A stretch of DNA of 64,000 nucleotides from an uncultured Clostridia bacterium (GCA_947629985.1 CANRFV010000006.1:29119-93118); one strand, 5' to 3'; positions 1 to 64,000 are shown, numbered from the stretch's first letter. The notes: a model not told the origin generated them from the letters alone. Numbers and translations are program-made.

Positions 1-92
1 CGCGCGTTTATACTCCCCAACAGGTTGCCTGCGATATTTACAATTTGGCAACATGCGGCAAAACGGGGCGCATATTGAAAGAGGTGTAATTT

Positions 93-1061
93 ATGGCTTG
101 GTATTGGATAGCGCTTATTTGCGTTGCGGGGGCGGCATTATTGTACGTTTTGTTGTGCGTAGTGCTTGCCAAAGGCGTACTTAAATCGGCAACCACGCCC
201 GTTGCTCACACTTTGGACGAAGCGCGCGACTTTCAGCGCGAGCAGGAAAACGCCGATTTTTCCGATTACGACAACGCGTGGAACAAGCGCGATTTCGAAG
301 TTAACGGGCTTAGCGGAACGTTACGCGGCGAAGTTATATTCAACCCCGCGCACAATGCGCGCAACAAGGTTGTAATTATTTGCCACGGGCACACCTGGAA
401 CAGAATAAACTCCGTAAAATACGCGCAAATATTTTACGACTTGGGTTACAACGTAATTATTTACGATCACGCCTATTTCGGCTTGTCCGACGGCAAATTT
501 ACCACCTTGGGCGACCGCGAACGCCGCGATTTGAGCAATGTGGTAGATTACGCGCGCCAAACGTTCGGCGACGACGCAATAGTGGGCTTGCACGGCGAAA
601 GTATGGGCGCGGTAACGGTTTTGTGCGAATTGGGCGTGCGTTCGGACATCGATTTTGTAATTGCCGACTGCGCATTTTCCGATACGGTAAAGTATTACCG
701 CCAACTGTGCGTAAAGGTAACGCATTTGCCCGGTTTTCCCATTGTAGATATTGCCAACGCAATGTCCAAACGCAAGTTCGGCTACAACTTTTACGCCGTC
801 GCCCCCATCAAAGACGTACGTTCTTCCTCCGCGCCCGTGTGCTTTATTCACGGAGCGAGCGACAAATTTATTCGTCCGCAGCACAGCAAGGATATGTATG
901 CGGCAAGCGGCAATCCGCTGTCCGAACTGCACTTGTTCCAACACGCCGGGCACGCGCGCAGTTATCACGCGGACAAGACGCGCTACGCGCAAATCATTTC
1001 CGAGTTTACTTCCAAGGTGGAAGGCTCGCTTGAAAGCACCGCAAATATTGCGCGCAAGTAG
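93..1061 (+). CDS. membrane-anchored alpha/beta-fold serine hydrolase
   Basis: 322-aa ORF behind an AGAGGTG RBS. N-terminal hydrophobic helix (WYWIALICVAGAALLYVLLCVVL). Nucleophile elbow G-E-S-M-G; later IHGASD and HAGH fit a Ser-Asp-His triad. Confidence 0.75.
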   Translation: MAWYWIALICVAGAALLYVLLCVVLAKGVLKSATTPVAHTLDEARDFQREQENADFSDYDNAWNKRDFEVNGLSGTLRGEVIFNPAHNARNKVVIICHGHTWNRINSVKYAQIFYDLGYNVIIYDHAYFGLSDGKFTTLGDRERRDLSNVVDYARQTFGDDAIVGLHGESMGAVTVLCELGVRSDIDFVIADCAFSDTVKYYRQLCVKVTHLPGFPIVDIANAMSKRKFGYNFYAVAPIKDVRSSSAPVCFIHGASDKFIRPQHSKDMYAASGNPLSELHLFQHAGHARSYHADKTRYAQIISEFTSKVEGSLESTANIARK

Positions 1062-1069
1062 GCAAATAT

Positions 1070-1159
1070 ATGCGGTTGCGCGTAACTTAACGGTTGCGGC
1101 GGCACAAACGAGAAGCGACTTATGCCCGCCGACACATGCGGTTGCGCGTAATTTAACGG
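1070..1159 (+). repeat. pair of 24-nt direct repeats (ATGCGGTTGCGCGTAAYTTAACGG) 66 nt apart, upstream of pepF
   Basis: Copies at 1070-1093 and 1136-1159 differ at one position (C/T). Confidence 0.8.
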
Positions 1160-1265
1160 CGTTTTTGGCAACTTTAACGCCTTGACGTTTGTTACGGAAC
1201 GCTTTTTATTGCTAAAAATCTTAAACCGTGCTAAAATAGAACCAACAAATCAAGGAGAAAATTTT

Positions 1266-2942
1266 ATGGTAAAAATTTCCGAAATCAAGTATGTCCGTCC
1301 CGATAAGGACGAAGTTTTGGCAAAATTGGCAGATTTCAAACGCCGTTTCGAAAGCGCGCAAACAATAGAGGAATTTTACGCCGTACACGACGAATACAAA
1401 CAGTACGACGAGCAGATGGGCACAAATATTCGCATCGCGTTTATTCGCTTTACGCAGGATACGCGCGATGAATTTTACGCCGCCGAGCAGGATTATCTTG
1501 ACGAGATCGGTCCCGAAATATCCGTTGCAAGCGCGGCAATATGCAATTGTTACCTTACAAGCAAGTTCCGCAAGCAGTTGGAAGAACGTTTCCCCAAGGT
1601 TATGTTTACCAATTTGCAAATGGCGGTGGACGCCAACGATCCGCGCATAGTAAACGAGCGCGTGGAAGAAAACAAACTTACAACGGCGTACACCAAGTTG
1701 ATGAGTACCATCGTAATAGATTTCAACGGAGAAAAGTTGCCTATGAGCGGTATTCGCAAGTATTTTACCGACGGCGATCGCCAATTGCGCAAGGCGGCGT
1801 ATATGGCGTTCGGTCAGGCAATAGAGGACAACAAACGGCAACTTGACGAACTGTACGATCAACTTGTAGATGTGCGCACTCGTATGGGACGCAAATTGGG
1901 CTACGATAACTTTTCGCCGCTGGGATATCTTCAAATGCAGCGTAATTGCTACACAAAGGAAGATATTGCCAAGTTCCGCGCCAACGTGCTTAAATATCTG
2001 GTTCCGCTTGTGTGCAAGATCCGCAAAAAGGTGGGAGAAAATCTCGGCATAGACAAGCAATACATTTACGACGACGCGGTATTTACCAAGGAAGAACCCA
2101 AACCGATAGGCACGCCCGAGCAGATATTTGCCAACGCGTCGCAAATGTACAATCAAATGTCGCCCGAAACGGGCAAACTGTTCGACACAATGGTGGAGAG
2201 CGAGTGCTTTGACGTTATGTCGCGCGAAGGCAAGTGGGGCGGCGGTTATTGCGAAGGTCTGCCCGCTTACAAATTGCCCTTTATTTTGTCCAATTGGAAC
2301 GGTTCGGCAGGCGATATCGACGTTCTCACGCACGAATTCGGTCATGCGTTGGAGTTTTACAAGTCGTTCTTTATCGAAAGCGAATTTTTGTCGAGCATAT
2401 CTATGGAAACGGCGGAAGTTCACTCTATGTCGATGGAATTTTTGGCATATCCGTGGCTGGACAAATTTTTCGGAGACAAAACCGAAGAGTACAAGTTTTA
2501 TCACATAGGCGGCGCGGTAAGTTTTATTCCCTACGGCACGATAGTGGACTACTTCCAGCAAACCTGCTACGACAATCCCGATATGACGCCAGCACAACGC
2601 AACGAATTTTACAATTCGATAGAAAAGCAATTTTTGCCTTATATGACCACCGAAGGCGTGCCCGCAATACAGGACGGTCGCCGTTGGCAACGTCAGGCGC
2701 ACATATTCGAAAGCCCGTTTTACTACATAGATTACTGTTTTGCGCAGTTTACGGCGTTGCAATTTTTGGCGCTGTCGCAACAGGATTACAAGGCGGCTTT
2801 CGACAAATATATCAAGTTTCTCGATTACGGCGGCACCAAGACCTTTACCGAACTGTTGGACGCTTGCGGCTTGCTTTCGCCGTTTGAAGAAGAAAGTTTC
2901 AAGTTGGTAGTTGCGTCCTGCGAAAAAATACTCAAACTGTAA
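1266..2942 (+). CDS. pepF: M3-family oligoendopeptidase F
   Basis: HEFGH zinc motif (LTHEFGHALEF) and about 560 aa length typical of PepF. Start trimmed from ORF 1182 to ATG 1266, which sits behind AAGGAG. Confidence 0.85.
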   Translation: MVKISEIKYVRPDKDEVLAKLADFKRRFESAQTIEEFYAVHDEYKQYDEQMGTNIRIAFIRFTQDTRDEFYAAEQDYLDEIGPEISVASAAICNCYLTSKFRKQLEERFPKVMFTNLQMAVDANDPRIVNERVEENKLTTAYTKLMSTIVIDFNGEKLPMSGIRKYFTDGDRQLRKAAYMAFGQAIEDNKRQLDELYDQLVDVRTRMGRKLGYDNFSPLGYLQMQRNCYTKEDIAKFRANVLKYLVPLVCKIRKKVGENLGIDKQYIYDDAVFTKEEPKPIGTPEQIFANASQMYNQMSPETGKLFDTMVESECFDVMSREGKWGGGYCEGLPAYKLPFILSNWNGSAGDIDVLTHEFGHALEFYKSFFIESEFLSSISMETAEVHSMSMEFLAYPWLDKFFGDKTEEYKFYHIGGAVSFIPYGTIVDYFQQTCYDNPDMTPAQRNEFYNSIEKQFLPYMTTEGVPAIQDGRRWQRQAHIFESPFYYIDYCFAQFTALQFLALSQQDYKAAFDKYIKFLDYGGTKTFTELLDACGLLSPFEEESFKLVVASCEKILKL

Positions 2943-2948
2943 CGCATT

Positions 2949-3060
2949 GTTCGCTTGCGCGAACAGTGATAGTGTTTACTTCGTAAACAGTGTTATTCGC
3001 CTGCGGCGAGTGTTATTTTTCCGCTTTCAGCGGAAAAGTGTCATTTTGCCTGACGGCAAA
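2949..3060. repeat. left arm of a mirrored array of short hairpins punctuated by AGTG
   Basis: Five hairpins: GTTCGC-TTGC-GCGAAC, TTTAC-TTC-GTAAA, TCGCC-TGC-GGCGA, TTTTCCGCT-TTC-AGCGGAAAA, TTGCC-TGAC-GGCAA. They are separated by AGTG(T)TAT-like spacers. Confidence 0.8.
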
Positions 3061-3085
3061 GTTAAGGTTGACATTATTTGAAAAT

Positions 3086-3128
3086 AAATATTGCCGAAAG
3101 AGATTTTCCTTCGGCAATTATTTTTTTA
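3086..3128. terminator. bidirectional intrinsic terminator between convergent pepF and the 3346-3792 gene
   Basis: ATTGCCGAA..TTCGGCAAT stem flanked by an A-run upstream and TTATTTTTTTATT downstream. The 18-nt AAATAAATATTGCCGAAA is identical to 11346-11363. Confidence 0.8.
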
Positions 3129-3160
3129 TTGCATAAACTGTTCAAATAAACAACGCCACA

Positions 3161-3357
3161 ATTATTCGCGACAGCGAATAATCTCACTGTTTGCGCAGCA
3201 AACAATTTCACTATTCGCGACAGCGAATAATCTCACTTTTCCGCTGAAAGCGGAAAAATCTCACTTTTTCGCCGCAGGCGAAAAAATAACACTTTGCAGT
3301 AAGGCAAGCATTTGCCTTACTGCAAAATAACACTGCCGCAGGCAGTTAGCGAACACT
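3161..3357. repeat. right arm of the mirrored hairpin array; seven hairpin units each ending in CACT
   Basis: Units end in CTCACT, TTTCACT, CTCACT, TCTCACT, TAACACT, TAACACT, GAACACT. A 25-nt perfect direct repeat lies at 3164-3188 and 3213-3237. The hairpin at 3237-3257 is the exact reverse complement of 3017-3037. Confidence 0.85.
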
Positions 3358-3792
3358 CTGCGCAGTCAAACGCATGCCGCCTGTACTTCCGGGCAAAACA
3401 AATTTGGGCGCGGGGCGGTGATGCATCACATCGTCTACGATTTTCGCAATGGCGTTTTCGCGTTGCGTTTCGTCCAAATTTGCAAGATTTTCAATTTGTT
3501 TCATAACTTTGGGGTTGCGCGTAACAAATACGTTGTCCACTTGGTAATCGGTCTTTATTTTGGCGGAAATTTCGTCCAAAAACTCGGTATATTGACTTTT
3601 CGTGGTAAACTTTTCGGTTTTTATCGCTATTACGCAGCAACGTTGATACACAATGCACTTTGCGTCGATAACTTTTTCGTTTTGTTTTACAAATTGACAT
3701 ATTTCGTCCTCACAGGTCTGCGCAAATACTACCTGTCCTATTGTCAGCGCCAACGTCGCCGCAATCAACAAACACAATACAATTTTTTTCAT
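3346..3792 (-). CDS. secreted protein, tentatively YhcN/YlaJ-like sporulation lipoprotein family
   Basis: 148 aa. Signal-peptide-like N-terminus (MKKIVLCLLIAATLALTIG). The core IDAKCIVYQRCCVIAIKTEKF...VDNVFVTRNPKVMKQIENL resembles the YhcN/YlaJ pattern. No canonical lipobox. The last codons lie inside the repeat array. Confidence 0.5.
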   Translation of the reverse strand: MKKIVLCLLIAATLALTIGQVVFAQTCEDEICQFVKQNEKVIDAKCIVYQRCCVIAIKTEKFTTKSQYTEFLDEISAKIKTDYQVDNVFVTRNPKVMKQIENLANLDETQRENAIAKIVDDVMHHRPAPKFVLPGSTGGMRLTAQSVR

Positions 3793-3946
3793 ATTGCCTC
3801 CTTTTTGAAGTTAGTATTTGCATTATTTTGCGTTTTATTACTTGCGTACGGCTCTGCCAAAAATGCGGATAATGTTGCAAAAAACGCATATTTTTTGCAC
3901 GGGCGCGGTGGTACTATTACAGCGTTACTGTGTGGAGGAATGTATT

Positions 3947-4123
3947 ATGCAAGCCGTTTTACCCGTAATAATAATCTGTTCGGTGGGCATAGGCGGATGC
4001 GTCGCGTATATCGCGGCGCTTGCCGTAGTCGCCTTGCGCAAAAAAACTCGCTCGGGCAACCGTCGCCGTTTTGAAATAGACGAAAACAGCATTACCGTAC
4101 AACTCGGCAAACGCAACAAATAG
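3947..4123 (+). CDS. small single-pass membrane protein (58 aa), function unknown
   Basis: ATG 3947 behind GGAGGA. Hydrophobic MQAVLPVIIICSVGIGGCVAYIAALAVVAL followed by a basic tail. Confidence 0.45.
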   Translation: MQAVLPVIIICSVGIGGCVAYIAALAVVALRKKTRSGNRRRFEIDENSITVQLGKRNK

Positions 4124-4339
4124 CGCGTCGTTTTGGTGCGTAAGCGATTTTTGACGCCGCGCGGAGTTTTCTGTCGTGCTGCGGAGCGCGGTTTTGAGAC
4201 GCAAAATTGTCGTATTCGGGGCATTTTTACGCGTAATCACGCAAAAAATCGGGGCAATTATTGCAAAACCGTATTGATTTACCCGCGGCAATATGGTAAA
4301 ATCAACTATATCCCATTTTACAATTTCGGAGGAATTTTT

Positions 4340-4990
4340 ATGCAAAAACAACAAATAGCCAAACTTATCGACCACACGTTGCTTAAACCCGCAACCAAAG
4401 CGCAAATCGTCAAACTCTGCGACGAAGCCAAGCAGTACGGCTTTGCGTCGGTATGCGTAAATCCCTGCCACATCAAGTTGGCGGCAAAGCAACTTGCGGG
4501 CAGTTCCGTCAAAGTTTGCACCGTAATAGGTTTTCCTTTGGGAGAAAACACCGTTCAGACCAAAGTTTTCGAAACCAAAAACGCCATCAAACTCGGCGCA
4601 ACGGAAATAGATATGGTAATCAACCAATCGTTGGCAAAGTCCAACGCGTTCAAGCAAATAGAAAAAGAAGTTGCCGCGGTAAAAAAGGCGTGCAAAGATA
4701 TATTGCTCAAAGTTATTTTGGAAACGTGCAACCTGAGCGACAGACAGATAGTTGCGGCATGCAACGCTTGTATTGCAGGCGGCGCGCAATTCGTCAAGAC
4801 CAGCACGGGCTTCGGCAAGGGCGGCGCAACCGTCGGCGCGGTACGCCTTATGGCGGAGACGGTACATTCGCACGGGCTTAAAGTAAAAGCCAGCGGCGGC
4901 ATACACAATTACGACGAAGCCGTTGCCATGGTGCAGGCGGGCGCGGATCGTATCGGCGCAAGTTGCGGCGTGGAAATTTGCAAAGAGTAA
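4340..4990 (+). CDS. deoC: deoxyribose-phosphate aldolase
   Basis: IDHTLLKP, FASVCVNP and Schiff-base lysine context FVKTSTGF. Start trimmed to ATG 4340 behind GGAGGA. Confidence 0.9.
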   Translation: MQKQQIAKLIDHTLLKPATKAQIVKLCDEAKQYGFASVCVNPCHIKLAAKQLAGSSVKVCTVIGFPLGENTVQTKVFETKNAIKLGATEIDMVINQSLAKSNAFKQIEKEVAAVKKACKDILLKVILETCNLSDRQIVAACNACIAGGAQFVKTSTGFGKGGATVGAVRLMAETVHSHGLKVKASGGIHNYDEAVAMVQAGADRIGASCGVEICKE

Positions 4991-5021
4991 TCTTGAACAC
5001 AACAAATATAGTATTTTGCAC

Positions 5022-5056
5022 TGCGGCGATAGCATTTATCGCCGCATATTTTTTTG
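5022..5056 (+). terminator. intrinsic terminator after deoC
   Basis: TGCGGCGATA-GCATT-TATCGCCGCA followed by TATTTTTTT. Confidence 0.8.
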
Positions 5057-5116
5057 CGTGATAATTCCGCGCGCAAACTTTTTTGTGCGGAAAATATATT
5101 ATTCTATTCTTAAATG

Positions 5117-5145
5117 TTTACTTTTGTCGGCTTGTATGATATAAT
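5117..5145 (+). promoter_or_regulatory. sigma-A-type promoter of the rnf operon
   Basis: TTTACT, 17-nt spacer, TGaTATAAT (extended -10), about 55 nt upstream of rnfC. Confidence 0.6.
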
Positions 5146-5201
5146 CTATGATGTATGGCGTAAAACACCTACTTTAATTTATACGAGGAGTAATCGCATT
5201 T

Positions 5202-6527
5202 ATGAAAACATTCAAAGGTGGTTTCCACATGCCCGACAACAAAGCGTTGACTGCGGACATAAGCGTAGAAGCAATGCCGCTTGTGCCCGATTATTACGTG
5301 TCGTTGTCGCAGCATATCGGCAAACCCGCACAGCCCGTCGTAAACGCGGGAGACGAAGTGGTCGAAGGTCAACTCATCGCCAAAGCGTCGTCCTTTGTTT
5401 CGGCAAATATCCATTCGCCCGTATGCGGCGAGATCGTCGGCGTGGAAAAGCGTAAAAATGCCCAAGGCGTTACCGTTGATACGATACACATCAAGTCCAA
5501 CGGCAAGCAGGACAAAGTTACCTTGCCGCCGCTAAGCGACCCCACGGCACAGCAGATAGTGGAGCGCGTTGCCGAAGCAGGCATTGTCGGCTTGGGCGGA
5601 GCGGGATTTCCTACGGCGGTAAAACTGCAACCGCAAGACCCCGTAGATACGCTTATTATCAACGCTGCGGAGTGCGAACCCTATCTCAACTGCGACAATC
5701 GTTTGATGATAGAGCGCACAGACGAATTTCTTGCGGGCGTCCGTTTGCTTGCCAAGGCAATAGGCGTAACCGATATTTACATCGGTATCGAAGCCAACAA
5801 GCCCCAAGCGTACCAAGCGCTGTTGGCGCGTTCGGGCGTAATAGGCAACTCCAAGCAGGAATTGCAAAACAAACAGCCCGGCGACATTGTTGTGGTATTG
5901 CTCAAAACAAAATACCCGCAAGGCGCGGAAAAGACGCTGATCAAAGCGTGCGTCAACCGCGAAGTGCCCGTTGGCGGATTGCCTGCCGCGGTAGGTTGCA
6001 TTGTAGACAACGTTGCAACTGCGTACGCCGTTTGGGACGCGGTAGTAAACGGCAGACCGCTTACTCGCCGTATTATGACGGTTTCGGGCAGGGGAATACA
6101 AACCCCCAAAAATCTCGAAGTGGCAATAGGCACGCCCGTAGGCACGATAGTGGAATTTTGCGGCGGAATAGCCGACAACACCGTCAAGATAGTATCGGGC
6201 GGACCTATGATGGGATTTTCGCTGTCCGATACCGATTTGTGTACTACCAAGACGGACAGCGGACTGTTGGCGCTTACCGACAAGGAAGCGAGTACGGTGT
6301 TGCCCACGCCCTGTATCAATTGCGGACGTTGCGCAAGCGTGTGCCCGATGAAATTGATGCCTATGTACATCGATTTTTACGCAACTTGCGGCGATACCGA
6401 CAACGCGGTAAAGTACGGGGCGCTAAATTGCTTCGAATGCGGTACGTGCGCGTACGTATGCCCCGCCAAACGTCCCATTGTACAAAGCGTTCGTCTTACC
6501 AAAATGAAAATGAAGGAGAAAAAATAA
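5202..6527 (+). CDS. rnfC: Rnf electron-transport complex subunit C
   Basis: GLGGAGFPT nucleotide-binding motif. Two ferredoxin motifs (CINCGRCASVCP, CFECGTCAYVCP). First gene of the C-D-G-E-A-B order. Confidence 0.93.
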   Translation: MKTFKGGFHMPDNKALTADISVEAMPLVPDYYVSLSQHIGKPAQPVVNAGDEVVEGQLIAKASSFVSANIHSPVCGEIVGVEKRKNAQGVTVDTIHIKSNGKQDKVTLPPLSDPTAQQIVERVAEAGIVGLGGAGFPTAVKLQPQDPVDTLIINAAECEPYLNCDNRLMIERTDEFLAGVRLLAKAIGVTDIYIGIEANKPQAYQALLARSGVIGNSKQELQNKQPGDIVVVLLKTKYPQGAEKTLIKACVNREVPVGGLPAAVGCIVDNVATAYAVWDAVVNGRPLTRRIMTVSGRGIQTPKNLEVAIGTPVGTIVEFCGGIADNTVKIVSGGPMMGFSLSDTDLCTTKTDSGLLALTDKEASTVLPTPCINCGRCASVCPMKLMPMYIDFYATCGDTDNAVKYGALNCFECGTCAYVCPAKRPIVQSVRLTKMKMKEKK

Positions 6528-6528
6528 T

Positions 6529-7698
6529 ATGGCTCAATACGTATATTCAAGTTCTCCGCACATAAAATCCCCGCGTACAACGCGTCGCATAATGATAGAC
6601 GTATGTATAGCGCTGTTGCCCGCCTGCATTGCCGGTTGCGTACTTATGTTTTTGGCAAACCCCGCGTACCCCGATTTGGGTTGGTATTCGGTAATGCATT
6701 TGGCAATATGCTGTTTGTCGGCGGTTGCTGCGGAATTTGTATTTTTGCTTTGTTGCAAAAAATCGTTCAAACAAATATTGCAACAATTCGACTTTACTTC
6801 GCTGGTTACAGGGTTGCTTATCGGTATGAACCTGTATCCCACGTCCAAGTGGTACGTAGGCATATTGGCAAGCGTATTTGCCATTGTGGTTGTAAAGATG
6901 TTGTTCGGCGGCACGGGCAAAAACGTCGTAAACCCCGCAATTGCCGGCAGAATATTCGCATTTATTTCGTTTGGCGCGGCATTCGGCGGAGCAATGAATT
7001 TTGTCAATCCCGACCCCGAGGCAAATTTGGCTGCTATAACGGTCAACAGTCCGCTTTCGGGCGGCACCTGCGCGGGCGCAACTCCGCTAAAAGCCCTGTT
7101 TGACAGTCAAACGACAAGCACGCTTACCAATCTCGATTTGTTTTTGGGTACGGGCGTTGCCGGTTGTATCGGCGAAACGTGCAAACTTGCGCTGATAGTG
7201 GGCGGCATTTATCTTGTTGTTCGCGGCGTACTCAACTTCCGTTGGCCGTTGGTATACATAGCGACTACGGGCGTTGTTGCGGTGCTTATCGCTTGGATCC
7301 AAGGCTGTTACAATTCCGACGGCGTGTTCGTTTCGCAACTGCTCGGCGTCAAATTCGGCGAAGCGCTCAACACGTTTTTGCCTACGATACTCAGCGGCGG
7401 ACTTATTCTCGGCGCGATATTTATGGCAACCGATTACGTAACCACCCCCAACACCAAGTTGGGCAACTATATTTACTTTGTATGTCTCGGCGTGCTTACG
7501 GCGGTTTTGCGCGCGGCACTCAAAGGCGAAGCGGTTTCGTTTGCAATACTTCTTATGAATTTGCTTGTTCCGCTGTTCGATCTGTACATTCGCCGCAAAC
7601 CTTTCGGTTATGTAAAACCCGAAAAAAAGCGCAAAGAACGTAAAGTTGTAAACCAACCTGCCGCAGACGAAAAAGTAATTGCAAAGGAGGGCGAATAA
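6529..7698 (+). CDS. rnfD: Rnf complex subunit D
   Basis: Polytopic membrane protein with the conserved FMATDYVTTP segment. Starts 2 nt after the rnfC stop. Confidence 0.92.
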   Translation: MAQYVYSSSPHIKSPRTTRRIMIDVCIALLPACIAGCVLMFLANPAYPDLGWYSVMHLAICCLSAVAAEFVFLLCCKKSFKQILQQFDFTSLVTGLLIGMNLYPTSKWYVGILASVFAIVVVKMLFGGTGKNVVNPAIAGRIFAFISFGAAFGGAMNFVNPDPEANLAAITVNSPLSGGTCAGATPLKALFDSQTTSTLTNLDLFLGTGVAGCIGETCKLALIVGGIYLVVRGVLNFRWPLVYIATTGVVAVLIAWIQGCYNSDGVFVSQLLGVKFGEALNTFLPTILSGGLILGAIFMATDYVTTPNTKLGNYIYFVCLGVLTAVLRAALKGEAVSFAILLMNLLVPLFDLYIRRKPFGYVKPEKKRKERKVVNQPAADEKVIAKEGE

Positions 7699-7699
7699 T

Positions 7700-9046
7700 A
7701 TGTCTGAAAAAACAAAAAAGCCCGCTAATCCCGCAGTAGTGCAGACGGTAAAAACCATTGCGGTACTTGTAGTGATCTGCTTGGTATGCGTAGCGTTGCT
7801 GGCTTTGTGCAACGATTTGCTGTACGTAAGCGAAGAAGAACAGTTTAACCGCGCCATGGACAAAATTTACAAAGATTACGGCGGCGGAGACGAAGAATTT
7901 AACAGCACTTTCACGGTAGGAGAAGGCGCCGAAAACGAATTCGGCAAAATTTCCGAAGTTTACAAAGCCAAAGGCGACGCCTACGTTATCGTTGCAGAAG
8001 GCGGCGGCGGTTACAAGGGTTCGGTTTCCGTGTACGTAGTTGTGGGTAAAACCGACGGCTCGGACAACGTTGTCGTTATCGCTTGGCTGGTCAAAGACTC
8101 CGGCGGCGAAACGTTGATGAGCAACATTACCGACAAACAACGCAACAGTTGGTATGTCGGCAAAAGCATAACCGATTACGCAAGCGCGGATTTCGACGTT
8201 TCCAACAACAAGGTGGCGGGAACAACGCTTACCAGCACGGCAATCAACAACGCCGTCAAGGCGGCTTGCGTGTACGGTATTAACGTACTCAAATTGGTAA
8301 GCACCCCCGAAAGCGAAGCGCGCGACGCGGTTGTTGCGTTGTTGGGCAAAGATTACGAAGGTTACGAGTTCAAGTCCGTATCCGACGGTACGCAATTCGA
8401 CGAATACAAAGTGGGCGACAGCACATTGTCATTCTACTTTGAAGGTACCAAGGACGGAGCGGATCCCATTGCCGCTTACGTATACGGACAGGATGAAAAT
8501 CGTCAAATAGTTGTTGTGAAAAACGGTCTTACTCACGCCGAATTGCTTGCGGCGGACGTAGTTGCCAAGAGCGACAACGCAACCGACGAAATCGTAAACA
8601 AAGTAAAGAGTTTAAGTTACTTCGAATACACTGTTCACACTTACGGCGCGCCCGAATTTACATTTGACGGCAAAGCGGAAATAGACCCCGCAGTCGGCAC
8701 GGGCGACAAGGGTACGGTAGACGCCGTTTACACATCGGCAGACGGTACATTGGTAATTACCGCAACGGGTAACGGCGGTTACAGCGGCGGCACGGTAACG
8801 ATAAACGTTGTTATTTCCAATGGCACAATTGCCGGTTGGTATATCGTTTCCAACGACAAACAATCGTTCTTGCCCAATATCGAAGCCGTTTGGGATACCC
8901 AAGCGAAAGATTGGTACGTAGACAGTCCCATCGACAAGGATATCGCTCTCGGCAACAACAAAGTAGCCGGCACATCGATGAGCAGTACGGCAATCAACAA
9001 CGCCGTCAATATGGCTTGCGCATACGCAAGAAGCCTTGCGCAGTAA
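7700..9046 (+). CDS. rnfG: Rnf complex subunit G with two tandem FMN-binding domains
   Basis: N-terminal TM helix. Two copies of an FMN_bind-like module end in NNKVAGTTLTSTAINNAVKAAC and NNKVAGTSMSSTAINNAVNMAC. ATG 7700 behind AAGGAGG. Confidence 0.85.
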   Translation: MSEKTKKPANPAVVQTVKTIAVLVVICLVCVALLALCNDLLYVSEEEQFNRAMDKIYKDYGGGDEEFNSTFTVGEGAENEFGKISEVYKAKGDAYVIVAEGGGGYKGSVSVYVVVGKTDGSDNVVVIAWLVKDSGGETLMSNITDKQRNSWYVGKSITDYASADFDVSNNKVAGTTLTSTAINNAVKAACVYGINVLKLVSTPESEARDAVVALLGKDYEGYEFKSVSDGTQFDEYKVGDSTLSFYFEGTKDGADPIAAYVYGQDENRQIVVVKNGLTHAELLAADVVAKSDNATDEIVNKVKSLSYFEYTVHTYGAPEFTFDGKAEIDPAVGTGDKGTVDAVYTSADGTLVITATGNGGYSGGTVTINVVISNGTIAGWYIVSNDKQSFLPNIEAVWDTQAKDWYVDSPIDKDIALGNNKVAGTSMSSTAINNAVNMACAYARSLAQ

Positions 9047-9060
9047 GGAGGGCATAAATT

Positions 9061-9753
9061 ATGAAACTTAACAGATTTAAGGAAATTGCTCTTGACGGAA
9101 CGGTACGGCAAAACCCGACTTTCCGTCTGGTATTGGGCACATGCCCGACTTTGGCGCTTACTACCGCGGCAATAAGTTGTCTCGGTATGGGCGCGGCGGT
9201 TACGTTCGTATTGGTGTTCAGCAACATAATCATCTCGCTGTTGCGCAACATCATTCCCGACAAGGTGCGTATACCTTGCTTTATCGTAATTATCGCAACG
9301 TTTGTTACGCTTGTGCGTATGTTCCTTGTGGCATTTTTGCCGGATTTGAACGACAGTTTGGGTATGTTTTTGCCGCTGATCGTAGTAAACTGCATCATTT
9401 TGGGACGTGCGGAAAGTTTTGCCAGCCACAATCCCGTTTTGGATTCGGCATGCGACGGCTTGTTTATGGGGCTGGGCTTTACCGTGGCTATCACGCTTAT
9501 GGGAATTGTACGCGAAGTGCTTGGCAAAGGCCAACTGTTCGGCGTGGAATTGTGGGATTTCAAAATAGGCTTTTTTGAAAATTCCGCAGGCGCGTTTTTA
9601 ACATTCGGCTTGTTTATTGCAATATTCAACCTGTGCTACAACGCAGTTGAACGCAAACTCAGACACAAGGCAGCCCACAAGACCGCTGCAATAGCGGAAA
9701 ATACGACCGAGATCCCGACAACGGAAACCGCGTCTCAATCGAAGGAGGCTTAA
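9061..9753 (+). CDS. rnfE: Rnf complex subunit E
   Basis: RnfE/NqrD-type polytopic protein (LVLGTCPTLA, LPLIVVNCIILGRAE). Confidence 0.92.
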   Translation: MKLNRFKEIALDGTVRQNPTFRLVLGTCPTLALTTAAISCLGMGAAVTFVLVFSNIIISLLRNIIPDKVRIPCFIVIIATFVTLVRMFLVAFLPDLNDSLGMFLPLIVVNCIILGRAESFASHNPVLDSACDGLFMGLGFTVAITLMGIVREVLGKGQLFGVELWDFKIGFFENSAGAFLTFGLFIAIFNLCYNAVERKLRHKAAHKTAAIAENTTEIPTTETASQSKEA

Positions 9754-9754
9754 T

Positions 9755-10393
9755 ATGGATATTTTGGGAATTATAGTTGCCGCACTTTTCTCGCAGAACT
9801 TTGTATTATCTAAATTTTTGGGTATTTGCCCGTTTTTGGGCGTGTCCAAAAAGGTAAATTCGGCGTTGGGTATGGGTATAGCCGTAACGGCGGTAATGGT
9901 AATTACTTGCGCGGTTACCTACCCGATATACGTATTTTTGCTTGTACCTTTGGGCTTGGAATATCTGGAAATTTTGATATTCATTTTGGTAATTGCGTCG
10001 TTGGTGCAGATACTTGAAATGGTACTTAAAAAATTCAGCCCCGGTTTGTATTCCGCAATGGGAATTTACCTTCCCTTGGTTACCACAAACTGCGCCATTC
10101 TCGGCGTTGCCGAATTGGTAATTTCGCAAGTAAACGGAGACAAGGGTATGTTCCATTTTGCCGATTTTGTTTTCGGCAAAGTAGTTAACGAGTGGTTTGA
10201 TTTCTCATACGGAGCGGCGGTATTGTCCGGTATCTTTTACGGATTGGGCTTTACGCTCGCAATAGTGTTGCTTGCGGGTCTGCGCCAAAAGGTAGACAAA
10301 CTCAACGTTGCCAAACCTTTGCGCGGGTTCCCCATTACAATGCTTACGGCTTGCTTTATGGCAATGGCGTTTTATGTGTTTGCGTCTATTTAA
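9755..10393 (+). CDS. rnfA: Rnf complex subunit A
   Basis: RnfA/NqrE-type polytopic protein (LGICPFLGVS, YLPLVTTNCAILGVA). Confidence 0.92.
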   Translation: MDILGIIVAALFSQNFVLSKFLGICPFLGVSKKVNSALGMGIAVTAVMVITCAVTYPIYVFLLVPLGLEYLEILIFILVIASLVQILEMVLKKFSPGLYSAMGIYLPLVTTNCAILGVAELVISQVNGDKGMFHFADFVFGKVVNEWFDFSYGAAVLSGIFYGLGFTLAIVLLAGLRQKVDKLNVAKPLRGFPITMLTACFMAMAFYVFASI

Positions 10394-10405
10394 GGAGGAT
10401 CTACC

Positions 10406-11281
10406 GTGAAAGCATTATTAATGATCGGTCGTGAGATACAGTGGGGCAATATTGGTATTGCAATAGCCATAATAGCGGGCGTTTCGCTTGTGTTGGCTGC
10501 GCTTATATTGCTTATCAACCGTTTTTGTCAGGTAAAGGAAGACCCCCGCATAAAAGAAGTTACCCAATGTCTTGCCGGCGCCAATTGCGGCGCGTGCGGT
10601 TATCCCGGGTGCAGCGGCTTTGCCAAAGCGTTGGTAGAAGGCAAGGCGTCGCTTGATTCCTGCGGACAAACCCCCACAGACAAGCGTATAGAAATTTCCA
10701 ACATTTTGGGCATTGCCGTACAGGGCAATACCGAACCTACCGTTGCGGTAGTTGCGTGCTGCGGCGGCAACAAATGTCGCGACAAGTACGAATATCAGGG
10801 TTACGGCAACTGCGTAAGTCAAAACTTGCTTGCAGGCGGCCGCAAGGCTTGCCGGGTGGGTTGTATGGGCAGCGGCAGTTGTGTGGACGCCTGTCCGTAC
10901 AGCGCAATACAATGCAGCGAAGGCTACGCCCATGTAGATCCCGATTTGTGCCGCAGTTGCGGTTTGTGCATACAAACCTGCCCCAAAAAACTCATCAAAC
11001 GCGTGCCCGTATCCGCCAAGGTGTATGTGGCGTGTTCTACGGAGTGCCGCGGCAAGGACGTTATGAGCAACTGTCAGGCGGGTTGCATAGCCTGCGGCAA
11101 GTGCGAGCGCAACTGTCCTTCGGGCGCAATACACCTTGTAAACAACGTGCCCATCATCGATTACAGCAAATGCACGTCGTGCGGCAAGTGTTTGGAAGGC
11201 TGTCCGCGTAAATGTATCAAATACATTCATTCGCAGGACGCCCAAGCGGCAAGCGCCGAACAGCCCGCGCAAAACGCGTAA
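10406..11281 (+). CDS. rnfB: Rnf complex subunit B (polyferredoxin)
   Basis: N-terminal membrane anchor. CGACGYPGCSGFA cluster plus several CxxCxxCxxxCP motifs. GTG start behind GGAGGA. Confidence 0.9.
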   Translation: MKALLMIGREIQWGNIGIAIAIIAGVSLVLAALILLINRFCQVKEDPRIKEVTQCLAGANCGACGYPGCSGFAKALVEGKASLDSCGQTPTDKRIEISNILGIAVQGNTEPTVAVVACCGGNKCRDKYEYQGYGNCVSQNLLAGGRKACRVGCMGSGSCVDACPYSAIQCSEGYAHVDPDLCRSCGLCIQTCPKKLIKRVPVSAKVYVACSTECRGKDVMSNCQAGCIACGKCERNCPSGAIHLVNNVPIIDYSKCTSCGKCLEGCPRKCIKYIHSQDAQAASAEQPAQNA

Positions 11282-11344
11282 CTTTTGCAATGCAAATGCC
11301 GCGTAGCGTAATTTTGCTTGCTAATAATTAAATTTTATATTATC

Positions 11345-11389
11345 GAAATAAATATTGCCGAAAAGTTATTTTTCGGCAATGTTTTTTTA
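11345..11389 (+). terminator. intrinsic terminator after rnfB (same module as 3086-3128)
   Basis: ATTGCCGAAAA-GTTA-TTTTTCGGCAAT followed by GTTTTTTT. Confidence 0.8.
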
Positions 11390-11586
11390 TACTCAAAAAT
11401 ATCAAAATAACCGCCGTCCCGCAACTATGTTTTTTGCACTGAATATTCAAAACAAGCAACGCTGTAACTATGATTTTTTATTACTCCTGATATTCAAATA
11501 AAACGTGCCGTAACCGTACTTTTTATTACTTAAAAATATCCCTGACCGTCAACGCCTTAACTGTTTGCGCAAGCGAGCGATCTCAC
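11388..11586 (+). repeat. four degenerate tandem repeats of about 45-55 bp
   Basis: Units end at 11440 (GCACT), 11485 (ATTACT), 11530 (ATTACT) and 11586 (TCTCACT). Shared core ATATTCAAAAYAA..CG..GTAAC..TTTTT. Confidence 0.65.
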
Positions 11587-11653
11587 TCGTCGTAAGGCAA
11601 ACGGTTGCCTGACGGCAAAAAATACCGAGTTGTTGTCAAACGGCGCAGTTATG

Positions 11654-11682
11654 TTTGCATTTTGCAAAAAATGTGGTAAAAT
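11654..11682 (+). promoter_or_regulatory. sigma-A-type promoter upstream of the HD-domain gene
   Basis: TTTGCA, 17-nt spacer, TGgTAAAAT (extended -10). Confidence 0.55.
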
Positions 11683-11710
11683 GTAAATAATTTTACATAG
11701 GAGCGTTGTT

Positions 11711-12286
11711 ATGTACAAATTTTTCGCGTATCTTAACAGAATGAAATATATCAACAGGTGGGGGCTTATGCATTCCAACGTCAACGAAAACATTATGGAA
11801 CACAGTCAACAGGTGGCGGTAATAGCGCACGCTTTGGCAACCATTTCCAATGTGTATTTCGGCGGACATCTCGACGCCAACAGCATTGCCGTCAAGGCGC
11901 TTTTGCACGAGACTAGCGAAGTGCTTACGGGCGATTTGCCCACGCCCATCAAATATTTCAACCCCGCCATACGCGATTCGTACAAGGCGTTGGAGCAATA
12001 TTCCAACGACAGATTGCTGACGCATCTTCCAAGCGAACTTTCAGCCGAGTACGCTAAAATAATAAATGACAACACAAGCGAAGAGCATGCTTTTGTAAAA
12101 TACGCGGACAAAATTTGCGCGTATATCAAGTGTCTGGACGAAGTAAAAATGAGCAACTCGGAGTTTTTCCGGGCGGAAAAGACAATTTACGACGAAATAC
12201 GCGCCTATCGCCGCCCCGAAGTCGATTACTTTATGGACAACTTTATTCAGGCATATCGTCTTACCTTGGACGAATTGGAAGAATGA
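11711..12286 (+). CDS. yfbR: HD-domain 5'-deoxynucleotidase (YfbR-like)
   Basis: MEHSQQVAVIAHAL...LHETSEVLTGDLPTPIK matches the YfbR-type HD phosphohydrolase pattern. 191 aa. Confidence 0.8.
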   Translation: MYKFFAYLNRMKYINRWGLMHSNVNENIMEHSQQVAVIAHALATISNVYFGGHLDANSIAVKALLHETSEVLTGDLPTPIKYFNPAIRDSYKALEQYSNDRLLTHLPSELSAEYAKIINDNTSEEHAFVKYADKICAYIKCLDEVKMSNSEFFRAEKTIYDEIRAYRRPEVDYFMDNFIQAYRLTLDELEE

Positions 12287-13044
12287 TCATACGTTTTTGC
12301 GACGTAACGCTAAGGTATCCCTACGAAGAATGGGACTTGCTCAAATCGGTTTCGTTTACGCTTACCGAAGGCGTAAATACCGTGCTGTGCGACGTGCAAA
12401 GCGGCAAAACTTCTCTTTGCCGACTGCTGTGCAAGCAAATAAAGCCCACATTCGGCAGTATTACGGTGGACGGCTTGGATATTTCGAGTATCTCAAACGA
12501 ACACTTGGGCATACTTTATTTACCGAGTAAGTCTGCGTTTTTTTACAATCGCAGCGTGCGTTACAACATCGAATATCCGCTTGCCGTGCGCAAAACGGAC
12601 AAAAAATCGCGTGCAAACAAGGCAAACGAAGTTGCCGCGGCGTTGCAAATAGGCGATATTTCGGCAAAAATGCGCACGCTTTCCGCAAGCGAACGCAATT
12701 CGGTGGCATTGGCGCGCGGTTTGACTGTATCTCGGCGCGCGGTAATATTCGACGACTTTTTCAACGCCGAAATACTTTCGCCCGACGGTACGGCTCGTCC
12801 TGCATGCGCCTTGGGCTATGTAAACGGCAATACCGACGGCAATGCGTGCAGACTTGTTGCCGCAGACGAAATATTTGCAATGTTCGGCGGCGCAACTATC
12901 GTAAACGTAACAAGCGACGTGCGGCAAGCCGCAGGCAACACCGTTGTATTGGACGGCGGCAGTGTGGCGTATTGCGGCGACAGTGCGGGCGCCGTGCAAT
13001 GTGTAAGCAAGTTAAATTGGTTGGTAAATCAATTTGGGAGTTAA
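12283..13044 (+). CDS. ABC-ATPase-like protein with degenerate catalytic motifs
   Basis: ATGA start/stop overlap with the upstream gene. Walker A is CDVQSGKTS (first Gly lost). The signature is LSASER instead of LSGGQ. Walker B is VIFDD. No adjacent permease. Confidence 0.6.
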   Translation: MIIRFCDVTLRYPYEEWDLLKSVSFTLTEGVNTVLCDVQSGKTSLCRLLCKQIKPTFGSITVDGLDISSISNEHLGILYLPSKSAFFYNRSVRYNIEYPLAVRKTDKKSRANKANEVAAALQIGDISAKMRTLSASERNSVALARGLTVSRRAVIFDDFFNAEILSPDGTARPACALGYVNGNTDGNACRLVAADEIFAMFGGATIVNVTSDVRQAAGNTVVLDGGSVAYCGDSAGAVQCVSKLNWLVNQFGS

Positions 13045-13046
13045 TT

Positions 13047-14663
13047 ATGGCAGATAACAGAGATTTTTTCGATGAAGAATACGACAAACAAACGCAGCGG
13101 GAAGAAACGCGTCGTCAAACCGAATTCGACAGTTGGAACAGTCAGCCTTCGCCGCAGCCGGTGCAAAGCAAAGGTCGCCGCGCGCTGCTTATCAGCGTAA
13201 TATGCGTAGGTTTGGTTTTGTGTATAGTTTTGGGTTGGGTGCTGTGCAGTATATTTACCAACCAAACCGAAACCAACAGCGTTGACGCGTCCGAATTCGG
13301 CGGAGTAATGACCGACGAGATAATCCGGTTTGTAAAGGAAAATTACTTTCAGGATATAAGCGACGAGCAGTGGACGCAAGCCGTCGAAGCGTCGGGCACG
13401 GCGTTGTTGCAATCGCTGGGCGAGCCGTACGCCGATTATTACAGCCACATTATGTCTCCGCAGACGTATTACGATTTTATCCACCCCCAGCCCACGATAG
13501 GCTCTATTATCAACGAAGTGTACGGCGTGTCGTACGTGGTGGAAGAAGGGGTAGGTATGCGCGTTTCGGCTGTATCGGCAAACAGCGCGGCATACGGCAG
13601 ATTGCGCGAAAACGACATTGTTATCAAACTTACCGACATCAAAACGGCGTCAGGCACCGCTCCCCAAGTGGGCGGTTACGTATTTGACGAGATGTTGTTG
13701 TCGCAGTGGTCAAGCGCGGCAATACAGCAAGTTGTTAATATGTCCAAGAGTGCAACTTTCCACGTTTTGCGGCTTAATAACGACGGCAGTTATCAAATTA
13801 TCGACGACATAAACATTACGCGCAGCAGGTTGCAATATGTAAACAGCGACTATCCGTACGAATTTGTCGAGTTTTACTTTGGCGACGATTGCACAAATAT
13901 TTCGTTGCGCCCGTTGGGTAACGCCGCAACGTCCACCTACGAAGAACGTCATCTGGATATGTTGCCCGCCGATACGGGTTACGTGCGCCTTGTGGAATTT
14001 ATGTCTTATATGGGCGTTGACAAAGAAATAACCGCCGCAGACGAATTTGCCGAGGTAATGGGCTTGTTCAAAGAGCGCAATCTCAAACACCTTGTTTTGG
14101 ATCTGCGCGGCAATCCGGGCGGCAACGTAGACGTGGTAAGCGACATTGCGGGTATGCTCATCAACGACAACCACCTTACCGAAGCGCAAAAAACTCAACT
14201 GTCAACGGGCACGAGCGTCGTGCAATATCTTATTACCACACTGGACTATACCAAACAAAACACAGCCTATCCCAAATATCGTACTCTCACTTACAACGAT
14301 TATTTCCCCGCGGAAGAAAACGGCAAGTGCAACATAGCGGTGTGGACGGACGAAAACAGCGCCAGCGCCAGCGAATTGCTTACGGGCGCATTGCGCGACT
14401 ACGGCACGGCGGTGCAAATGGGCACAACGACTTACGGCAAGGGTATCGCCCAAACCTGGACGACGCTGCCCTTTACGGGAACGGCCGTTACCGCCACGGG
14501 ACAAACCGTACAGAGTAATTGGGCAATTTACTTTACTTGCGCAAGTTACTATTCGCCGTTAGGCACAAATATTCACGGCGTGGGCTACACCCCCGACGCG
14601 CAGTACGACGGACTTACCGAATACGAACAACTGTGGCAAGCCGTCAATAACTATTGGAAATAG
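13047..14663 (+). CDS. S41-family C-terminal processing peptidase, membrane anchored
   Basis: N-terminal TM helix (ALLISVICVGLVLCIVLGWVL). LDLRGNPGGNVD and NSASASELLTGAL...YGKGIAQ motifs. ATG 13047 behind GGGAG. Confidence 0.9.
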   Translation: MADNRDFFDEEYDKQTQREETRRQTEFDSWNSQPSPQPVQSKGRRALLISVICVGLVLCIVLGWVLCSIFTNQTETNSVDASEFGGVMTDEIIRFVKENYFQDISDEQWTQAVEASGTALLQSLGEPYADYYSHIMSPQTYYDFIHPQPTIGSIINEVYGVSYVVEEGVGMRVSAVSANSAAYGRLRENDIVIKLTDIKTASGTAPQVGGYVFDEMLLSQWSSAAIQQVVNMSKSATFHVLRLNNDGSYQIIDDINITRSRLQYVNSDYPYEFVEFYFGDDCTNISLRPLGNAATSTYEERHLDMLPADTGYVRLVEFMSYMGVDKEITAADEFAEVMGLFKERNLKHLVLDLRGNPGGNVDVVSDIAGMLINDNHLTEAQKTQLSTGTSVVQYLITTLDYTKQNTAYPKYRTLTYNDYFPAEENGKCNIAVWTDENSASASELLTGALRDYGTAVQMGTTTYGKGIAQTWTTLPFTGTAVTATGQTVQSNWAIYFTCASYYSPLGTNIHGVGYTPDAQYDGLTEYEQLWQAVNNYWK

Positions 14664-14819
14664 CGGCAGGCATTGCCGTCTTGGCGCACACTAACAGCGT
14701 TTTGTTACCGTGTACGCTCTGTGCGCTTTTGCGGCGAACGCGCGAGTGCGCTAAATTGCACGCAATGCGTGCGTATCGGTATGGTAAACTCTCATTTTGC
14801 GCGCCCAAACAAATAATAT

Positions 14820-14863
14820 GCCCTTCAAAGTCGGCTTTTACAAGCGCTTTGAAGGGCTTTTTA
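14820..14863. terminator. intrinsic terminator in the gene-free tract between the convergent S41 peptidase gene and the 15110-15619 gene
   Basis: GCCCTTCAAAG...CTTTGAAGGGC followed by TTTTTAT. The upstream side is A/T-rich, so it may work in both directions. Confidence 0.7.
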
Positions 14864-15109
14864 TATAATTTTGTAAAGTCTTTCGCTGCAACGGCGCTAT
14901 ACCGCACGCGCAATCGGCCAAAAAATATCGGTGTTGTGTACGTGTGCGCTCGCTCGCAAATATGTTGCGCAACGGGTTTTTGTTATTACAAGTATACAAA
15001 AATTCGGTAGTGTGGTCTTGTGCCGTCGTGCGATGTAATATCCGCCAAGTCGGCACAATCGCATTACCGTCCCTTGCGCATACAAACAAGCGCGGTGGCG
15101 TACTTGTTA

Positions 15110-15619
15110 TCAACTCAAATACCAATTGTCGTAAAACCAATACAGTTTGTGCTTAATTTCGGCGTCGGCAATGTTGTCTATCGGGCGGAAAAACTCCCTT
15201 GACGCCTGCGACGGCGTTTCAAAAGCGTAACCTTCGTCGTTTGTAAACGTATTTTCGCTCTTTTGCCGCGTTTGCGATTGATTGTCGCTGTCGGGCGCGG
15301 CGGAAGCGCCTTTTGCGCCGCTTTGTTCGGTAGGTTGTTCGGCGGCACTGCCTTTATTTGTGCCGAATATGCCGTTTGCGATATTCATTACCGCCGGGTT
15401 GGACATCATTTGAAATATCGCGCCCATCTTGTCCTCGCCCGAACAGGCTTTGTCCGACAGTTTGTTTACACATTCGAGCAGATTTTTCGTGTCGTCGGAC
15501 AAAAATTGCGACAGTCCGTCGGTATCGGGGCGGGGCGCGGCGTTTTGCCGACTGCCGTTGCCGCTTAATAATTGCCACACAAGCAAAGCCAACGCCACGG
15601 TAGACAAATTCACAACCAC
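15110..15619 (-). CDS. hypothetical protein with N-terminal hydrophobic segment
   Basis: 169-aa ORF. Start is ambiguous: GTG 15619, or GTG 15613 which is better spaced from GGGGG. Polar low-complexity middle. No family recognised. Confidence 0.5.
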   Translation of the reverse strand: MVVNLSTVALALLVWQLLSGNGSRQNAAPRPDTDGLSQFLSDDTKNLLECVNKLSDKACSGEDKMGAIFQMMSNPAVMNIANGIFGTNKGSAAEQPTEQSGAKGASAAPDSDNQSQTRQKSENTFTNDEGYAFETPSQASREFFRPIDNIADAEIKHKLYWFYDNWYLS

Positions 15620-15700
15620 ACCCCCGTTTTTAAGTAATCAATACATTATATGCCGACATATAATTTATAGTAACCAACAATTTTAAGGAGAACATTTTAT

Positions 15701-16081
15701 ATGTCAGACAGTCAGGATCCGCGCAATATATTCGTCAACCGCCGTCGGCAATATACCCAACCGCACCCTTCCGATGCGCCAACCGACAAACGCAACGCAA
15801 CGGAAAGCGGCGCGCAACGTCCGCAGACGGGCGCGCAACAATCTGCCGAGCAGGATTATCAACGCAAGGTAGACGAGATGAAACGCCTTGCCGCCAAATA
15901 CGAACGTCAGGGCGAAGGGCAACTTGTAAAAGATATCGTCAACAACGTAATAGAGCAAAAGGCGCGCGGCAATCTTACCAACGAGCAACTTATTGCCTTT
16001 GCCAACAGAGTGTCGCCGTTACTCAACGACGAACAGCGCGGCAGATTGCAGGGGCTGTTGCAACAGTTGCTCAAATTGTAA
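15701..16081 (+). CDS. hypothetical protein (126 aa)
   Basis: ATG behind AAGGAG. Disordered polar N-terminal half and helical C-terminal half. No family recognised. Confidence 0.5.
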   Translation: MSDSQDPRNIFVNRRRQYTQPHPSDAPTDKRNATESGAQRPQTGAQQSAEQDYQRKVDEMKRLAAKYERQGEGQLVKDIVNNVIEQKARGNLTNEQLIAFANRVSPLLNDEQRGRLQGLLQQLLKL

Positions 16082-16142
16082 CGTCGGGGCTGTGCGTAGC
16101 GTTACCCCAACTGATATTCGCTTGCGCAATTGCGCAGACAGC

Positions 16143-16181
16143 AAAAAAAATCCATATGCAGTAGCATACGGATATTTTTTT
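16143..16181. terminator. bidirectional terminator between convergent genes
   Basis: A8-TCCATATGC-AGTA-GCATACGGA-TATTTTTTT. Confidence 0.7.
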
Positions 16182-16223
16182 GCACCGAATGTTCAATTGT
16201 TTCTTGCGTTAAGCCCGCCGTTG

Positions 16224-17396
16224 TTATTGTCCGTCGGTTATGTGCAAAACGTAAAATTTAAGGTAGCGCGTTTCGTCGGCGGAAAGCAAAGCGGGGTGGT
16301 CGGGCGCTTGCGAACGTATTTCCACGCATTTAACGCGTCGTTTGCTGCGTTTGGCAACGCCGTAAAGCATCTTTTCAAAGGCTTGGGCGGAAACGTGGTG
16401 CGAGCAAGAGCAGGTTACAAGATAGCCGCCGTTTTTTACGCAGCGCATGCCCAGCGCGTTGATATCGGCATATCCGCGCAAAGCGTCGTTTACCGTATCG
16501 GCGCTTTTTGTAAAAGCCGGCGGGTCGAGTATTACGCAATCGAATTGCCGCCCCTGCTTGCAATAGTCGCGCAGCGCTTCGAATGCGTCGCCGCACACGG
16601 TGGTTATGTTGTCCATTCCGTTAAGTTGCGCGTTGCGTCGCACGTTGTCCAATGCGCGTTCGGACGCGTCGAGCGCGGTAACGCTTTGTGCCGAAAGCGC
16701 GCAGTTCAGCGAAAATCCGCCGCTGTTGCAAAAGCAATCCAACACGTCGCCCTTGGCATAACGCCTGACGGCAAAGCGGTTTTCCTTTTGATCGAGAAAA
16801 TATCCCGTTTTTTGCCCGTTGTACACATCTACAAGCATTTTTAAGCCGTTTTCGCAAATTTCTATCCACTGCGGCACTTCGCCGTACAGTACTCCCGTCT
16901 GTTCAGGCAATCCTTCCTTTTGACGGACAGCAACGTCGGAGCGTTCGTATATTCCCTTGGGGGCAAATTCCTTTACCAGCGCGTTGACAACGGCGTTTTT
17001 GTGCAGGTACATACCAAGCGACAGTATCTGCACCGACAGGTAATCGCCGTATTTGTCCGCAACCAGCGCGGGCAGGTTGTCCGCTTCGGCAAATACCGCG
17101 CGGTAGCAGTTGTCGTAACCGAGATCTTTGCGCAGCATATTCGCCTCGTGTATCCGTTCGGCAATTATTTCGTCTACGTCGCTGCGTTGGTCGCGAATAA
17201 ATATGCGCACCAATATCTTGGACGCGTGGTTTACAAACCCTTTGCCTATGTACTTGCCGTCGTAGGTGTACACGGTTGCCAAACTGCCGTTTTTGTCCTT
17301 GCCATTAATTTGAGCGACTTCGTTGGCGTATACCCACGGGTGCCCGTCGATAACGTCGCGTTCTTTGCCCTTTTTGATGTAAATTTCGTATGCCAT
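16224..17396 (-). CDS. rlmI: class I SAM-dependent rRNA methyltransferase, RlmI-like (PUA plus MTase)
   Basis: MAYEIYIKKGKERDVIDGHPWVY N-terminus; VLDCFCNSGGFS and ILDPPAF SAM-MTase motifs. Start trimmed to ATG at 17396. Confidence 0.75.
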   Translation of the reverse strand: MAYEIYIKKGKERDVIDGHPWVYANEVAQINGKDKNGSLATVYTYDGKYIGKGFVNHASKILVRIFIRDQRSDVDEIIAERIHEANMLRKDLGYDNCYRAVFAEADNLPALVADKYGDYLSVQILSLGMYLHKNAVVNALVKEFAPKGIYERSDVAVRQKEGLPEQTGVLYGEVPQWIEICENGLKMLVDVYNGQKTGYFLDQKENRFAVRRYAKGDVLDCFCNSGGFSLNCALSAQSVTALDASERALDNVRRNAQLNGMDNITTVCGDAFEALRDYCKQGRQFDCVILDPPAFTKSADTVNDALRGYADINALGMRCVKNGGYLVTCSCSHHVSAQAFEKMLYGVAKRSKRRVKCVEIRSQAPDHPALLSADETRYLKFYVLHITDGQ

Positions 17397-17499
17397 ACCG
17401 ATATTATAAACAAAAATTACAATATTGTAAATGCAAAAACGACAACTTGCGCGCAAGCCGCCGTTTACAGACAAAATATGCATTATGCTACCGCGCCCA

Positions 17500-18633
17500 C
17501 TATGCGTTGCCGCCGACCAACGTTTGCACTGCGCCCAGCAAAGCGTAGCACTCTTGTTTTGTGGTAATGCAGGATACCGACGCGCGCACAACGCCCTGTT
17601 GGGTAGTGCCGAGATAGCGGTGCATAAGCGGCGCGCATTGCAATCCGCCGCGTACGGCAATGCCGAATTTGTCCGCAAGCGCGTCGGCTACGGCGGCGCT
17701 GTCCGCTTTGCCTATGTTAAAGGCGACAATGCCGCTTTTGTTGGGCTGAGAGTAAACTTTTACGCCGCGTATTTGCGACAATCCGTCAAGCAACAATCGT
17801 TGCATTTGCGTAACGTTATCGCGGTTGCGCTGCCAATTGGCAAGCCACCAATCCACGCCCGCGCCCATTGCAAGTATTGCGGGGCAGGGCAACGTGCCCG
17901 ATTCCAGACAGTCGGGTACCGTGTCGGGTTGGTAATACATATGGCTTTCGGTGCCCGTTCCGCCGAAATTTATCGGGCGGGGAATAGCCCTGTGGTTGAA
18001 TATAAGCGCGCCCGCGCCCTGCATAGCGTGCAACCCCTTGTGCGCGCCTATCGCAACGGCGTCTACATAGCATTTGCCCATATCCATCGGCATATAGCCC
18101 ACGCTCTGCGCGCAATCCGCCAGCAAAATTATGTTTTTTGCGCGGCACAAACCGCCTATTGCCGCCAACGACTGCGCCGTACCCGTAACGTTGCTTGCAT
18201 GCGAAACGCACACAAGATAGGTGTCGGGGCGTATGTGCTGTTCTACCGTCTCCGCGGTAATTTGCCCGTTTTCGTCGGGACTGATTACGGTTACGTTTGC
18301 GTAGCCCTTGCGTTGAAGTTGCATTACGGGGCGCAATACCGAGTTGTGTTCGGTTACGGTTACTATTATGTGTCCGCGGCGCGCCGTACCCAATATGGCA
18401 AGGTTCAACGCAGCGGTGCAACCCGACGTAAAGGCAACGTGCATTTCACTGTCGTTATTAAAAAGCAAGTGCAGTTTTCGTCGCGTTTGGTACAGTTTTT
18501 GCTGCAATTCCAGCGCAAGTTTGTTGCCGCTTCGGTTGGGGTTGTACGGATACTTTGTAAGGCAGTCGTTTACGGCTCGGATAACTTCGGGCGGTTTGTA
18601 GTCGGTTGTGGCGGCGTTGTCAAGATATATCAT
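17500..18633 (-). CDS. class V aminotransferase-fold cysteine desulfurase family protein
   Basis: MIYLDNAATT N-terminus; SHASNVTG and GAHKGL (PLP-lysine context). Start trimmed to ATG 18633 behind GGAG. Confidence 0.8.
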   Translation of the reverse strand: MIYLDNAATTDYKPPEVIRAVNDCLTKYPYNPNRSGNKLALELQQKLYQTRRKLHLLFNNDSEMHVAFTSGCTAALNLAILGTARRGHIIVTVTEHNSVLRPVMQLQRKGYANVTVISPDENGQITAETVEQHIRPDTYLVCVSHASNVTGTAQSLAAIGGLCRAKNIILLADCAQSVGYMPMDMGKCYVDAVAIGAHKGLHAMQGAGALIFNHRAIPRPINFGGTGTESHMYYQPDTVPDCLESGTLPCPAILAMGAGVDWWLANWQRNRDNVTQMQRLLLDGLSQIRGVKVYSQPNKSGIVAFNIGKADSAAVADALADKFGIAVRGGLQCAPLMHRYLGTTQQGVVRASVSCITTKQECYALLGAVQTLVGGNA

Positions 18634-18790
18634 AATGTACTCCGATTCACGTTTTTTTGCAAAAATCAGTAATATATTGTACGGAAAATTATGCGCCGTA
18701 TGCCACACTTAAAGGCGCAATTGCGCGCGCAATTACATTTATTTACCGTATCTTACATATTTTGCTCGGCTTTTACATAAGGAGGTATGT

Positions 18791-19042
18791 ATGGATTACG
18801 TAATTGCAGTGTACCGTTCGCGCAATGTAAGCATGCGGGCATATAACTATCTTATCAGTCGCGGCGTTACGTGCGCGCTTGTGTCCACTCCGCGCGCGGC
18901 AAACGTGGGTTGCGGCTTGTCGGTAAAGTTTTCCCGCGCGGTTTTGCCTAAGTATGCCGACGTGCTGTCGTCCGCCGAAACGTTTGCGGGCTTTTTTGCC
19001 GTAACAAACTCCGACGGATATACCGCCGTTGTGCGTATGTGA
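18791..19042 (+). CDS. DUF3343-like small protein (putative S/Se carrier family)
   Basis: 83 aa behind AAGGAGG. The pattern ..AVYRSRN..M.A...L...G......TPR....GCGLSVKF fits DUF3343. Divergent from the desulfurase gene. Confidence 0.6.
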   Translation: MDYVIAVYRSRNVSMRAYNYLISRGVTCALVSTPRAANVGCGLSVKFSRAVLPKYADVLSSAETFAGFFAVTNSDGYTAVVRM

Positions 19043-19057
19043 AGTTGGCGCAAACTG

Positions 19058-19086
19058 TTGAAAAAATACTCGATATGCGTTATAAT
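19058..19086 (+). promoter_or_regulatory. sigma-A-type promoter of nth
   Basis: TTGAAA, 17-nt spacer, TATAAT. Confidence 0.6.
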
Positions 19087-19166
19087 TAAAAATACGGTTT
19101 GTTTGGTTCGGGCGCAGTTCGTCCGCACAAACACAGCGCACCGCGCATATTCGGAGGTACCGCCGC

Positions 19167-19811
19167 GTGGACAACACAAAAGAAATTTTGCAAATATTGG
19201 CGCATGATTTTCCCAATGCAAAGAGCGAACTTGTATTCGGTTCTCCCTTTGAATTGCTTGTTGCGGTGATACTGTCTGCGCAATGCACCGACAAACGCGT
19301 AAATACGGTAACGCCGCAACTTTTTGCCGCGGCTAATACGCCCCAAGCGATGGCAGATTTGCCGATAGAACAAATAGAAGAAATAATCAAACCTTGCGGA
19401 TTTTATCACAGCAAGGCGCAGTATATCAAACAGTCCGCCCAAGATATCGTACAGCGCTACGGCGGGCAGGTTCCCCGCGAGTTACAGCAGTTGCAAACGC
19501 TTAAAGGTGTGGGCAGAAAAACCGCAAACGTGGTATATGCGGTGGCTTTCGGCGGACAAGCCATAGCGGTGGACACGCATGTGTTTCGCGTGTCCAACAG
19601 GCTGGGTATAGCGCACGCAAACAACGTTTTGGATACGGAAAAACAACTTATGGCGGCAATTCCGCCCGAACAGTGGGCAGACAGCCATCATTACATATTG
19701 TTGCACGGCAGATACGTGTGCAAGGCGCAACGCCCCTTGTGCGGCGAATGCAGCGTGCGTAATTTGTGCAAGTATTATGCGGAGAATAACAAAAACGATG
19801 TGCGACAATAA
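19167..19811 (+). CDS. nth: endonuclease III
   Basis: HhH-GPD motif LKGVGRKTANVV. C-terminal 4Fe-4S ligands CKAQRPLCGECSVRNLC. GTG start behind GGAGG. Confidence 0.9.
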   Translation: MDNTKEILQILAHDFPNAKSELVFGSPFELLVAVILSAQCTDKRVNTVTPQLFAAANTPQAMADLPIEQIEEIIKPCGFYHSKAQYIKQSAQDIVQRYGGQVPRELQQLQTLKGVGRKTANVVYAVAFGGQAIAVDTHVFRVSNRLGIAHANNVLDTEKQLMAAIPPEQWADSHHYILLHGRYVCKAQRPLCGECSVRNLCKYYAENNKNDVRQ

Positions 19812-20961
19812 TTTTATTGCAAGCGAAAGCGTTCGCTGTCTCGGTTGCGCCAAGCCGTCGTGCCGAAACGGCTGTCCGATACATAACGATATTCCGTCGT
19901 TTATACGCGCCGTACAAAACGGCGATTACTCGGGCGCGGTAGATATTGTTGGGCACCCCTTCGGCGAAATATGCGGATACGTGTGTCCGCGCGAACTGCA
20001 CTGTACGGCGCATTGCGTGCTGTCGGCAAAGGGCGCGCCCGTGCAAACAGGCGAGTTGGAGCGCAATGTGTTTGCAATACAACCCTATTGCGTGCAACGT
20101 CGCGGCAACTTGCTCCACGGCAAAAATATCGCCGTGGTGGGAGGCGGCGTAAGCGGTATCACTTTTGCCGTAAAGGCGTACGAACAGGGCGCCGACGTAA
20201 CCGTTTACGAGCGCGACGGTTTACTGTCCACATTGCAACTTATTCCGAATTTCCGTTTGCCGCGTGTAGCGCTAAATCGCGTGCTGGACGGCATACAGGG
20301 CAAATTTAACGTTATCTACCGCAACGTAGACGGCGATACTCTGCCCAAACTGTTACAACAATACTGCGCGGTATATCTGGCAACGGGTCAGACGCGTATT
20401 CGCACGTTGGGAGTAAGCGGCGAACAATTCGCTCTGCCGCACAACAAATTTTTGACGGAGCGCGGAGAAATCTCGGGTAGCGTTGCGGTAATAGGCGGCG
20501 GCAATACTGCAATTGACTGCGCGCGCACGGCGCTTAAACGCGGTTGTAAAGCAACCGTTGTCTACCGCAGACAGCGCGCCGATATGCCCGCGTTCGACAG
20601 CGAAATAAATGCCGCTCTCGGCGAAGGCGCGGAGTTTTGCTTCAATGTTGCGCCCGTAAATATCGTTTGCGACGGCGACGGACTTGCTTTGACCGTGTGC
20701 CGTACGGTAAGCGACGGCAGAAACAGCCTTACGTTGACCGATCAAACGCACGTTATGCACTGCGATACGGTAGTTACGGCGTTGGGCGGCAGTTTCGATG
20801 CCGAAATATATTTGCAACTTACATTGGGCGACGACAAATACCACCCCGTCGGCAATTTGTATGCGGGCGGCGACGCAACGGGCGGCAGTCTTGTCGCGGA
20901 TGCCGTGCGCGACGCATTGCGCGCGTTTGACAATTTTACACATTCACTCGGAGAAAAATAG
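19798..20961 (+). CDS. GltD-like NAD(P)H-dependent FAD oxidoreductase (glutamate synthase small-subunit family)
   Basis: N-terminal Cys-rich Fe-S region (CLGCAKPSCRNGCP...CGYVCP). Two dinucleotide folds (VVGGGVSG, VIGGGNTAIDCA). Overlaps the nth 3' end by 14 nt. Confidence 0.75.
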   Translation: MCDNNFIASESVRCLGCAKPSCRNGCPIHNDIPSFIRAVQNGDYSGAVDIVGHPFGEICGYVCPRELHCTAHCVLSAKGAPVQTGELERNVFAIQPYCVQRRGNLLHGKNIAVVGGGVSGITFAVKAYEQGADVTVYERDGLLSTLQLIPNFRLPRVALNRVLDGIQGKFNVIYRNVDGDTLPKLLQQYCAVYLATGQTRIRTLGVSGEQFALPHNKFLTERGEISGSVAVIGGGNTAIDCARTALKRGCKATVVYRRQRADMPAFDSEINAALGEGAEFCFNVAPVNIVCDGDGLALTVCRTVSDGRNSLTLTDQTHVMHCDTVVTALGGSFDAEIYLQLTLGDDKYHPVGNLYAGGDATGGSLVADAVRDALRAFDNFTHSLGEK

Positions 20962-20967
20962 CGTAAT

Positions 20968-22230
20968 ATGTTTATCGACAAAGTAAAAATTTTCATCAAG
21001 GCGGGCGACGGCGGCAACGGCTCGGCAAGTTTGCACGCCGAAAAATACGTTCCCAACGGCGGACCTGACGGCGGCGACGGCGGAAAGGGCGGCGACGTGA
21101 TATTTGTGGCTACTTCCGCGGAAAACACGCTTAACGAATTTCACTATCAAAAGCATTTTCGCGCGGGCAACGGCGGCAACGGCGGCAGTAAAAATTGCTA
21201 CGGCAAAAAGGGCGCCGATATCATAGTAAAAGTGCCCGTAGGCACAGTAATAAAAAATATCGACGGCGAGATCATCGCGGATATGTTTCAAGACGGTCAG
21301 CAACAGGTAATTTTGTCGGGCGGACGCGGCGGGCGTGGCAATTATCACTTCAAAACTTCGCGCAGACAGTCGCCTTCGTTTGCCGAACACGGCGTAAAAA
21401 CGCAGGAATACGAAGTTGTTTTGGAACTTAAAACCATTGCAGACGTGGGCTTGGTGGGCTTTCCCAACGTGGGCAAAAGCACGCTGCTGTCCGTAGTGTC
21501 GCAAGCCAAACCCAAAATTGCAAATTATCACTTTACAACGCTCAGTCCCAACTTGGGTGTGGTAAATTATTACGATAACACATTCGTAATGGCGGATATT
21601 CCCGGACTTATCGAGGGCGCAAGCGAAGGCGCGGGGCTGGGGCACAGTTTTTTGCGGCACATAGAGCGCACGCGTCTGTTGGTACACGTACTTGACATTT
21701 CGGGCAGCGAACAACGCGATCCGTTGCAAGATTTCGAACTCATCAACAACGAAATTTACAGTTACGACGCGGCGTTGAAACGTTTGCCTATGATAGTTGT
21801 CGCCAACAAAATGGACATGCCCTGCGCCGAAGAAAATTTGCGCCGCTTTACGGACAAATACGGCGACAAATATACTATCGTGCCGATGACGACCATCATT
21901 CACGAAGGCGTAAATCAACTTATTGCGGAAATTGCGCGTCAACTTGCCGAGTTGCCGCCGTTACAGCCGTTGGAGTTTACTCCCGTTGCGCTGGAACAAC
22001 AGCACAGCGACGACTTTGCCGTGGAAATATTGGAGCCCGACGTGTTCGAAGTGGTGGGCGGCTTGGTCGAAACGCTGTCGCGCAAAATCAATCTGGACGA
22101 TTACGACAGTTTCGGATATTTTCAACGCGTACTCAAAGAGCGCGGCGTAATAAGCGAACTGCGCAAGGCGGGCGCGCACGACGGCAGTACGGTAATAGTG
22201 GGCGACGTCGAATTCGACTTTGTGGATTAA
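20968..22230 (+). CDS. obg: GTPase Obg/CgtA
   Basis: MFIDKVKIFIKAGDGGNG Gly-rich Obg fold; GFPNVGKST P-loop; C-terminal Obg-CT extension. Confidence 0.95.
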   Translation: MFIDKVKIFIKAGDGGNGSASLHAEKYVPNGGPDGGDGGKGGDVIFVATSAENTLNEFHYQKHFRAGNGGNGGSKNCYGKKGADIIVKVPVGTVIKNIDGEIIADMFQDGQQQVILSGGRGGRGNYHFKTSRRQSPSFAEHGVKTQEYEVVLELKTIADVGLVGFPNVGKSTLLSVVSQAKPKIANYHFTTLSPNLGVVNYYDNTFVMADIPGLIEGASEGAGLGHSFLRHIERTRLLVHVLDISGSEQRDPLQDFELINNEIYSYDAALKRLPMIVVANKMDMPCAEENLRRFTDKYGDKYTIVPMTTIIHEGVNQLIAEIARQLAELPPLQPLEFTPVALEQQHSDDFAVEILEPDVFEVVGGLVETLSRKINLDDYDSFGYFQRVLKERGVISELRKAGAHDGSTVIVGDVEFDFVD

Positions 22231-22341
22231 CTTGCGCTTGCAATTGCCTTTTTGCCGCAAAATTGTGCGTTTTTACGCGCATTTCGGCAATATATATGCT
22301 CGCCGCTGCGGCGGTTAGCGGTAAAATAAGGAAAAATAATT

Positions 22342-22638
22342 ATGATTACTACCAAACAAAGAAGCAAACTCAAATCGATGTCCAACACGCTGCGCCCCGC
22401 GGTAAACATAGGCAAGGGCGAACTTACCGACAACGTGCTGAACGAAATAGCCACCGCGCTGTATCATCGCGAACTCATCAAAGTTGCCGCGCTTAAAAGT
22501 TGCGACACTCCCGCACGCGAGTTGTGCGCCGAAGTGTGCGCCGCGCTGGATTGTCAATCCGTGCTGTGCGTGGGCAACCGTTTTGTGGTGTACAAACGCA
22601 GCGACAAGGACGGAATAGAGCATATCGACATAGATTGA
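22342..22638 (+). CDS. yhbY: ribosome-assembly RNA-binding protein YhbY (CRM domain)
   Basis: 98 aa. LT.KQR..LK......P.V.IGK.G....V..I...L..HELIKV pattern. Confidence 0.85.
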   Translation: MITTKQRSKLKSMSNTLRPAVNIGKGELTDNVLNEIATALYHRELIKVAALKSCDTPARELCAEVCAALDCQSVLCVGNRFVVYKRSDKDGIEHIDID

Positions 22639-22702
22639 CGGGCAATGCGTTGGTTGCAGGCAGTTGTTTGGCGCATTTTGCCCGACTGTCGGGAGTAAAG
22701 TT

Positions 22703-23221
22703 ATGAAAATTGCGGTTTTTGCCGATTTTCACGGCAGTACGGCGGCGCTGCAAACCGCCGCGGAAATATGTAAGCGGGAACGACCCGACAAAACCGTTAT
22801 CTGCGGAGATCTGTTCGGGTGGAGTTCTTCGCCCGTTGCCGTTGCCGAACTGCTGAGCAAGTTGGACGGCGTACTGTATTTGGTGCGGGGCAACAACGAC
22901 TACGTTTCGGCGCAGGACTGTTTGCCCGTAATTATGGAACGCGAGTGCATTATGTATCACTTCGGGCGCACGCTGTTTTTTACGCACGGCGACCGCTACG
23001 ACGGCTTGCGCGTGCCGCCCATCTTGCGCCAAGGCGACGCGCTTGTGTACGGACATACCCACGCGGGCAGACTGTGCAAGTACAACGGAATTTTTGCGCT
23101 AAACGTCGGTTCGCTTGCCCGACCGCGCAACGGATTGGCAAGTTATTTGATTTTGGACGAAACGGGTTCTGTTCTCAAACAGCCCGACGGCGCGCAACTT
23201 GCAAGTCTCGCTTGGGATTGA
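22703..23221 (+). CDS. YfcE/MJ0936-type metallophosphoesterase
   Basis: MKIAVFADFHG, CGDLFG, RGNNDY, FTHGD and YGHTH motifs. Start trimmed to ATG 22703. Confidence 0.8.
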   Translation: MKIAVFADFHGSTAALQTAAEICKRERPDKTVICGDLFGWSSSPVAVAELLSKLDGVLYLVRGNNDYVSAQDCLPVIMERECIMYHFGRTLFFTHGDRYDGLRVPPILRQGDALVYGHTHAGRLCKYNGIFALNVGSLARPRNGLASYLILDETGSVLKQPDGAQLASLAWD

Positions 23222-23506
23222 CTGCGTTCTGCTTAAAAAAACGCTTTTGCCGCAACAACTGCAAGCGCATAGGGCGCGCGTAGCATATCGACCCGACGTC
23301 GGAGTGTCCAAACGGCAATTTGTCCGAAAGATTTACCGTTTTGTAAAATTTCCGTATACATAACGCTCTTTTATGGTAAGATGCCGGTAGTTCATATAAA
23401 TATCCTGCGTGTAATTGTTTTGTTCCAACTACCATTATATCGGAGATTTGTATGAACTTTTTTTTTCTTCGCGTGTTGCACTTGAAAGTATAATTCACCA
23501 CCGTAA

Positions 23507-23545
23507 CAAAACGGGTTCGGTATTGTAACCGAACCCGTTTTTTAT
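23507..23545. terminator. bidirectional terminator downstream of typA and the phosphoesterase gene
   Basis: AAAACGGGTTCGG-TATTGTAA-CCGAACCCGTTTTTT. Confidence 0.8.
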
Positions 23546-23598
23546 GTTGTCGTTTGTTTTGGCAGTTATGCGCAAATTCGCCAAACTAATTTTGCCCG

Positions 23599-25425
23599 CT
23601 ATTTGTTTTTGTTGTTTTTTGCCCATATGCGCATACGTTCGGCGTGATCCAATACCTGTTTGCGCAATCTGATGGAAGTGGGGGTAACTTCCACAAGTTC
23701 GTCGTCGCCGATAAATTCCAGACACTGTTCCAAACTAAGCACGGTGGGAGTGGTAAGTTTAAGCGCTTCTTCCGAGCCGCTTGCACGGTTGTTGGTAAGG
23801 TGTTTGGTTTTGCACACGTTTACGGTAATGTCGTCCTCGCGGCTGTTTTCGCCGACGATCATTCCCGCGTAGACGGGCAAGCCCACGTCAACAAACAGAC
23901 GGCAGCGTTCCTGCGCGTTGAACAGCCCGTAAGCGGTGGTAACGCCGTCCTCCCAGCACACCAAACTGCCGCGCGTGCGCTCGGTAACTTCGCCTTTGTA
24001 AGGTTCGTAACCGTCAAGCACGCTGCTCATAACGCCGAATCCCTTGGTATCGGTAAGCAGTTCGCTGCGGTAGCCGAACAACGCGCGCGACGGAATACGA
24101 AATTCCAACTTGGTGCCGCCCTGATTGTCGGGCGACATATTTATAAGTTCCGCTTTGCGCGCGCCGAGTTTGTTCATTACGTTGCCTACGTACGCTTCGG
24201 GCACTTCTACTACAAGGTATTCTATCGGTTCGCACTTTACGCCGTTTATTTGCTTAAAAATTACCTTGGGGCGCGATACCTGAAATTCGTACCCTTCGCG
24301 GCGCATATTTTCGATAAGTATGCTAAGGTGCAGTTCGCCCCTGCCGTAAACCTTAAAGCAATCGGGGCTGTCGGTTTCTTCCACGCGCATAGATACGTTG
24401 GTTTCCACTTCGCGGAACAGGCGCGCGCGCAGGTGGCGGCTGGTTACGTACTTGCCTTCCTTGCCTGCAAAGGGACTGTCGTTTACCATAAACAGCATCG
24501 ATACGGTAGGCTCGTCTATATTTACAAACGGCAGCGGTTCTACCTTGTCGATGGAGCAGATAGTCTCGCCTATGTTCATATCGGCAATGCCGTTTACCGC
24601 AACGATGTCGCCCATGCTGCCTTCGGCGCACTCTACGCGTTTAAGCCCTTCAAATTGATACAGCCGCGTAACCTTTGCGGTGTTGAAACTGTTGTTGCGG
24701 TGGCACAAAATTACGGGCTGTCCCACGGTGATTTTGCCGCGGTTTACTTTGCCTATGCCTATGCGCCCCACGTAGTCGTCGTAATCGATGTTGCAAATAA
24801 GCAGTTGCAAACCGTTGTCTGTTTCGCCTTGCGGCGCGGGAATTTCGGTAAGTATTGCGTCCAACAGCGGCGTCATATCCTTACCTACGGTGTTTACCGA
24901 TGTGGAAGCCCAACCCTGTTTTGCCGACGCGAAAATAACTTTGAAGTCGAATTGATCGTCGTTTGCGCCCAATTCCATAAACAGTTCCATTATTTGTTCG
25001 CGCAGGGCATGCTCGTCAAATTCGCCCTTGTCCACTTTGTTTACCACAACAAGCGCTTTTTTGCCCAAACCGAGAGCCTTTTTCAGTACGTAACGCGTTT
25101 GCGGCATACAGCCTTCTATTGCGTCTACAAGCAACAGCACGCCGTCCACCATAGACAGTATGCGTTCCACTTCGCCGCCGAAATCGGCATGCCCCGGGGT
25201 GTCGATTATGTTTATTTTCGTGCCTTTGTAGTGTACTGCGGTGTTTTTGGCAAGAATGGTTATTCCGCGTTCGCGCTCGATGTCGTTGCTGTCCATCACG
25301 CGCTCCACAACCGTCTCGTTGGCGCGGAATATTCCGTTTTGCTTTAACAGTTGGTCAACCAGCGTGGTTTTGCCGTGGTCTACGTGGGCAATTATCGCAA
25401 TGTTTCTTATGTCGTTTCTTTGCAT
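23599..25425 (-). CDS. typA: translational GTPase TypA/BipA
   Basis: [25 protein letters not shown] and NKVD motifs; 608 aa. Start trimmed to ATG 25425 behind GGAGAA. Confidence 0.95.
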
Positions 25426-25880
25426 ATTTTCTCCGTGCTTATGCGTAAGATTTCCGTTGCGCAATGCGGCGTTTAAGAGTAAATACGGCTTGCCGCAACG
25501 GTTTTTACTTTGAAATTATACAACTATCGCCGATTGCCGTCAAACAAATTGAGCGTATATATATTTTTATATACTTATATACCCAACCGAAAATATACTT
25601 CCGATTATTTGCGGCACACGCGCAGGCGCAACCGTGCAATTCGTGCGGCAAACTGTTTTCCTGCCGAGAGAGCGTTTTTTGCGCACGCGCAGACACAACC
25701 TTATACCCATCATCTTTGCGATCGACGCAACAACGACCGTTTAACGTGCGCGCGTAGGCGCAACGTCGTGCGCCACGTGGATTTACCCCACCGCACATCA
25801 TCGTTCCCTGCCCGCGCGGGCGCAAGTTTCACTTTTTGGTATATGTCGGCATATACTGATTTCGTATAGGAGCGAATGTA

Positions 25881-27659
25881 ATGTGCGGAATATTCGGTAT
25901 GTTGGGCGGCGGCTCGGTGGGGCGTACCGTCGAAGCGTTGCGGTATCTTGAATATCGCGGGTACGATTCGGCAGGGATAGCGGCAAGCGTCAATGGCAAG
26001 TTGCGCGTTTACAAGTCTGTCGGGCGAATTGACAGGTTGCAGTCGGTAATTCCGCCCGACTTGGACAGCGACCGCACGATAGGACACACCCGATGGGCAA
26101 CTCACGGCGCGGTAAGTTACGACAACGCGCACCCGTTTGTGTCGTCGGACAATTCGTTTGCGGTGGTACACAACGGAATAATAGAAAATTATCTCGCGTT
26201 GAAAAAACAGTTGTCGTTGCGCGGCACGGTATTTACGTCGCAAACCGACAGCGAAACCGTAGCCCACGTGTTGCAACATCACTACAAAACCGACGTTTTG
26301 CAAGCGGTAATAGCAACCGCAAACTGCCTTGCGGGCGCATACGCGATAGTAATATCCACCACGCACGACGGCAACCTGTACGCAATTAAGGACAAAAGTC
26401 CGCTTGTGGTGGGGTTGTCGGACGACGGCGTGTATTTGTGTTCGGACGTGCGGTGCGTATCGCGCTGGGCAAGCAAAGTTGCGGTGGTGCCGGACAAAAC
26501 CGTAATTGCGGTTTCGGCAAACGGCGTGGAGTTTTACGATTACGACGGCAAGCGCGTAACGATGCAATATTTCGACGCGGAACGCTCCGAAACCGAAACC
26601 GATACTTGCGGCGACTTTATGTTGAAAGAAATTTCCGAAATTCCCGACCGACTGCGTCAAGTTACCAGCGGTTACTATGCGGACGGCGGCTTGGGTATGC
26701 CGCGCGAACTTGCGTTGCAATTGCGGCGCATATATATGATAGGTTGCGGAACGGCATACAACAGCGGTTTGCACGCGGCGTCGGTTGCGCGCGCCTTTTC
26801 GGATGTGGACATTATTCCCGTAATTGCAAGCGAATATATTTACGGGCACTATCCCACCGACGCGGGCACGTTGGCAATACTGATCAGCCAAAGCGGCGAA
26901 ACCGCCGATACCATACGCGCCGCCGAAAAAGTTGCCGCGCAGGGCGGGATAACCTACGCCGTAACTAATACCAAATCGTCGTCGCTGTGTTTTAAGTGCC
27001 GTTGCGTCAATTATATTTACGCCGGCGGCGAATTTGCCGTGGCAAGCACCAAAGCGTACAATTGCCAATTGGTTACATTGTTGCTTATTTTGGCAGATAT
27101 TGCGCGTTTGCGCGGCACACTCGACTCGGCGCGCCATCAACGTCTGCTCGACAGCGTAAAAGCGCTTCCCGAATCGGCGGAACGCGCGCTTGCCGACTCG
27201 GCGCGGATAAAACGCCTTGCCCTGCAAATAAAGGACAGTTCGGCGGTATTTTACATAGGCAGAGTAAACGATTATTCCACCGCCTGCGAAGGCTCGCTTA
27301 AACTGAAAGAAATAAGTTACATTCATTCCGAAGCCTATCCCGCGGGCGAACTGAAACACGGCACTTTGGCGCTGATGGAACGCGGCGTTACTGTAATTGC
27401 AATTTGCACGGAGCCTGCTCTCAAACAAAAAATCGCCGCCTCCGTAAGCGAAATTACCGCGCGCGGCGCACGGGTAATAACCGTCGCTCCGTTTACCATC
27501 GACGGCTGCGACGGAATTATTTTGCCGCAATGCGACGCGTCTGTCGGCGGAGTTATAGCCGTTATTCCCTTGCAACTGCTGGCATATTACGCGGCAAAGG
27601 CGCTAAACCGCGACGTGGACAAACCGCGCAATCTTGCAAAATCGGTTACAGTAGAATAG
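25881..27659 (+). CDS. glmS: glutamine--fructose-6-phosphate aminotransferase
   Basis: MCGIFG N-terminal nucleophile; two SIS domains; C-terminal ...KPRNLAKSVTVE. Confidence 0.95.
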   Translation: MCGIFGMLGGGSVGRTVEALRYLEYRGYDSAGIAASVNGKLRVYKSVGRIDRLQSVIPPDLDSDRTIGHTRWATHGAVSYDNAHPFVSSDNSFAVVHNGIIENYLALKKQLSLRGTVFTSQTDSETVAHVLQHHYKTDVLQAVIATANCLAGAYAIVISTTHDGNLYAIKDKSPLVVGLSDDGVYLCSDVRCVSRWASKVAVVPDKTVIAVSANGVEFYDYDGKRVTMQYFDAERSETETDTCGDFMLKEISEIPDRLRQVTSGYYADGGLGMPRELALQLRRIYMIGCGTAYNSGLHAASVARAFSDVDIIPVIASEYIYGHYPTDAGTLAILISQSGETADTIRAAEKVAAQGGITYAVTNTKSSSLCFKCRCVNYIYAGGEFAVASTKAYNCQLVTLLLILADIARLRGTLDSARHQRLLDSVKALPESAERALADSARIKRLALQIKDSSAVFYIGRVNDYSTACEGSLKLKEISYIHSEAYPAGELKHGTLALMERGVTVIAICTEPALKQKIAASVSEITARGARVITVAPFTIDGCDGIILPQCDASVGGVIAVIPLQLLAYYAAKALNRDVDKPRNLAKSVTVE

Positions 27660-27855
27660 CGCTCGCATACCGCGCCGAAAACGGCTTTGCCGCGCGCACA
27701 TACGTGCGCTTGTTGCATATTGTTTTGCGGCGCGATATGCTCTCTTGGCGGGGGAGATTTGACAAGGAAGGGTAACTTCGTTTGATCTAAGCCGTCGTCA
27801 AATTGTTTACAACATACACGTTACAACAAATTGCGCAAAAACATCGCGCTTTTGT

Positions 27856-27884
27856 TTGACAAAATTCCCGAAATACGTTACTAT
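27856..27884 (+). promoter_or_regulatory. sigma-A-type promoter of an orphan short transcription unit
   Basis: TTGACA, 17-nt spacer, TACTAT. Confidence 0.6.
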
Positions 27885-27890
27885 ATTCGT

Positions 27891-28105
27891 GTAAATGCAG
27901 TGCAACCGCCGCAAAAACAATTTTTGCCGCAAGGCAGACGGAAAAGTAGGGCAAATGTCTAAACAAACTCTTTTAACAACCAACATAAAAATACCCGCTT
28001 TTCGCTATGCCGTACTTGCGTATATTGCAGGTCTGTCGTTTGCGCCGCATATTTTATCGAGTAGTAAAAACAAGCAATGATTATCTTTGCTTGTTTTCTT
28101 TTTTG
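27891..28105 (+). ncRNA. candidate orphan transcript: rod-folded small RNA, or mRNA for a 41-aa (or 61-aa) hydrophobic peptide
   Basis: Bounded by the promoter above and the terminator AAACAAGCAA-TGATTATCT-TTGCTTGTTT-TCTTTTTT (28066-28105). 27895-27951 is imperfectly complementary to 27994-28050. In-frame ATGs at 27895 and 27955, stop at 28080. Confidence 0.35.
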
Positions 28106-28246
28106 TCCGACAAGCGTTTTGCGCGCCTGCGCAAACCTATTGCAAACCTATTGCAGTAGTGCAACAAGCCGCTGTTCCGCCGCAAAAGACGTCCGTTTAG
28201 CGGGCAAAAAAAACGAGTTTTTTGCTATGACGGCAAAATTTGGGTA

Positions 28247-28275
28247 TTGACTTGCGGGTTGCGTAATGATATAAT
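28247..28275 (+). promoter_or_regulatory. sigma-A-type promoter of the 28352-38852 operon
   Basis: TTGACT, 17-nt spacer, TATAAT. Confidence 0.65.
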
Positions 28276-28351
28276 TTTTATACTGAATAGGTACAGGGGT
28301 ACGTATGCCCGTCTGCTTAAATAAACGTAATTTTTGTATTTGGAGGAATTT

Positions 28352-28654
28352 ATGCTCGGTCTATTAGCCAAACTCAATCCGCTTAAAGACATCGACAAAG
28401 TTTTTTTCATAGTCATTGCGGTAATTGTGGCGGTTGCTGTTGCAATTTATTTTTTGATTCCCGTATTTAACAAAAAACAATATCAAGAACGCAGAGACAA
28501 TTTGAGAATGCGCGAAGAAAAACTTAAAGCCAACGCGCCCAATATGTTTGCGGCGTCAAATGCCGCAGTCGAACAAGTCGATTCGGACGGCGTTGTTGCC
28601 CAAGAACAAGCCGAGCAACCCGCAAATTCCCAACAAGACGTCGACAAACTATAA
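28352..28654 (+). CDS. small single-pass membrane protein (100 aa), unknown function
   Basis: ATG 28352 behind GGAGGA. TM helix FFIVIAVIVAVAVAIYFLIPV, then a charged Q/E-rich tail. Its TAA overlaps the next ATG (TAATG). Confidence 0.6.
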   Translation: MLGLLAKLNPLKDIDKVFFIVIAVIVAVAVAIYFLIPVFNKKQYQERRDNLRMREEKLKANAPNMFAASNAAVEQVDSDGVVAQEQAEQPANSQQDVDKL

Positions 28655-30057
28655 TGAAAGGAAGTAAAGTCTTTTCGATAGTAATATATTATTTATTTAC
28701 ATTTACTATCGGAATTTTGCTCGCTTGGGGGCTGCCGAAGTATTACGGCGATTTCCAAGTCAGGGGCGACTATTTGCAACAAACTGTAGCCGAAGGCAAT
28801 TTCGATCTGGCTATGGCGTGTGCAAGTAACATTTACAACAAAAATCGTGTTTTGGACGTGCAATTTCCGCAAGGCGGCGGCTTGGTGCTATATCAATCGA
28901 TATTGCAATACAATGACGTTTCCGGCGCTTCGGACGGCAACTCCGCGGAAGGGCCCGAACTGCTGGACAAGCAACTGTACAAAGCGATAGTAGGGTTTAT
29001 GTACGGTGTGGATGACGGTTATCGCGTATTTTCGGTGCAAAACAATCAAACCAAACTTATCGTAGATACCGATAGCGGCGCCAAACAGATAGAGTTGTTG
29101 GATTACGACACCAACGACGACGGCATTAACGACGGAATATCCACCTACACTCAGCACAAGTTGATAATCGTAGAAATTCCGTTGAACGGCATATCACAAA
29201 TAAACGGTCTGACGTTTACGGATTACCAAGGCGCAACGTTTTACAGCACAGATGCCGCCATTTCCTGTCAAAGCGACTTTTTCGATATATATTCCGATAT
29301 AAACGAGTACAACGATCTTGTGCGCTTGTATGCCGAAACGTCCGACCAGGACGAGCGAAAAGCCGCCAATGACGCATTGGCTGCAATGTTCGGCGAGTAT
29401 CAAAACAAAACTACCGCCAACCCCGATTACGTATTCATCTCCAACGAAAATAAAAACACCGTTCCCGAATACGTCGAAATGAATTCCGCAGTCAACAAGG
29501 CGTCCAACCGCAAGGCTGTTCCGATAATAATAATCTACTTTGTGTGCGTTTACATTATCGGCGACTTTTTGTTGGGTACGCATTATATAATAAAGTTTTT
29601 CCGCTGGTTGTTGTTCGACGTGTTCAAGATCAAGCGCAAAAACAAGCCGCCCAAGGTCAACCGCGACGAAGTATTCGGGCACGATTATTACAGTCAGGTA
29701 ACTCTGTCGTTGGATACAAGCGACGTACCCGAATTTAACGGCAGTGTGGAAATAAAGTACACCAACAGCGATTCGGAAGTAAAATTTACGTTATTAAAGG
29801 CAGAAAATTACACGGCTACGCAGCGCATAAAAGCGGGCGTGTACGTAAATCCGTTTATAGATATCGACCGCAACTATGCGCCTGTCGATTTGCCGGATAA
29901 CTTCCAAGTTGAAGGGTATCGTCTTGACAAAACCGTCAAAATAGTGCGCCGCAATACAGGCAATTCGGCGCAAAACCGCTCCGACAAGCCCGCCGACGTT
30001 ACGTCGGAACAACCCGACAACCCGTCGCAGGTTACCGAACAAACAGAAAATAAATAA
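28654..30057 (+). CDS. two-TM membrane protein (467 aa) with a large extracytoplasmic domain, unknown function
   Basis: TM1 at residues 7-27, an Asp/Asn-rich outside domain of about 270 aa, TM2 (AVPIIIIYFVCVYIIGDFLLG), a cytoplasmic domain of about 140 aa and a polar tail. No family recognised. Confidence 0.6.
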   Translation: MKGSKVFSIVIYYLFTFTIGILLAWGLPKYYGDFQVRGDYLQQTVAEGNFDLAMACASNIYNKNRVLDVQFPQGGGLVLYQSILQYNDVSGASDGNSAEGPELLDKQLYKAIVGFMYGVDDGYRVFSVQNNQTKLIVDTDSGAKQIELLDYDTNDDGINDGISTYTQHKLIIVEIPLNGISQINGLTFTDYQGATFYSTDAAISCQSDFFDIYSDINEYNDLVRLYAETSDQDERKAANDALAAMFGEYQNKTTANPDYVFISNENKNTVPEYVEMNSAVNKASNRKAVPIIIIYFVCVYIIGDFLLGTHYIIKFFRWLLFDVFKIKRKNKPPKVNRDEVFGHDYYSQVTLSLDTSDVPEFNGSVEIKYTNSDSEVKFTLLKAENYTATQRIKAGVYVNPFIDIDRNYAPVDLPDNFQVEGYRLDKTVKIVRRNTGNSAQNRSDKPADVTSEQPDNPSQVTEQTENK

Positions 30058-30077
30058 AGCGAGAGGTATAACCGCTT

Positions 30078-31151
30078 ATGAAAATATCGATTCAACACTT
30101 GACAAAGATTTTCCCCAGCAGAAACAAGGGCGGAAAGGAAGTTCATGCCGTCGAGGATATGAACATCGAAATACCTTCCGGCAAACTTGTCGGCTTGCTC
30201 GGACCTTCCGGCTGCGGAAAATCGACCACGCTCTTTATGCTCAGCGGACTCGAAAGTCCTACGTCGGGCAAAATTTTGTTCGACGATCAGGACGTAACCA
30301 CGCTTGCGGCGGAAAAACGCGGCATTGGTCTGGTATTCCAAAACTACGCGCTGTACCCGCATATGACAGTAGAGCAAAACATACGCTTTCCCTTGGACAA
30401 TATGCGTATCAAAAAGGACGAAGGCAATGCCCGCGCATTGGACGCGGCGCGTCTTGTTCAGATCGAAGATCTTATGGCGCGCAAACCCAGCGAATTGTCC
30501 GGCGGTCAGCAACAGCGTGTTGCAATTGCCCGCGCGCTTGTCAAAATGCCCAACGTTTTGCTGTTGGACGAACCGCTGTCCAACCTGGACGCACGTCTCA
30601 GACTGCAAACGCGTGAAGAAATCAAGCGTATTCAGCGCGAAACGGGCATAACCACGGTATTTGTAACGCACGACCAGGAAGAAGCGATGAGCATTTGCGA
30701 CATAATGGTCGTAATGAAGTTGGGCGTAGTGCAACAAATAGGCGAACCACAATCCATTTACGACGATCCCGCCAACTTGTTTGTTGCCAACTTCCTCGGC
30801 ACGCCGCCCATCAACATCTTCAAGGGCAAAATCGAAGGCGGCAAAGTGTACGTCGGCGACGAAGCGATCTCCGCAACGGAACACGAAGATCAGGAAGTAT
30901 ACGTGGGTATCCGTCCCGAAGGCTTTATTTACGATCCCGACGGCGTATTTACGCTCGATCTGGACCACGTGGAAGTTATGGGGCGCGACAAGTCCGTCGT
31001 GTCCACTCACCAAGCGTCCACCAAGCCCACCGTTCGTTGCATAATCGATTCCGACGTAAAACTGCCCGAAAAGGCGGACAAATTGAAATTCAACATCAAA
31101 CCCAACAAGTTATTCTTGTTTAACGGCGAAACGGAAGAGAGGATACGCTGA
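30078..31151 (+). CDS. sugar-type (MalK/UgpC/MsmX-like) ABC transporter ATP-binding protein
   Basis: GPSGCGKST, LSGGQQQRVAIARAL and LLLDEPLSNLD motifs; C-terminal TOBE-like domain. Confidence 0.9.
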   Translation: MKISIQHLTKIFPSRNKGGKEVHAVEDMNIEIPSGKLVGLLGPSGCGKSTTLFMLSGLESPTSGKILFDDQDVTTLAAEKRGIGLVFQNYALYPHMTVEQNIRFPLDNMRIKKDEGNARALDAARLVQIEDLMARKPSELSGGQQQRVAIARALVKMPNVLLLDEPLSNLDARLRLQTREEIKRIQRETGITTVFVTHDQEEAMSICDIMVVMKLGVVQQIGEPQSIYDDPANLFVANFLGTPPINIFKGKIEGGKVYVGDEAISATEHEDQEVYVGIRPEGFIYDPDGVFTLDLDHVEVMGRDKSVVSTHQASTKPTVRCIIDSDVKLPEKADKLKFNIKPNKLFLFNGETEERIR

Positions 31152-32326
31152 TGGCAGACAAAAATGCGCAAGACGTTTCGGCAGAAGTTGAAACCACCGA
31201 AACGCAACAACCCGCTTCGAAACAAAAGACCAATGCTTTTGTCGCCTTTTGGAAAAATCTCGGCGGCAAGGTAAAGGGTGTGTTCGGCGGCTGGTCAAAC
31301 AAATCGCCGCGGCACGTCGAAGCCGACTTGGTACTCAACCAACAACAGCAGTTGTCCACGGGCGAAAAGGTCAAGCGCGCGTTAAAAGCGCAAAGCGGTT
31401 GGCTGTTTGTTGCGCCTGCGTTGCTGTTGATGCTTTTGTTTACGTTTTACCCAATAGTAAGCGCCTTCATCAACGCTTTCAAGCAGGATCTCGACCTTAC
31501 CGGCAACTATTCCGGCTGGGGGTTCGACAACTTTGTACACGTGTTCAAGGGCGATACGGGCACAGGCGGCGCAACGTTTGTGCAGTGCCTTATCAACACG
31601 CTTGTGTTTACGTTGGTATCCGTGCCGCTTTCCACATTGATTGCGCTGCTCATATCCGTGGCGCTCAACTCCATCAAAGCGGTGCAAAAAGCATATCAAA
31701 CAATACTTTTCCTGCCGTATCTTACCAACTCGTTGGCAATGGGCGCGGTTTTCGCAACCTTCTTTACGTTGGTCAACTCCGGCAGCGGAACAAACGTCGG
31801 TTTAATAAACCAATTTCTCGGTTTGTTCGGCATACCGCCTACAGATTGGATGGGTATCGGCGCTCCCGTATGGGAACTCGGCGACGCAGTCAAAATTTAT
31901 TGGACTAAATACCTTGTGGTAATAATCTACGAAATTTGGTCGGGTCTGCCCTTCAAAATTCTCATTTTGTTCAGCGCGCTGCAAAGCGTCAACAAACAAT
32001 ATTACGACGCCGCCCGCGTAGACGGAGCAAAGCGTAGCACAATTTTGTGGAAGATCACCACTCCGATGATAATGCCGCAAATCAGTTATCTGCTTGTTAC
32101 GGGCATTATGGGCGGTATGAAACAATACACGGCGGTTGTAGGTCTGTTCGGTTCCAAGATGGGCTTGCAATTCGAAGTGGGTACAATGGTTGGTTACGTT
32201 TACCAATACATCGAAGGCGGTTCGCCCAAATACGGCTACGCCTATGCCGCGTCGTTGTTGCTGTTTGCAATAATAATGGTTATTACATTTATCAACAACA
32301 AAATCACGGGCAAACGTTCGCACTAA
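31151..32326 (+). CDS. carbohydrate-type ABC transporter permease (MalF/UgpA-like) with a polar N-terminal extension of about 90 aa
   Basis: TGATG overlap with the ATPase gene. Six predicted TM segments. EAA-like loop (DAARVDGAKRSTILWKITTPM). Confidence 0.85.
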   Translation: MADKNAQDVSAEVETTETQQPASKQKTNAFVAFWKNLGGKVKGVFGGWSNKSPRHVEADLVLNQQQQLSTGEKVKRALKAQSGWLFVAPALLLMLLFTFYPIVSAFINAFKQDLDLTGNYSGWGFDNFVHVFKGDTGTGGATFVQCLINTLVFTLVSVPLSTLIALLISVALNSIKAVQKAYQTILFLPYLTNSLAMGAVFATFFTLVNSGSGTNVGLINQFLGLFGIPPTDWMGIGAPVWELGDAVKIYWTKYLVVIIYEIWSGLPFKILILFSALQSVNKQYYDAARVDGAKRSTILWKITTPMIMPQISYLLVTGIMGGMKQYTAVVGLFGSKMGLQFEVGTMVGYVYQYIEGGSPKYGYAYAASLLLFAIIMVITFINNKITGKRSH

Positions 32327-32340
32327 GGGAGGGTTACGTT

Positions 32341-33390
32341 ATGGCAAACAAACAAATTGACGACAAACAACAAAACGTAACAAATCCTGCGCCCGAACAG
32401 CAACCCGCAAGCGCGGCGGAAACCAATTTTGCGCCCATCGGCGCGGCATTGGAAGAGGCTCCCACGCAGTTCGACGTCGAACGCGCCATCAAGCGGCAAA
32501 AAACGCTGCGCATAGTAAAGGACGTATTTGTGTACATATTCCTTACGATCTGCGCCGTGTTGGCATTTTTGCCCTTCTATTGGATGGTAATCACTTCGCT
32601 CAAAAACGAGTGGGAATACCGTGCGATAACGCCCACGTTTTTCCCGACGCAGGGCGTGGTGTGGAAGAACTACGAAATAGTGCTGTCCAGCACCGACAAT
32701 TCTCAAAACAATTTCGGTCAGATACTTGTAAACACGCTTGTCGTGGGCTTGCTGTCCACGGTAATAGGCGTAATTATCACGGTAATTACGGCGTATGCGT
32801 TTGCTCGAATGAATTTCAAAGGTAAAAACGCGTTGTTTGCGCTTATGCTTGCAACAATGATGATCCCCGGCGAAATGTATACTATCAGCAATTACCAAAT
32901 GACCCGCGGTTGGGAATGGAACAATACCTACATCGTATTGATACTGCCCTTCCTGGTAAGCGTTTACTACACGTATCTGTTGCGCAACAACTTTATGCAA
33001 ATTCCCGATTCGCTGTATCAGGCGGCAAAAGTAGACGGCTTGTCCGACTTCGGCTACCTTGTAAAAGTAATGGTGCCGCTTACCGCTCCCACGTTGGTAA
33101 GCATTACGTTGCTCAAATTCATCGGCACCTGGAACAGTTACATTTGGCCCCGCCTTATCAACAACGACGAAAGTTGGCAAATGATCACCAACTGGGTAAC
33201 GGGCGGCTTTACCGATATGAACGGCGTGCTGTACAACGGCGATGTGTTCCAATGGATATCCAACACCGAGTCGCTTACAACGTTGCGTATGGCAGCGGTT
33301 TGTATGGTATCGTTGCCGCTGTTTGTACTGTTCATCTTCTGCCGCAAGTACATTATGCGCGGCGTATCCAAGAGCGGTACAAAAGGTTGA
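32341..33390 (+). CDS. carbohydrate-type ABC transporter permease (MalG/UgpE-like) with a polar N-terminal extension of about 70 aa
   Basis: ATG 32341 behind GGGAGGG. EAA-like loop (QAAKVDGLSDFGYLVKVMVPL). Confidence 0.85.
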   Translation: MANKQIDDKQQNVTNPAPEQQPASAAETNFAPIGAALEEAPTQFDVERAIKRQKTLRIVKDVFVYIFLTICAVLAFLPFYWMVITSLKNEWEYRAITPTFFPTQGVVWKNYEIVLSSTDNSQNNFGQILVNTLVVGLLSTVIGVIITVITAYAFARMNFKGKNALFALMLATMMIPGEMYTISNYQMTRGWEWNNTYIVLILPFLVSVYYTYLLRNNFMQIPDSLYQAAKVDGLSDFGYLVKVMVPLTAPTLVSITLLKFIGTWNSYIWPRLINNDESWQMITNWVTGGFTDMNGVLYNGDVFQWISNTESLTTLRMAAVCMVSLPLFVLFIFCRKYIMRGVSKSGTKG

Positions 33391-33509
33391 TTACGCATCG
33401 GCACGGCGCTTTTGCCGCCGCAGCCGCACACACGTTACCCGTTTGCGTGTAAATAACAGTGTAATTTACGCACACTAAGTGCGTGGATAATAAAATTAAG
33501 GAGAAAACT

Positions 33510-35054
33510 ATGAAAAAACTAATCGTAAGTATATTGGTTTGCGTGTTTTTGTTTGCGGGCGCATTGACAATAATGACCGCCTGCGACAAAGATCCTACCC
33601 CCACGCCGGATGACGGACCGTTGACGGATTACTCGCATACCATTGTGTTCTATTCCACTATGGGTCAAACCCTTCGCGGAGTTTTGGAGCCCCTTATCGA
33701 AGATTTCGAGGCGGCTCACCCCGGCTGGAAAGTGGAACACAACTATTCGGCAGGCAATTATGACACCCTCAAGAACCTTATTACCAACGATTTGCGTACA
33801 GGTACTCAGCCCGACTTGGCATATTGCTATCCCGACCACGTTGCGTCCTACCTTGCAACGCGCAAAGTTGTAGATCTTTCCAAGTACCTTACCAGTTCCG
33901 AAGAACTGACGTTCAACGGCGTTACGGAACGTATCGGTTACACCGGCGACGAACTTGCGGATTTCTACGACATCTTTATGGAAGAAGGTCGTGCGGAAAA
34001 CTACTTCGAATATGACCGCTACGGTTACAATGAAGAAAGCGTTCTTACAATGCCCTTCATCAAATCCACCGAGTTGCTGTACTACAACCAAGACGCACTG
34101 CTTGCGGCAGCCGATATGTTGCTTGCACAAAACAGAGCCGACGACGCCGCGTTGTTTGCAGAAATAAGCGACGGCAAAGCGGTTACCGCTAAACCCGCAG
34201 ATACCTGGGACATCTTGTGGAAACAAGCCCCCATTCTTAAACAACTGTATCCCAACTGCACTCCGCTTGCTTACGACAGCGAAGACAACTGGTTTATTAC
34301 TATGTGCCAACAAAACAATTGGGGCTACACCAGCATGAACGCGGGACATCACTATCTGTGGACGGAAAATAACGACGGTCTTGTCGCTTGGTTGACAGAT
34401 CTCAAAGATAAAATCGACGCGGGTCTGTTTATGACCAGCACAACCTTGGACGCAACGGGCGAAACTTATACTTCCACCGTATTTACGCAAGGCGTAGGTA
34501 AGTTGGCAGATGGTACCAAAATTGACGGAGGTCAAGGGGGCGGCGCAATTTACTGCATAGGTTCTTCCGGCGGCGCTTCGTACCAATCCACACAAAACTT
34601 TACGGTACGTATCGCTCCCATTCCCGGTTCGGTAGTGGGCGGCAGAACAAATTATTCAGCAATTTCGCAAGGTCCTTCGTTTGTAATGTTCAGCGGCGGC
34701 AACAAGGTTACCAACGTTGAAGAAAAAGAAAAAATGACCTTCTTGTTTATGAAAACGTTGCTTGACGCAACCAGCCAGGTTCAGTTCTCTATGGCAAACG
34801 GTTATTGCCCGTCCAGAGCAAGTTGTTACGAAATCGAAGCGTTTGACGATTATCTCAACAATAACAACACCGTATCGCTTGCAGTTAAGACCGCCGGCGG
34901 TATGACAAGCAGATTCTTTACGTCTCCCGCGTTCGACGGTTCGTCCAACGCACGTGATGCTGTCGGCGCCGCTCTTGTAAGTATTCTCAGCGGAGCAAAC
35001 GTAGAAACCGCACTTCGCAACGCGCTCAACGCTTGCGGCGGCAACAGCAATTAA
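33510..35054 (+). CDS. lipoprotein, family-1 extracellular solute-binding protein (514 aa)
   Basis: ATG behind AAGGAG. Lipobox LTIMTAC. IVFYSTMGQ...DLAYCYPDHV is typical of CUT1 binding proteins. Confidence 0.8.
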   Translation: MKKLIVSILVCVFLFAGALTIMTACDKDPTPTPDDGPLTDYSHTIVFYSTMGQTLRGVLEPLIEDFEAAHPGWKVEHNYSAGNYDTLKNLITNDLRTGTQPDLAYCYPDHVASYLATRKVVDLSKYLTSSEELTFNGVTERIGYTGDELADFYDIFMEEGRAENYFEYDRYGYNEESVLTMPFIKSTELLYYNQDALLAAADMLLAQNRADDAALFAEISDGKAVTAKPADTWDILWKQAPILKQLYPNCTPLAYDSEDNWFITMCQQNNWGYTSMNAGHHYLWTENNDGLVAWLTDLKDKIDAGLFMTSTTLDATGETYTSTVFTQGVGKLADGTKIDGGQGGGAIYCIGSSGGASYQSTQNFTVRIAPIPGSVVGGRTNYSAISQGPSFVMFSGGNKVTNVEEKEKMTFLFMKTLLDATSQVQFSMANGYCPSRASCYEIEAFDDYLNNNNTVSLAVKTAGGMTSRFFTSPAFDGSSNARDAVGAALVSILSGANVETALRNALNACGGNSN

Positions 35055-35080
35055 ACAAGTAAATATTTTACGGTGGCAAA

Positions 35081-36433
35081 ATGAAAAAAACATTCAGCAA
35101 AATTTTAATTACGGTAATGGTGTTGGCGTTATGTTTGTCGCTGATGGTTGCTTGTCAACCCGACGATCCCACGCCTACGCCCAATCCCGTACCCGAAATT
35201 GCGGATAACAGCGAGCATTTCGACGAAATTACCCGCACGCTCAAACTTACCAAAGATTACGAAGGCAAGTCGTTCTTCGATGACGGTATAGGCGTAGCCA
35301 CGCTAAACCGTGCCGTCGACGGCGACACTACCAGCGTAAAGTTGGTCGTCGACAAAAAAACCGTAAGCATTCGTTACGAACAGATCAACACTCCGGAATC
35401 TACCGGCGGTGTGGAAAAGTGGGGCAAAGCGGCTTCGCTGTACAACAAGGAAAAACTCGAAGGGGCGGATCTGATTGTTGTCGAAGCCACGAAAACTCCG
35501 CCCGCGCACGACAGTTACGGCACGCGTTATTTGGGTTATATCTGGTATCGCACCGCAGGCGAAACCGACCTTAAATTACTCAATCTCGAAATGGTCGAAA
35601 ACGGCTTTTCGCCCAATAACGGTCAGGAAACCCCCGAATATCCGTACTATTCGTATTTCAAAAAAGCCAACGACTTTGCGCGCAGTATCAAGTTGCGTCT
35701 GTATTCCGATCTGGACGACCCGCTGTACGATCGTAACCCCAAGGTTACCACAATAAAGCATTTTTGCGAAAACATCGTCAACGGCGACGAAACAAACGAC
35801 GGATTCAATCTGGAATATTACGACGCCGTGTTGGATTCGGGCAAAAAGGTCCAATTCGAAGGCTATCTTGTAAGCCTTAAAATATCCGACTCCGGCACTC
35901 ACACGTTTGTTGCCGCGCAATACGACGAAGAAACGGGCAAAGTGTACTACATCAACATTTACGCCGCGTATTCTTCCAGCGCCGCGTCGCGTATGAACGT
36001 GGGCGACAAGTACAAGATCGTGGGCGTGGTGCAGTATTACTACGGCACTTGGCAAGTTTCGGGTATTATTTACAACGCCATGCGCGACGGGTTGGATATC
36101 ACCTATCTCAATCAATCAAGTTACTACCTTATGTTCAACTCGCAGGAACCCAACAGTTCGTACGACCAGTATGGCAAAAACCTGTACAGCGACGTAACGG
36201 TAACCGAAGTATCGCGTCAAGGCAACGTTCTTACCGTAACGGGTACCGCCAACAAAGTAGACGGCGGCAAGTTCAACGGCGAAGAGGCCGAGTTTACCTT
36301 TACTATCCCCGTAACGGATAGTTACAACGACGCAATCAAGGTAGGCAGCGTAATATCTCTTACCGGTTTGCAACAAGTAAAAAATTCCGGACAAATCACA
36401 GTGTTATCCTATTCTGACATAACCATCAGATAG
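35081..36433 (+). CDS. lipoprotein with N-terminal staphylococcal-nuclease (SNase) domain and C-terminal OB-fold-like domain
   Basis: Lipobox LMVAC. ATLNRAVDGDTTSVKL..IRYEQINTPES..GVEKWGKAAS..DSYGTRYLGYIWY aligns with S. aureus nuclease ATLIKAIDGDTVKL..FRLLLVDTPET..GVEKYGPEAS..DKYGRGLAYIY. The C-terminus has VGDKYKIVGVVQYYYGTWQV. Confidence 0.8.
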   Translation: MKKTFSKILITVMVLALCLSLMVACQPDDPTPTPNPVPEIADNSEHFDEITRTLKLTKDYEGKSFFDDGIGVATLNRAVDGDTTSVKLVVDKKTVSIRYEQINTPESTGGVEKWGKAASLYNKEKLEGADLIVVEATKTPPAHDSYGTRYLGYIWYRTAGETDLKLLNLEMVENGFSPNNGQETPEYPYYSYFKKANDFARSIKLRLYSDLDDPLYDRNPKVTTIKHFCENIVNGDETNDGFNLEYYDAVLDSGKKVQFEGYLVSLKISDSGTHTFVAAQYDEETGKVYYINIYAAYSSSAASRMNVGDKYKIVGVVQYYYGTWQVSGIIYNAMRDGLDITYLNQSSYYLMFNSQEPNSSYDQYGKNLYSDVTVTEVSRQGNVLTVTGTANKVDGGKFNGEEAEFTFTIPVTDSYNDAIKVGSVISLTGLQQVKNSGQITVLSYSDITIR

Positions 36434-36461
36434 TTTACAAAATCTTATAAGGAGAAAAACA

Positions 36462-38852
36462 ATGAAAAAATCTATCAAATTGACGGTAGTTGCAATGCTT
36501 TTGGTAGTTTGCTTTGCCTTTACCTTTGTGTTGGGCGCCTGCGAAAAGGTTTCGCCCGAACTCGAAGAAGCGCTGCAACTGATCATTATTCCGCAATCCA
36601 ACGGCGCACAGAGCAAACCCTTTACTCTGCCCAAGGATGCCGGCAATTACAAGGGACAGGTAACCTGGACGTCGTCCAACACCGACGCTCTTGAACTTAC
36701 CGAGCAGGAAGATTCCTTCCTTGCCACCCCCAAACCCGGCGACCAACCCGTAACCGTAACCGTTACGGCTCATCTCGGCAAGGCTAAGCGCGATTTCGAA
36801 ATAACTGTCAGCGGTGTTGACATTTATTCGTTTATCGATTCGTTCCAGTTTGCTCAATTGCAAAAAATCGTTTCCGACAACTTCGATCTGCCCACTTCGG
36901 TGCAGTACGAAGGCAAAACCGCAACCATTTCCTGGTCGGTAAAGGAAGCGGACAGCGGCAACGGCGTTATCAAAGTTGAAGGTAACAAAGTTATCGTAGA
37001 CCAACTCAAACTTACAAACGAAAGCGTTCGCGTACAACTTACCGCAACGTTTACGTATGGTAGCACTTCCGAATCCGCAACTTACGCGTTTTACGCTCGC
37101 AAGAGTTTGGATTACGCTTACGCAACGTCCAAGTGGTATGCCACAACCGGCGAAAAGATCGACGTCAGCGGTTATCTGTTGGCTTTGGGTCAAATCTATT
37201 ACTACGCCAGCGGCGACTTCGGCAATGTGGCGGTTTACGTAATAGACGAATCGTTTACGTACAGTTACTATTTTTACAAAATCAACTTCAACGAAGAAGA
37301 TCTTGACAAACTTAAACCCGGCGTTCACGTCAAGGTAGAAGCGGCACAACTCGCTCCCTACAACGGACTGCTCGAAGGTAACAACGGTACTCTTACCGTA
37401 GACGACGAAGATCCTATCGATGTAGAAGATTACATCTACACTCAATTCGAAGACGACCTTATCGGTAACGTTCCCGAATTGCCGTATCACACCGGCGGAC
37501 TTGTAAAACTTTCCAATTGGAAGGTAGACAGCGTTTCCGCTAATGTAAGCGGCAAATCCGGCACTATTGCAACTCTCTCCAAGGGTAGTGCAAAAGTTAC
37601 TATCGGATACAACAACGCTATGGAAGGCTCTTACAAGAGTACGGACGCCGAAGGACAGGACGAAGTTGCCACCGCATTGATCAACAAAGTTAAGGGTCTG
37701 CAAGTAGGCAGTTACGTAACCGTTACGGGTATTATGTCCTATTTCAATGGATGGCAGATTTTGCCGCGTAGCGCAGGCGACGTGGTTGAAGGCACCGAAC
37801 AGGCTGCAAGCACCAACGGTACAACAGCCAAGGCGGCGATCGACGACGTAATGCCCAAGATCGAAGCGCTCAACCCCGGCGTATTTGCGGCACCCGCAAC
37901 GCTCGAATTGCCCACAAGCAGCGGCAGCGTAGCGGTATCTTACCGTGTATGCGGCGTGTCCAAATCTGTCGCACTCGACGGTAACAAACTTGTTATCACT
38001 CCCGCCGAAGCGGCAGAAGACACCGGCGTGGAAGTTATCTTTACGGTAGGCACTTACACAACGCACACTTACTTTACGGTTTCCGCGCAAACTCTTGACG
38101 ACGCAGCGATCGTAGCGGAAGTAAAAGCGTCTATCGACAGCGAACTGAAAAAGGACTATACGTCCGCCGCAACTGTAGAATTGCCGGTAGAAACCGCATA
38201 TCCCGGCGTTACGGTAACTTGGGCTATCAAGGATACTTGCGCATGGGCGTCGCTTAGCGGCAGCACGCTTACCCTTACCCAACCCGAAACAGCGGGCACG
38301 GTAACATTGGTTGCTACAATCAAACTCAATTCCGTAACAGACACCAAGGAAGTTGTGTTTAGCATGGCAGCGGCTGTTAAGGGTGTTCTTGCAAGATTCG
38401 ATTTGGGCGAAGACGGCGAAGAAGGCCATTACGACGGATCGGGTGCTCCCGACGGTGAATCGCTCGTGTTCGAAAGCGGCAATTACACTTTGTCTTTTGA
38501 CAAATGTCAAAAAGTTTACAAAGACGCTCGCGACGAAAAAGGTAACGGCGCTCTCAAATTGGGTACAAGTGATAAAGCGGCAAGTTTCTCGATTACTGTC
38601 GGCGACGATGTAAAAGCGGTTAGATTCTATATAGCTAAATACAAGACCTATGATTCGTATATCAAGATCAACGGTACGCAATACGAACTTACCAAGAACT
38701 CCAACGACGGCGAATATGATGTGATCGTTATCGACACTTCGACGAATAAGACCATCACTTTCGAAACATTCGATATAGATCCAACGGCCAAATATCATTC
38801 CGTACGTTGCATGATCAACACGATCGAGTTCCTGTCGGAACTTCCCGCTTAA
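36462..38852 (+). CDS. large surface lipoprotein (796 aa) with four Ig-like repeats and OB-fold-like modules
   Basis: Lipobox VLGAC. Four repeats share the pattern (L)P....(V/I)(S/T)W......(L/I)....G..(L/V)......V.(L/V)(T/V)AT. OB-like segment VGSYVTVTGIMSYFNGWQILP. Confidence 0.7.
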   Translation: MKKSIKLTVVAMLLVVCFAFTFVLGACEKVSPELEEALQLIIIPQSNGAQSKPFTLPKDAGNYKGQVTWTSSNTDALELTEQEDSFLATPKPGDQPVTVTVTAHLGKAKRDFEITVSGVDIYSFIDSFQFAQLQKIVSDNFDLPTSVQYEGKTATISWSVKEADSGNGVIKVEGNKVIVDQLKLTNESVRVQLTATFTYGSTSESATYAFYARKSLDYAYATSKWYATTGEKIDVSGYLLALGQIYYYASGDFGNVAVYVIDESFTYSYYFYKINFNEEDLDKLKPGVHVKVEAAQLAPYNGLLEGNNGTLTVDDEDPIDVEDYIYTQFEDDLIGNVPELPYHTGGLVKLSNWKVDSVSANVSGKSGTIATLSKGSAKVTIGYNNAMEGSYKSTDAEGQDEVATALINKVKGLQVGSYVTVTGIMSYFNGWQILPRSAGDVVEGTEQAASTNGTTAKAAIDDVMPKIEALNPGVFAAPATLELPTSSGSVAVSYRVCGVSKSVALDGNKLVITPAEAAEDTGVEVIFTVGTYTTHTYFTVSAQTLDDAAIVAEVKASIDSELKKDYTSAATVELPVETAYPGVTVTWAIKDTCAWASLSGSTLTLTQPETAGTVTLVATIKLNSVTDTKEVVFSMAAAVKGVLARFDLGEDGEEGHYDGSGAPDGESLVFESGNYTLSFDKCQKVYKDARDEKGNGALKLGTSDKAASFSITVGDDVKAVRFYIAKYKTYDSYIKINGTQYELTKNSNDGEYDVIVIDTSTNKTITFETFDIDPTAKYHSVRCMINTIEFLSELPA

Positions 38853-38930
38853 TTGCAAACGGCGTGCTACAATTGGTTGACGTGATTTAACAGCCGAACT
38901 TGCGGCGACAACGCAATTCAACTTACACTG

Positions 38931-38967
38931 ATAACGGCTTCGGATTTTTCCGAAGCCGTTATTTTGT
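38931..38967 (+). terminator. strong intrinsic terminator ending the operon
   Basis: ATAACGGCTTCGGA-TTTTT-TCCGAAGCCGTTAT followed by TTTG. Confidence 0.85.
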
Positions 38968-38983
38968 CTCTCTTCACGCACAC

Positions 38984-39033
38984 GTGGTAGGTTTATCTTG
39001 CAATTTACACCGATGTGTGGTATATTTATCTTG
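38984..39033 (+). promoter_or_regulatory. promoter (TTGCAA-17-TATATT, 38998-39026) overlapped by two 17-nt direct repeats
   Basis: GTGGTAGGTTTATCTTG (38984-39000) and GTGGTATATTTATCTTG (39017-39033). 15/17 identical, 33 nt apart, covering the -35 and -10 elements. Confidence 0.55.
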
Positions 39034-39052
39034 TTTTAGAGTAAAGGGTTCT

Positions 39053-40270
39053 ATGCAGTTATATTACAACGCTACCGACGTCGTAAAATATTTTTCGGCG
39101 TTGTACGGCAAATCGCATTACGATCAATATTTGCGTTACAATCGGGTATTAAGCGCTTTTGCGCGCATTTTCGGCGGCAGCGGTGCATATTTGTGCAGCG
39201 TAAGCGGGCGCGTGGAACTTATCGGCAATCACACCGACCACAACGGCGGCAGAGTGCTCGGTTGCGCAATAGATTTGGACGTGGTTGCGGCGTTTCGTCC
39301 CAACGGCGGCAACGTCATCAACGTGGAAGGTCGCGGGCGTAACAAAATATCGGTCGATCTGCCCGCCCCCGCCAAAATATGCGGCAGTGCGGGCTTGGTG
39401 CGGGGCGTTGCGGAGTATTTGGCGTCCTGCGGTTACGTTGTGGGCGGCTTTGACGCTTACACCGATTCTACCGTAATGGGCGGTGCGGGCATTTCGTCCA
39501 GTGCCGCGTTTGAAACCGCAATTGCCGCCATTATCAACAACTGTTTCAACAACGGCAACATTCCCTACGACGTTATTGCGCGTGCGGGACAGTACGCCGA
39601 AAACAAATATTTCAACAAGCCGTGCGGACTGTTGGATCAAAGCGTGGTCGCCTTGGGCGGCGCGGTCGCTCTCGACTTTGCCGACGGCATTGCTTGCACC
39701 CGCCTTGACGTTGCCCATTGCCCCGTGCAACTTGTGCTTGTGGATACGGGCGTAAGCCACTCCGACTTGTCGCCGCTGTATGCCGCCATTCCGAGCGAAA
39801 TGTTTGCCGTGGCGCAGTATTTTGGGTGCAAGCGCTTGATAGAAGTGGACGAACGGGCGTTTGCGCGCAGTTACGACGACGTTGCGCGCGTTGTCGGCGA
39901 GCGTGCGGCGCTTAGAGCCAAGCACTTTTTTGAAGAAAACCGTCGCGTAGACCAAGCGCAAGCGGCATTGCTTTCGGGCGACGCCCCCGCCTTGATTGCC
40001 GCCGTAAACGCGTCCGGCGACAGCAGTTTGTACCAATTGCAAAATTGTTCCGTTTCGCCGTCGGATACGGCAATAGCCGATATTATCGCGGCGGCTCGCG
40101 CCATATGTCCCTGCGGAGCGCGCGTACACGGCGGCGGTTTTGCGGGAACGGTGCTGTGCGTAGTGCCTAACGAACATTCGGCGTATTTTACCGAGCGCGC
40201 GGCGCAATTGTTCGGGCGCGAGCGCGTGTATCCGCTGCGTTTGCGTACCGCGGGCGCAACTGTGCTGTAA
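39053..40270 (+). CDS. galactokinase-family GHMP sugar kinase
   Basis: GRVELIGNHTDHNGG (galactokinase signature-like), GGAGISSSAAFE (GHMP motif 2) and GARVHGGGFAGTVL (motif 3). Start trimmed to ATG 39053. Confidence 0.75.
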   Translation: MQLYYNATDVVKYFSALYGKSHYDQYLRYNRVLSAFARIFGGSGAYLCSVSGRVELIGNHTDHNGGRVLGCAIDLDVVAAFRPNGGNVINVEGRGRNKISVDLPAPAKICGSAGLVRGVAEYLASCGYVVGGFDAYTDSTVMGGAGISSSAAFETAIAAIINNCFNNGNIPYDVIARAGQYAENKYFNKPCGLLDQSVVALGGAVALDFADGIACTRLDVAHCPVQLVLVDTGVSHSDLSPLYAAIPSEMFAVAQYFGCKRLIEVDERAFARSYDDVARVVGERAALRAKHFFEENRRVDQAQAALLSGDAPALIAAVNASGDSSLYQLQNCSVSPSDTAIADIIAAARAICPCGARVHGGGFAGTVLCVVPNEHSAYFTERAAQLFGRERVYPLRLRTAGATVL

Positions 40271-40297
40271 TTTGATTTTGCCAATCTTTGTCAAGCA

Positions 40298-40324
40298 AGT
40301 TCCGCCTGTGCGGAACTTTTTTTT
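40298..40324 (+). terminator. intrinsic terminator after the kinase gene
   Basis: AGTTCCGC-CTGT-GCGGAACT followed by eight T. Confidence 0.85.
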
Positions 40325-40592
40325 GCGCTTATTAACGTTTTTTATAATTTTGCATTTAATATAATTTTTTTAGCCATTTCATATTAACTATGCGCAAGTT
40401 TTACCGCGCATTTAACATTATTTATGCGGAGTTATTTATTTTTTGTATTTAATATTATTTTTCTTTTGCATTTTACCATCTGTTTTATGCCGCTTTACAT
40501 TTCACATTTCTATGCGCAACGCTTATTACATTACATTTAATAACATCTTTCTTGCCATTTTGCTTTTAATATCGCCTGCGCGGAACTTTTTT
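40303..40592 (+). repeat. 20-nt direct repeats flanking an AT-rich block of about 250 bp
   Basis: CGCCTGTGCGGAACTTTTTT (40303-40322) and CGCCTGCGCGGAACTTTTTT (40573-40592), 19/20 identical. The interior is AT-rich with recurring TTTAATAT and TATGCGCAA words. Confidence 0.7.
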
Positions 40593-40626
40593 GTCGTTTT
40601 TTGTCGAAAATGTCATCAAAATGTCG
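40592..40626 (+). promoter_or_regulatory. four same-orientation TGTCR words at 9-11 nt spacing
   Basis: TGTCG 40592, TGTCG 40602, TGTCA 40611 and TGTCG 40622, each in an A/T context. A further TTGTCA lies at 40645. Confidence 0.35.
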
Positions 40627-40705
40627 CAAAAATGAAAATAGTTATTGTCAAAAAACTTTTTGTTTAGCATTAGTAAAAAAAGTTTAGTAAAAATAATAAA
40701 AACGT

Positions 40706-40734
40706 TTGACATTACTTAATGCCTTGTATATACT
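40706..40734 (+). promoter_or_regulatory. sigma-A-type promoter giving a leader of about 360 nt before the XRE-cupin/pot genes
   Basis: TTGACA, 17-nt spacer, TATACT. Confidence 0.55.
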
Positions 40735-41099
40735 GTATACGTTGCCTAAGGCACAAATATTTTTATCGTATATGCGCAACTTTCTTAACGTTGTTGCGCG
40801 CCGTGAAATGCGGCAGTACCGTAAATAATGTTTTGTTTGCCTAAGGTAATTTTTTTTGCAAGCCGCTGTCGGCAGCGTTGCGTGTTTGCGGCGCCTTGTG
40901 CGTTTTGCCTTTGGGCAGGGCGCGGGCGTTTGCGCCTACTCGGTTGGCGGCGTAGTGCAAGCGGCGCTGCGTTGTGCAATTACGCAATGTGTGCGCCGTG
41001 CGGTATGGTTTATTGTAAATAACGTTTGCGCGTTGGGCTTATGTTGCCGCAAGTATGCGGTATACGATTGACGGCGCAAGCGGTGGGAGAGTGAGTTTT

Positions 41100-41636
41100 A
41101 TGATAGAGATCGGCAAAAAAATAAAGCAGTACCGATTGCAACTCGATCTTACGCAGGAAGAATTGGCATTGCGCACCGAGTTGACCAAAGGGTACATTTC
41201 GCAATTGGAAAACGACCTGTGTTCGCCGTCGATAGCCACCTTGCAGGACATTCTCAACGTGTTGGGGGTAAGTTTGCAGGATTTCTTTACCGAGCCGCAG
41301 GCAGAGCAGGTGGTGTACACCGCAAGCGACTATTTTGTATCGAAAAACGGCGACGGCAACAACACCTGGCTTATTCCCAATTCGCAGGTAAAGCAAATGG
41401 AACCGATAATTCTCACCTTGCCCAAGGGCGGCAGCAGCGAAGAGCGCTATCCCTTCGAAGGCGAAGAATTCGGCTATGTGTTGCAGGGCGAAGTGGAAAT
41501 TGTAACCTTGCAGGAACGTTACAGGCTAAAACAGGGCGAATCCTTTTCCATCGACGGAAAAAAACAGCACACAATAAAAAATTTACAAAAAGGCGAAAGC
41601 AAAGTTTTGTGGGTAACCACCCCGTCTAACTTTTAG
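41100..41636 (+). CDS. XRE-family transcriptional regulator with C-terminal cupin domain
   Basis: HTH IKQYRLQLDLTQEELALRTELTKGYISQLEN, plus a cupin (GEEFGYVLQGEVEI...). Start trimmed to ATG 41100. Confidence 0.85.
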   Translation: MIEIGKKIKQYRLQLDLTQEELALRTELTKGYISQLENDLCSPSIATLQDILNVLGVSLQDFFTEPQAEQVVYTASDYFVSKNGDGNNTWLIPNSQVKQMEPIILTLPKGGSSEERYPFEGEEFGYVLQGEVEIVTLQERYRLKQGESFSIDGKKQHTIKNLQKGESKVLWVTTPSNF

Positions 41637-41645
41637 GAGGAAACA

Positions 41646-43100
41646 ATGGACGACAAAATCATCGAGATCAAGAACGTAAACAAATCGTACAGCGACAAAC
41701 CCGTGGTAAAAAATTTGTCGCTTACCATCAAGCGCGGCGAGTTTGTAACCTTGCTGGGTCCTTCCGGTTGCGGCAAAACCACAACGTTGCGTATGATTGC
41801 CGGTTTTGAACAGCCCACCGACGGCAAAATTTACTTCAACGGCACGGATATTACTCAATTGCCGCCGCACAAGCGCAATATCAACACGGTTTTTCAGCGC
41901 TATGCCCTGTTTCCTCATCTCAACGTATTCGGCAACATCGCGTTCGGGCTCAAAATGAAGTACGTGCCGGACGGCGAACCGAAAACCGACTCCAAGGGCA
42001 ACCAAGTGCAAAAAATGCGCCGTCTTACCAAGGCGGAAATAACCGAAAAAGTAAACAACGCGCTCAAAATGGTAGATTTGGAAGATTACGGACATCGTTC
42101 GGTCAACTCGCTTAGCGGCGGTCAGCAACAGCGCGTTGCCATTGCCCGCGCATTGGTAAACGAGCCTCAGGTATTGTTGTTGGACGAGCCGTTGGGCGCG
42201 CTGGACCTTAAAATGCGCAAGGATATGCAATTGGAACTGATGGCTATGCACAAGCAATTGGGCATTACTTTTGTGTACGTAACGCACGATCAGGAAGAAG
42301 CGCTTACGATGTCCGACACCATCGTGGTAATGAAGGACGGCGAAATTCAGCAAATAGGCACCCCCAACAAGGTGTACGACGAGCCTGCAAATGCGTTTGT
42401 AGCCGACTTTATTGGCGAATCGAACATTCTGTCGGGCACTATGGTAAAGGATTGCTGCGTCGAAATAGACGGGCACCGCTTTGAGTGCGTTGACAAGGGC
42501 TTCAAGTTTAACGAGCCTATCGACGTAATTATTCGTCCCGAGGACATCAAGATTGTACCCGCGGACGGCGCCGATTGCCTTATTACCGCCAAGGTGCTTT
42601 CCTGCGTGTTTAAGGGCGACCACTATCAGGTAACCGCCCTTACCGACGGCGAAGAACACAACGAAATTATCATTCACGACAACGTAGAAGTGCAAACGGG
42701 CGACGCGATCGGGCTGTACATCAAGCCTTTCGACTTCCACATTATGCACAAGTCGCGCCTTATCAACACAATTGAGGGCGAAATGTACGCGCCGCACACG
42801 GTGGAATTTTGCGAAGGTCGTTTTGAATGTACAAGCGACCTGCCCGAAGGCACCAAGGTAAGCGTAAAGGTGGATTTCGACGACGTGGAACTTACCGACG
42901 ACGAAGAAGACGGCACAATCGGCGCCACGGTAATTTCGGCAATATACAAGGGCAGTTATTGGCAATATATAGTGCGTTCGGACGACTATTACGACTTTTT
43001 TGTGGACAACGACTACGAGTGGAGCATAGGCGACCGCGTAGGCATACGTATTGCCCCCGACAAAATTATTGTCGAGGAGGTGCCCGATGAACAAGAGTAA
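41646..43100 (+). CDS. potA: spermidine/putrescine ABC transporter ATP-binding protein with an internal insertion and a duplicated C-terminal domain
   Basis: GPSGCGKTT, LSGGQQQRVAIARAL and LLLDEPLGALD motifs. 484 aa. Two similar C-terminal modules (FKGDHYQVTAL...GDAIGLYIKP and YKGSYWQYIVR...GDRVGIRIAP). Confidence 0.85.
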   Translation: MDDKIIEIKNVNKSYSDKPVVKNLSLTIKRGEFVTLLGPSGCGKTTTLRMIAGFEQPTDGKIYFNGTDITQLPPHKRNINTVFQRYALFPHLNVFGNIAFGLKMKYVPDGEPKTDSKGNQVQKMRRLTKAEITEKVNNALKMVDLEDYGHRSVNSLSGGQQQRVAIARALVNEPQVLLLDEPLGALDLKMRKDMQLELMAMHKQLGITFVYVTHDQEEALTMSDTIVVMKDGEIQQIGTPNKVYDEPANAFVADFIGESNILSGTMVKDCCVEIDGHRFECVDKGFKFNEPIDVIIRPEDIKIVPADGADCLITAKVLSCVFKGDHYQVTALTDGEEHNEIIIHDNVEVQTGDAIGLYIKPFDFHIMHKSRLINTIEGEMYAPHTVEFCEGRFECTSDLPEGTKVSVKVDFDDVELTDDEEDGTIGATVISAIYKGSYWQYIVRSDDYYDFFVDNDYEWSIGDRVGIRIAPDKIIVEEVPDEQE

Positions 43101-43887
43101 ATTCAAGTTTCGCTTTACGCGCCGCGCGTTTGCCTACCCCTATATGGCGTTTTTGCTTTTGTTTGTGGTGGTGCCGCTGGTAATTATACTTATCAACGCG
43201 TTTTTGGACGAAGGCAAACTTACTTTTGCCAACTTTGCGGAGTTCTTTTCCAATGCCGGCGGCGGGCTTACGGTATTGGGCAATTCGCTCATTATCGGGT
43301 TGGTAACCACGCTCATTTGCTTGGCGATCGGGTATCCGTGCGCGTATTTGCTTGCCAAATATCACGCGTCCAACCGCGTGTTGGTGTTGCTGTTTATACT
43401 GCCGATGTGGGTAAACTTTCTTATCCGCACGCTGTCTACCAAGGCGATATTTATGTCGTTGAACGTCGAGTTGGGTATGGGCACGGTGCTGTTCGGCATG
43501 GTGTACAACTATTTGCCGTATATGATATTGCCGTTGCACACAACATTGGTATCTATCGACCACAGTTACATCGAAGCGGCGGAAGATCTTGGCGCGGACC
43601 GCTTGTCCGTATTGCTCAAAGCGGTAATTCCGCTGTCCGTTCCCGGTATAGTAAGCGGCATTACAATGACGTTTATTCCCGCAATATCCACGTTTGCCAT
43701 TTCCGAAATACTCAGCGGCAGCAAAATTTACCTGTTCGGCGACGCAATAAATATGCACTTTGCCAAAACAACCAACAGTTTGGGCGTGGGCAGCGTAATG
43801 AGTTTGGTAATGCTGGTGTTGGTAATTGTCGCTAACGTAATAGTAAATCTTACAAACAAGGAAGAGGAGGTAAACAGCGTATTATGA
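43087..43887 (+). CDS. potB: spermidine/putrescine ABC transporter permease
   Basis: PotB-type six-TM permease with EAA loop (EAAEDLGADRLSVLLKAVIPLS). Overlaps the potA 3' end. Confidence 0.85.
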   Translation: MNKSKFKFRFTRRAFAYPYMAFLLLFVVVPLVIILINAFLDEGKLTFANFAEFFSNAGGGLTVLGNSLIIGLVTTLICLAIGYPCAYLLAKYHASNRVLVLLFILPMWVNFLIRTLSTKAIFMSLNVELGMGTVLFGMVYNYLPYMILPLHTTLVSIDHSYIEAAEDLGADRLSVLLKAVIPLSVPGIVSGITMTFIPAISTFAISEILSGSKIYLFGDAINMHFAKTTNSLGVGSVMSLVMLVLVIVANVIVNLTNKEEEVNSVL

Positions 43888-44708
43888 AAAAAGGCAATTT
43901 AATGCGCCGCATTTGCGCCGACGGCTATCTCGGCTTGGTGTTGGCTCTGCTGTATTTACCCATATTTCTTATTATAATTTTCAGTTTTTCGGGGACAAGC
44001 AACTTCCGTTTTCCCGACGGCTTTACGTTCGATTCGTACAAGGCGCTGTTCGACAGCGAACAGAGCGCAGGGTTGCTTTCCGCGCTTAAATATACCGCAA
44101 TATTGGCGGTATCTGCCAGCGTAATAAGCACAATATTGGGCGCGTTTAGTACCATTGGCATATTTTACCTTAACAAACGCGTAAAAAAGGCGGTTCTTAC
44201 AGTAAACCAACTGCCTATGATCAACAGCGAAATTGTAATGGCGGTATCGCTGATGATGTTTTTTGCGTTGCTTCAATTCATTTTTCCGCAGGGTATGACG
44301 CGCCTGATAATAAGCCACGTTGCCTTTTGTACGCCGTACGTTGTGCTGTCCATTTTGCCCCGTTTGCAAAAAATGGACCCCAATATGTACGAAGCGGCGC
44401 TGGATCTGGGTTCGAGCCCCTTCGGCGCAATGATCAAAGTGGTATTTCCGTATATTATGCCCGGCATAGTAAGCGGTTTTGCAATGGCGTTTACGCTGTC
44501 GTTGGACGACTTTATCATTACGCAGTTCAACAAGGGCGATACGGGCATCGAAACGCTGTCTACGTACATTTACGAAGACGCGCGCGTAAAAAGTCTGGAA
44601 CCGTTTTGGTTTGCGGTATTCAGCATCTTTTCGGTTGTGATGTTTACTTTGCTGCTGCTTATCAACATCAAAAAATCCGGCAATAAGGAGGCAAAGGTAA
44701 AACAATGA
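43884..44708 (+). CDS. potC: spermidine/putrescine ABC transporter permease
   Basis: PotC-type permease with EAA loop (EAALDLGSSPFGAMIKVVFPY). ATGA overlap with potB. Confidence 0.85.
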   Translation: MKKGNLMRRICADGYLGLVLALLYLPIFLIIIFSFSGTSNFRFPDGFTFDSYKALFDSEQSAGLLSALKYTAILAVSASVISTILGAFSTIGIFYLNKRVKKAVLTVNQLPMINSEIVMAVSLMMFFALLQFIFPQGMTRLIISHVAFCTPYVVLSILPRLQKMDPNMYEAALDLGSSPFGAMIKVVFPYIMPGIVSGFAMAFTLSLDDFIITQFNKGDTGIETLSTYIYEDARVKSLEPFWFAVFSIFSVVMFTLLLLINIKKSGNKEAKVKQ

Positions 44709-46309
44709 AAAAATATGTTTCCGTAATTGCCGTAATTATGCTGTGCGTTTTTGTGGCGATGGGCGTTGCGGCTTGCACACCCGATACCGTGCCCGTAGAC
44801 GAATTGGTAGTGTACAATTGGGCGGACTACATTTACGACTACGAAGATGACTTCAAAGAATATTACAAGGATATTACAGGCAGAGAGATAAATGTTACCT
44901 ACGTAACTTTCGACACCAACGAAACAATGCTTACCAAGTTGGTAAACGGCGACGCCAAAGTAGACGTTGTATGTCCCAGCGAGTACGCTATACAAAAGTT
45001 GCTCGAAAGCGACAGTTTGGTAAAACTCGATTACTTTGACGAAGCCGCTTACACAAACAATATGACGATAAACGACAAGTACACGCACAACAGCGGCAAC
45101 GTAGACGCGCACATTCTCGACAAGGTAGACGCAACTTTCGGCAATATCGTTACCAACAGCGGTCAAACGGTAAAAATGTCCGACTATTTTGTTCCCTATA
45201 TGTACGGCACGTTGGGTATTTTGTACAACAAGTACGAGTTTATCGCAAACAACATTTACGACGAGCAAATACTCAACAAAGCCAATTGGGGCATACTGTT
45301 CAACGACGACGGCAGCGGAAATATACTTTCCGAGGCGCTTACGGGCAACATTTTGATGAAGGACAGTATTCGCGACACCTACGCAGCAACTGTATTTTAC
45401 CTTAAAGAGCGCGGTTTGTTGGACGGCAAGTCCACCCCGGACGGCGTTAAGTACACAGATCTCAGCGCAAATCAACTTATCAATCAAGTTGACGATACAA
45501 TTTTGGACTTGTGCCGCGAAGTGCTCACAGATCAAAAAAGTCAACTGTTCGGTTACGAAGTGGACTTCGGCAAGGACGACCTGTTGCAGGGCAACGCCTT
45601 TGTAGACCTTGCTTGGAGCGGCGACGCGTTGTACGCCGTGGAAGAAAGTTGGAACGACGATTTGGGCGAAGAAGGCGACTACGAACTTGCGTATTACGTA
45701 CCCAACGGAGCAGGTAATATCTGGTTTGACGGTTGGGTAGTGCCCGATTGTTGCAATCCCGACCATATGAACGCCATCAAGTTGTTTATCAACTTTCTCA
45801 ATCAGCCGCGCGTAGCCGCCGAAAATATGTTGGAAATCGGTTACACTTCGGCTTTGGATCCGCAAGCGGTTATGGACGACATCGAAGCGCGCAGAGCGCT
45901 TGCCGAAGGCTATGCCGTGTACGCGCCCGAACTGTGGGACGACAACGACAACAAAAACCCGATAAGCGCCGACGACTGCGACTACGACAGTTGGGACGAA
46001 TTCGAAGAATATTTCTTTGCCTATTGCGACGAAATAGACGGCTGCAATTGGCGCTATCCCTTCCTTACCGAGCAAGACGGCAATTACAACCGCGCCTTGG
46101 ACACCTTGGGTGTAATGCGCGATTTCGGCGACAAAAATCACGACGTGGTTACAATGTGGAACTATGCGCGCTCGGCGGGCGTTTCCGCATTGCCCCTGCT
46201 GGGTTGGACGGCGCTGGGCGTTGTGGCTATTGCGCTGATAGTTGCGGCGGCGGTGGGCGTCAAGGCAATCCGCCGCAAGCGCGTAGTAATTCGTTCGGAC
46301 GACAAATAA
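44705..46309 (+). CDS. potD: spermidine/putrescine-binding lipoprotein with an extra C-terminal TM anchor
   Basis: Lipobox GVAAC. LVVYNWADYI PotD-type N-terminus. 534 aa. C-terminal hydrophobic helix LPLLGWTALGVVAIALIVAAAVGV followed by KAIRRKR. Confidence 0.8.
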   Translation: MKKYVSVIAVIMLCVFVAMGVAACTPDTVPVDELVVYNWADYIYDYEDDFKEYYKDITGREINVTYVTFDTNETMLTKLVNGDAKVDVVCPSEYAIQKLLESDSLVKLDYFDEAAYTNNMTINDKYTHNSGNVDAHILDKVDATFGNIVTNSGQTVKMSDYFVPYMYGTLGILYNKYEFIANNIYDEQILNKANWGILFNDDGSGNILSEALTGNILMKDSIRDTYAATVFYLKERGLLDGKSTPDGVKYTDLSANQLINQVDDTILDLCREVLTDQKSQLFGYEVDFGKDDLLQGNAFVDLAWSGDALYAVEESWNDDLGEEGDYELAYYVPNGAGNIWFDGWVVPDCCNPDHMNAIKLFINFLNQPRVAAENMLEIGYTSALDPQAVMDDIEARRALAEGYAVYAPELWDDNDNKNPISADDCDYDSWDEFEEYFFAYCDEIDGCNWRYPFLTEQDGNYNRALDTLGVMRDFGDKNHDVVTMWNYARSAGVSALPLLGWTALGVVAIALIVAAAVGVKAIRRKRVVIRSDDK

Positions 46310-46407
46310 ATTTGCAATTGTTTCAGGCGCAGGTGCGCAGTGTTGTGCTGTGGCATTGCCGCATTTTACGCGCCGCCGCGCATTGACGTTTGCACGCTTT
46401 AACTTAC

Positions 46408-46438
46408 AAGGAAGCAACGACCCGTTGCTTCCTTTTTT
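46408..46438 (+). terminator. intrinsic terminator after potD
   Basis: AAGGAAGCAACG-ACC-CGTTGCTTCCTT followed by TTTT. Confidence 0.85.
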
Positions 46439-46663
46439 GCGCTTTTACCGCGGCGCGGCAATGGTGCAGGCATTTATCGGCAGTTTGCACGGGCAAGTAT
46501 AACTGTTTGTATGTGATTGTTTCCGCGCGTATCGGCGCTTGTAAACGTTTGATATTTTTTTTGTTAAAAATATTTTTTCGGCTTTTGCGGGCGATTTTTG
46601 TCGAAAAAATCGGCTTAATACGCCCGTTCCGCAACTATGTGGGCAAAAACACCGTCAATTGCC

Positions 46664-46692
46664 TTGTGCAAATTGCGTTATTGTGGTACAAT
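46664..46692 (+). promoter_or_regulatory. sigma-A-type promoter of the GH20-pfkA unit
   Basis: TTGTGC, 17-nt spacer, TGgTACAAT (extended -10). Confidence 0.55.
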
Positions 46693-46770
46693 ATACAAGT
46701 AAAAGTGTTTGTATGCACTTTTGCAGACACAAATATAATCCAAAAAACAGCGTGTTTTTACAAGGAAACA

Positions 46771-48330
46771 ATGAAAATATTACCCAACCCGCAACAATCG
46801 GAAAACATTTCCGGTAATTTCGAAATAGATAGTAATACCAAAATTTACAGCGACAGTCAGTTTGTCGAGCAGGCGCAGCGCTTTGCCGATTTGGTATTTG
46901 CCTGCTGTGAATTTCGCTTGCAGTTTACCGACGTAATAGAAGAAGCGCACATAATTTTCAACTTCGGCGAGCAGTTTGACAAGGAAGAATACGTAATTAT
47001 GATAGCGCAAGGCGTGGCAACCGTTACAAGTTCCACAAACGAAGGCTGTTTTTATGCGGTGGAATCCTTGCGGCAAATTTTCAATCTGGACATTCCGCAA
47101 ACCACCGTTCAATGCGCCAATTGCTATGTCGAGGACCGTCCCAAATACGGTTATCGCGGGCTGTTGTTGGACGTGTGCAGGCATTTCTTCGACGTAGATA
47201 CCGTCAAGCAAATAATCGACCTTATGTCGCAGGTAAAGTTGAACAAACTGCACTTGCATTTGTCGGACGATCAAGGTTTTCGCGTGCAAATAGACAAATA
47301 TCCCCTGCTTACCGAAATAGGCAGCGTGCGTTACGGCACCGAAGTTGTGCAGGACGGCAAGCGTTTTGTGGACGAGTGCGAATACGGCGGCTACTACACC
47401 AAGGACGACATTGCCGAATTGGTGCGTTATGCCGAAGCGCACAACGTGGACATAATTCCCGAAATAGACGTTCCGGGGCATTTTGTGGCGGCGTTGGCGG
47501 CGTATCCGCAGTTCAGTTGCACTCAGCAGGTGGCGGAAGTGCGCAAAACCTGGGGCATATCCAAGGATATTTTGTGCGCCGGTAACGACGGCAGTTTGGC
47601 GTTTGTTTGCGACATTTTGGACGAAATTTGCGCAATGTTCCCGTCGCAGTACGTGCATTTGGGCGGCGACGAAGCGCCCAAGGACAGATGGTGCAACTGC
47701 AAACTCTGCCGCGAAAAGATGGCGGATCTCAAACTGAACGACTACGACGAACTTCAAACGTATTTTGTAGAGCAGTTGCGCAAATATCTGGAACAAAAAG
47801 GTAAAACGGTAATTTGCTTTAACGACGGCATTACGGGCAGCACGTCGGACGCGGTAATCAGTCAGGTGTGGAAACCCGCTTCGCGCAGACGTTCGGCACG
47901 TCAGGCAAATCAGGGCAGAAAAATTATTTTGTCGCCCTATTTCAGTTGTTATTTCGACATGCCCTATGCGCTTGTGCCGCTTAACAAAACGCTTTGGCTC
48001 AACCCGACAAAGGGCGTTCACATATCCGCGCAGGACAACATTATGGGTGTAGAAGGCTGTATGTGGACGGAATATGTGGCGGACAGGGACAAATTGTTCT
48101 TCAATTTGCTGCCGCGTTTGGACGCATTGGCGGAATGTGCCTGGGGACACCCCAAAAACAACTTTAACAAACGCGTCAAACGGCGTTTTGCCCTGTACGA
48201 CAGGCTTAACTTGCGTTACAATGCCAAGGCATTAAACCCCACAGTGTGGGGCAGAGTAAGCACGATAAAAAGGTTTTTCCGCAAGGACGCCAATGTGGAA
48301 CTTAACGCCGACAAAAAGACGAAAGAATAG
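46771..48330 (+). CDS. GH20 beta-N-acetylhexosaminidase
   Basis: HLHLSDDQGFR and VHLGGDE motifs. No signal peptide seen. Start trimmed to ATG 46771 behind AAGGAAA. Confidence 0.88.
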   Translation: MKILPNPQQSENISGNFEIDSNTKIYSDSQFVEQAQRFADLVFACCEFRLQFTDVIEEAHIIFNFGEQFDKEEYVIMIAQGVATVTSSTNEGCFYAVESLRQIFNLDIPQTTVQCANCYVEDRPKYGYRGLLLDVCRHFFDVDTVKQIIDLMSQVKLNKLHLHLSDDQGFRVQIDKYPLLTEIGSVRYGTEVVQDGKRFVDECEYGGYYTKDDIAELVRYAEAHNVDIIPEIDVPGHFVAALAAYPQFSCTQQVAEVRKTWGISKDILCAGNDGSLAFVCDILDEICAMFPSQYVHLGGDEAPKDRWCNCKLCREKMADLKLNDYDELQTYFVEQLRKYLEQKGKTVICFNDGITGSTSDAVISQVWKPASRRRSARQANQGRKIILSPYFSCYFDMPYALVPLNKTLWLNPTKGVHISAQDNIMGVEGCMWTEYVADRDKLFFNLLPRLDALAECAWGHPKNNFNKRVKRRFALYDRLNLRYNAKALNPTVWGRVSTIKRFFRKDANVELNADKKTKE

Positions 48331-48339
48331 GAGTACGTT

Positions 48340-49332
48340 ATGAAAAAAATTGCGGTTTTAACAAGCGGCGGCGATTCGCAAGGTATGAATGCCGCGATAT
48401 ACGCCACGGTAAATTACGGTTTAAGCAACGGTTTGGATGTGTACGGTATAGCGGACGGCTATCAGGGTTTGATCGACGGCAACGTAATACATTACACTCG
48501 TCCGATAGGCAACATTTCGCATTTGGGCGGCACAGTGCTGGGCACGGCGCGCTGTCCCGATATGCGCACGACGCAAGGTCAGCAAAAAGCCGTACAAACA
48601 TTGCGTACGCACGGCATCGAGGGCTTGGTGGTAATAGGCGGCGACGGCAGTTTTAACGGCGCCAAAGTGCTGTCCACGCAGTACGGAATCAAAACGGTGG
48701 GCATTCCCGGCACTATCGACAACGACCTTGCCTATACCGACTTTACGTTGGGCTTCGACAGCGCAACCGCGGTTGTTGCGGACGCCGTAAACCAACTGCG
48801 CGACACAATGAGTTGCAACAAGCGCACCTGCGTTGTGGAAGTTATGGGGCGCGATTGCGGCGACATCGCACTGTACGCGGGCATAGCGTGCGGCGCGGAC
48901 GTGATACTTGTGCCGGAAGTGGGGTTTGACGCCGACAAAGTGGTAGCCCGTTTGCAGCACAACGCGCAATGCGGCAAGTTCGACAATATAATTATCGTTG
49001 CCGAAGGCATACGCTCGGACGGCACGTTGGACAAGGGACACGAAGCCGACAAAGTAATGGCGGCAATAGTGGACAAAATGCCCGACATCAACATTCGCAC
49101 AATGGTGCTGGGACACTTGCAACGCAGCGGCAACGCCACCTTGCAGGACCGTTTGCTGGGCATAAATATGGGCATACACGCCGTAGAATGTCTTGTAAGC
49201 GGCAAAACCGACCGCGTAATAGGCGTGCGCAACAACCAAATAATAGACGAAGATATAGTAGAAGCGCTTGCCAAAACCAAACGTTTCAACGACAAACTGT
49301 ACGCTCAGGCGCAAGCGCTTACCGCTTTTTAA
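48340..49332 (+). CDS. pfkA: ATP-dependent 6-phosphofructokinase
   Basis: MKKIAVLTSGGDSQGMNAAI, IGGDGS, PGTIDND and MGRDCGDIAL motifs. Confidence 0.95.
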   Translation: MKKIAVLTSGGDSQGMNAAIYATVNYGLSNGLDVYGIADGYQGLIDGNVIHYTRPIGNISHLGGTVLGTARCPDMRTTQGQQKAVQTLRTHGIEGLVVIGGDGSFNGAKVLSTQYGIKTVGIPGTIDNDLAYTDFTLGFDSATAVVADAVNQLRDTMSCNKRTCVVEVMGRDCGDIALYAGIACGADVILVPEVGFDADKVVARLQHNAQCGKFDNIIIVAEGIRSDGTLDKGHEADKVMAAIVDKMPDINIRTMVLGHLQRSGNATLQDRLLGINMGIHAVECLVSGKTDRVIGVRNNQIIDEDIVEALAKTKRFNDKLYAQAQALTAF

Positions 49333-49416
49333 GGGCGCTGCGGACGGCAATTTTGTTGCGGCGGCACTCGGGCAGTTTGTACAATTCCGCTGCTTGATTG
49401 CGTTTTTCGCGGCGCG

Positions 49417-49660
49417 ATTGACGTTTTGTCGTTGCGGAAAACTTGCTTAACAATATCACATAGCGTAAAAACGGGCACGGCAACATATTGTCGTGCTTTT
49501 TCGCAGTCTTTTTGCGTGTCGTTTGATGTTTTACGGTGTAATTGACGCCTTTTGTCGTTGCGGAAAACTTGCTTAACAATATCACATAGCGTAATAACGT
49601 GCACGGCAACATATTGTCGTGCTTTTTCGCAGTCTTTTTGCGTGTCGTTTGATGTTTTAC
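49417..49660 (+). repeat. tandem duplication, 2 x about 124 bp, each copy carrying a terminator-like hairpin
   Basis: Copy 1 starts at 49417 and copy 2 at 49541. They differ by a 2-nt indel and two substitutions over about 118 nt. Hairpins GCACGGCAA-CATA-TTGTCGTGC plus TTTTT lie at 49475-49502 and 49601-49626. Confidence 0.9.
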
Positions 49661-49757
49661 CCGGGTTTGCAATTTGCAATCGGTCGGTTGTAATCTGATA
49701 CACGGTGCGGCGCCGCCTGTCGCTGTATGTTCGGGTGTAAAAATATGCGCAAAACAG

Positions 49758-49786
49758 TTGCATTTAATGCGCCGGGGTGTTACAAT
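49758..49786 (+). promoter_or_regulatory. sigma-A-type promoter driving the FMN riboswitch-ribU unit
   Basis: TTGCAT, 17-nt spacer, TACAAT, about 30 nt upstream of the aptamer. Confidence 0.6.
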
Positions 49787-49815
49787 AATACCGTCGAAAG
49801 ACAAATAACAATATT

Positions 49816-49933
49816 ATTCTTTGGGGCGTGGTGCAATTCCACACCGATAGTACAGCCTATGAACGCAACTTAACGGTTGCGCCGATCGGGTGAAACTCCC
49901 GAGCCGACGGTATAGTCCGGATGAGAAAAGAAT
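49816..49933 (+). promoter_or_regulatory. FMN riboswitch (RFN element) aptamer
   Basis: CTTTGGGGCGTGGTGCAATTCCACACCGATAGT ... GGTGAAACTCCCGAGCCGACGGTATAGTCCGGATGAGAAAAGAAT matches the RFN consensus (GGGGCAGGGTGAAATTCCC.ACCGGCGGT ... GCCGACAGTATAGTCTGGATG.GAGAAGA). P1 pairs ATTCTTT with AAAGAAT. Confidence 0.92.
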
Positions 49934-49964
49934 CAGCAATATTTTCAATAATGGAAATTGGTCA

Positions 49965-49996
49965 GCCCCCGAAGCGTTACGTCGGGGGTTTTCTTT
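49965..49996 (+). terminator. riboswitch expression-platform terminator
   Basis: CCCCCGA-AGCGTTACG-TCGGGGG followed by TTTTCTTTG, 40 nt before the ribU start. Confidence 0.8.
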
Positions 49997-50035
49997 GTTC
50001 AAAGCGCGTTTCAAAGGCAATTCGGAGGTATTTTT

Positions 50036-50971
50036 ATGTTTAATGTACTTTTGGGTGCCGACACACTCAATTCCACTGCTCGCACGCTGTTGTATTGCGC
50101 GTTGGGTATACTCGGCGCACTTGCGATAGTTGTTGCGGTGTACTTTATCGTACGTCATTACAAAGCCAAACAGCCGCGTATCAATGTAAAACGTACGCCA
50201 AAGCAAACGGCGTTCAAGTCCCTCATATACTTGTTGCACGTCAGTTTGTTTTCCGCAATTGCGGTAGTGTTGCTTTACTTGGAGTTTCCGTTGTTCCCTG
50301 CGGTGTCCCATCTAAAAATGAACTTTTCCGACGCGCCCTGCTTGCTTGCGGCATTTATGTACGGACCGATTACGGGCGTAGTGGTCAATTTTTTCAAAGT
50401 GGGCGTGTGCCTGTTGCTAAGGGGCACAAGTACGGGCTATGTGGGCGATTTGTCCAACCTGATCAGCGGTACGCTGTATGCGTTTGCGGCGGGCGGCATT
50501 TACTTGCTAAGGCGCACAAAGGGCGGCGCGGTACTTTCTCTCGGAGTTAGCAGCGCGATCTTCTGCGTGGCGATGTGGTTTTGCAATCAATGGTTTTTGC
50601 TGCCTTTCTATGGCATTACCGATCACGCCACGATGATGCCTATGTTGTGGTGGACGTTGCTGTTTAACGTTATAAAGACGGTTTTAACGTCGCTTATTAC
50701 ATTTTTTGTATACAAACCGTTGTCTCGCGCGTTGCATTGGGATTTCGGCAAAAAACAAAAGGTTGCCGTGCCTGCTGCAGACGGCGCAAGCGCCCCCGTT
50801 GTAACTGCAACTGACGGCGCAAACGTTCAATTGTCGTCTGTCGGCGGCGATACAAGCGTCCTTTGTGCCCACAACGACGACGGTACGGGCGCACAATCGG
50901 GCGATGACGGCGGCTGCGATATAGACAACGCCGCGCCGAGCGACAGTGCCGACGACAGCCGTCGCATATAA
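50036..50971 (+). CDS. ribU: ECF-transporter S component for riboflavin (RibU-like) with N- and C-terminal extensions
   Basis: LEFPLFPAVSHLKMNFSDAPCLLAAFMYGP resembles the RibU LQFPLLP..F.K.ELS..P.L.. region. It sits downstream of the FMN riboswitch. 311 aa including an acidic/Gly-rich tail of about 90 aa. ATG 50036 behind GGAGG. Confidence 0.8.
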   Translation: MFNVLLGADTLNSTARTLLYCALGILGALAIVVAVYFIVRHYKAKQPRINVKRTPKQTAFKSLIYLLHVSLFSAIAVVLLYLEFPLFPAVSHLKMNFSDAPCLLAAFMYGPITGVVVNFFKVGVCLLLRGTSTGYVGDLSNLISGTLYAFAAGGIYLLRRTKGGAVLSLGVSSAIFCVAMWFCNQWFLLPFYGITDHATMMPMLWWTLLFNVIKTVLTSLITFFVYKPLSRALHWDFGKKQKVAVPAADGASAPVVTATDGANVQLSSVGGDTSVLCAHNDDGTGAQSGDDGGCDIDNAAPSDSADDSRRI

Positions 50972-51002
50972 CAACGTTTTATTTGCACAATACAATCTTC
51001 TG

Positions 51003-51038
51003 TTTGCCGCATTTGCAACCGCATTTGCGGCAAATTTT
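51003..51038 (+). terminator. probable terminator after ribU
   Basis: TTTGCCGCA...TGCGGCAAA followed by TTTT. Confidence 0.5.
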
Positions 51039-51286
51039 GCAATTGGACAACACTGCCGTTACCTTAAAACAGTGCTTAGCACAATAGTCAAGTGTTGACA
51101 CGCGTCTGATTAGCTGAACTCAATCATAAATAAATAATTTGCTTTACTTATTGCGCTTAATTAACTAAAAGGGGCAAAGCGGTTATATCTGATTAAAAGA
51201 TTGTCGTAGTTGCGGCAATCTTTTTTGTGGTTTGGGACGGGCTGAGACAGGCGTATGTACTTTTTGTGCGCGGCAGTCGCTATCCC

Positions 51287-51315
51287 TTGCCAATCGCGCA
51301 AATGTGTATTATAAT
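51287..51315 (+). promoter_or_regulatory. sigma-A-type promoter of tsaE-tsaB-rimI
   Basis: TTGCCA, 17-nt spacer, TATAAT. Confidence 0.6.
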
Positions 51316-51338
51316 ATAATTACACAAGGGGACAAGCA

Positions 51339-51764
51339 ATGGTCATTTGTCAACAAATTACTCATTCGGCGCAACAAACTCAGCAATTTGCACAACAATT
51401 TGCGCAAACTTTGCACGGGGGCGACGTAATATTGCTAAAAGGCGATTTGGGCGCGGGCAAAACGCACTTTGCCAAGGGATTGGCGGCAGGTTTGGGCGTG
51501 GACGACACCGTTACAAGCCCTACGTTTGCGTTGCACAACAGTTATCAAGGCAGGCTTACGTTCAATCACTTCGATTTTTACCGCATAGACAGCAGCGAAG
51601 AAGTCGAGTTGTTGGGTCTTGACGAGTTTTTTTACGATCGCAACGCTGTGTGCGCAATCGAGTGGAGCGAGCGCGTGGCGGATCTGTTGCCACAACACGC
51701 AATTACCGTTACGATAGACAAATTGGATGGCGACGGCAGGCAAATAACCGTCGAACGCAACTGA
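51339..51764 (+). CDS. tsaE: tRNA t6A37 biosynthesis ATPase TsaE
   Basis: [14 protein letters not shown]-loop and SPTFAL motif; 141 aa. Confidence 0.9.
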
Positions 51765-51767
51765 AAT

Positions 51768-52340
51768 ATGAACATACTTTACATAGACACAACAACGCCC
51801 GATTTGATAGCGGCGGTAATACGCGACGGCAGCGTAACAGACGTAACCGAGCGCGCGGCAGGCGTACATCACAGCGAGCGGCTGTGCGGCGCCGTGGCGC
51901 AAGCGTTAAAATGCGCGCAAATAACCTTTGCCGATCTGGACGCGTACGCTTGCGCGATCGGTCCGGGCAGTTTTACGGGTATTCGCATAGGGATTTCCAC
52001 CGTAAAGGGGTATTGCGCCGCGGTAAAACGCCCGTATATCGCCGTCAATTGTTTGCAGGCGATAGCGATTTCGCGTCGGTGCGGTAGCACGGGCAAGGCA
52101 GTAATAGACGCCGGCAACGGATACTATTTTGCCGATTACAACAGCGGCATTGCCCCCTGTCTTGTGCAGTACGGCGATGACAGGGCAACGGGCGCGGGCA
52201 GTGCAAGCGGCGCGGCAGATTACTTTGACGGCGCTGTAGAACTTGTGCGCGCACAATTTGCCGCAGGCAGTTTCGATACCGAACTAAAACCGATGTATAT
52301 CAGGCGCAGTCAGGCGGAGGACAACTTGCATGGTAACTAA
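51768..52340 (+). CDS. tsaB: tRNA t6A37 biosynthesis protein TsaB
   Basis: MNILYIDTTT...AIGPGSFTGIRIGISTVKG. Short form (190 aa). Confidence 0.85.
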   Translation: MNILYIDTTTPDLIAAVIRDGSVTDVTERAAGVHHSERLCGAVAQALKCAQITFADLDAYACAIGPGSFTGIRIGISTVKGYCAAVKRPYIAVNCLQAIAISRRCGSTGKAVIDAGNGYYFADYNSGIAPCLVQYGDDRATGAGSASGAADYFDGAVELVRAQFAAGSFDTELKPMYIRRSQAEDNLHGN

Positions 52341-52800
52341 AACGGAATTTTCAATGCAAAATGTGTTTCAACTTGCCAACATCGAAAAGGCGTGTTTCGG
52401 CAAAGACGCCTGGACGATAAACAATCTGGTAAGCGAGTTTCACAACGAATTTTCGCATTTCTTTTCGTATTGGGACGGCGACAAAATAGTGGGGTACGCG
52501 TGCGTGCGCATTATGTACGAAGAGGCGCAAATCTGCAACGTGGCGGTTTTGCCGCAGTACAGGCGCAGGGGAATTGCCACGCAGTTGCTAAGCGCCGTTG
52601 GCGATTTTGCCAAGGACTGCGGTTGCGAGCGGTGCGAACTCGAAGTAAACACAGCCAACACGCCCGCCGTGCAACTTTATGCCAAATGCAACTATGCGGT
52701 AGAAGGCACGCGCGTCAATTTTTATCGCAAAAGTCGTTACCCTTCGCGCGACGCGTATACAATGGTATTGCGCCTGTCCGACGAACCTGCCGAGCAGTAG
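52330..52800 (+). CDS. rimI: ribosomal-protein-alanine N-acetyltransferase (GNAT)
   Basis: GNAT motif A QYRRRGIATQLL. Position after tsaB. The start could instead be ATG 52354. Confidence 0.8.
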   Translation: MVTKTEFSMQNVFQLANIEKACFGKDAWTINNLVSEFHNEFSHFFSYWDGDKIVGYACVRIMYEEAQICNVAVLPQYRRRGIATQLLSAVGDFAKDCGCERCELEVNTANTPAVQLYAKCNYAVEGTRVNFYRKSRYPSRDAYTMVLRLSDEPAEQ

Positions 52801-53104
52801 TGCGTCGTAATAGTACCAACAGCCGTCTGATAAACCCGAGCATGGATTGTTAAACGAGGTGGCGTTTTGTAAATTTTTTCGGTATATACGCCGTCTATCA
52901 GACAGTTACAACGCCGCGCCGTTTTGCGTGATCGCGCTTGATTTTGCGCCGCAATAATGACAATCGCGCAGGGACGATTTGTCTGTTTTCAAACAGTTTA
53001 CGCCGACAAAACGTAATTTCGGTATTCGCTCGCGTTGCGGAGTTTAATAAATTCCCGGCGGAATTCCCCTTATATCAGGTGCAACGAACAAGCGCACAAG
53101 GACA

Positions 53105-53165
53105 CTTGTTTTTCGTTTATTTACTCGCAAAATGACGCCTTGCTTTTTGTTTATTTACTCACAAA
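53105..53165 (+). repeat. two 27-nt direct repeats 34 nt apart in a gene-free tract
   Basis: CTTGTTTTTCGTTTATTTACTCGCAAA and CTTGCTTTTTGTTTATTTACTCACAAA. Confidence 0.7.
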
Positions 53166-53186
53166 CAGTTAATATACAACATATCG

Positions 53187-53215
53187 ATGCGTTCTGTGCA
53201 GAACGCATTTTTTTG
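53187..53215 (+). terminator. intrinsic terminator about 390 nt downstream of rimI
   Basis: ATGCGTTC-TGTG-CAGAACGCAT followed by TTTTTTT. Confidence 0.7.
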
Positions 53216-53479
53216 CAACTATAACTTGTTTTTGCGCCGATAGGAGGCATTTTACTGTTTTTTTCTTGCTATCAATACGCGCCGCGGCGGTGCAATATCG
53301 CTGTGGTTTGCCGCTATGCACCGGGTAAAACCGTGATTTTATATCGATTACTATACAAACCGCCGAAATGTATAATACTATGTTACGCATAGTATGTATA
53401 TTTTACACTTTTCGGGCGATATTTGCCCAAGTTTTGCGCTTTGATACACAATCTGTAAAATTCTGTCATACAATACATC

Positions 53480-54241
53480 GTGAAAAAGCACTTTTTTGCG
53501 CGCCGCCGTACAAGTTGCAACGACGATCCTGTCGGTTGTCCCGATATGTATGCAAGTAGGGTAGGCGACGGTTACCCGATAGTTTATCTGCACGGTTGGG
53601 GGTGCGACGGCGGTATTTTTGCGCCCGTCGTAAAACTTTTGCCCGATTACGCCAATATTGTTTTCGATTTGAGCGGCTTCGGCAACAGTTCTCCGCCGCC
53701 TGCAAGCGGTTGGGGTGTAACCGACTACGCTCAGTGCCTGTATGCCGCGGTGCGTCGTTTGCAATTGCAACGTTTTACCATTGTGGCGCACAGTTTCGGT
53801 TGCCGCGTCGCAATGGTATTTGCCGCAACTTATCCGCAATATGTGGACGGAATGATTTTTGTAGCGCCTGCGGGGTTGCGCAAATTTTCCCTTACAAGGC
53901 AGTGCAAGGTGCTGTTGTACAAAGTACGCAAGCGTCTTGCCAAGGCGGGGTTGTGCCAACTGCGCGCCTGCGGCAGCGACGACTACCGCAATTGTACTCC
54001 CGCGCTTAAAAACACTTTCGTAAAGGTAATAAATCGCGACCTTTCGCGTTACGCGCGCAAAGTGCGCTGTCCCGTACTTATCGTAAACGGCGACGCCGAT
54101 ACGGCAACTCCCTTGCGGCATGCCGCGCGCTTGCGCCGCCTTATAAAAAACTGCGCCTTGGTGCAAATAAGCGGCGATCACTTTGCATTCTTTCGCACGC
54201 CCAACGCCTTTGCCCAAACAATACGTAACTTTGTGGAGTAG
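53480..54241 (+). CDS. alpha/beta-fold hydrolase
   Basis: IVYLHGWG, nucleophile elbow AHSFGC, NGDADT and GDHF motifs. Start is uncertain: GTG 53480 or ATG 53546, neither with a clear RBS. Confidence 0.7.
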   Translation: MKKHFFARRRTSCNDDPVGCPDMYASRVGDGYPIVYLHGWGCDGGIFAPVVKLLPDYANIVFDLSGFGNSSPPPASGWGVTDYAQCLYAAVRRLQLQRFTIVAHSFGCRVAMVFAATYPQYVDGMIFVAPAGLRKFSLTRQCKVLLYKVRKRLAKAGLCQLRACGSDDYRNCTPALKNTFVKVINRDLSRYARKVRCPVLIVNGDADTATPLRHAARLRRLIKNCALVQISGDHFAFFRTPNAFAQTIRNFVE

Positions 54242-54243
54242 TT

Positions 54244-55710
54244 ATGCCGATAGTCCTGTCGTTGATATGCGCGTTTGCGCTTACTGTAGCGGCGGCGGAA
54301 TGTGTGCGCGCGTTGCAAGGCGCGTCTTACCGTCCCAACCGCGGTTATGTCAAAATTTTTGTTACTTGGTACTACCTGTCGCTCGCGGTCGTGCAGGCGG
54401 CTTCGATATTTTTGCTCGATCTGCCGCAATATTACACCGCGCTGTTGTACGTTGCGCTTGCCGCATGTTGGACGGTCGTTTCCGCGCGGCGCAAATCTCC
54501 GCTTAAACTTACCAAGCGCGCGTTGCGCATATTTGCCGTGCAGTTTGTTTTGCTCGGTTTGCTGTGCGTATTTGTAGGTAACGGCTATTGGGTGTGGCTG
54601 TTGCCTGCGGTAACGCTTGCTTCTTGGGCGGTGTGTTTGCCTGCGGACTGCGCAATTACCCGTTATTACATCAACAAAGCCCGCCGCAAACTTGCCGATA
54701 GCCGCGCTTGCATAATTGCTATTACGGGCAGTTACGGCAAAACTACGGTAAAAGATATGCTCAACGCTCTGTTGGACGGCAGTATTGCGCCGTCGGGCAG
54801 TTGCAACACGCCCGCAGGTATTGCCAAATTTGTCAACGGCACGGATATCTCCGCCGCAAAGTACGTCATTTTGGAGTTCGGCGCGCGCCAAAAGGGAGAT
54901 ATCAAGCAACTTTGCAAATTGTTTTCGCCGTCCTACGGCATTGTAACGGGAGTGTGCGCACAGCATTTGTCCACATTCGGGTCGCTTAACGGCGTAATTG
55001 CCGCCAAGCGCGAACTGCCAGAGTGCCTGCCCGAAAGCGGTTGGTGCATACTAAACGCCGCCGACGGCATTGCAATGCAGTACGTCAACGCGGGCAAATG
55101 CGCCAAGTATCCGTCCGATACGTCGCTGTCCGTTACCGCGGCAAATGTCGGCTACGACGGCACAACGCTCGACGTGCGTGTAAACGGCGCAAGTTACGCC
55201 GTAAAGTTGCCGCAAATTGCCGACTATGCGGCGGACGCTTTTGCAATGTGCATGCAAGCGACGTTGCTACTCAAACAAGACGTTGTCGTAACGTTGGCAA
55301 ATGCCGCGCGCGTCAAGCAAACTCCGCACCGTATGCAAATTTACCCCGCGGGCGACATATATATTGTGGACGACGGCTACAACGCAAGCATAACGGGCGT
55401 AAAAAGTTGTTGTCGCACTTTGCAAAAATTTACCTGCGCCAAGGCGGTAATTACGCAGGGCTTGGTAGAGTGCGGCAAACAGCGCCGCCAACTCAACGTG
55501 CAGTGCGGCAAACTGCTCGGGCAGACGTGCGACGTAGCGGTGGTCGTGGGGCGCAATACGCGTTTTATCGCGGAAGGGCTTATCGACACCGATTGTAAAA
55601 TACTTTTTGCCAAAGATCTGTCCCAAGCGGTGCAAAAAGCGCGTCCGTACGTTGCGGGCGGCGGAATATTGCTTTTTCAAAACGATCTGCCCGATTCGGT
55701 CGCGCTGTAA
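54244..55710 (+). CDS. murF: MurF-type Mur ligase with a four-helix membrane N-terminus replacing the usual N-terminal domain
   Basis: About 150 hydrophobic N-terminal residues, then ITGSYGKTT P-loop and Mur-ligase middle and C-terminal domains (DDGYNAS). It lies 225 nt upstream of ddl. Confidence 0.7.
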   Translation: MPIVLSLICAFALTVAAAECVRALQGASYRPNRGYVKIFVTWYYLSLAVVQAASIFLLDLPQYYTALLYVALAACWTVVSARRKSPLKLTKRALRIFAVQFVLLGLLCVFVGNGYWVWLLPAVTLASWAVCLPADCAITRYYINKARRKLADSRACIIAITGSYGKTTVKDMLNALLDGSIAPSGSCNTPAGIAKFVNGTDISAAKYVILEFGARQKGDIKQLCKLFSPSYGIVTGVCAQHLSTFGSLNGVIAAKRELPECLPESGWCILNAADGIAMQYVNAGKCAKYPSDTSLSVTAANVGYDGTTLDVRVNGASYAVKLPQIADYAADAFAMCMQATLLLKQDVVVTLANAARVKQTPHRMQIYPAGDIYIVDDGYNASITGVKSCCRTLQKFTCAKAVITQGLVECGKQRRQLNVQCGKLLGQTCDVAVVVGRNTRFIAEGLIDTDCKILFAKDLSQAVQKARPYVAGGGILLFQNDLPDSVAL

Positions 55711-55935
55711 TCTGACCGCGCGGCAATGCGTTGCGGCGTGCCTATGTGCGCTCGGCGCCGTAAATTTTACCTTGCGCGGGCGGTTGTCGCAGGCTCTGCA
55801 CGTGTGTTCTGCACGTCGGCGCGGCAACATTACGCGCGCAATCACAATATTTGCAAAAACCAAAAAATATTGACACTTGCGCCTAAAAGCCTTGCAAAAA
55901 CGCGCGCATTATTTGAAAAAACAGGAGCGATATAA

Positions 55936-57021
55936 ATGAATGTAATGATAGTTTACGGCGGCAAAAGTTGCGAACACGACATTTCCGTAATAACTGCGTG
56001 CTTGGCAAAGGGATATTTCAAACAAAATTTGTACAGCGTGTACATCGACAAAACCAACCGCGCCTATTTTGTCGGCAACGATTGGACTCCGCGCAGTCAT
56101 TTGTTCAAAAAATTGACTACGTCCGTTTGTTTTTTGTCGGGCGAAGGCGCCATCGCGTTGGTAAGGGGCAAGCGCATACTTAAAAAAGTGCCCATCGACG
56201 TAGCCGTAAATTGCTGCCACGGCGTAAACGGCGAAGACGGCTGTATTGCCGCAATGTGCCAAATGGCGGGCATTGCGCTTGTCGGCTCGGACATTGCGTC
56301 AAGCGCTGTGGCAATGGACAAAATACTTACCAAACGTATGTTGCGCGCGCTTGATATGCCCGTTTTGCCGGGCGTGGCGGTGTGCGCAAGCGACATTGAC
56401 GACCTTGACGCGCATATATCGCAATTGCAATATCCCGTTATTGTCAAGCCTTCGCGGCTGGGTTCGAGTATAGGCGTATGCAAATGCAACAACTCTGCCG
56501 AGTTGTCCGCGGCGGTGGGCGCGGCGCTGAAATACGACGTAAAAGCGCTTTGCGAGCAGGCTTTGACGGATTTTACCGAACTCAATTGCGCCGCAATGCG
56601 GGTTGCGGGCACGGTTCGCGTAAGCAAAGTGGACGTTCCCGTAACCGTACACGACATTTTGACCTTTGCGGACAAGTATCAAAGCGTAGACGCCTTTTTG
56701 CCCAAACCCCCGCAAATATCTGCGGAATTGACGGCAAACGTACAAACGCTTACCCGCAATATTTACGAAAATATGGGGTTCGGCGGGGTAATAAGAGTGG
56801 ATTATCTGGTGGACAATACAACGGGTAAATTGTACGTAAACGAAATAAATACCACGCCCGGTTCGTTGGCATACGGTCTGTGGGAAGGCGAGTTTTCGCG
56901 CACGCAGTACGGCGAAGCGTTGACGGATCAGGCCATCGCCGACTACCGCGAGATCCAACAGCGCGTTTTCGTGTACGAATCCGGCGTACTAAACGGTTCG
57001 GGCGGGGTAAAAAAGAAATAA
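55936..57021 (+). CDS. ddl: D-alanine--D-alanine ligase
   Basis: MNVMIVYGGKSCEHDISV; ATP-grasp with VIVKPSRLGSSIGV and EINTTPGS. Confidence 0.93.
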   Translation: MNVMIVYGGKSCEHDISVITACLAKGYFKQNLYSVYIDKTNRAYFVGNDWTPRSHLFKKLTTSVCFLSGEGAIALVRGKRILKKVPIDVAVNCCHGVNGEDGCIAAMCQMAGIALVGSDIASSAVAMDKILTKRMLRALDMPVLPGVAVCASDIDDLDAHISQLQYPVIVKPSRLGSSIGVCKCNNSAELSAAVGAALKYDVKALCEQALTDFTELNCAAMRVAGTVRVSKVDVPVTVHDILTFADKYQSVDAFLPKPPQISAELTANVQTLTRNIYENMGFGGVIRVDYLVDNTTGKLYVNEINTTPGSLAYGLWEGEFSRTQYGEALTDQAIADYREIQQRVFVYESGVLNGSGGVKKK

Positions 57022-57023
57022 AA

Positions 57024-57215
57024 TTATGCGCGGATATATTTGTGTTCCGCCAGGTATATGTTTGCAAGCGTTACCACGGTTTGTTTAAGCAAGTCCGCGT
57101 AGGCATAGCGTGCGGCGTCGAAAAAGTCGCACGCTTTTACGCTATGCGCGCTTTCGGCGGTAAGTTTGCGGTAAATATTGTCTAAATCGAATTCGTCGGA
57201 ACAATCGTATTTCAT
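57024..57215 (-). CDS. hypothetical small protein (63 aa)
   Basis: ATG 57215 behind GGGAGAG. Balanced, helix-prone composition. Convergent with ddl and divergent from the WYL regulator gene. No family recognised. Confidence 0.35.
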   Translation of the reverse strand: MKYDCSDEFDLDNIYRKLTAESAHSVKACDFFDAARYAYADLLKQTVVTLANIYLAEHKYIRA

Positions 57216-57266
57216 TTCGGCGCTCTCCCGTGTGTTATTTATACATCTATTTTACAACAATAAATA

Positions 57267-57336
57267 TGACAAATATTTGTCAGTTTTTATTATTTTTTTA
57301 TCAAAATTTTATCTAAAACTTGACAAGAAATTGTCA
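57267..57336. promoter_or_regulatory. two operator-like palindromes TGACAA-N4-TTGTCA
   Basis: TGACAAATATTTGTCA (57267-57282) is a perfect 16-bp palindrome. TGACAAGAAATTGTCA (57321-57336) has perfect 6-bp arms. Centres are 54 bp apart. Confidence 0.7.
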
Positions 57337-57348
57337 GTGTTTTACAAT
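57320..57348 (+). promoter_or_regulatory. consensus-like sigma-A promoter overlapped by the second palindrome
   Basis: TTGACA, 17-nt spacer, TACAAT. About 145 nt upstream of the WYL regulator start. Confidence 0.65.
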
Positions 57349-57493
57349 CGTGTTGTAAGTTGCAAGCGGTGTGCAAAAATTAACTTGTGTGGCCGAGGCT
57401 GTGCGGCGCAACCCAATGTGTCTTTGTGCGCCTACGGGCAGTTCCGTTAAATTGTACCCTTGCAAGCGGCAATAAATACAGGGAGATAAACTT

Positions 57494-58411
57494 ATGCAAA
57501 TACCCGTTTTGGTGGGAATGTTGTCCACATTGTTGGCGTCGGACGGCGTTGTGCGCGCCGAAGATCTGGCGCAAAAGTTCGAAATAAGCACGCGTTCGGT
57601 GTATCGCTATATGGCAATGCTGTCGGAAGGCGGCGTGCCTATCGAATCGTGTTTGGGGCGCGGCGGCGGTTGGCGAATAATCGAAAATTACAAACTAAAA
57701 GCCACCTATTTTACGCGCGAAGAATACGAACGCCTGATTTTTTGTCTGCAAAGTTTTACCTTGCAGGACGACGTAACGCGCCAAGCCACGCAAAAATTGC
57801 AAGGATTAAACCGTTCGCACTCCAACGCAACCCTGCTCAAAAGCGAGCAGTTTATTGTGGACAGCGACGGCAGCGTGTTGGGCAGTCTTATCAACACATT
57901 GTCCGACTGCATAGTGCAAAAAAAATTGTGCAATATCGAATACCACTCCAAACAGGGCGTAGATACGGTGCGCGTGGTGGAGCCGTATTGTCTTATATTA
58001 AAGGACGGCGCCTGGTACGTGTATTGTTTTTGCCGTCTGCGCCGCGATTTCAGATATTTCAAGGTGTCGCGCATAGTGCGATTGGACGTAGGCGACAAAT
58101 TTACAGGCAGGCAGTTCCATGCCGACAGTAGCGTAATCCAAACCGACGTGTTGAAGGGCAAGGAAATGTGCGAAGTAATACTAAGCGTGGAAAGCAGCGC
58201 TCTTTCTGCCTGCGAAGAGTGGTTGGGCGTAAATTGCGTTGCCAAAATGGGCGAAAATTACATTGCCAAAGCCACCTTGCCCTACGACGAAATGCTTGTA
58301 AACCGTATTCTCTCGTTGGGCGAAGGCGTGCATGTGGAAAAGCCCGAACGTCTGCGCCTTGCCTTGGTACAGCGTTGCAACAATATTGCGCTTGTCAACA
58401 GCGTGGAGTAA
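57494..58411 (+). CDS. YafY-family transcriptional regulator (HTH, WYL and C-terminal extension domains)
   Basis: HTH LAQKFEISTRSVYRYMAMLSEGGVPI. WYL-type core VRVVEPYCLILKDGAWYVYCFCRLRRDFRYFKVSRI. Confidence 0.85.
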   Translation: MQIPVLVGMLSTLLASDGVVRAEDLAQKFEISTRSVYRYMAMLSEGGVPIESCLGRGGGWRIIENYKLKATYFTREEYERLIFCLQSFTLQDDVTRQATQKLQGLNRSHSNATLLKSEQFIVDSDGSVLGSLINTLSDCIVQKKLCNIEYHSKQGVDTVRVVEPYCLILKDGAWYVYCFCRLRRDFRYFKVSRIVRLDVGDKFTGRQFHADSSVIQTDVLKGKEMCEVILSVESSALSACEEWLGVNCVAKMGENYIAKATLPYDEMLVNRILSLGEGVHVEKPERLRLALVQRCNNIALVNSVE

Positions 58412-58467
58412 ACATTACGCGCAACACGGTAGGGTAACGTTGCGGCACGGTGGCGCGCTGCGGCATT

Positions 58468-59532
58468 TTAATGTGCCGTAGGCGACGTTGCGCGCTTGCG
58501 CCGTGAGTTTGCGGCGGCGTTTTTTATTTCAGCAAGCACCTTGTCCGTGCCGAAGATGTCCGCTTGGGCTTTTTGTTTGGCTGTTATTACCGCGCGGTTT
58601 AGGTAAGCCGCGTTTACGGCGTGCGCCAGTCCGTCGTCAAGCCGATCTTCCGCAAGAGTAAGTCCGCACCCGCGCGACTCGAACCGGCGCGCGTTGTTTA
58701 CCTGTTCGCCGCGCGAGCATTTGGTAAGCGGCACCGCAACAAAGGGCAACTGCGCAAGCGTAAGTTCCGCCAGACTGTTTGCTCCGCCCCGCGTTACGCA
58801 CACGGAAGCGGCGGCATATACGTCGTAAATTTGCCGCACAAATTCCGCCTGATGTACAAAATCGCAGTCGATTTGCTTGTTTTTTCCCGTAATTACAAAA
58901 ATATCGAATTTGTCCGCCAAGCGGCGGTTGTTTGCAACGGCATTGTTAAGCGCCTGCGCACCCAAACTTCCGCCCATAACCAGCAATATCGGTTTTTTGC
59001 CGTCAAATCCCGTAATTTGTATTCCGTTTTGTCTGTTTCCGTGCAAAATTTCGTCCCGCACGATAACGCCGACGGTTTTGCCGTTCTTTGCGCAATCGAA
59101 CGCCGTCAAAAATTCGTCGGCAAATTTGCTGCAAATTTTGTTTGCCAAGCCCACCGACATATCGCTTTCGTGTATTACGGTGGGAATATGCAACATTTTA
59201 CCCGCAATTACCGTAGGCAAACCGACGTAGCCGCCCTTGCTGAATATAACGTCGGGTCGTATGCGCTTTAAGTGCGATTTCGCCTGTATAACGCTGCGCG
59301 CCAAAACAAACGGCAAGGCAAGGTTTTTCAACGTAAATTTGCGTTGCAATTTGTCGGCGCGGATAGTGCAATATTCGCGCACTTTGCCGCACTCGACGTA
59401 GTTTGTAAGCAAATCTTTTTCCATACCGTCGGTGCCGATGTAGTAAACTTCGTCATTAGGGCACTTGTCTATCAATGCCAGGTTGGGGGTAACGTGTCCG
59501 GCGGTACCGCCGCCGCTGAAAACTATTTTCAT
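58468..59532 (-). CDS. murG: undecaprenyldiphospho-muramoylpentapeptide beta-N-acetylglucosaminyltransferase
   Basis: MKIVFSGGGTAGHVTPNLAL; C-terminal GGSLGA...RGGANSLAE motifs. Confidence 0.93.
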   Translation of the reverse strand: MKIVFSGGGTAGHVTPNLALIDKCPNDEVYYIGTDGMEKDLLTNYVECGKVREYCTIRADKLQRKFTLKNLALPFVLARSVIQAKSHLKRIRPDVIFSKGGYVGLPTVIAGKMLHIPTVIHESDMSVGLANKICSKFADEFLTAFDCAKNGKTVGVIVRDEILHGNRQNGIQITGFDGKKPILLVMGGSLGAQALNNAVANNRRLADKFDIFVITGKNKQIDCDFVHQAEFVRQIYDVYAAASVCVTRGGANSLAELTLAQLPFVAVPLTKCSRGEQVNNARRFESRGCGLTLAEDRLDDGLAHAVNAAYLNRAVITAKQKAQADIFGTDKVLAEIKNAAANSRRKRATSPTAH

Positions 59533-59605
59533 ACGTATAGTTTATGCACAATCGGGTTTGGATATTATTCAAGCGGTTGCGGTGAGGCGCGCAGTGCGCA
59601 CGGTA

Positions 59606-59634
59606 TTGACAATCGGCGCGTTATGTCGTACAAT
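59606..59634 (+). promoter_or_regulatory. consensus-like sigma-A promoter of the hydrolase-nagB unit
   Basis: TTGACA, 17-nt spacer, TACAAT. It covers the in-frame ATG 59623, which argues for the GTG 59659 start. Confidence 0.65.
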
Positions 59635-59658
59635 TTTATAAAAAACGGAGTTATCAAA

Positions 59659-60564
59659 GTGAAAATATCCAAGTTTACATCTCACGACGGACGTCAAATT
59701 GCGCTGTACGTATGGGACGAAACGGCGCACCCCAAAGCGGTGGTAAAAATCGCCCACGGTATGGCGGAACATTCCGCGCGGTACGACGACTTTGCGCGCA
59801 GACTCAACGCCGAAGGCTACATTGTGGTAATGAACGATCACCGCGGGCACGGACAAACCGCCGAAAAAAACAGTCTCGGTTACGAAGAAGGCGATATGTG
59901 GGGCAACAACGTCAACGATCAACTTGCGGTTTTGCAATATTGCGCAAATCAATACCGCCTGCCCGTGTTTATGATGGGGCACAGTTACGGCAGTTTTATT
60001 ACGCAAGCGGTAATAGAGCGCAATCCCGACGTGCGCGGTTACGTCGTGTGCGGTTCCGACTACATCAAGGGCGTAAGTTACAAACTGTGCGGAGTGATCT
60101 CGCGCTATATGTGCAAGCACAAGGGCGGCAGATACCCGGCGCAACTTATTGCCAATCTGTCTTTCGGCGCGTACGAAAAGAAATTCGGCGCGCACAACGC
60201 CTGGCTCAATCGCGACCAAGCCGCGGTAAAAGTCTACAGCGACGATCCGCAGTGCGGATTTACCTGTTCTGCCAATTTTTATCGCACATTTATGGCAGGA
60301 ATAGCGCATTTATATTCGCGTAAAAGTTATTCCGCAATCAATGCCGATACGCCTTTGCTGCTTATTGCGGGCAGCGACGACCCCGTAGGCAAATGCGGCA
60401 AGGGTATGCGCAAACTAAACAAATTTTACACGCGCAAAGCGGGCGTGCGCGACGTTACGTTGAAACTGTACGACGGCGCTCGGCACGAAATACTCAACGA
60501 AACTTGCAAGGATCAGGTGTACGACGACGTAGTAAATTGGCTCAACGCCAAATTGTCCCATTGA
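59659..60564 (+). CDS. alpha/beta hydrolase, lysophospholipase/monoacylglycerol-lipase-like
   Basis: HGMAEHSARY, DHRGHG, nucleophile elbow GHSYGS, GSDDPV and ARHEILNE motifs. GTG start behind ACGGAG. Confidence 0.8.
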   Translation: MKISKFTSHDGRQIALYVWDETAHPKAVVKIAHGMAEHSARYDDFARRLNAEGYIVVMNDHRGHGQTAEKNSLGYEEGDMWGNNVNDQLAVLQYCANQYRLPVFMMGHSYGSFITQAVIERNPDVRGYVVCGSDYIKGVSYKLCGVISRYMCKHKGGRYPAQLIANLSFGAYEKKFGAHNAWLNRDQAAVKVYSDDPQCGFTCSANFYRTFMAGIAHLYSRKSYSAINADTPLLLIAGSDDPVGKCGKGMRKLNKFYTRKAGVRDVTLKLYDGARHEILNETCKDQVYDDVVNWLNAKLSH

Positions 60565-60582
60565 CAATCGAGAGTTTTACTT

Positions 60583-61308
60583 ATGAAAATAACGGTAGTA
60601 CAAAATTATGCGGAACTTAGCGCAGCGGCGGCGGAGTATATTGCCGCCGTTGTTGCCGATCGTCCCAACGCCACGCTGGGGCTTGCCACGGGCAATTCTC
60701 CGTTGGGTTGCTACAAATTGTTGTGCGAATATTGCGCGCACGGAGACATTTCGTTTGCGCATGTTACAACGCTCAATCTGGACGAATACGTCGGACTTAC
60801 CGCCGATAACGCCGACAGTTACGCCTACTTTATGCGCAAAAATTTGTTCGACAACATCGATATCGACCCGCGCAATACCCACATTCCCAACGGAGTTGCG
60901 CCGTCTTTGCAACAAGAGTGCGCGCGTTACGCTCGCCTTGTCGGCGCATTGCCGCGCGCCGTCCAACTGTTGGGCATAGGAGTAAACGGACATATCGGCT
61001 TTAACGAACCGGGCACACCGCTAAACAGTGTTACTCACGCGGTGCAATTGTCTTACGATACGATTTGCGCCAATGCCGCACATTTCGGCGGTAGTGCAAC
61101 ACGCGTTCCGACGCGCGCGATAACTATGGGTATCGGCGAAATTATGTCCGCCGAGCGCATACTGCTGATTGCAAGCGGCGGTGCAAAGGCGCAAGCGGTA
61201 AAAGACGCTGTAAGGGGAGATATTTCGCCGCTGTGTCCCGCAAGCGTACTGCAAACGCACGCGGATTGTACGTTTATTGTGGACGAGCAGGCGGCAAGTT
61301 TGTTGTGA
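60583..61308 (+). CDS. nagB: glucosamine-6-phosphate deaminase
   Basis: GLATGNSPLG, NLDEYVGL and GIGVNGHIGFNEPG motifs. Confidence 0.93.
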   Translation: MKITVVQNYAELSAAAAEYIAAVVADRPNATLGLATGNSPLGCYKLLCEYCAHGDISFAHVTTLNLDEYVGLTADNADSYAYFMRKNLFDNIDIDPRNTHIPNGVAPSLQQECARYARLVGALPRAVQLLGIGVNGHIGFNEPGTPLNSVTHAVQLSYDTICANAAHFGGSATRVPTRAITMGIGEIMSAERILLIASGGAKAQAVKDAVRGDISPLCPASVLQTHADCTFIVDEQAASLL

Positions 61309-61320
61309 TGAGTAGGCTTA

Positions 61321-61800
61321 TTGCTCCGCGTTTGCGTAGGCTCGGCGCAACGTTTCTGTTCGGTTATCGTTCGGGTACTATTCGCCGTTAGTTTCTGTTG
61401 CACGGTCGCGGCTTGGTGTCGTTTATTCCGTTCTGTCGCCGTCTTACCATCATTTGGTTATTGTTTTGTTGTCGATTTGTTACTATACAGTCGTAATTCG
61501 TGTTGTTCATTGCCGCTCTGTTTCTATTTGGCATAATAGTTCGTGAAGTTCGTTTCCGCGCGTGTGCTATTTTGTCTTAGTTTGAGCCGCTCGGTTGCCG
61601 CTTGGTTGCGATTCGATTGTGGTTCGCGTCGCTTTGTCGCTATTCTGTCGTAGTTCGTGTCTCTTGGTGTCGTTTGGTGGCGGCTCTGTCGCGTTCACTC
61701 ATCGCATGTTCATTGTTTCGTTGTCGTTCGGTTGCGGTTTGCGTGCTATTCGGTCATAGTTTGTTTTACTTGGTTGCGCTTTTTATGTCGGGCAGTTCTT
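61321..61800 (+). repeat. A-depleted, T/G-rich non-coding tract with six same-orientation degenerate repeats
   Basis: Manual count gives 45 A in 480 nt on the + strand. Cores CTATTCNGTCNTAGTTYGTG start at 61378, 61483, 61524, 61567, 61640 and 61746. Four cores are followed by CTTGGTKKCG at an offset of +34 or +23 nt. Confidence 0.8.
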
Positions 61801-61940
61801 TTTGCGAAAAAAATGTGCATAATTATACATTCGCAATGTATAAAAATACATTTTTTAAGTATTTATGCAAAATATTCTATTTCAACAAATATTTTATTAA
61901 AACTTCTCACAATTTAATGAATAAATATTAAAATTATCTC

Positions 61941-61969
61941 TTGCATATTGTGCGCCGTTGTGATATAAT
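61941..61969 (+). promoter_or_regulatory. sigma-A-type promoter of the topoisomerase gene
   Basis: TTGCAT, 17-nt spacer, TATAAT, at the end of an AT-rich block. The leader is about 135 nt. Confidence 0.6.
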
Positions 61970-62108
61970 AATTGTTGGGACGGCGAATATTTATGCATTG
62001 CGCCCGTATTTGCAGCGGGGCAAGCGCGGCATTTATTCGTCGGCGCCGCCGAACGTTTTCGGCTGTGCGTCTGCGTCTCGCAAGGAAAAAATCTTGGAGG
62101 AAATACAA

Positions 62109-64000
62109 GTGAGCAAAACCTACGAAGCAAAAGATATTCAGGTGCTGGAAGGTCTGGACGCCGTGCGTATGCGCCCCGGTATGTATATCGGAACCACGGG
62201 CAGAGCGGGGCTTCACCATCTGTTGTGGGAGATAGTGGACAATGCGGTGGACGAAGCGACAAACGGCTTTGCCGATCGCGTTGAAATAACGTTGCATCGC
62301 GACGGCAGCGTAACCGTGTCGGATAACGGCAGGGGTATTCCCGTCGACGAACATCCGCAACTTAAAATTTCGGGCGTGGAAGTGGTATTTACCCAACTGC
62401 ATGCCGGCGGCAAGTTCAACAACGAAAACTACGCGTTTTCGGGCGGACTGCACGGCGTGGGTGCCAGCGTAACCAACGCGTTGTCAAGTTGGCTTACGGT
62501 GGACGTGTGCAAGGGCGGTTACGAATACGTACAGCATTTTCACAGCCCCTACGATGAAGAACACCAAAAGGTGCTAAGCGGCATACCCAAGGACAAACTT
62601 ACCTGCGTGGGCGCAACCGACAAGCACGGTTCCACAATAACGTTTCTTGCCGACTCGCGCGTGTTCAAAAATATTCAGATGGACCACGAAGTCATTCACA
62701 AGCGCATTAAGGAACTTGCCTTTTTGAACAAGGGCATTACGTTTGTGCTTACCGACGAGCGCAAGGACGACGATGACGGCAACATTACCACCGAAACGTT
62801 TTGTTACGACGGCGGATTGAAAGACTTTGTGTTGTATCTTAACGAAAACAAAGCGCCGTTGCATCTCAAACCTATGTACTGGGCGGGGCAAAACGACGTG
62901 TTGCAGTTGGAATTTGCCTTCCAATACACGTCCAATTACACCGAAAACGTAATATCGTACGTAAACAACATTCCCACGGGCGAAGGCGGCATGCACGAAA
63001 CGGGCTTAAAAACCGCCATGACCAAGGTAATGAACGATTACGCCCGCAGCAAAGGCTATCTCAAAGCCAAGGACGAAAACCTGTTCGGCGAAGATTTTCG
63101 CGAAGGAATAACGTTGGTAATGTCCGTAAAAATGGCAAACGTGCAGTTTGAAGGGCAAACCAAAACCAAACTCGGCAACGTCGAAGCGCGTATCGCGTGC
63201 GAAGCGTTGGCAACCGAAGGTTTTACTCAGTTGCTCAACAGCGACAGCGGCACAGCCGAAATCATCATAAAAAAATCCATCGCTTCGGCAAAAGTGCGCG
63301 AAGCGGCGCGCAAAGCCAAGGAAGTTACCCGTCAAAAGAACGCGATATTCAATTCTACATTGGTGGGCAAGTTGGCAAGTTGCACGGGCAGAGACGCCTC
63401 GAAAAACGAACTGTTTATTGTGGAAGGCGATTCGGCGGGCGGCAGTGCCAAGCAAGCGCGCAACCGCAGGTTTCAGGCGATATTGCCTTTGCGCGGCAAA
63501 CCGCTCAATGCGGAGCGTAAGCGTATCGACCAAGTACTTGCCAACGACGAGATACGTTCGCTTATTTCAGCGCTGGATACGGGTATAGGCGAAGAGGACT
63601 TCAACATCGATGACCTTAAATACAACAAGATAATAATTTTGTCCGATGCCGACCAGGACGGCGCGCATATCCGCGCCATTTTGCTTACGTTCTTCTTCCG
63701 TTATATGAAGGAACTAATTACCGAAGGACACGTATATATAGGAATGCCGCCGCTGTACAAAATTTCCAAAAAGGACAAGGTGCGTTACGCCTACGACGAT
63801 TACGAATTGCAGGAGATTGTGCAGGAGTTTGGCAGGGGCTACGATTTGCAACGGTACAAGGGCTTGGGCGAAATGAACGCCGAGCAACTGTGGGAAACAA
63901 CGATGAATCCGCAATCGCGCACGCTTATGCGCGTAACTATCGAAAATTTCAGCGAAGCGGAGCGTATGGTAACCACGCTTATGGGCGATCAGATCGACGC
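62109..64000 (+). CDS. type IIA DNA topoisomerase subunit B (GyrB/ParE family, 3'-truncated by the window edge; C-terminal motifs look more ParE-like)
   Basis: Not in the ORF track because no stop is reached. GTG 62109 behind GGAGG. My translation gives VSKTYEAKDIQVLEGLDAVRMRPGMYIG..LHHLLWEIVDNAVDEA..GLHGVGASV...EGDSAGGSAKQARNR..PLRGK..DADQDGAHI..QRYKGLGEMNAEQLWETTMNP..RVTIENFSEAERMVTTLMGD. Confidence 0.9.
   Translation, partial: MSKTYEAKDIQVLEGLDAVRMRPGMYIGTTGRAGLHHLLWEIVDNAVDEATNGFADRVEITLHRDGSVTVSDNGRGIPVDEHPQLKISGVEVVFTQLHAGGKFNNENYAFSGGLHGVGASVTNALSSWLTVDVCKGGYEYVQHFHSPYDEEHQKVLSGIPKDKLTCVGATDKHGSTITFLADSRVFKNIQMDHEVIHKRIKELAFLNKGITFVLTDERKDDDDGNITTETFCYDGGLKDFVLYLNENKAPLHLKPMYWAGQNDVLQLEFAFQYTSNYTENVISYVNNIPTGEGGMHETGLKTAMTKVMNDYARSKGYLKAKDENLFGEDFREGITLVMSVKMANVQFEGQTKTKLGNVEARIACEALATEGFTQLLNSDSGTAEIIIKKSIASAKVREAARKAKEVTRQKNAIFNSTLVGKLASCTGRDASKNELFIVEGDSAGGSAKQARNRRFQAILPLRGKPLNAERKRIDQVLANDEIRSLISALDTGIGEEDFNIDDLKYNKIIILSDADQDGAHIRAILLTFFFRYMKELITEGHVYIGMPPLYKISKKDKVRYAYDDYELQEIVQEFGRGYDLQRYKGLGEMNAEQLWETTMNPQSRTLMRVTIENFSEAERMVTTLMGDQID

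Follow-up and report, generated by a model that had tools for sequence, protein, structure and literature searches.

A conserved operon of gut Clostridia joining a CUT1-type ABC importer to nuclease and OB/Ig lipoproteins, a candidate system for scavenging extracellular nucleic acid

The question raised by this locus is why an ABC importer of the CUT1 type should be encoded together with a lipoprotein related to thermonuclease, and what such an importer might carry. The window, a 64-kb stretch of DNA from an uncultured Clostridia bacterium, contains eight + strand genes, all of which were found at the coordinates, and with the gaps and overlaps, that a sequence-only reading had given. They encode a 100-aa protein of an orphan family that has a single TM helix and a charged tail (g1, 28352-28654), a 467-aa orphan membrane protein (g2, 28654-30057), a 357-aa MalK/UgpC-type ABC ATPase with a C-terminal regulatory domain (g3, 30078-31151), a 391-aa MalF/UgpA-type permease (g4, 31151-32326) and a 350-aa MalG/UgpE-type permease (g5, 32338-33390), both with polar N-terminal tails, and three lipoproteins: a 514-aa solute-binding protein (SBP) of the UgpB/U3GBP branch of CUT1 (g6, 33510-35054), a 450-aa protein with an SNase (thermonuclease) domain (g7, 35081-36433) and a 796-aa protein with aBig_2 repeats and OB barrels (g8, 36462-38852). 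From g1 to g8 the intergenic gaps are -1, 20, -1, 11, 119, 26 and 28 nt; g1 and g2 overlap in a TAATG at 28654, by which they appear to be translationally coupled, and g3 and g4 share base 31151. The corresponding proteins in a 97%-identical relative are 100, 467, 357, 391, 349, 514, 448 and 796 aa long according to an independent gene caller, with differences of one or two residues in g5 and g7.

The predicted promoter and terminator that were said to bracket the eight genes proved to score higher than any other promoter-like site or terminator-like hairpin there. The promoter-like site (28247-28275, + strand) reads TTGACT-17-TATAAT with an extended -10 TG, matches at 11 of 12 positions, ranks at the top of the 20 such sites in 27000-40000 (13 kb), lies 77 nt 5′ of the g1 start and has an unchanged sequence in the 97%-identical relative. 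A ribosome-binding site read from the sequence, GGAGGAA at 28343-28349 (+ strand), precedes the g1 ATG. The hairpin (38930-38963, + strand) has 15 pairs, seven of them G-C, is followed by TTTTGTCTCTCT and lies 78 nt past the g8 stop. Neither class of site is commoner here than in shuffled sequence (promoter-like, 20 versus 14.5 +/- 4.6; terminator-like, 16 versus 22.2 +/- 4.6), so that these two elements count only by their quality and position. A galactokinase gene lies 3′ of the operon in the window, preceded by a separate promoter-like site at 38998-39026, and is not kept as a neighbour in other loci.

The order g1-g8 recurs at some 78 loci, distributed over 70 species-level gut metagenome-assembled genomes (MAGs) of uncultured Clostridia or Christensenellaceae-like bacteria, with GC contents of 32-59%. 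Colinearity was judged wherever the contig was long enough and held in every such locus, in agreement with the expectation that the gene order would extend beyond this genome. The flanking genes vary from locus to locus, which identifies the eight genes as the unit. In about 25 related loci, nucleoside-salvage and nuclease genes on the same strand lie directly 5′ of the module, encoding phosphopentomutase, a 5′-nucleotidase lipoprotein, pyrimidine-nucleoside phosphorylase, thymidine kinase and endonuclease I; such neighbours are absent from the 64-kb window. Because the salvage enzymes act on or produce nucleosides, these neighbours fit the uptake of nucleosides at least as well as that of nucleotides.

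The assignment of the N-terminal half of g7 to the family of Staphylococcus aureus thermonuclease (Nuc) is borne out. The SNase family PF00565 matches at residues ~73-210 with 42.7 bits, the cut-off being 21, and the equivalents of six catalytic or metal-binding residues, D19, D21, R35, T41, E43 and R87, do not vary among 61 orthologues, so that by sequence g7 is a true SNase homologue. In addition to the shared fold family, D21, R35, T41, E43 and R87 of S. aureus Nuc are present in the window copy. Unlike S. aureus Nuc, g7 is lipid-anchored, does not keep Y113/Y115, and has a C-terminal extension of ~240 aa. The metal-ligand position D40 is Asp in 54 and Asn in 7 of the 61 orthologues; the window copy has Asn, which could lower the activity or alter the metal preference. 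The C-terminal half (~215-450) consists of two beta-rich regions that are possibly OB-like, the searches for an OB fold there having given sub-threshold matches only.

The description of g8 as a lipoprotein with Ig-like repeats and OB-like modules is likewise confirmed, by Pfam aBig_2 (1.2e-11, three stretches matched), by PF01336 in its homologues and by an AF2 model with a pLDDT of 87. The lipobox Cys27 is followed by aBig_2 repeats 1-2 (residues 32-212), OB barrels 1 (218-315) and 2 (321-443), aBig_2 repeats 3-4 (452-635) and a C-terminal beta-sandwich (642-791). The four Ig-like repeats are mutually homologous (hhalign probabilities 70-98%), and both barrels are modelled with five strands and a helix between strands 3 and 4. 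PF01336, a nucleic-acid-binding OB family, was matched by 5 of 7 homologues of the OB region (best 1.5e-4; DUF5689, 3e-5) and is present as a precomputed annotation in most g8 homologues. OB barrels are able to bind sugars too.

The transporter core is of the MalK/UgpC and MalF/MalG types, as had been read from the sequence. In g3, ABC_tran (3.7e-38) is joined to a MalK-type C-terminal domain (OB_MalK, CysA_C), and the top NCBIfam match is UgpC, whose 355.8 bits are under the equivalog cut-off of 432. Across loci g3 is 79-97% identical, the highest values coming from alignments that end at contig edges. Both permeases match BPD_transp_1 (g4, 1.5e-13; g5, 1.7e-12); in NCBIfam g4 matches UgpA (7e-14) and MalF (1.6e-13), and g5 matches UgpE (1.1e-29), GlcU (2.9e-28) and MalG (5.9e-17). 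The polar N-terminal tails attributed to the permeases are present but shorter than the 70-90 aa claimed for both, g4 being ~69 aa longer than E. coli UgpA and g5 ~53 aa longer than UgpE.

What the importer carries depends above all on g6, which belongs to SBP_bac_8 (2.4e-20) and has a lipobox Cys that is invariant among orthologues. Its closest solved relatives in a profile comparison with the PDB are 7C0V/7C0F, a U3G dinucleotide binder (1.4e-19), E. coli UgpB (7e-19), 9LFF (1e-15) and M. tuberculosis UgpB (~1e-9 to 1e-10); these top relatives all bind phosphate esters, and the best sugar binder reached 9e-9, the others being weaker. According to PMC12718374, the phosphate is coordinated by a pair of Tyr and a pair of Ser in the UgpB, GPC and U3G binders, a feature that glucose binders lack. 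UgpB Y42, S121, S248, Y323 and R374 align with g6 Y84, S186, S353, Y432 and R482, putative phosphate-binding residues that 62 or more of the 63 orthologues share, with either Ser or Thr at the S353 position, whereas the glycerol-contacting UgpB residues E66 and W169 are replaced in all of them. Judged by its sequence profile, g6 thus groups with phosphate-ester and dinucleotide binders and not with oligosaccharide binders, although the solved relatives are distant (~22% identity) and for that reason do not define its pocket. Among NCBIfam models UgpB is the best match for g6 itself, the carbohydrate-SBP model TIGR03850 is matched by 17 of 27 homologues, and lipo_P68 by 26 of 27 (best 6.4e-9).

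The two proteins encoded at the start of the operon had been called membrane proteins without a family, and neither has a Pfam or NCBIfam match that reaches the cut-off. A g1 homologue lies directly 5′ of g2 in nearly all loci, and g2 always adjoins the ABC genes; its relatives number only 148 among 1.84 billion representatives. No PDB sequence matches g2. Its AF2 model (pLDDT 88) predicts an N-terminal TM helix, a beta/alpha ectodomain (~60-260) with an acidic DxDGDG-type loop, a TM helix (271-307) and a beta-sandwich (346-432), placed in the cytoplasm by the positive-inside rule, from which the topology was taken. No whole-fold match to this model was found in the PDB, the best structural matches being to Ig/Cna-B-like sandwich proteins over stretches of only ~90-130 residues (lowest E ~1e-3).

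We think it probable that the operon is a self-contained system for scavenging extracellular nucleic acid that imports a phosphate-bearing product. The three lipoproteins would act on the outer face of the membrane, where the two OB barrels of g8, carried on Ig-like spacer repeats, may hold DNA or RNA while g7, with its recognised enzyme family, would cut it, by analogy with S. aureus nuclease into 3′-phosphorylated mono-, di- and short oligonucleotides. Given its family placement, g6 would capture a product that carries phosphate, a mono- or dinucleotide being the likeliest, for import through the g4/g5 permease, powered by the g3 ATPase. Always beside the transporter, g1 and g2 may be lineage-specific accessory subunits; more speculatively, the g2 ectodomain might serve as a docking site for the lipoproteins, and the conserved sandwich on the cytoplasmic side of g2 might touch the ATPase. 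The likely gain for these small-genome gut Clostridia would be nucleotides, phosphate and pentose. The capture-degrade-import proposal made earlier, for extracellular nucleic acid or another phosphodiester-linked polymer, is well supported on computational grounds by several independent observations: the gene order, the SNase residues, the OB modules of g8, the grouping of the SBP and the recurrent neighbours.

The cargo might instead be unphosphorylated, with surface nucleases and a nucleotidase degrading the polymer fully and the ABC transporter importing nucleosides or (deoxy)ribose. Most bacteria probably strip the phosphate from nucleotides before taking them up, and the salvage genes 5′ of the module in about 25 loci all make or use nucleosides or pentose phosphates. 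We nevertheless consider this unlikely: the five positions with which UgpB coordinates phosphate are all retained in g6, which clusters with binders of phosphate esters, no phosphatase is encoded in the eight-gene core or elsewhere within the 64-kb window, and the nucleoside ABC importers that are known rely on binding proteins of the BMP/PnrA type and on permeases of the CUT2, not the CUT1, type.

If the phosphate is retained, the cargo could still come from elsewhere than nucleic acid, as a phosphodiester or phosphomonoester of the kind handled by Ugp (glycerophosphodiesters, glycerol phosphate or teichoic-acid fragments), the nuclease and the OB lipoprotein then being co-regulated partners in general phosphate scavenging and not suppliers of cargo. 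The replacement of both glycerol contacts of UgpB in all orthologues argues against this, as do the absence of a GlpQ/UgpQ-type glycerophosphodiesterase from the operon and its recurrent 5′ neighbours, and the nature of those neighbours, which are nucleic-acid and nucleoside enzymes. In NCBIfam, UgpB, UgpC, UgpA and UgpE come first or close to first for g6, g3, g4 and g5, but with scores all far under the Ugp equivalog cut-offs, and E. coli UgpB scores nearly as well as the dinucleotide binder; on balance we regard such a cargo as distinctly improbable. That an ordinary oligosaccharide importer has become linked by chance to surface proteins with another role, for example in eDNA matrix remodelling, adhesion or defence against DNA traps of the host, seems very improbable indeed. 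The generic 'sugar-type' Pfam families, the TIGR03850 matches of the SBP homologues, the galactokinase gene and the frequency of aBig_2 repeats in adhesins would all suit it, but the full order is kept in 70 species and the galactokinase is not, SBPs for sugars match far less well than those for phosphate esters, and there is no glycoside hydrolase in the unit.

Several known systems share parts of this arrangement. E. coli UgpBAEC, an importer of sn-glycerol-3-phosphate and glycerophosphodiesters, provides the top NCBIfam matches for g3 and g5 (UgpC, UgpE), ties with MalF for g4 (UgpA) and is nearly tied as the best PDB match for g6 (UgpB), yet its gene order (ugpBAECQ) is different, and the operon described here has no UgpQ/GlpQ and has long polar permease tails. 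The wall-anchored nuclease YhcR of Bacillus subtilis, which is not known to be encoded with an ABC importer, likewise combines a surface SNase domain with OB-type modules. The proposed YhcR-type architecture holds to that extent; unlike YhcR, g7 and g8 have no 5′-nucleotidase (Metallophos/5_nucleotid_C) domain and carry a lipobox in place of an LPXTG/sortase anchor, and with the OB matches in g7 sub-threshold, the supportable OB modules sit on a separate protein, g8.

The sequence-only reading had also stated that CUT1 importers are not known for nucleic-acid breakdown products and knew of no description of this unit, and both points proved wrong or overstated. The Thermus thermophilus protein U3GBP (7C0F series), a cluster-D CUT1 SBP, binds the dinucleotide uridylyl-3′-5′-phosphoguanosine (Chandravanshi et al. 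2021, as cited in PMC12718374). No other protein of solved structure matches the g6 profile as well, and it shares the aligned phosphate-coordinating positions; g6, a lipoprotein of only ~22% identity to it, is ~100 residues longer with insertions. In mycoplasmas, an SBP-lipoprotein (P80/P81/MslA), an SNase lipoprotein and a 'sugar-type' ABC transporter are encoded in a co-transcribed operon that has been proposed to bind polynucleotides, degrade them and take up nucleotide precursors (PMC3585158, PMC4045577, PMC12115388). Examples are M. agalactiae MAG_5030 (P80)-MAG_5040 (SNase)-MAG_5050/5060/5070, where co-transcription was found, M. bovis MBOVPG45_0307-0311 (P81), M. hyopneumoniae mhp379 and the M. 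gallisepticum MslA locus. As in our operon, the SNase lipoprotein directly follows a large SBP-type lipoprotein and is co-oriented with a CUT1-like ATPase and two permeases, and modelling places P80 among the cluster-D SBPs, UgpB being one of its templates. A difference is that MslA, the SBP-like lipoprotein, is itself reported to bind polynucleotides in mycoplasmas, as cited in PMC4045577. The sole sequence lead to the mycoplasma SBP is the lipo_P68 match, and the gene order is permuted, with the ABC genes first here and last in mycoplasmas. The earlier claim of novelty was thus overstated. What is new is the host range outside the mycoplasmas, with Clostridia and Christensenellaceae-like MAGs of 32-59% GC in place of Mollicutes, together with the OB/Ig lipoprotein g8 and the orphan membrane proteins g1 and g2, which are not reported for the mycoplasma operon. 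By this analogy, the operon may be regarded as the walled-bacterium counterpart of the mycoplasma nuclease-transporter operon.

The eight genes of the operon studied here (g1-g8) all lie on the forward strand of the window, between 28352 and 38852, and every open reading frame claimed in the sequence-only reading was found where it had been placed. Two orphan membrane proteins, g1 (28352-28654, 100 aa) and g2 (28654-30057, 467 aa), are followed by an ATPase, g3 (30078-31151, 357 aa), two permeases, g4 (31151-32326, 391 aa) and g5 (32338-33390, 350 aa), a substrate-binding lipoprotein, g6 (33510-35054, 514 aa), a staphylococcal-nuclease-type (SNase) lipoprotein, g7 (35081-36433, 450 aa), and a giant lipoprotein, g8 (36462-38852, 796 aa). 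The intergenic gaps are, in order, -1, 20, -1, 11, 119, 26 and 28 nt; in the sequence, a GGAGGAA ribosome-binding site stands ahead of g1, and the g1/g2 junction at 28654 reads TAATG. Run on a 97%-identical relative that shares the flanks of the window copy, an independent gene caller predicted practically the same eight proteins, apart from differences of one or two residues in g5 and g7. The genes are preceded by a promoter-like site with an upstream TG (TTGACT-17-TATAAT, 28247-28275, forward strand), the best such site in 13 kb, and followed by the strongest terminator-like site, a hairpin of 15 pairs (38930-38963, forward strand). Since neither class of site is in excess over shuffled sequence, what marks the boundaries of the operon is how good these two sites are and where they lie, together with the close packing of the genes.

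The operon is flanked upstream by glmS, whose product has its closest relative, at 59% identity, in an uncultured Christensenellaceae MAG, and downstream by a galactokinase gene with its own promoter-like site. The gap of about 690 nt between glmS and g1 (27660-28246, forward strand) contains another promoter-like site (TTGACA-17-TACTAT, 27856-27884) and, at about 28066-28105, an AT-rich hairpin plus T-run; these elements may represent a small transcript. In the close relative the gap is 99% identical, too similar a copy to be informative. No riboswitch or leader was detected by Rfam ahead of the operon, where nqrA-II gave only a sub-threshold match (34.8 bits vs 55). An FMN riboswitch (RF00050, 106.8 bits vs a gathering score of 66.2) was found at 49813-49936 of the forward strand, directly upstream of an open reading frame at 49958-50971. 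A second ABC importer is encoded on the forward strand at 41055-46309, in a unit extending to about 49332; its genes specify an HTH_3+Cupin_2 regulator, a TOBE_2 ATPase, a pair of permeases and an SBP_bac_8 protein of 534 aa. Genes for a GH20 hexosaminidase and a phosphofructokinase come next in the 97%-identical relative, and the unit appears to serve amino sugars or glycans and to be unrelated to g1-g8. Upstream of glmS, a putative 567-aa open reading frame (23644-25347, forward strand) has no Pfam match at 1e-5 and is overlapped by a 621-aa frame on the opposite strand.

The sequence-only reading had proposed that conservation of the gene order be checked in related genomes. A search with g7 returned five loci, in all of which tblastn found the eight genes colinear, and two homologues of the binding protein chosen from long contigs lie in the same gene arrangement with different flanking genes. 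The g2 alignment was then used as the marker for the module, g2 being the most specific of its genes; among 185,579 species-level genomes it identified 70, all uncultured gut MAGs from rabbit, human, mouse, chicken and rumen, labelled Clostridia, Christensenellaceae, Oscillospiraceae, CAG:238, CAG:475, Candidatus Fimimonas, Anaeroplasma or Bacilli. Conservation of the order held in these 70 species-level genomes: in every locus of the g2 search the genes follow one another from g1 to g8 up to the point where the contig stops, with zero exceptions. Identity to the window proteins is 79-97% for the ATPase (the top values coming from alignments that end at contig ends), 54-76% for the permeases, 35-48% for the binding protein, 35-58% for the SNase, 27-38% for g8 and 28-48% for g2, and the loci range from 32 to 59% GC. 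This conserved order shows that the unit is an old, self-contained module and not a chance juxtaposition. Some module contigs (among loci L048, L062, L051, L074 and L078) are filed under Phascolarctobacterium succinatutens or Parasutterella excrementihominis, probably through mis-binning. GC is lowest (32%), and the copies of the module diverge most, in loci L074 ('Anaeroplasma sp.') and L078 ('Bacilli bacterium'), so that the module may reach Mollicutes-related lineages.

Judged by their profile matches, g3-g6 fit a CUT1-type ABC importer (TC 3.A.1.1) made up of an ATPase, two separate MalF/MalG-like permeases and a cluster-D binding protein. The g3 protein matches ABC_tran (3.7e-38), OB_MalK (27.0 bits, cut-off 27) and CysA_C (28.2 bits), a combination that identifies it as a predicted ATPase of the MalK/UgpC type with a C-terminal regulatory (OB_MalK/TOBE-like) domain; its best NCBIfam match is UgpC (2.3e-106, 355.8 bits vs an equivalog cut-off of 432). 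Both permeases match BPD_transp_1 above its cut-off, with UgpA/MalF the best match of g4 and UgpE/GlcU/MalG that of g5, and both have polar N-terminal extensions, of about 69 aa beyond E. coli UgpA in g4 and about 53 aa beyond UgpE in g5. The lipoprotein g6 matches SBP_bac_8 (73.9 bits) and SBP_bac_1 (28.7 bits) and belongs to a family with more than 4,000 matches, none of which carries an informative name.

The likely cargo was approached by comparing a 27-sequence profile of the g6 family with PDB sequences. The highest score went to the 7C0V/7C0F series, the U3G dinucleotide binder U3GBP (1.4e-19, 73 bits), followed by E. coli UgpB, the sn-glycerol-3-phosphate (G3P) binder (4AQ4 and 6X84; 7e-19, 71 bits), by another G3P binder (9LFF; 1e-15, 60 bits) and by M. 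tuberculosis UgpB, which binds GPC, and UspB (6R1B and 4MFI; about 1e-9 to 1e-10, with 40-43 bits for UgpB). The best sugar binder, the trehalose/maltose protein 1EU8, came lower still (9e-9, 38 bits). 7C0F is entered in a supplementary table (PMC12718374, SI Table S5) as a Thermus thermophilus binder of uridylyl-3'-5'-phosphoguanosine, a dinucleotide. Within CUT1, a branch of its own unites UgpB with the GPC and U3G binders; there the phosphate is coordinated by two Tyr and two Ser, unlike in glucose binders (PMC12718374).

For residue mapping, the g6 family was aligned with E. coli UgpB and with segments of 7C0V. Residues Y42, S121, S248, Y323 and R374 of UgpB, numbers that we take to be those of the 4AQ4 paper and that are consistent with the alignment, correspond to Y84, S186, S353, Y432 and R482 of g6. 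They are kept in nearly all orthologues: Y84 in 62/63, S186 in 63/63, S353 as Ser in 58 and as Thr in 5 of 63, Y432 in 62/63 and R482 in 62/62. Thus g6 appears to belong to the phosphate-ester branch of UgpB, GPC and U3G binders, a placement made by profile scores and residues. The glycerol-contacting residues of UgpB are replaced in the g6 orthologues, E66 by P or A and W169 by A or D. Because the phosphate-coordinating residues are kept while these two are lost, the ligand of g6 is most likely a phosphate ester other than glycerol phosphate.

A different account would make the module a true Ugp system for sn-glycerol-3-phosphate. It would fit the UgpC, UgpA and UgpE matches of the transporter core, and 26 of 27 g6 homologues match the NCBIfam UgpB model (best 1e-14). 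This account is contradicted by equivalog scores far below their cut-offs (29.5 vs 411 for g6 against UgpB) together with the replacement of E66 and W169. A sugar cargo might be read from the galactokinase gene downstream, and this hint was rejected since the neighbour is not kept in other loci. The same 26 of 27 homologues also match the mycoplasma P68 surface lipoprotein model, lipo_P68 (best 6.4e-9), the single lead from sequence towards shared descent with the mycoplasma components. This match cannot simply be equated with the mycoplasma lipoproteins P80/MslA, because the 'P68' of M. bovis belongs to the BMP family and that of M. hyopneumoniae is mhp390.

The two lipoproteins encoded downstream, g7 and g8, both open with a signal peptide followed by a lipobox cysteine. 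The SNase domain of g7 was detected with PF00565 at 42.7 bits vs a cut-off of 21, and the model matched all nine members of the SNase alignment, the S. aureus reference sequence among them. S. aureus nuclease can be aligned with g7 over residues 73-210, and the equivalents of D19, D21, R35, T41, E43 and R87 are invariant in 61 distinct orthologues, which is, as far as residues can tell, the pattern of an enzyme that is active and under selection. The equivalent of D40 is Asp in 54 of the 61 and Asn in 7, among them the window copy, and the Asn may alter metal binding. The 240 C-terminal residues of g7 are conserved and beta-rich; they gave only sub-threshold OB matches (PF01336 at 0.0069-0.05 in 6/41 orthologues, CDC13_N in 5/41) and zero matches in a profile search against PDB sequences. 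Metallophos and 5_nucleotid_C domains are absent from both g7 and g8.

An AlphaFold2 model of g8, built from 34 homologues (pLDDT 87), places two Ig-like domains (residues 32-212) after the lipobox cysteine (Cys27), followed by two beta-barrels of the same topology (218-315 and 321-443), two helix-plus-Ig units (452-635) and a C-terminal sandwich (642-791). Pfam detected aBig_2 repeats, and the four Ig units are mutually homologous (hhalign probabilities 70-98%). In the model both barrels fit the OB pattern of five strands, the third and fourth separated by a helix. Over this region PF01336 was found in 5/7 homologues (best 1.5e-4, below the single-sequence Pfam cut-off) and DUF5689 once, and precomputed PF01336 matches are present in most full-length homologues. 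A profile search of the OB region against PDB sequences gave zero matches, and a whole-chain Foldseek search of the model against the PDB returned multi-Ig chains only (S-layer proteins, protocadherins, titin) and left the OB modules unresolved. Local hhalign comparison of the OB-like regions of g7 and g8 gave probabilities of 16-34%, so that their common descent is unsupported. Homologues of g8 range from 775 to 2035 aa and are lengthened by extra OB (PF01336) and Ig modules; in the long forms (L006 12870-17900; L008 12710-18817; P0242-P0318) the additions come after an N-terminal region of about 640 aa that is common to the homologues, and the sandwich at the C-terminus is variable. We read g8 from its predicted structure as a stalked OB-fold protein, which would bind nucleic acid.

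The genes upstream of the module in other genomes point in the same direction. Open reading frames flanking the module were clustered across all loci and the recurrent upstream ones, all on the same strand, were confirmed by Pfam: an endonuclease I of about 820 aa (27 loci), a thymidine kinase (22), a Metallophos/5'-nucleotidase lipoprotein (21), a pyrimidine-nucleoside phosphorylase (20) and a phosphopentomutase (12). In a number of loci (L011, L015, L019, L023 and L059 among them) these neighbours make up a single array reaching right up to g1. None of the five lies within the 64-kb window. By strong guilt by association they tie the module to nucleic-acid and nucleoside metabolism, whether or not the cargo is phosphorylated. 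In about 25 loci (L011, L015, L019, L023, L026, L031, L035 and L059 among them) the module forms the distal end of a longer array on one strand, the neighbours just listed lying 1-9 kb upstream, and in 12 loci a 222-aa lipoprotein gene whose product has no Pfam match lies just upstream of g1.

The two membrane proteins g1 and g2 have zero matches in Pfam and NCBIfam, and g2 also has none among PDB sequences. The g1 protein is single-pass, has a charged tail and is translationally coupled to g2. The g2 model (pLDDT 88) shows a long N-terminal transmembrane helix, a beta/alpha ectodomain, a second transmembrane helix, an amphipathic helix and a C-terminal beta-sandwich that the positive-inside rule would place in the cytoplasm. 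Foldseek found no whole-fold relative, the best matches covering about 90-130 residues of Ig/Cna-B-like sandwich proteins at E about 1e-3. A conserved acidic loop of the ectodomain, LLDYDxDGDGxxDG (window 29095-29150, g2 residues about 148-165), resembles a DxDxDG calcium-binding loop and may be of interest since SNase-type nucleases are metal dependent. The g2 profile had 148 matches among 1.84 billion representatives. Distant relatives of about 280-440 aa (P0392-P0452) match the N-terminal transmembrane helix, the ectodomain and the second transmembrane helix and lack the cytoplasmic sandwich; Pfam scans of ten of them gave zero domains and nothing usable. The strict linkage of g1 and g2 to the ATPase gene suggests that both are accessory transporter subunits, which is the weakest step of our analysis. 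We know of no described parallel for orphan membrane families so strictly tied to an ABC importer, and the operon brings two such families to notice.

Taken together, sequence, predicted structure, conservation and genomic context make capture, degradation and import of nucleic acid, as the sequence-only reading had proposed, the best-supported explanation of the module; with a phosphorylated cargo we consider it probable, and on the same grounds we hold nucleic-acid scavenging in general with greater confidence. A more specific version, in which walled gut bacteria possess a dedicated ABC importer of nucleic-acid fragments that are intact and phosphorylated (3'-nucleotides, dinucleotides or short oligonucleotides), with g1 and g2 as a new accessory class coupling surface lipoproteins to a MalK-type ATPase, we put forward tentatively, as a possibility on which we would not yet rely. 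Bacterial scavenging of nucleic acids is classically described as dephosphorylation followed by nucleoside uptake. To our knowledge, import of phosphorylated nucleotides or oligonucleotides by mycoplasmas has been proposed for nearly 20 years with its cargo never defined, and Thermus U3GBP is the sole ABC binding protein seen with a dinucleotide. If the more specific version is true, the module would be the first tractable system beyond mycoplasmas and one Thermus binding protein to show that free-living bacteria import nucleotides undephosphorylated. The module is a compact and strongly conserved candidate system, open to assay, through which bacteria other than mycoplasmas may import nucleotides or dinucleotides; its soluble binding protein, nuclease and OB protein can be directly expressed and assayed, which makes the question of the cargo testable. 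The module also marks a probable nutritional dependency in a broad set of uncultured gut Clostridia. As related Christensenellales families have reduced genomes without nucleotide synthesis (PMC12306168), a supply of nucleic acid or nucleotides might aid the culturing of module-bearing gut Clostridia.

Among known systems, Ugp is the nearest well-studied transporter, from which the module departs in its equivalog scores and glycerol-binding residues. The likeness to B. subtilis YhcR drawn in the sequence-only reading holds for the surface SNase, and YhcR is otherwise a looser analogue: the module has no 5'-nucleotidase domain and no sortase (LPXTG) anchor, and it keeps its supported OB modules apart from the SNase, on another protein. 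Our literature search found no description of the g1-g8 unit in Clostridia. The earlier view that such a unit was undescribed was nevertheless incorrect in kind, because a mycoplasma SNase-ABC operon with the same proposed role has been described and is the closest known system. In M. agalactiae the SBP-like lipoprotein P80, the SNase lipoprotein MAG_5040 and a sugar-type ABC transporter are co-transcribed, and it was proposed that the nuclease feeds nucleotide precursors to the transporter (PMC3585158); P80 was modelled by Phyre on cluster-D binding proteins, UgpB included (PMC3585158 supplement). The M. bovis genes MBOVPG45_0307-0311 have been called a putative nucleotide transporter operon (PMC4045577), the M. 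gallisepticum homologue MslA is reported to bind DNA in work cited there (PMC4045577), and a 2025 review repeats the nuclease-transporter model (PMC12115388). The likeness is one of layout, in that an SNase lipoprotein adjoins an SBP-type lipoprotein and shares its orientation with a CUT1-like ATPase and a pair of permeases (PMC3585158, PMC4045577); unlike the mycoplasma operon, the module described here is carried by non-mycoplasma hosts, has a permuted gene order and adds g1, g2 and g8.
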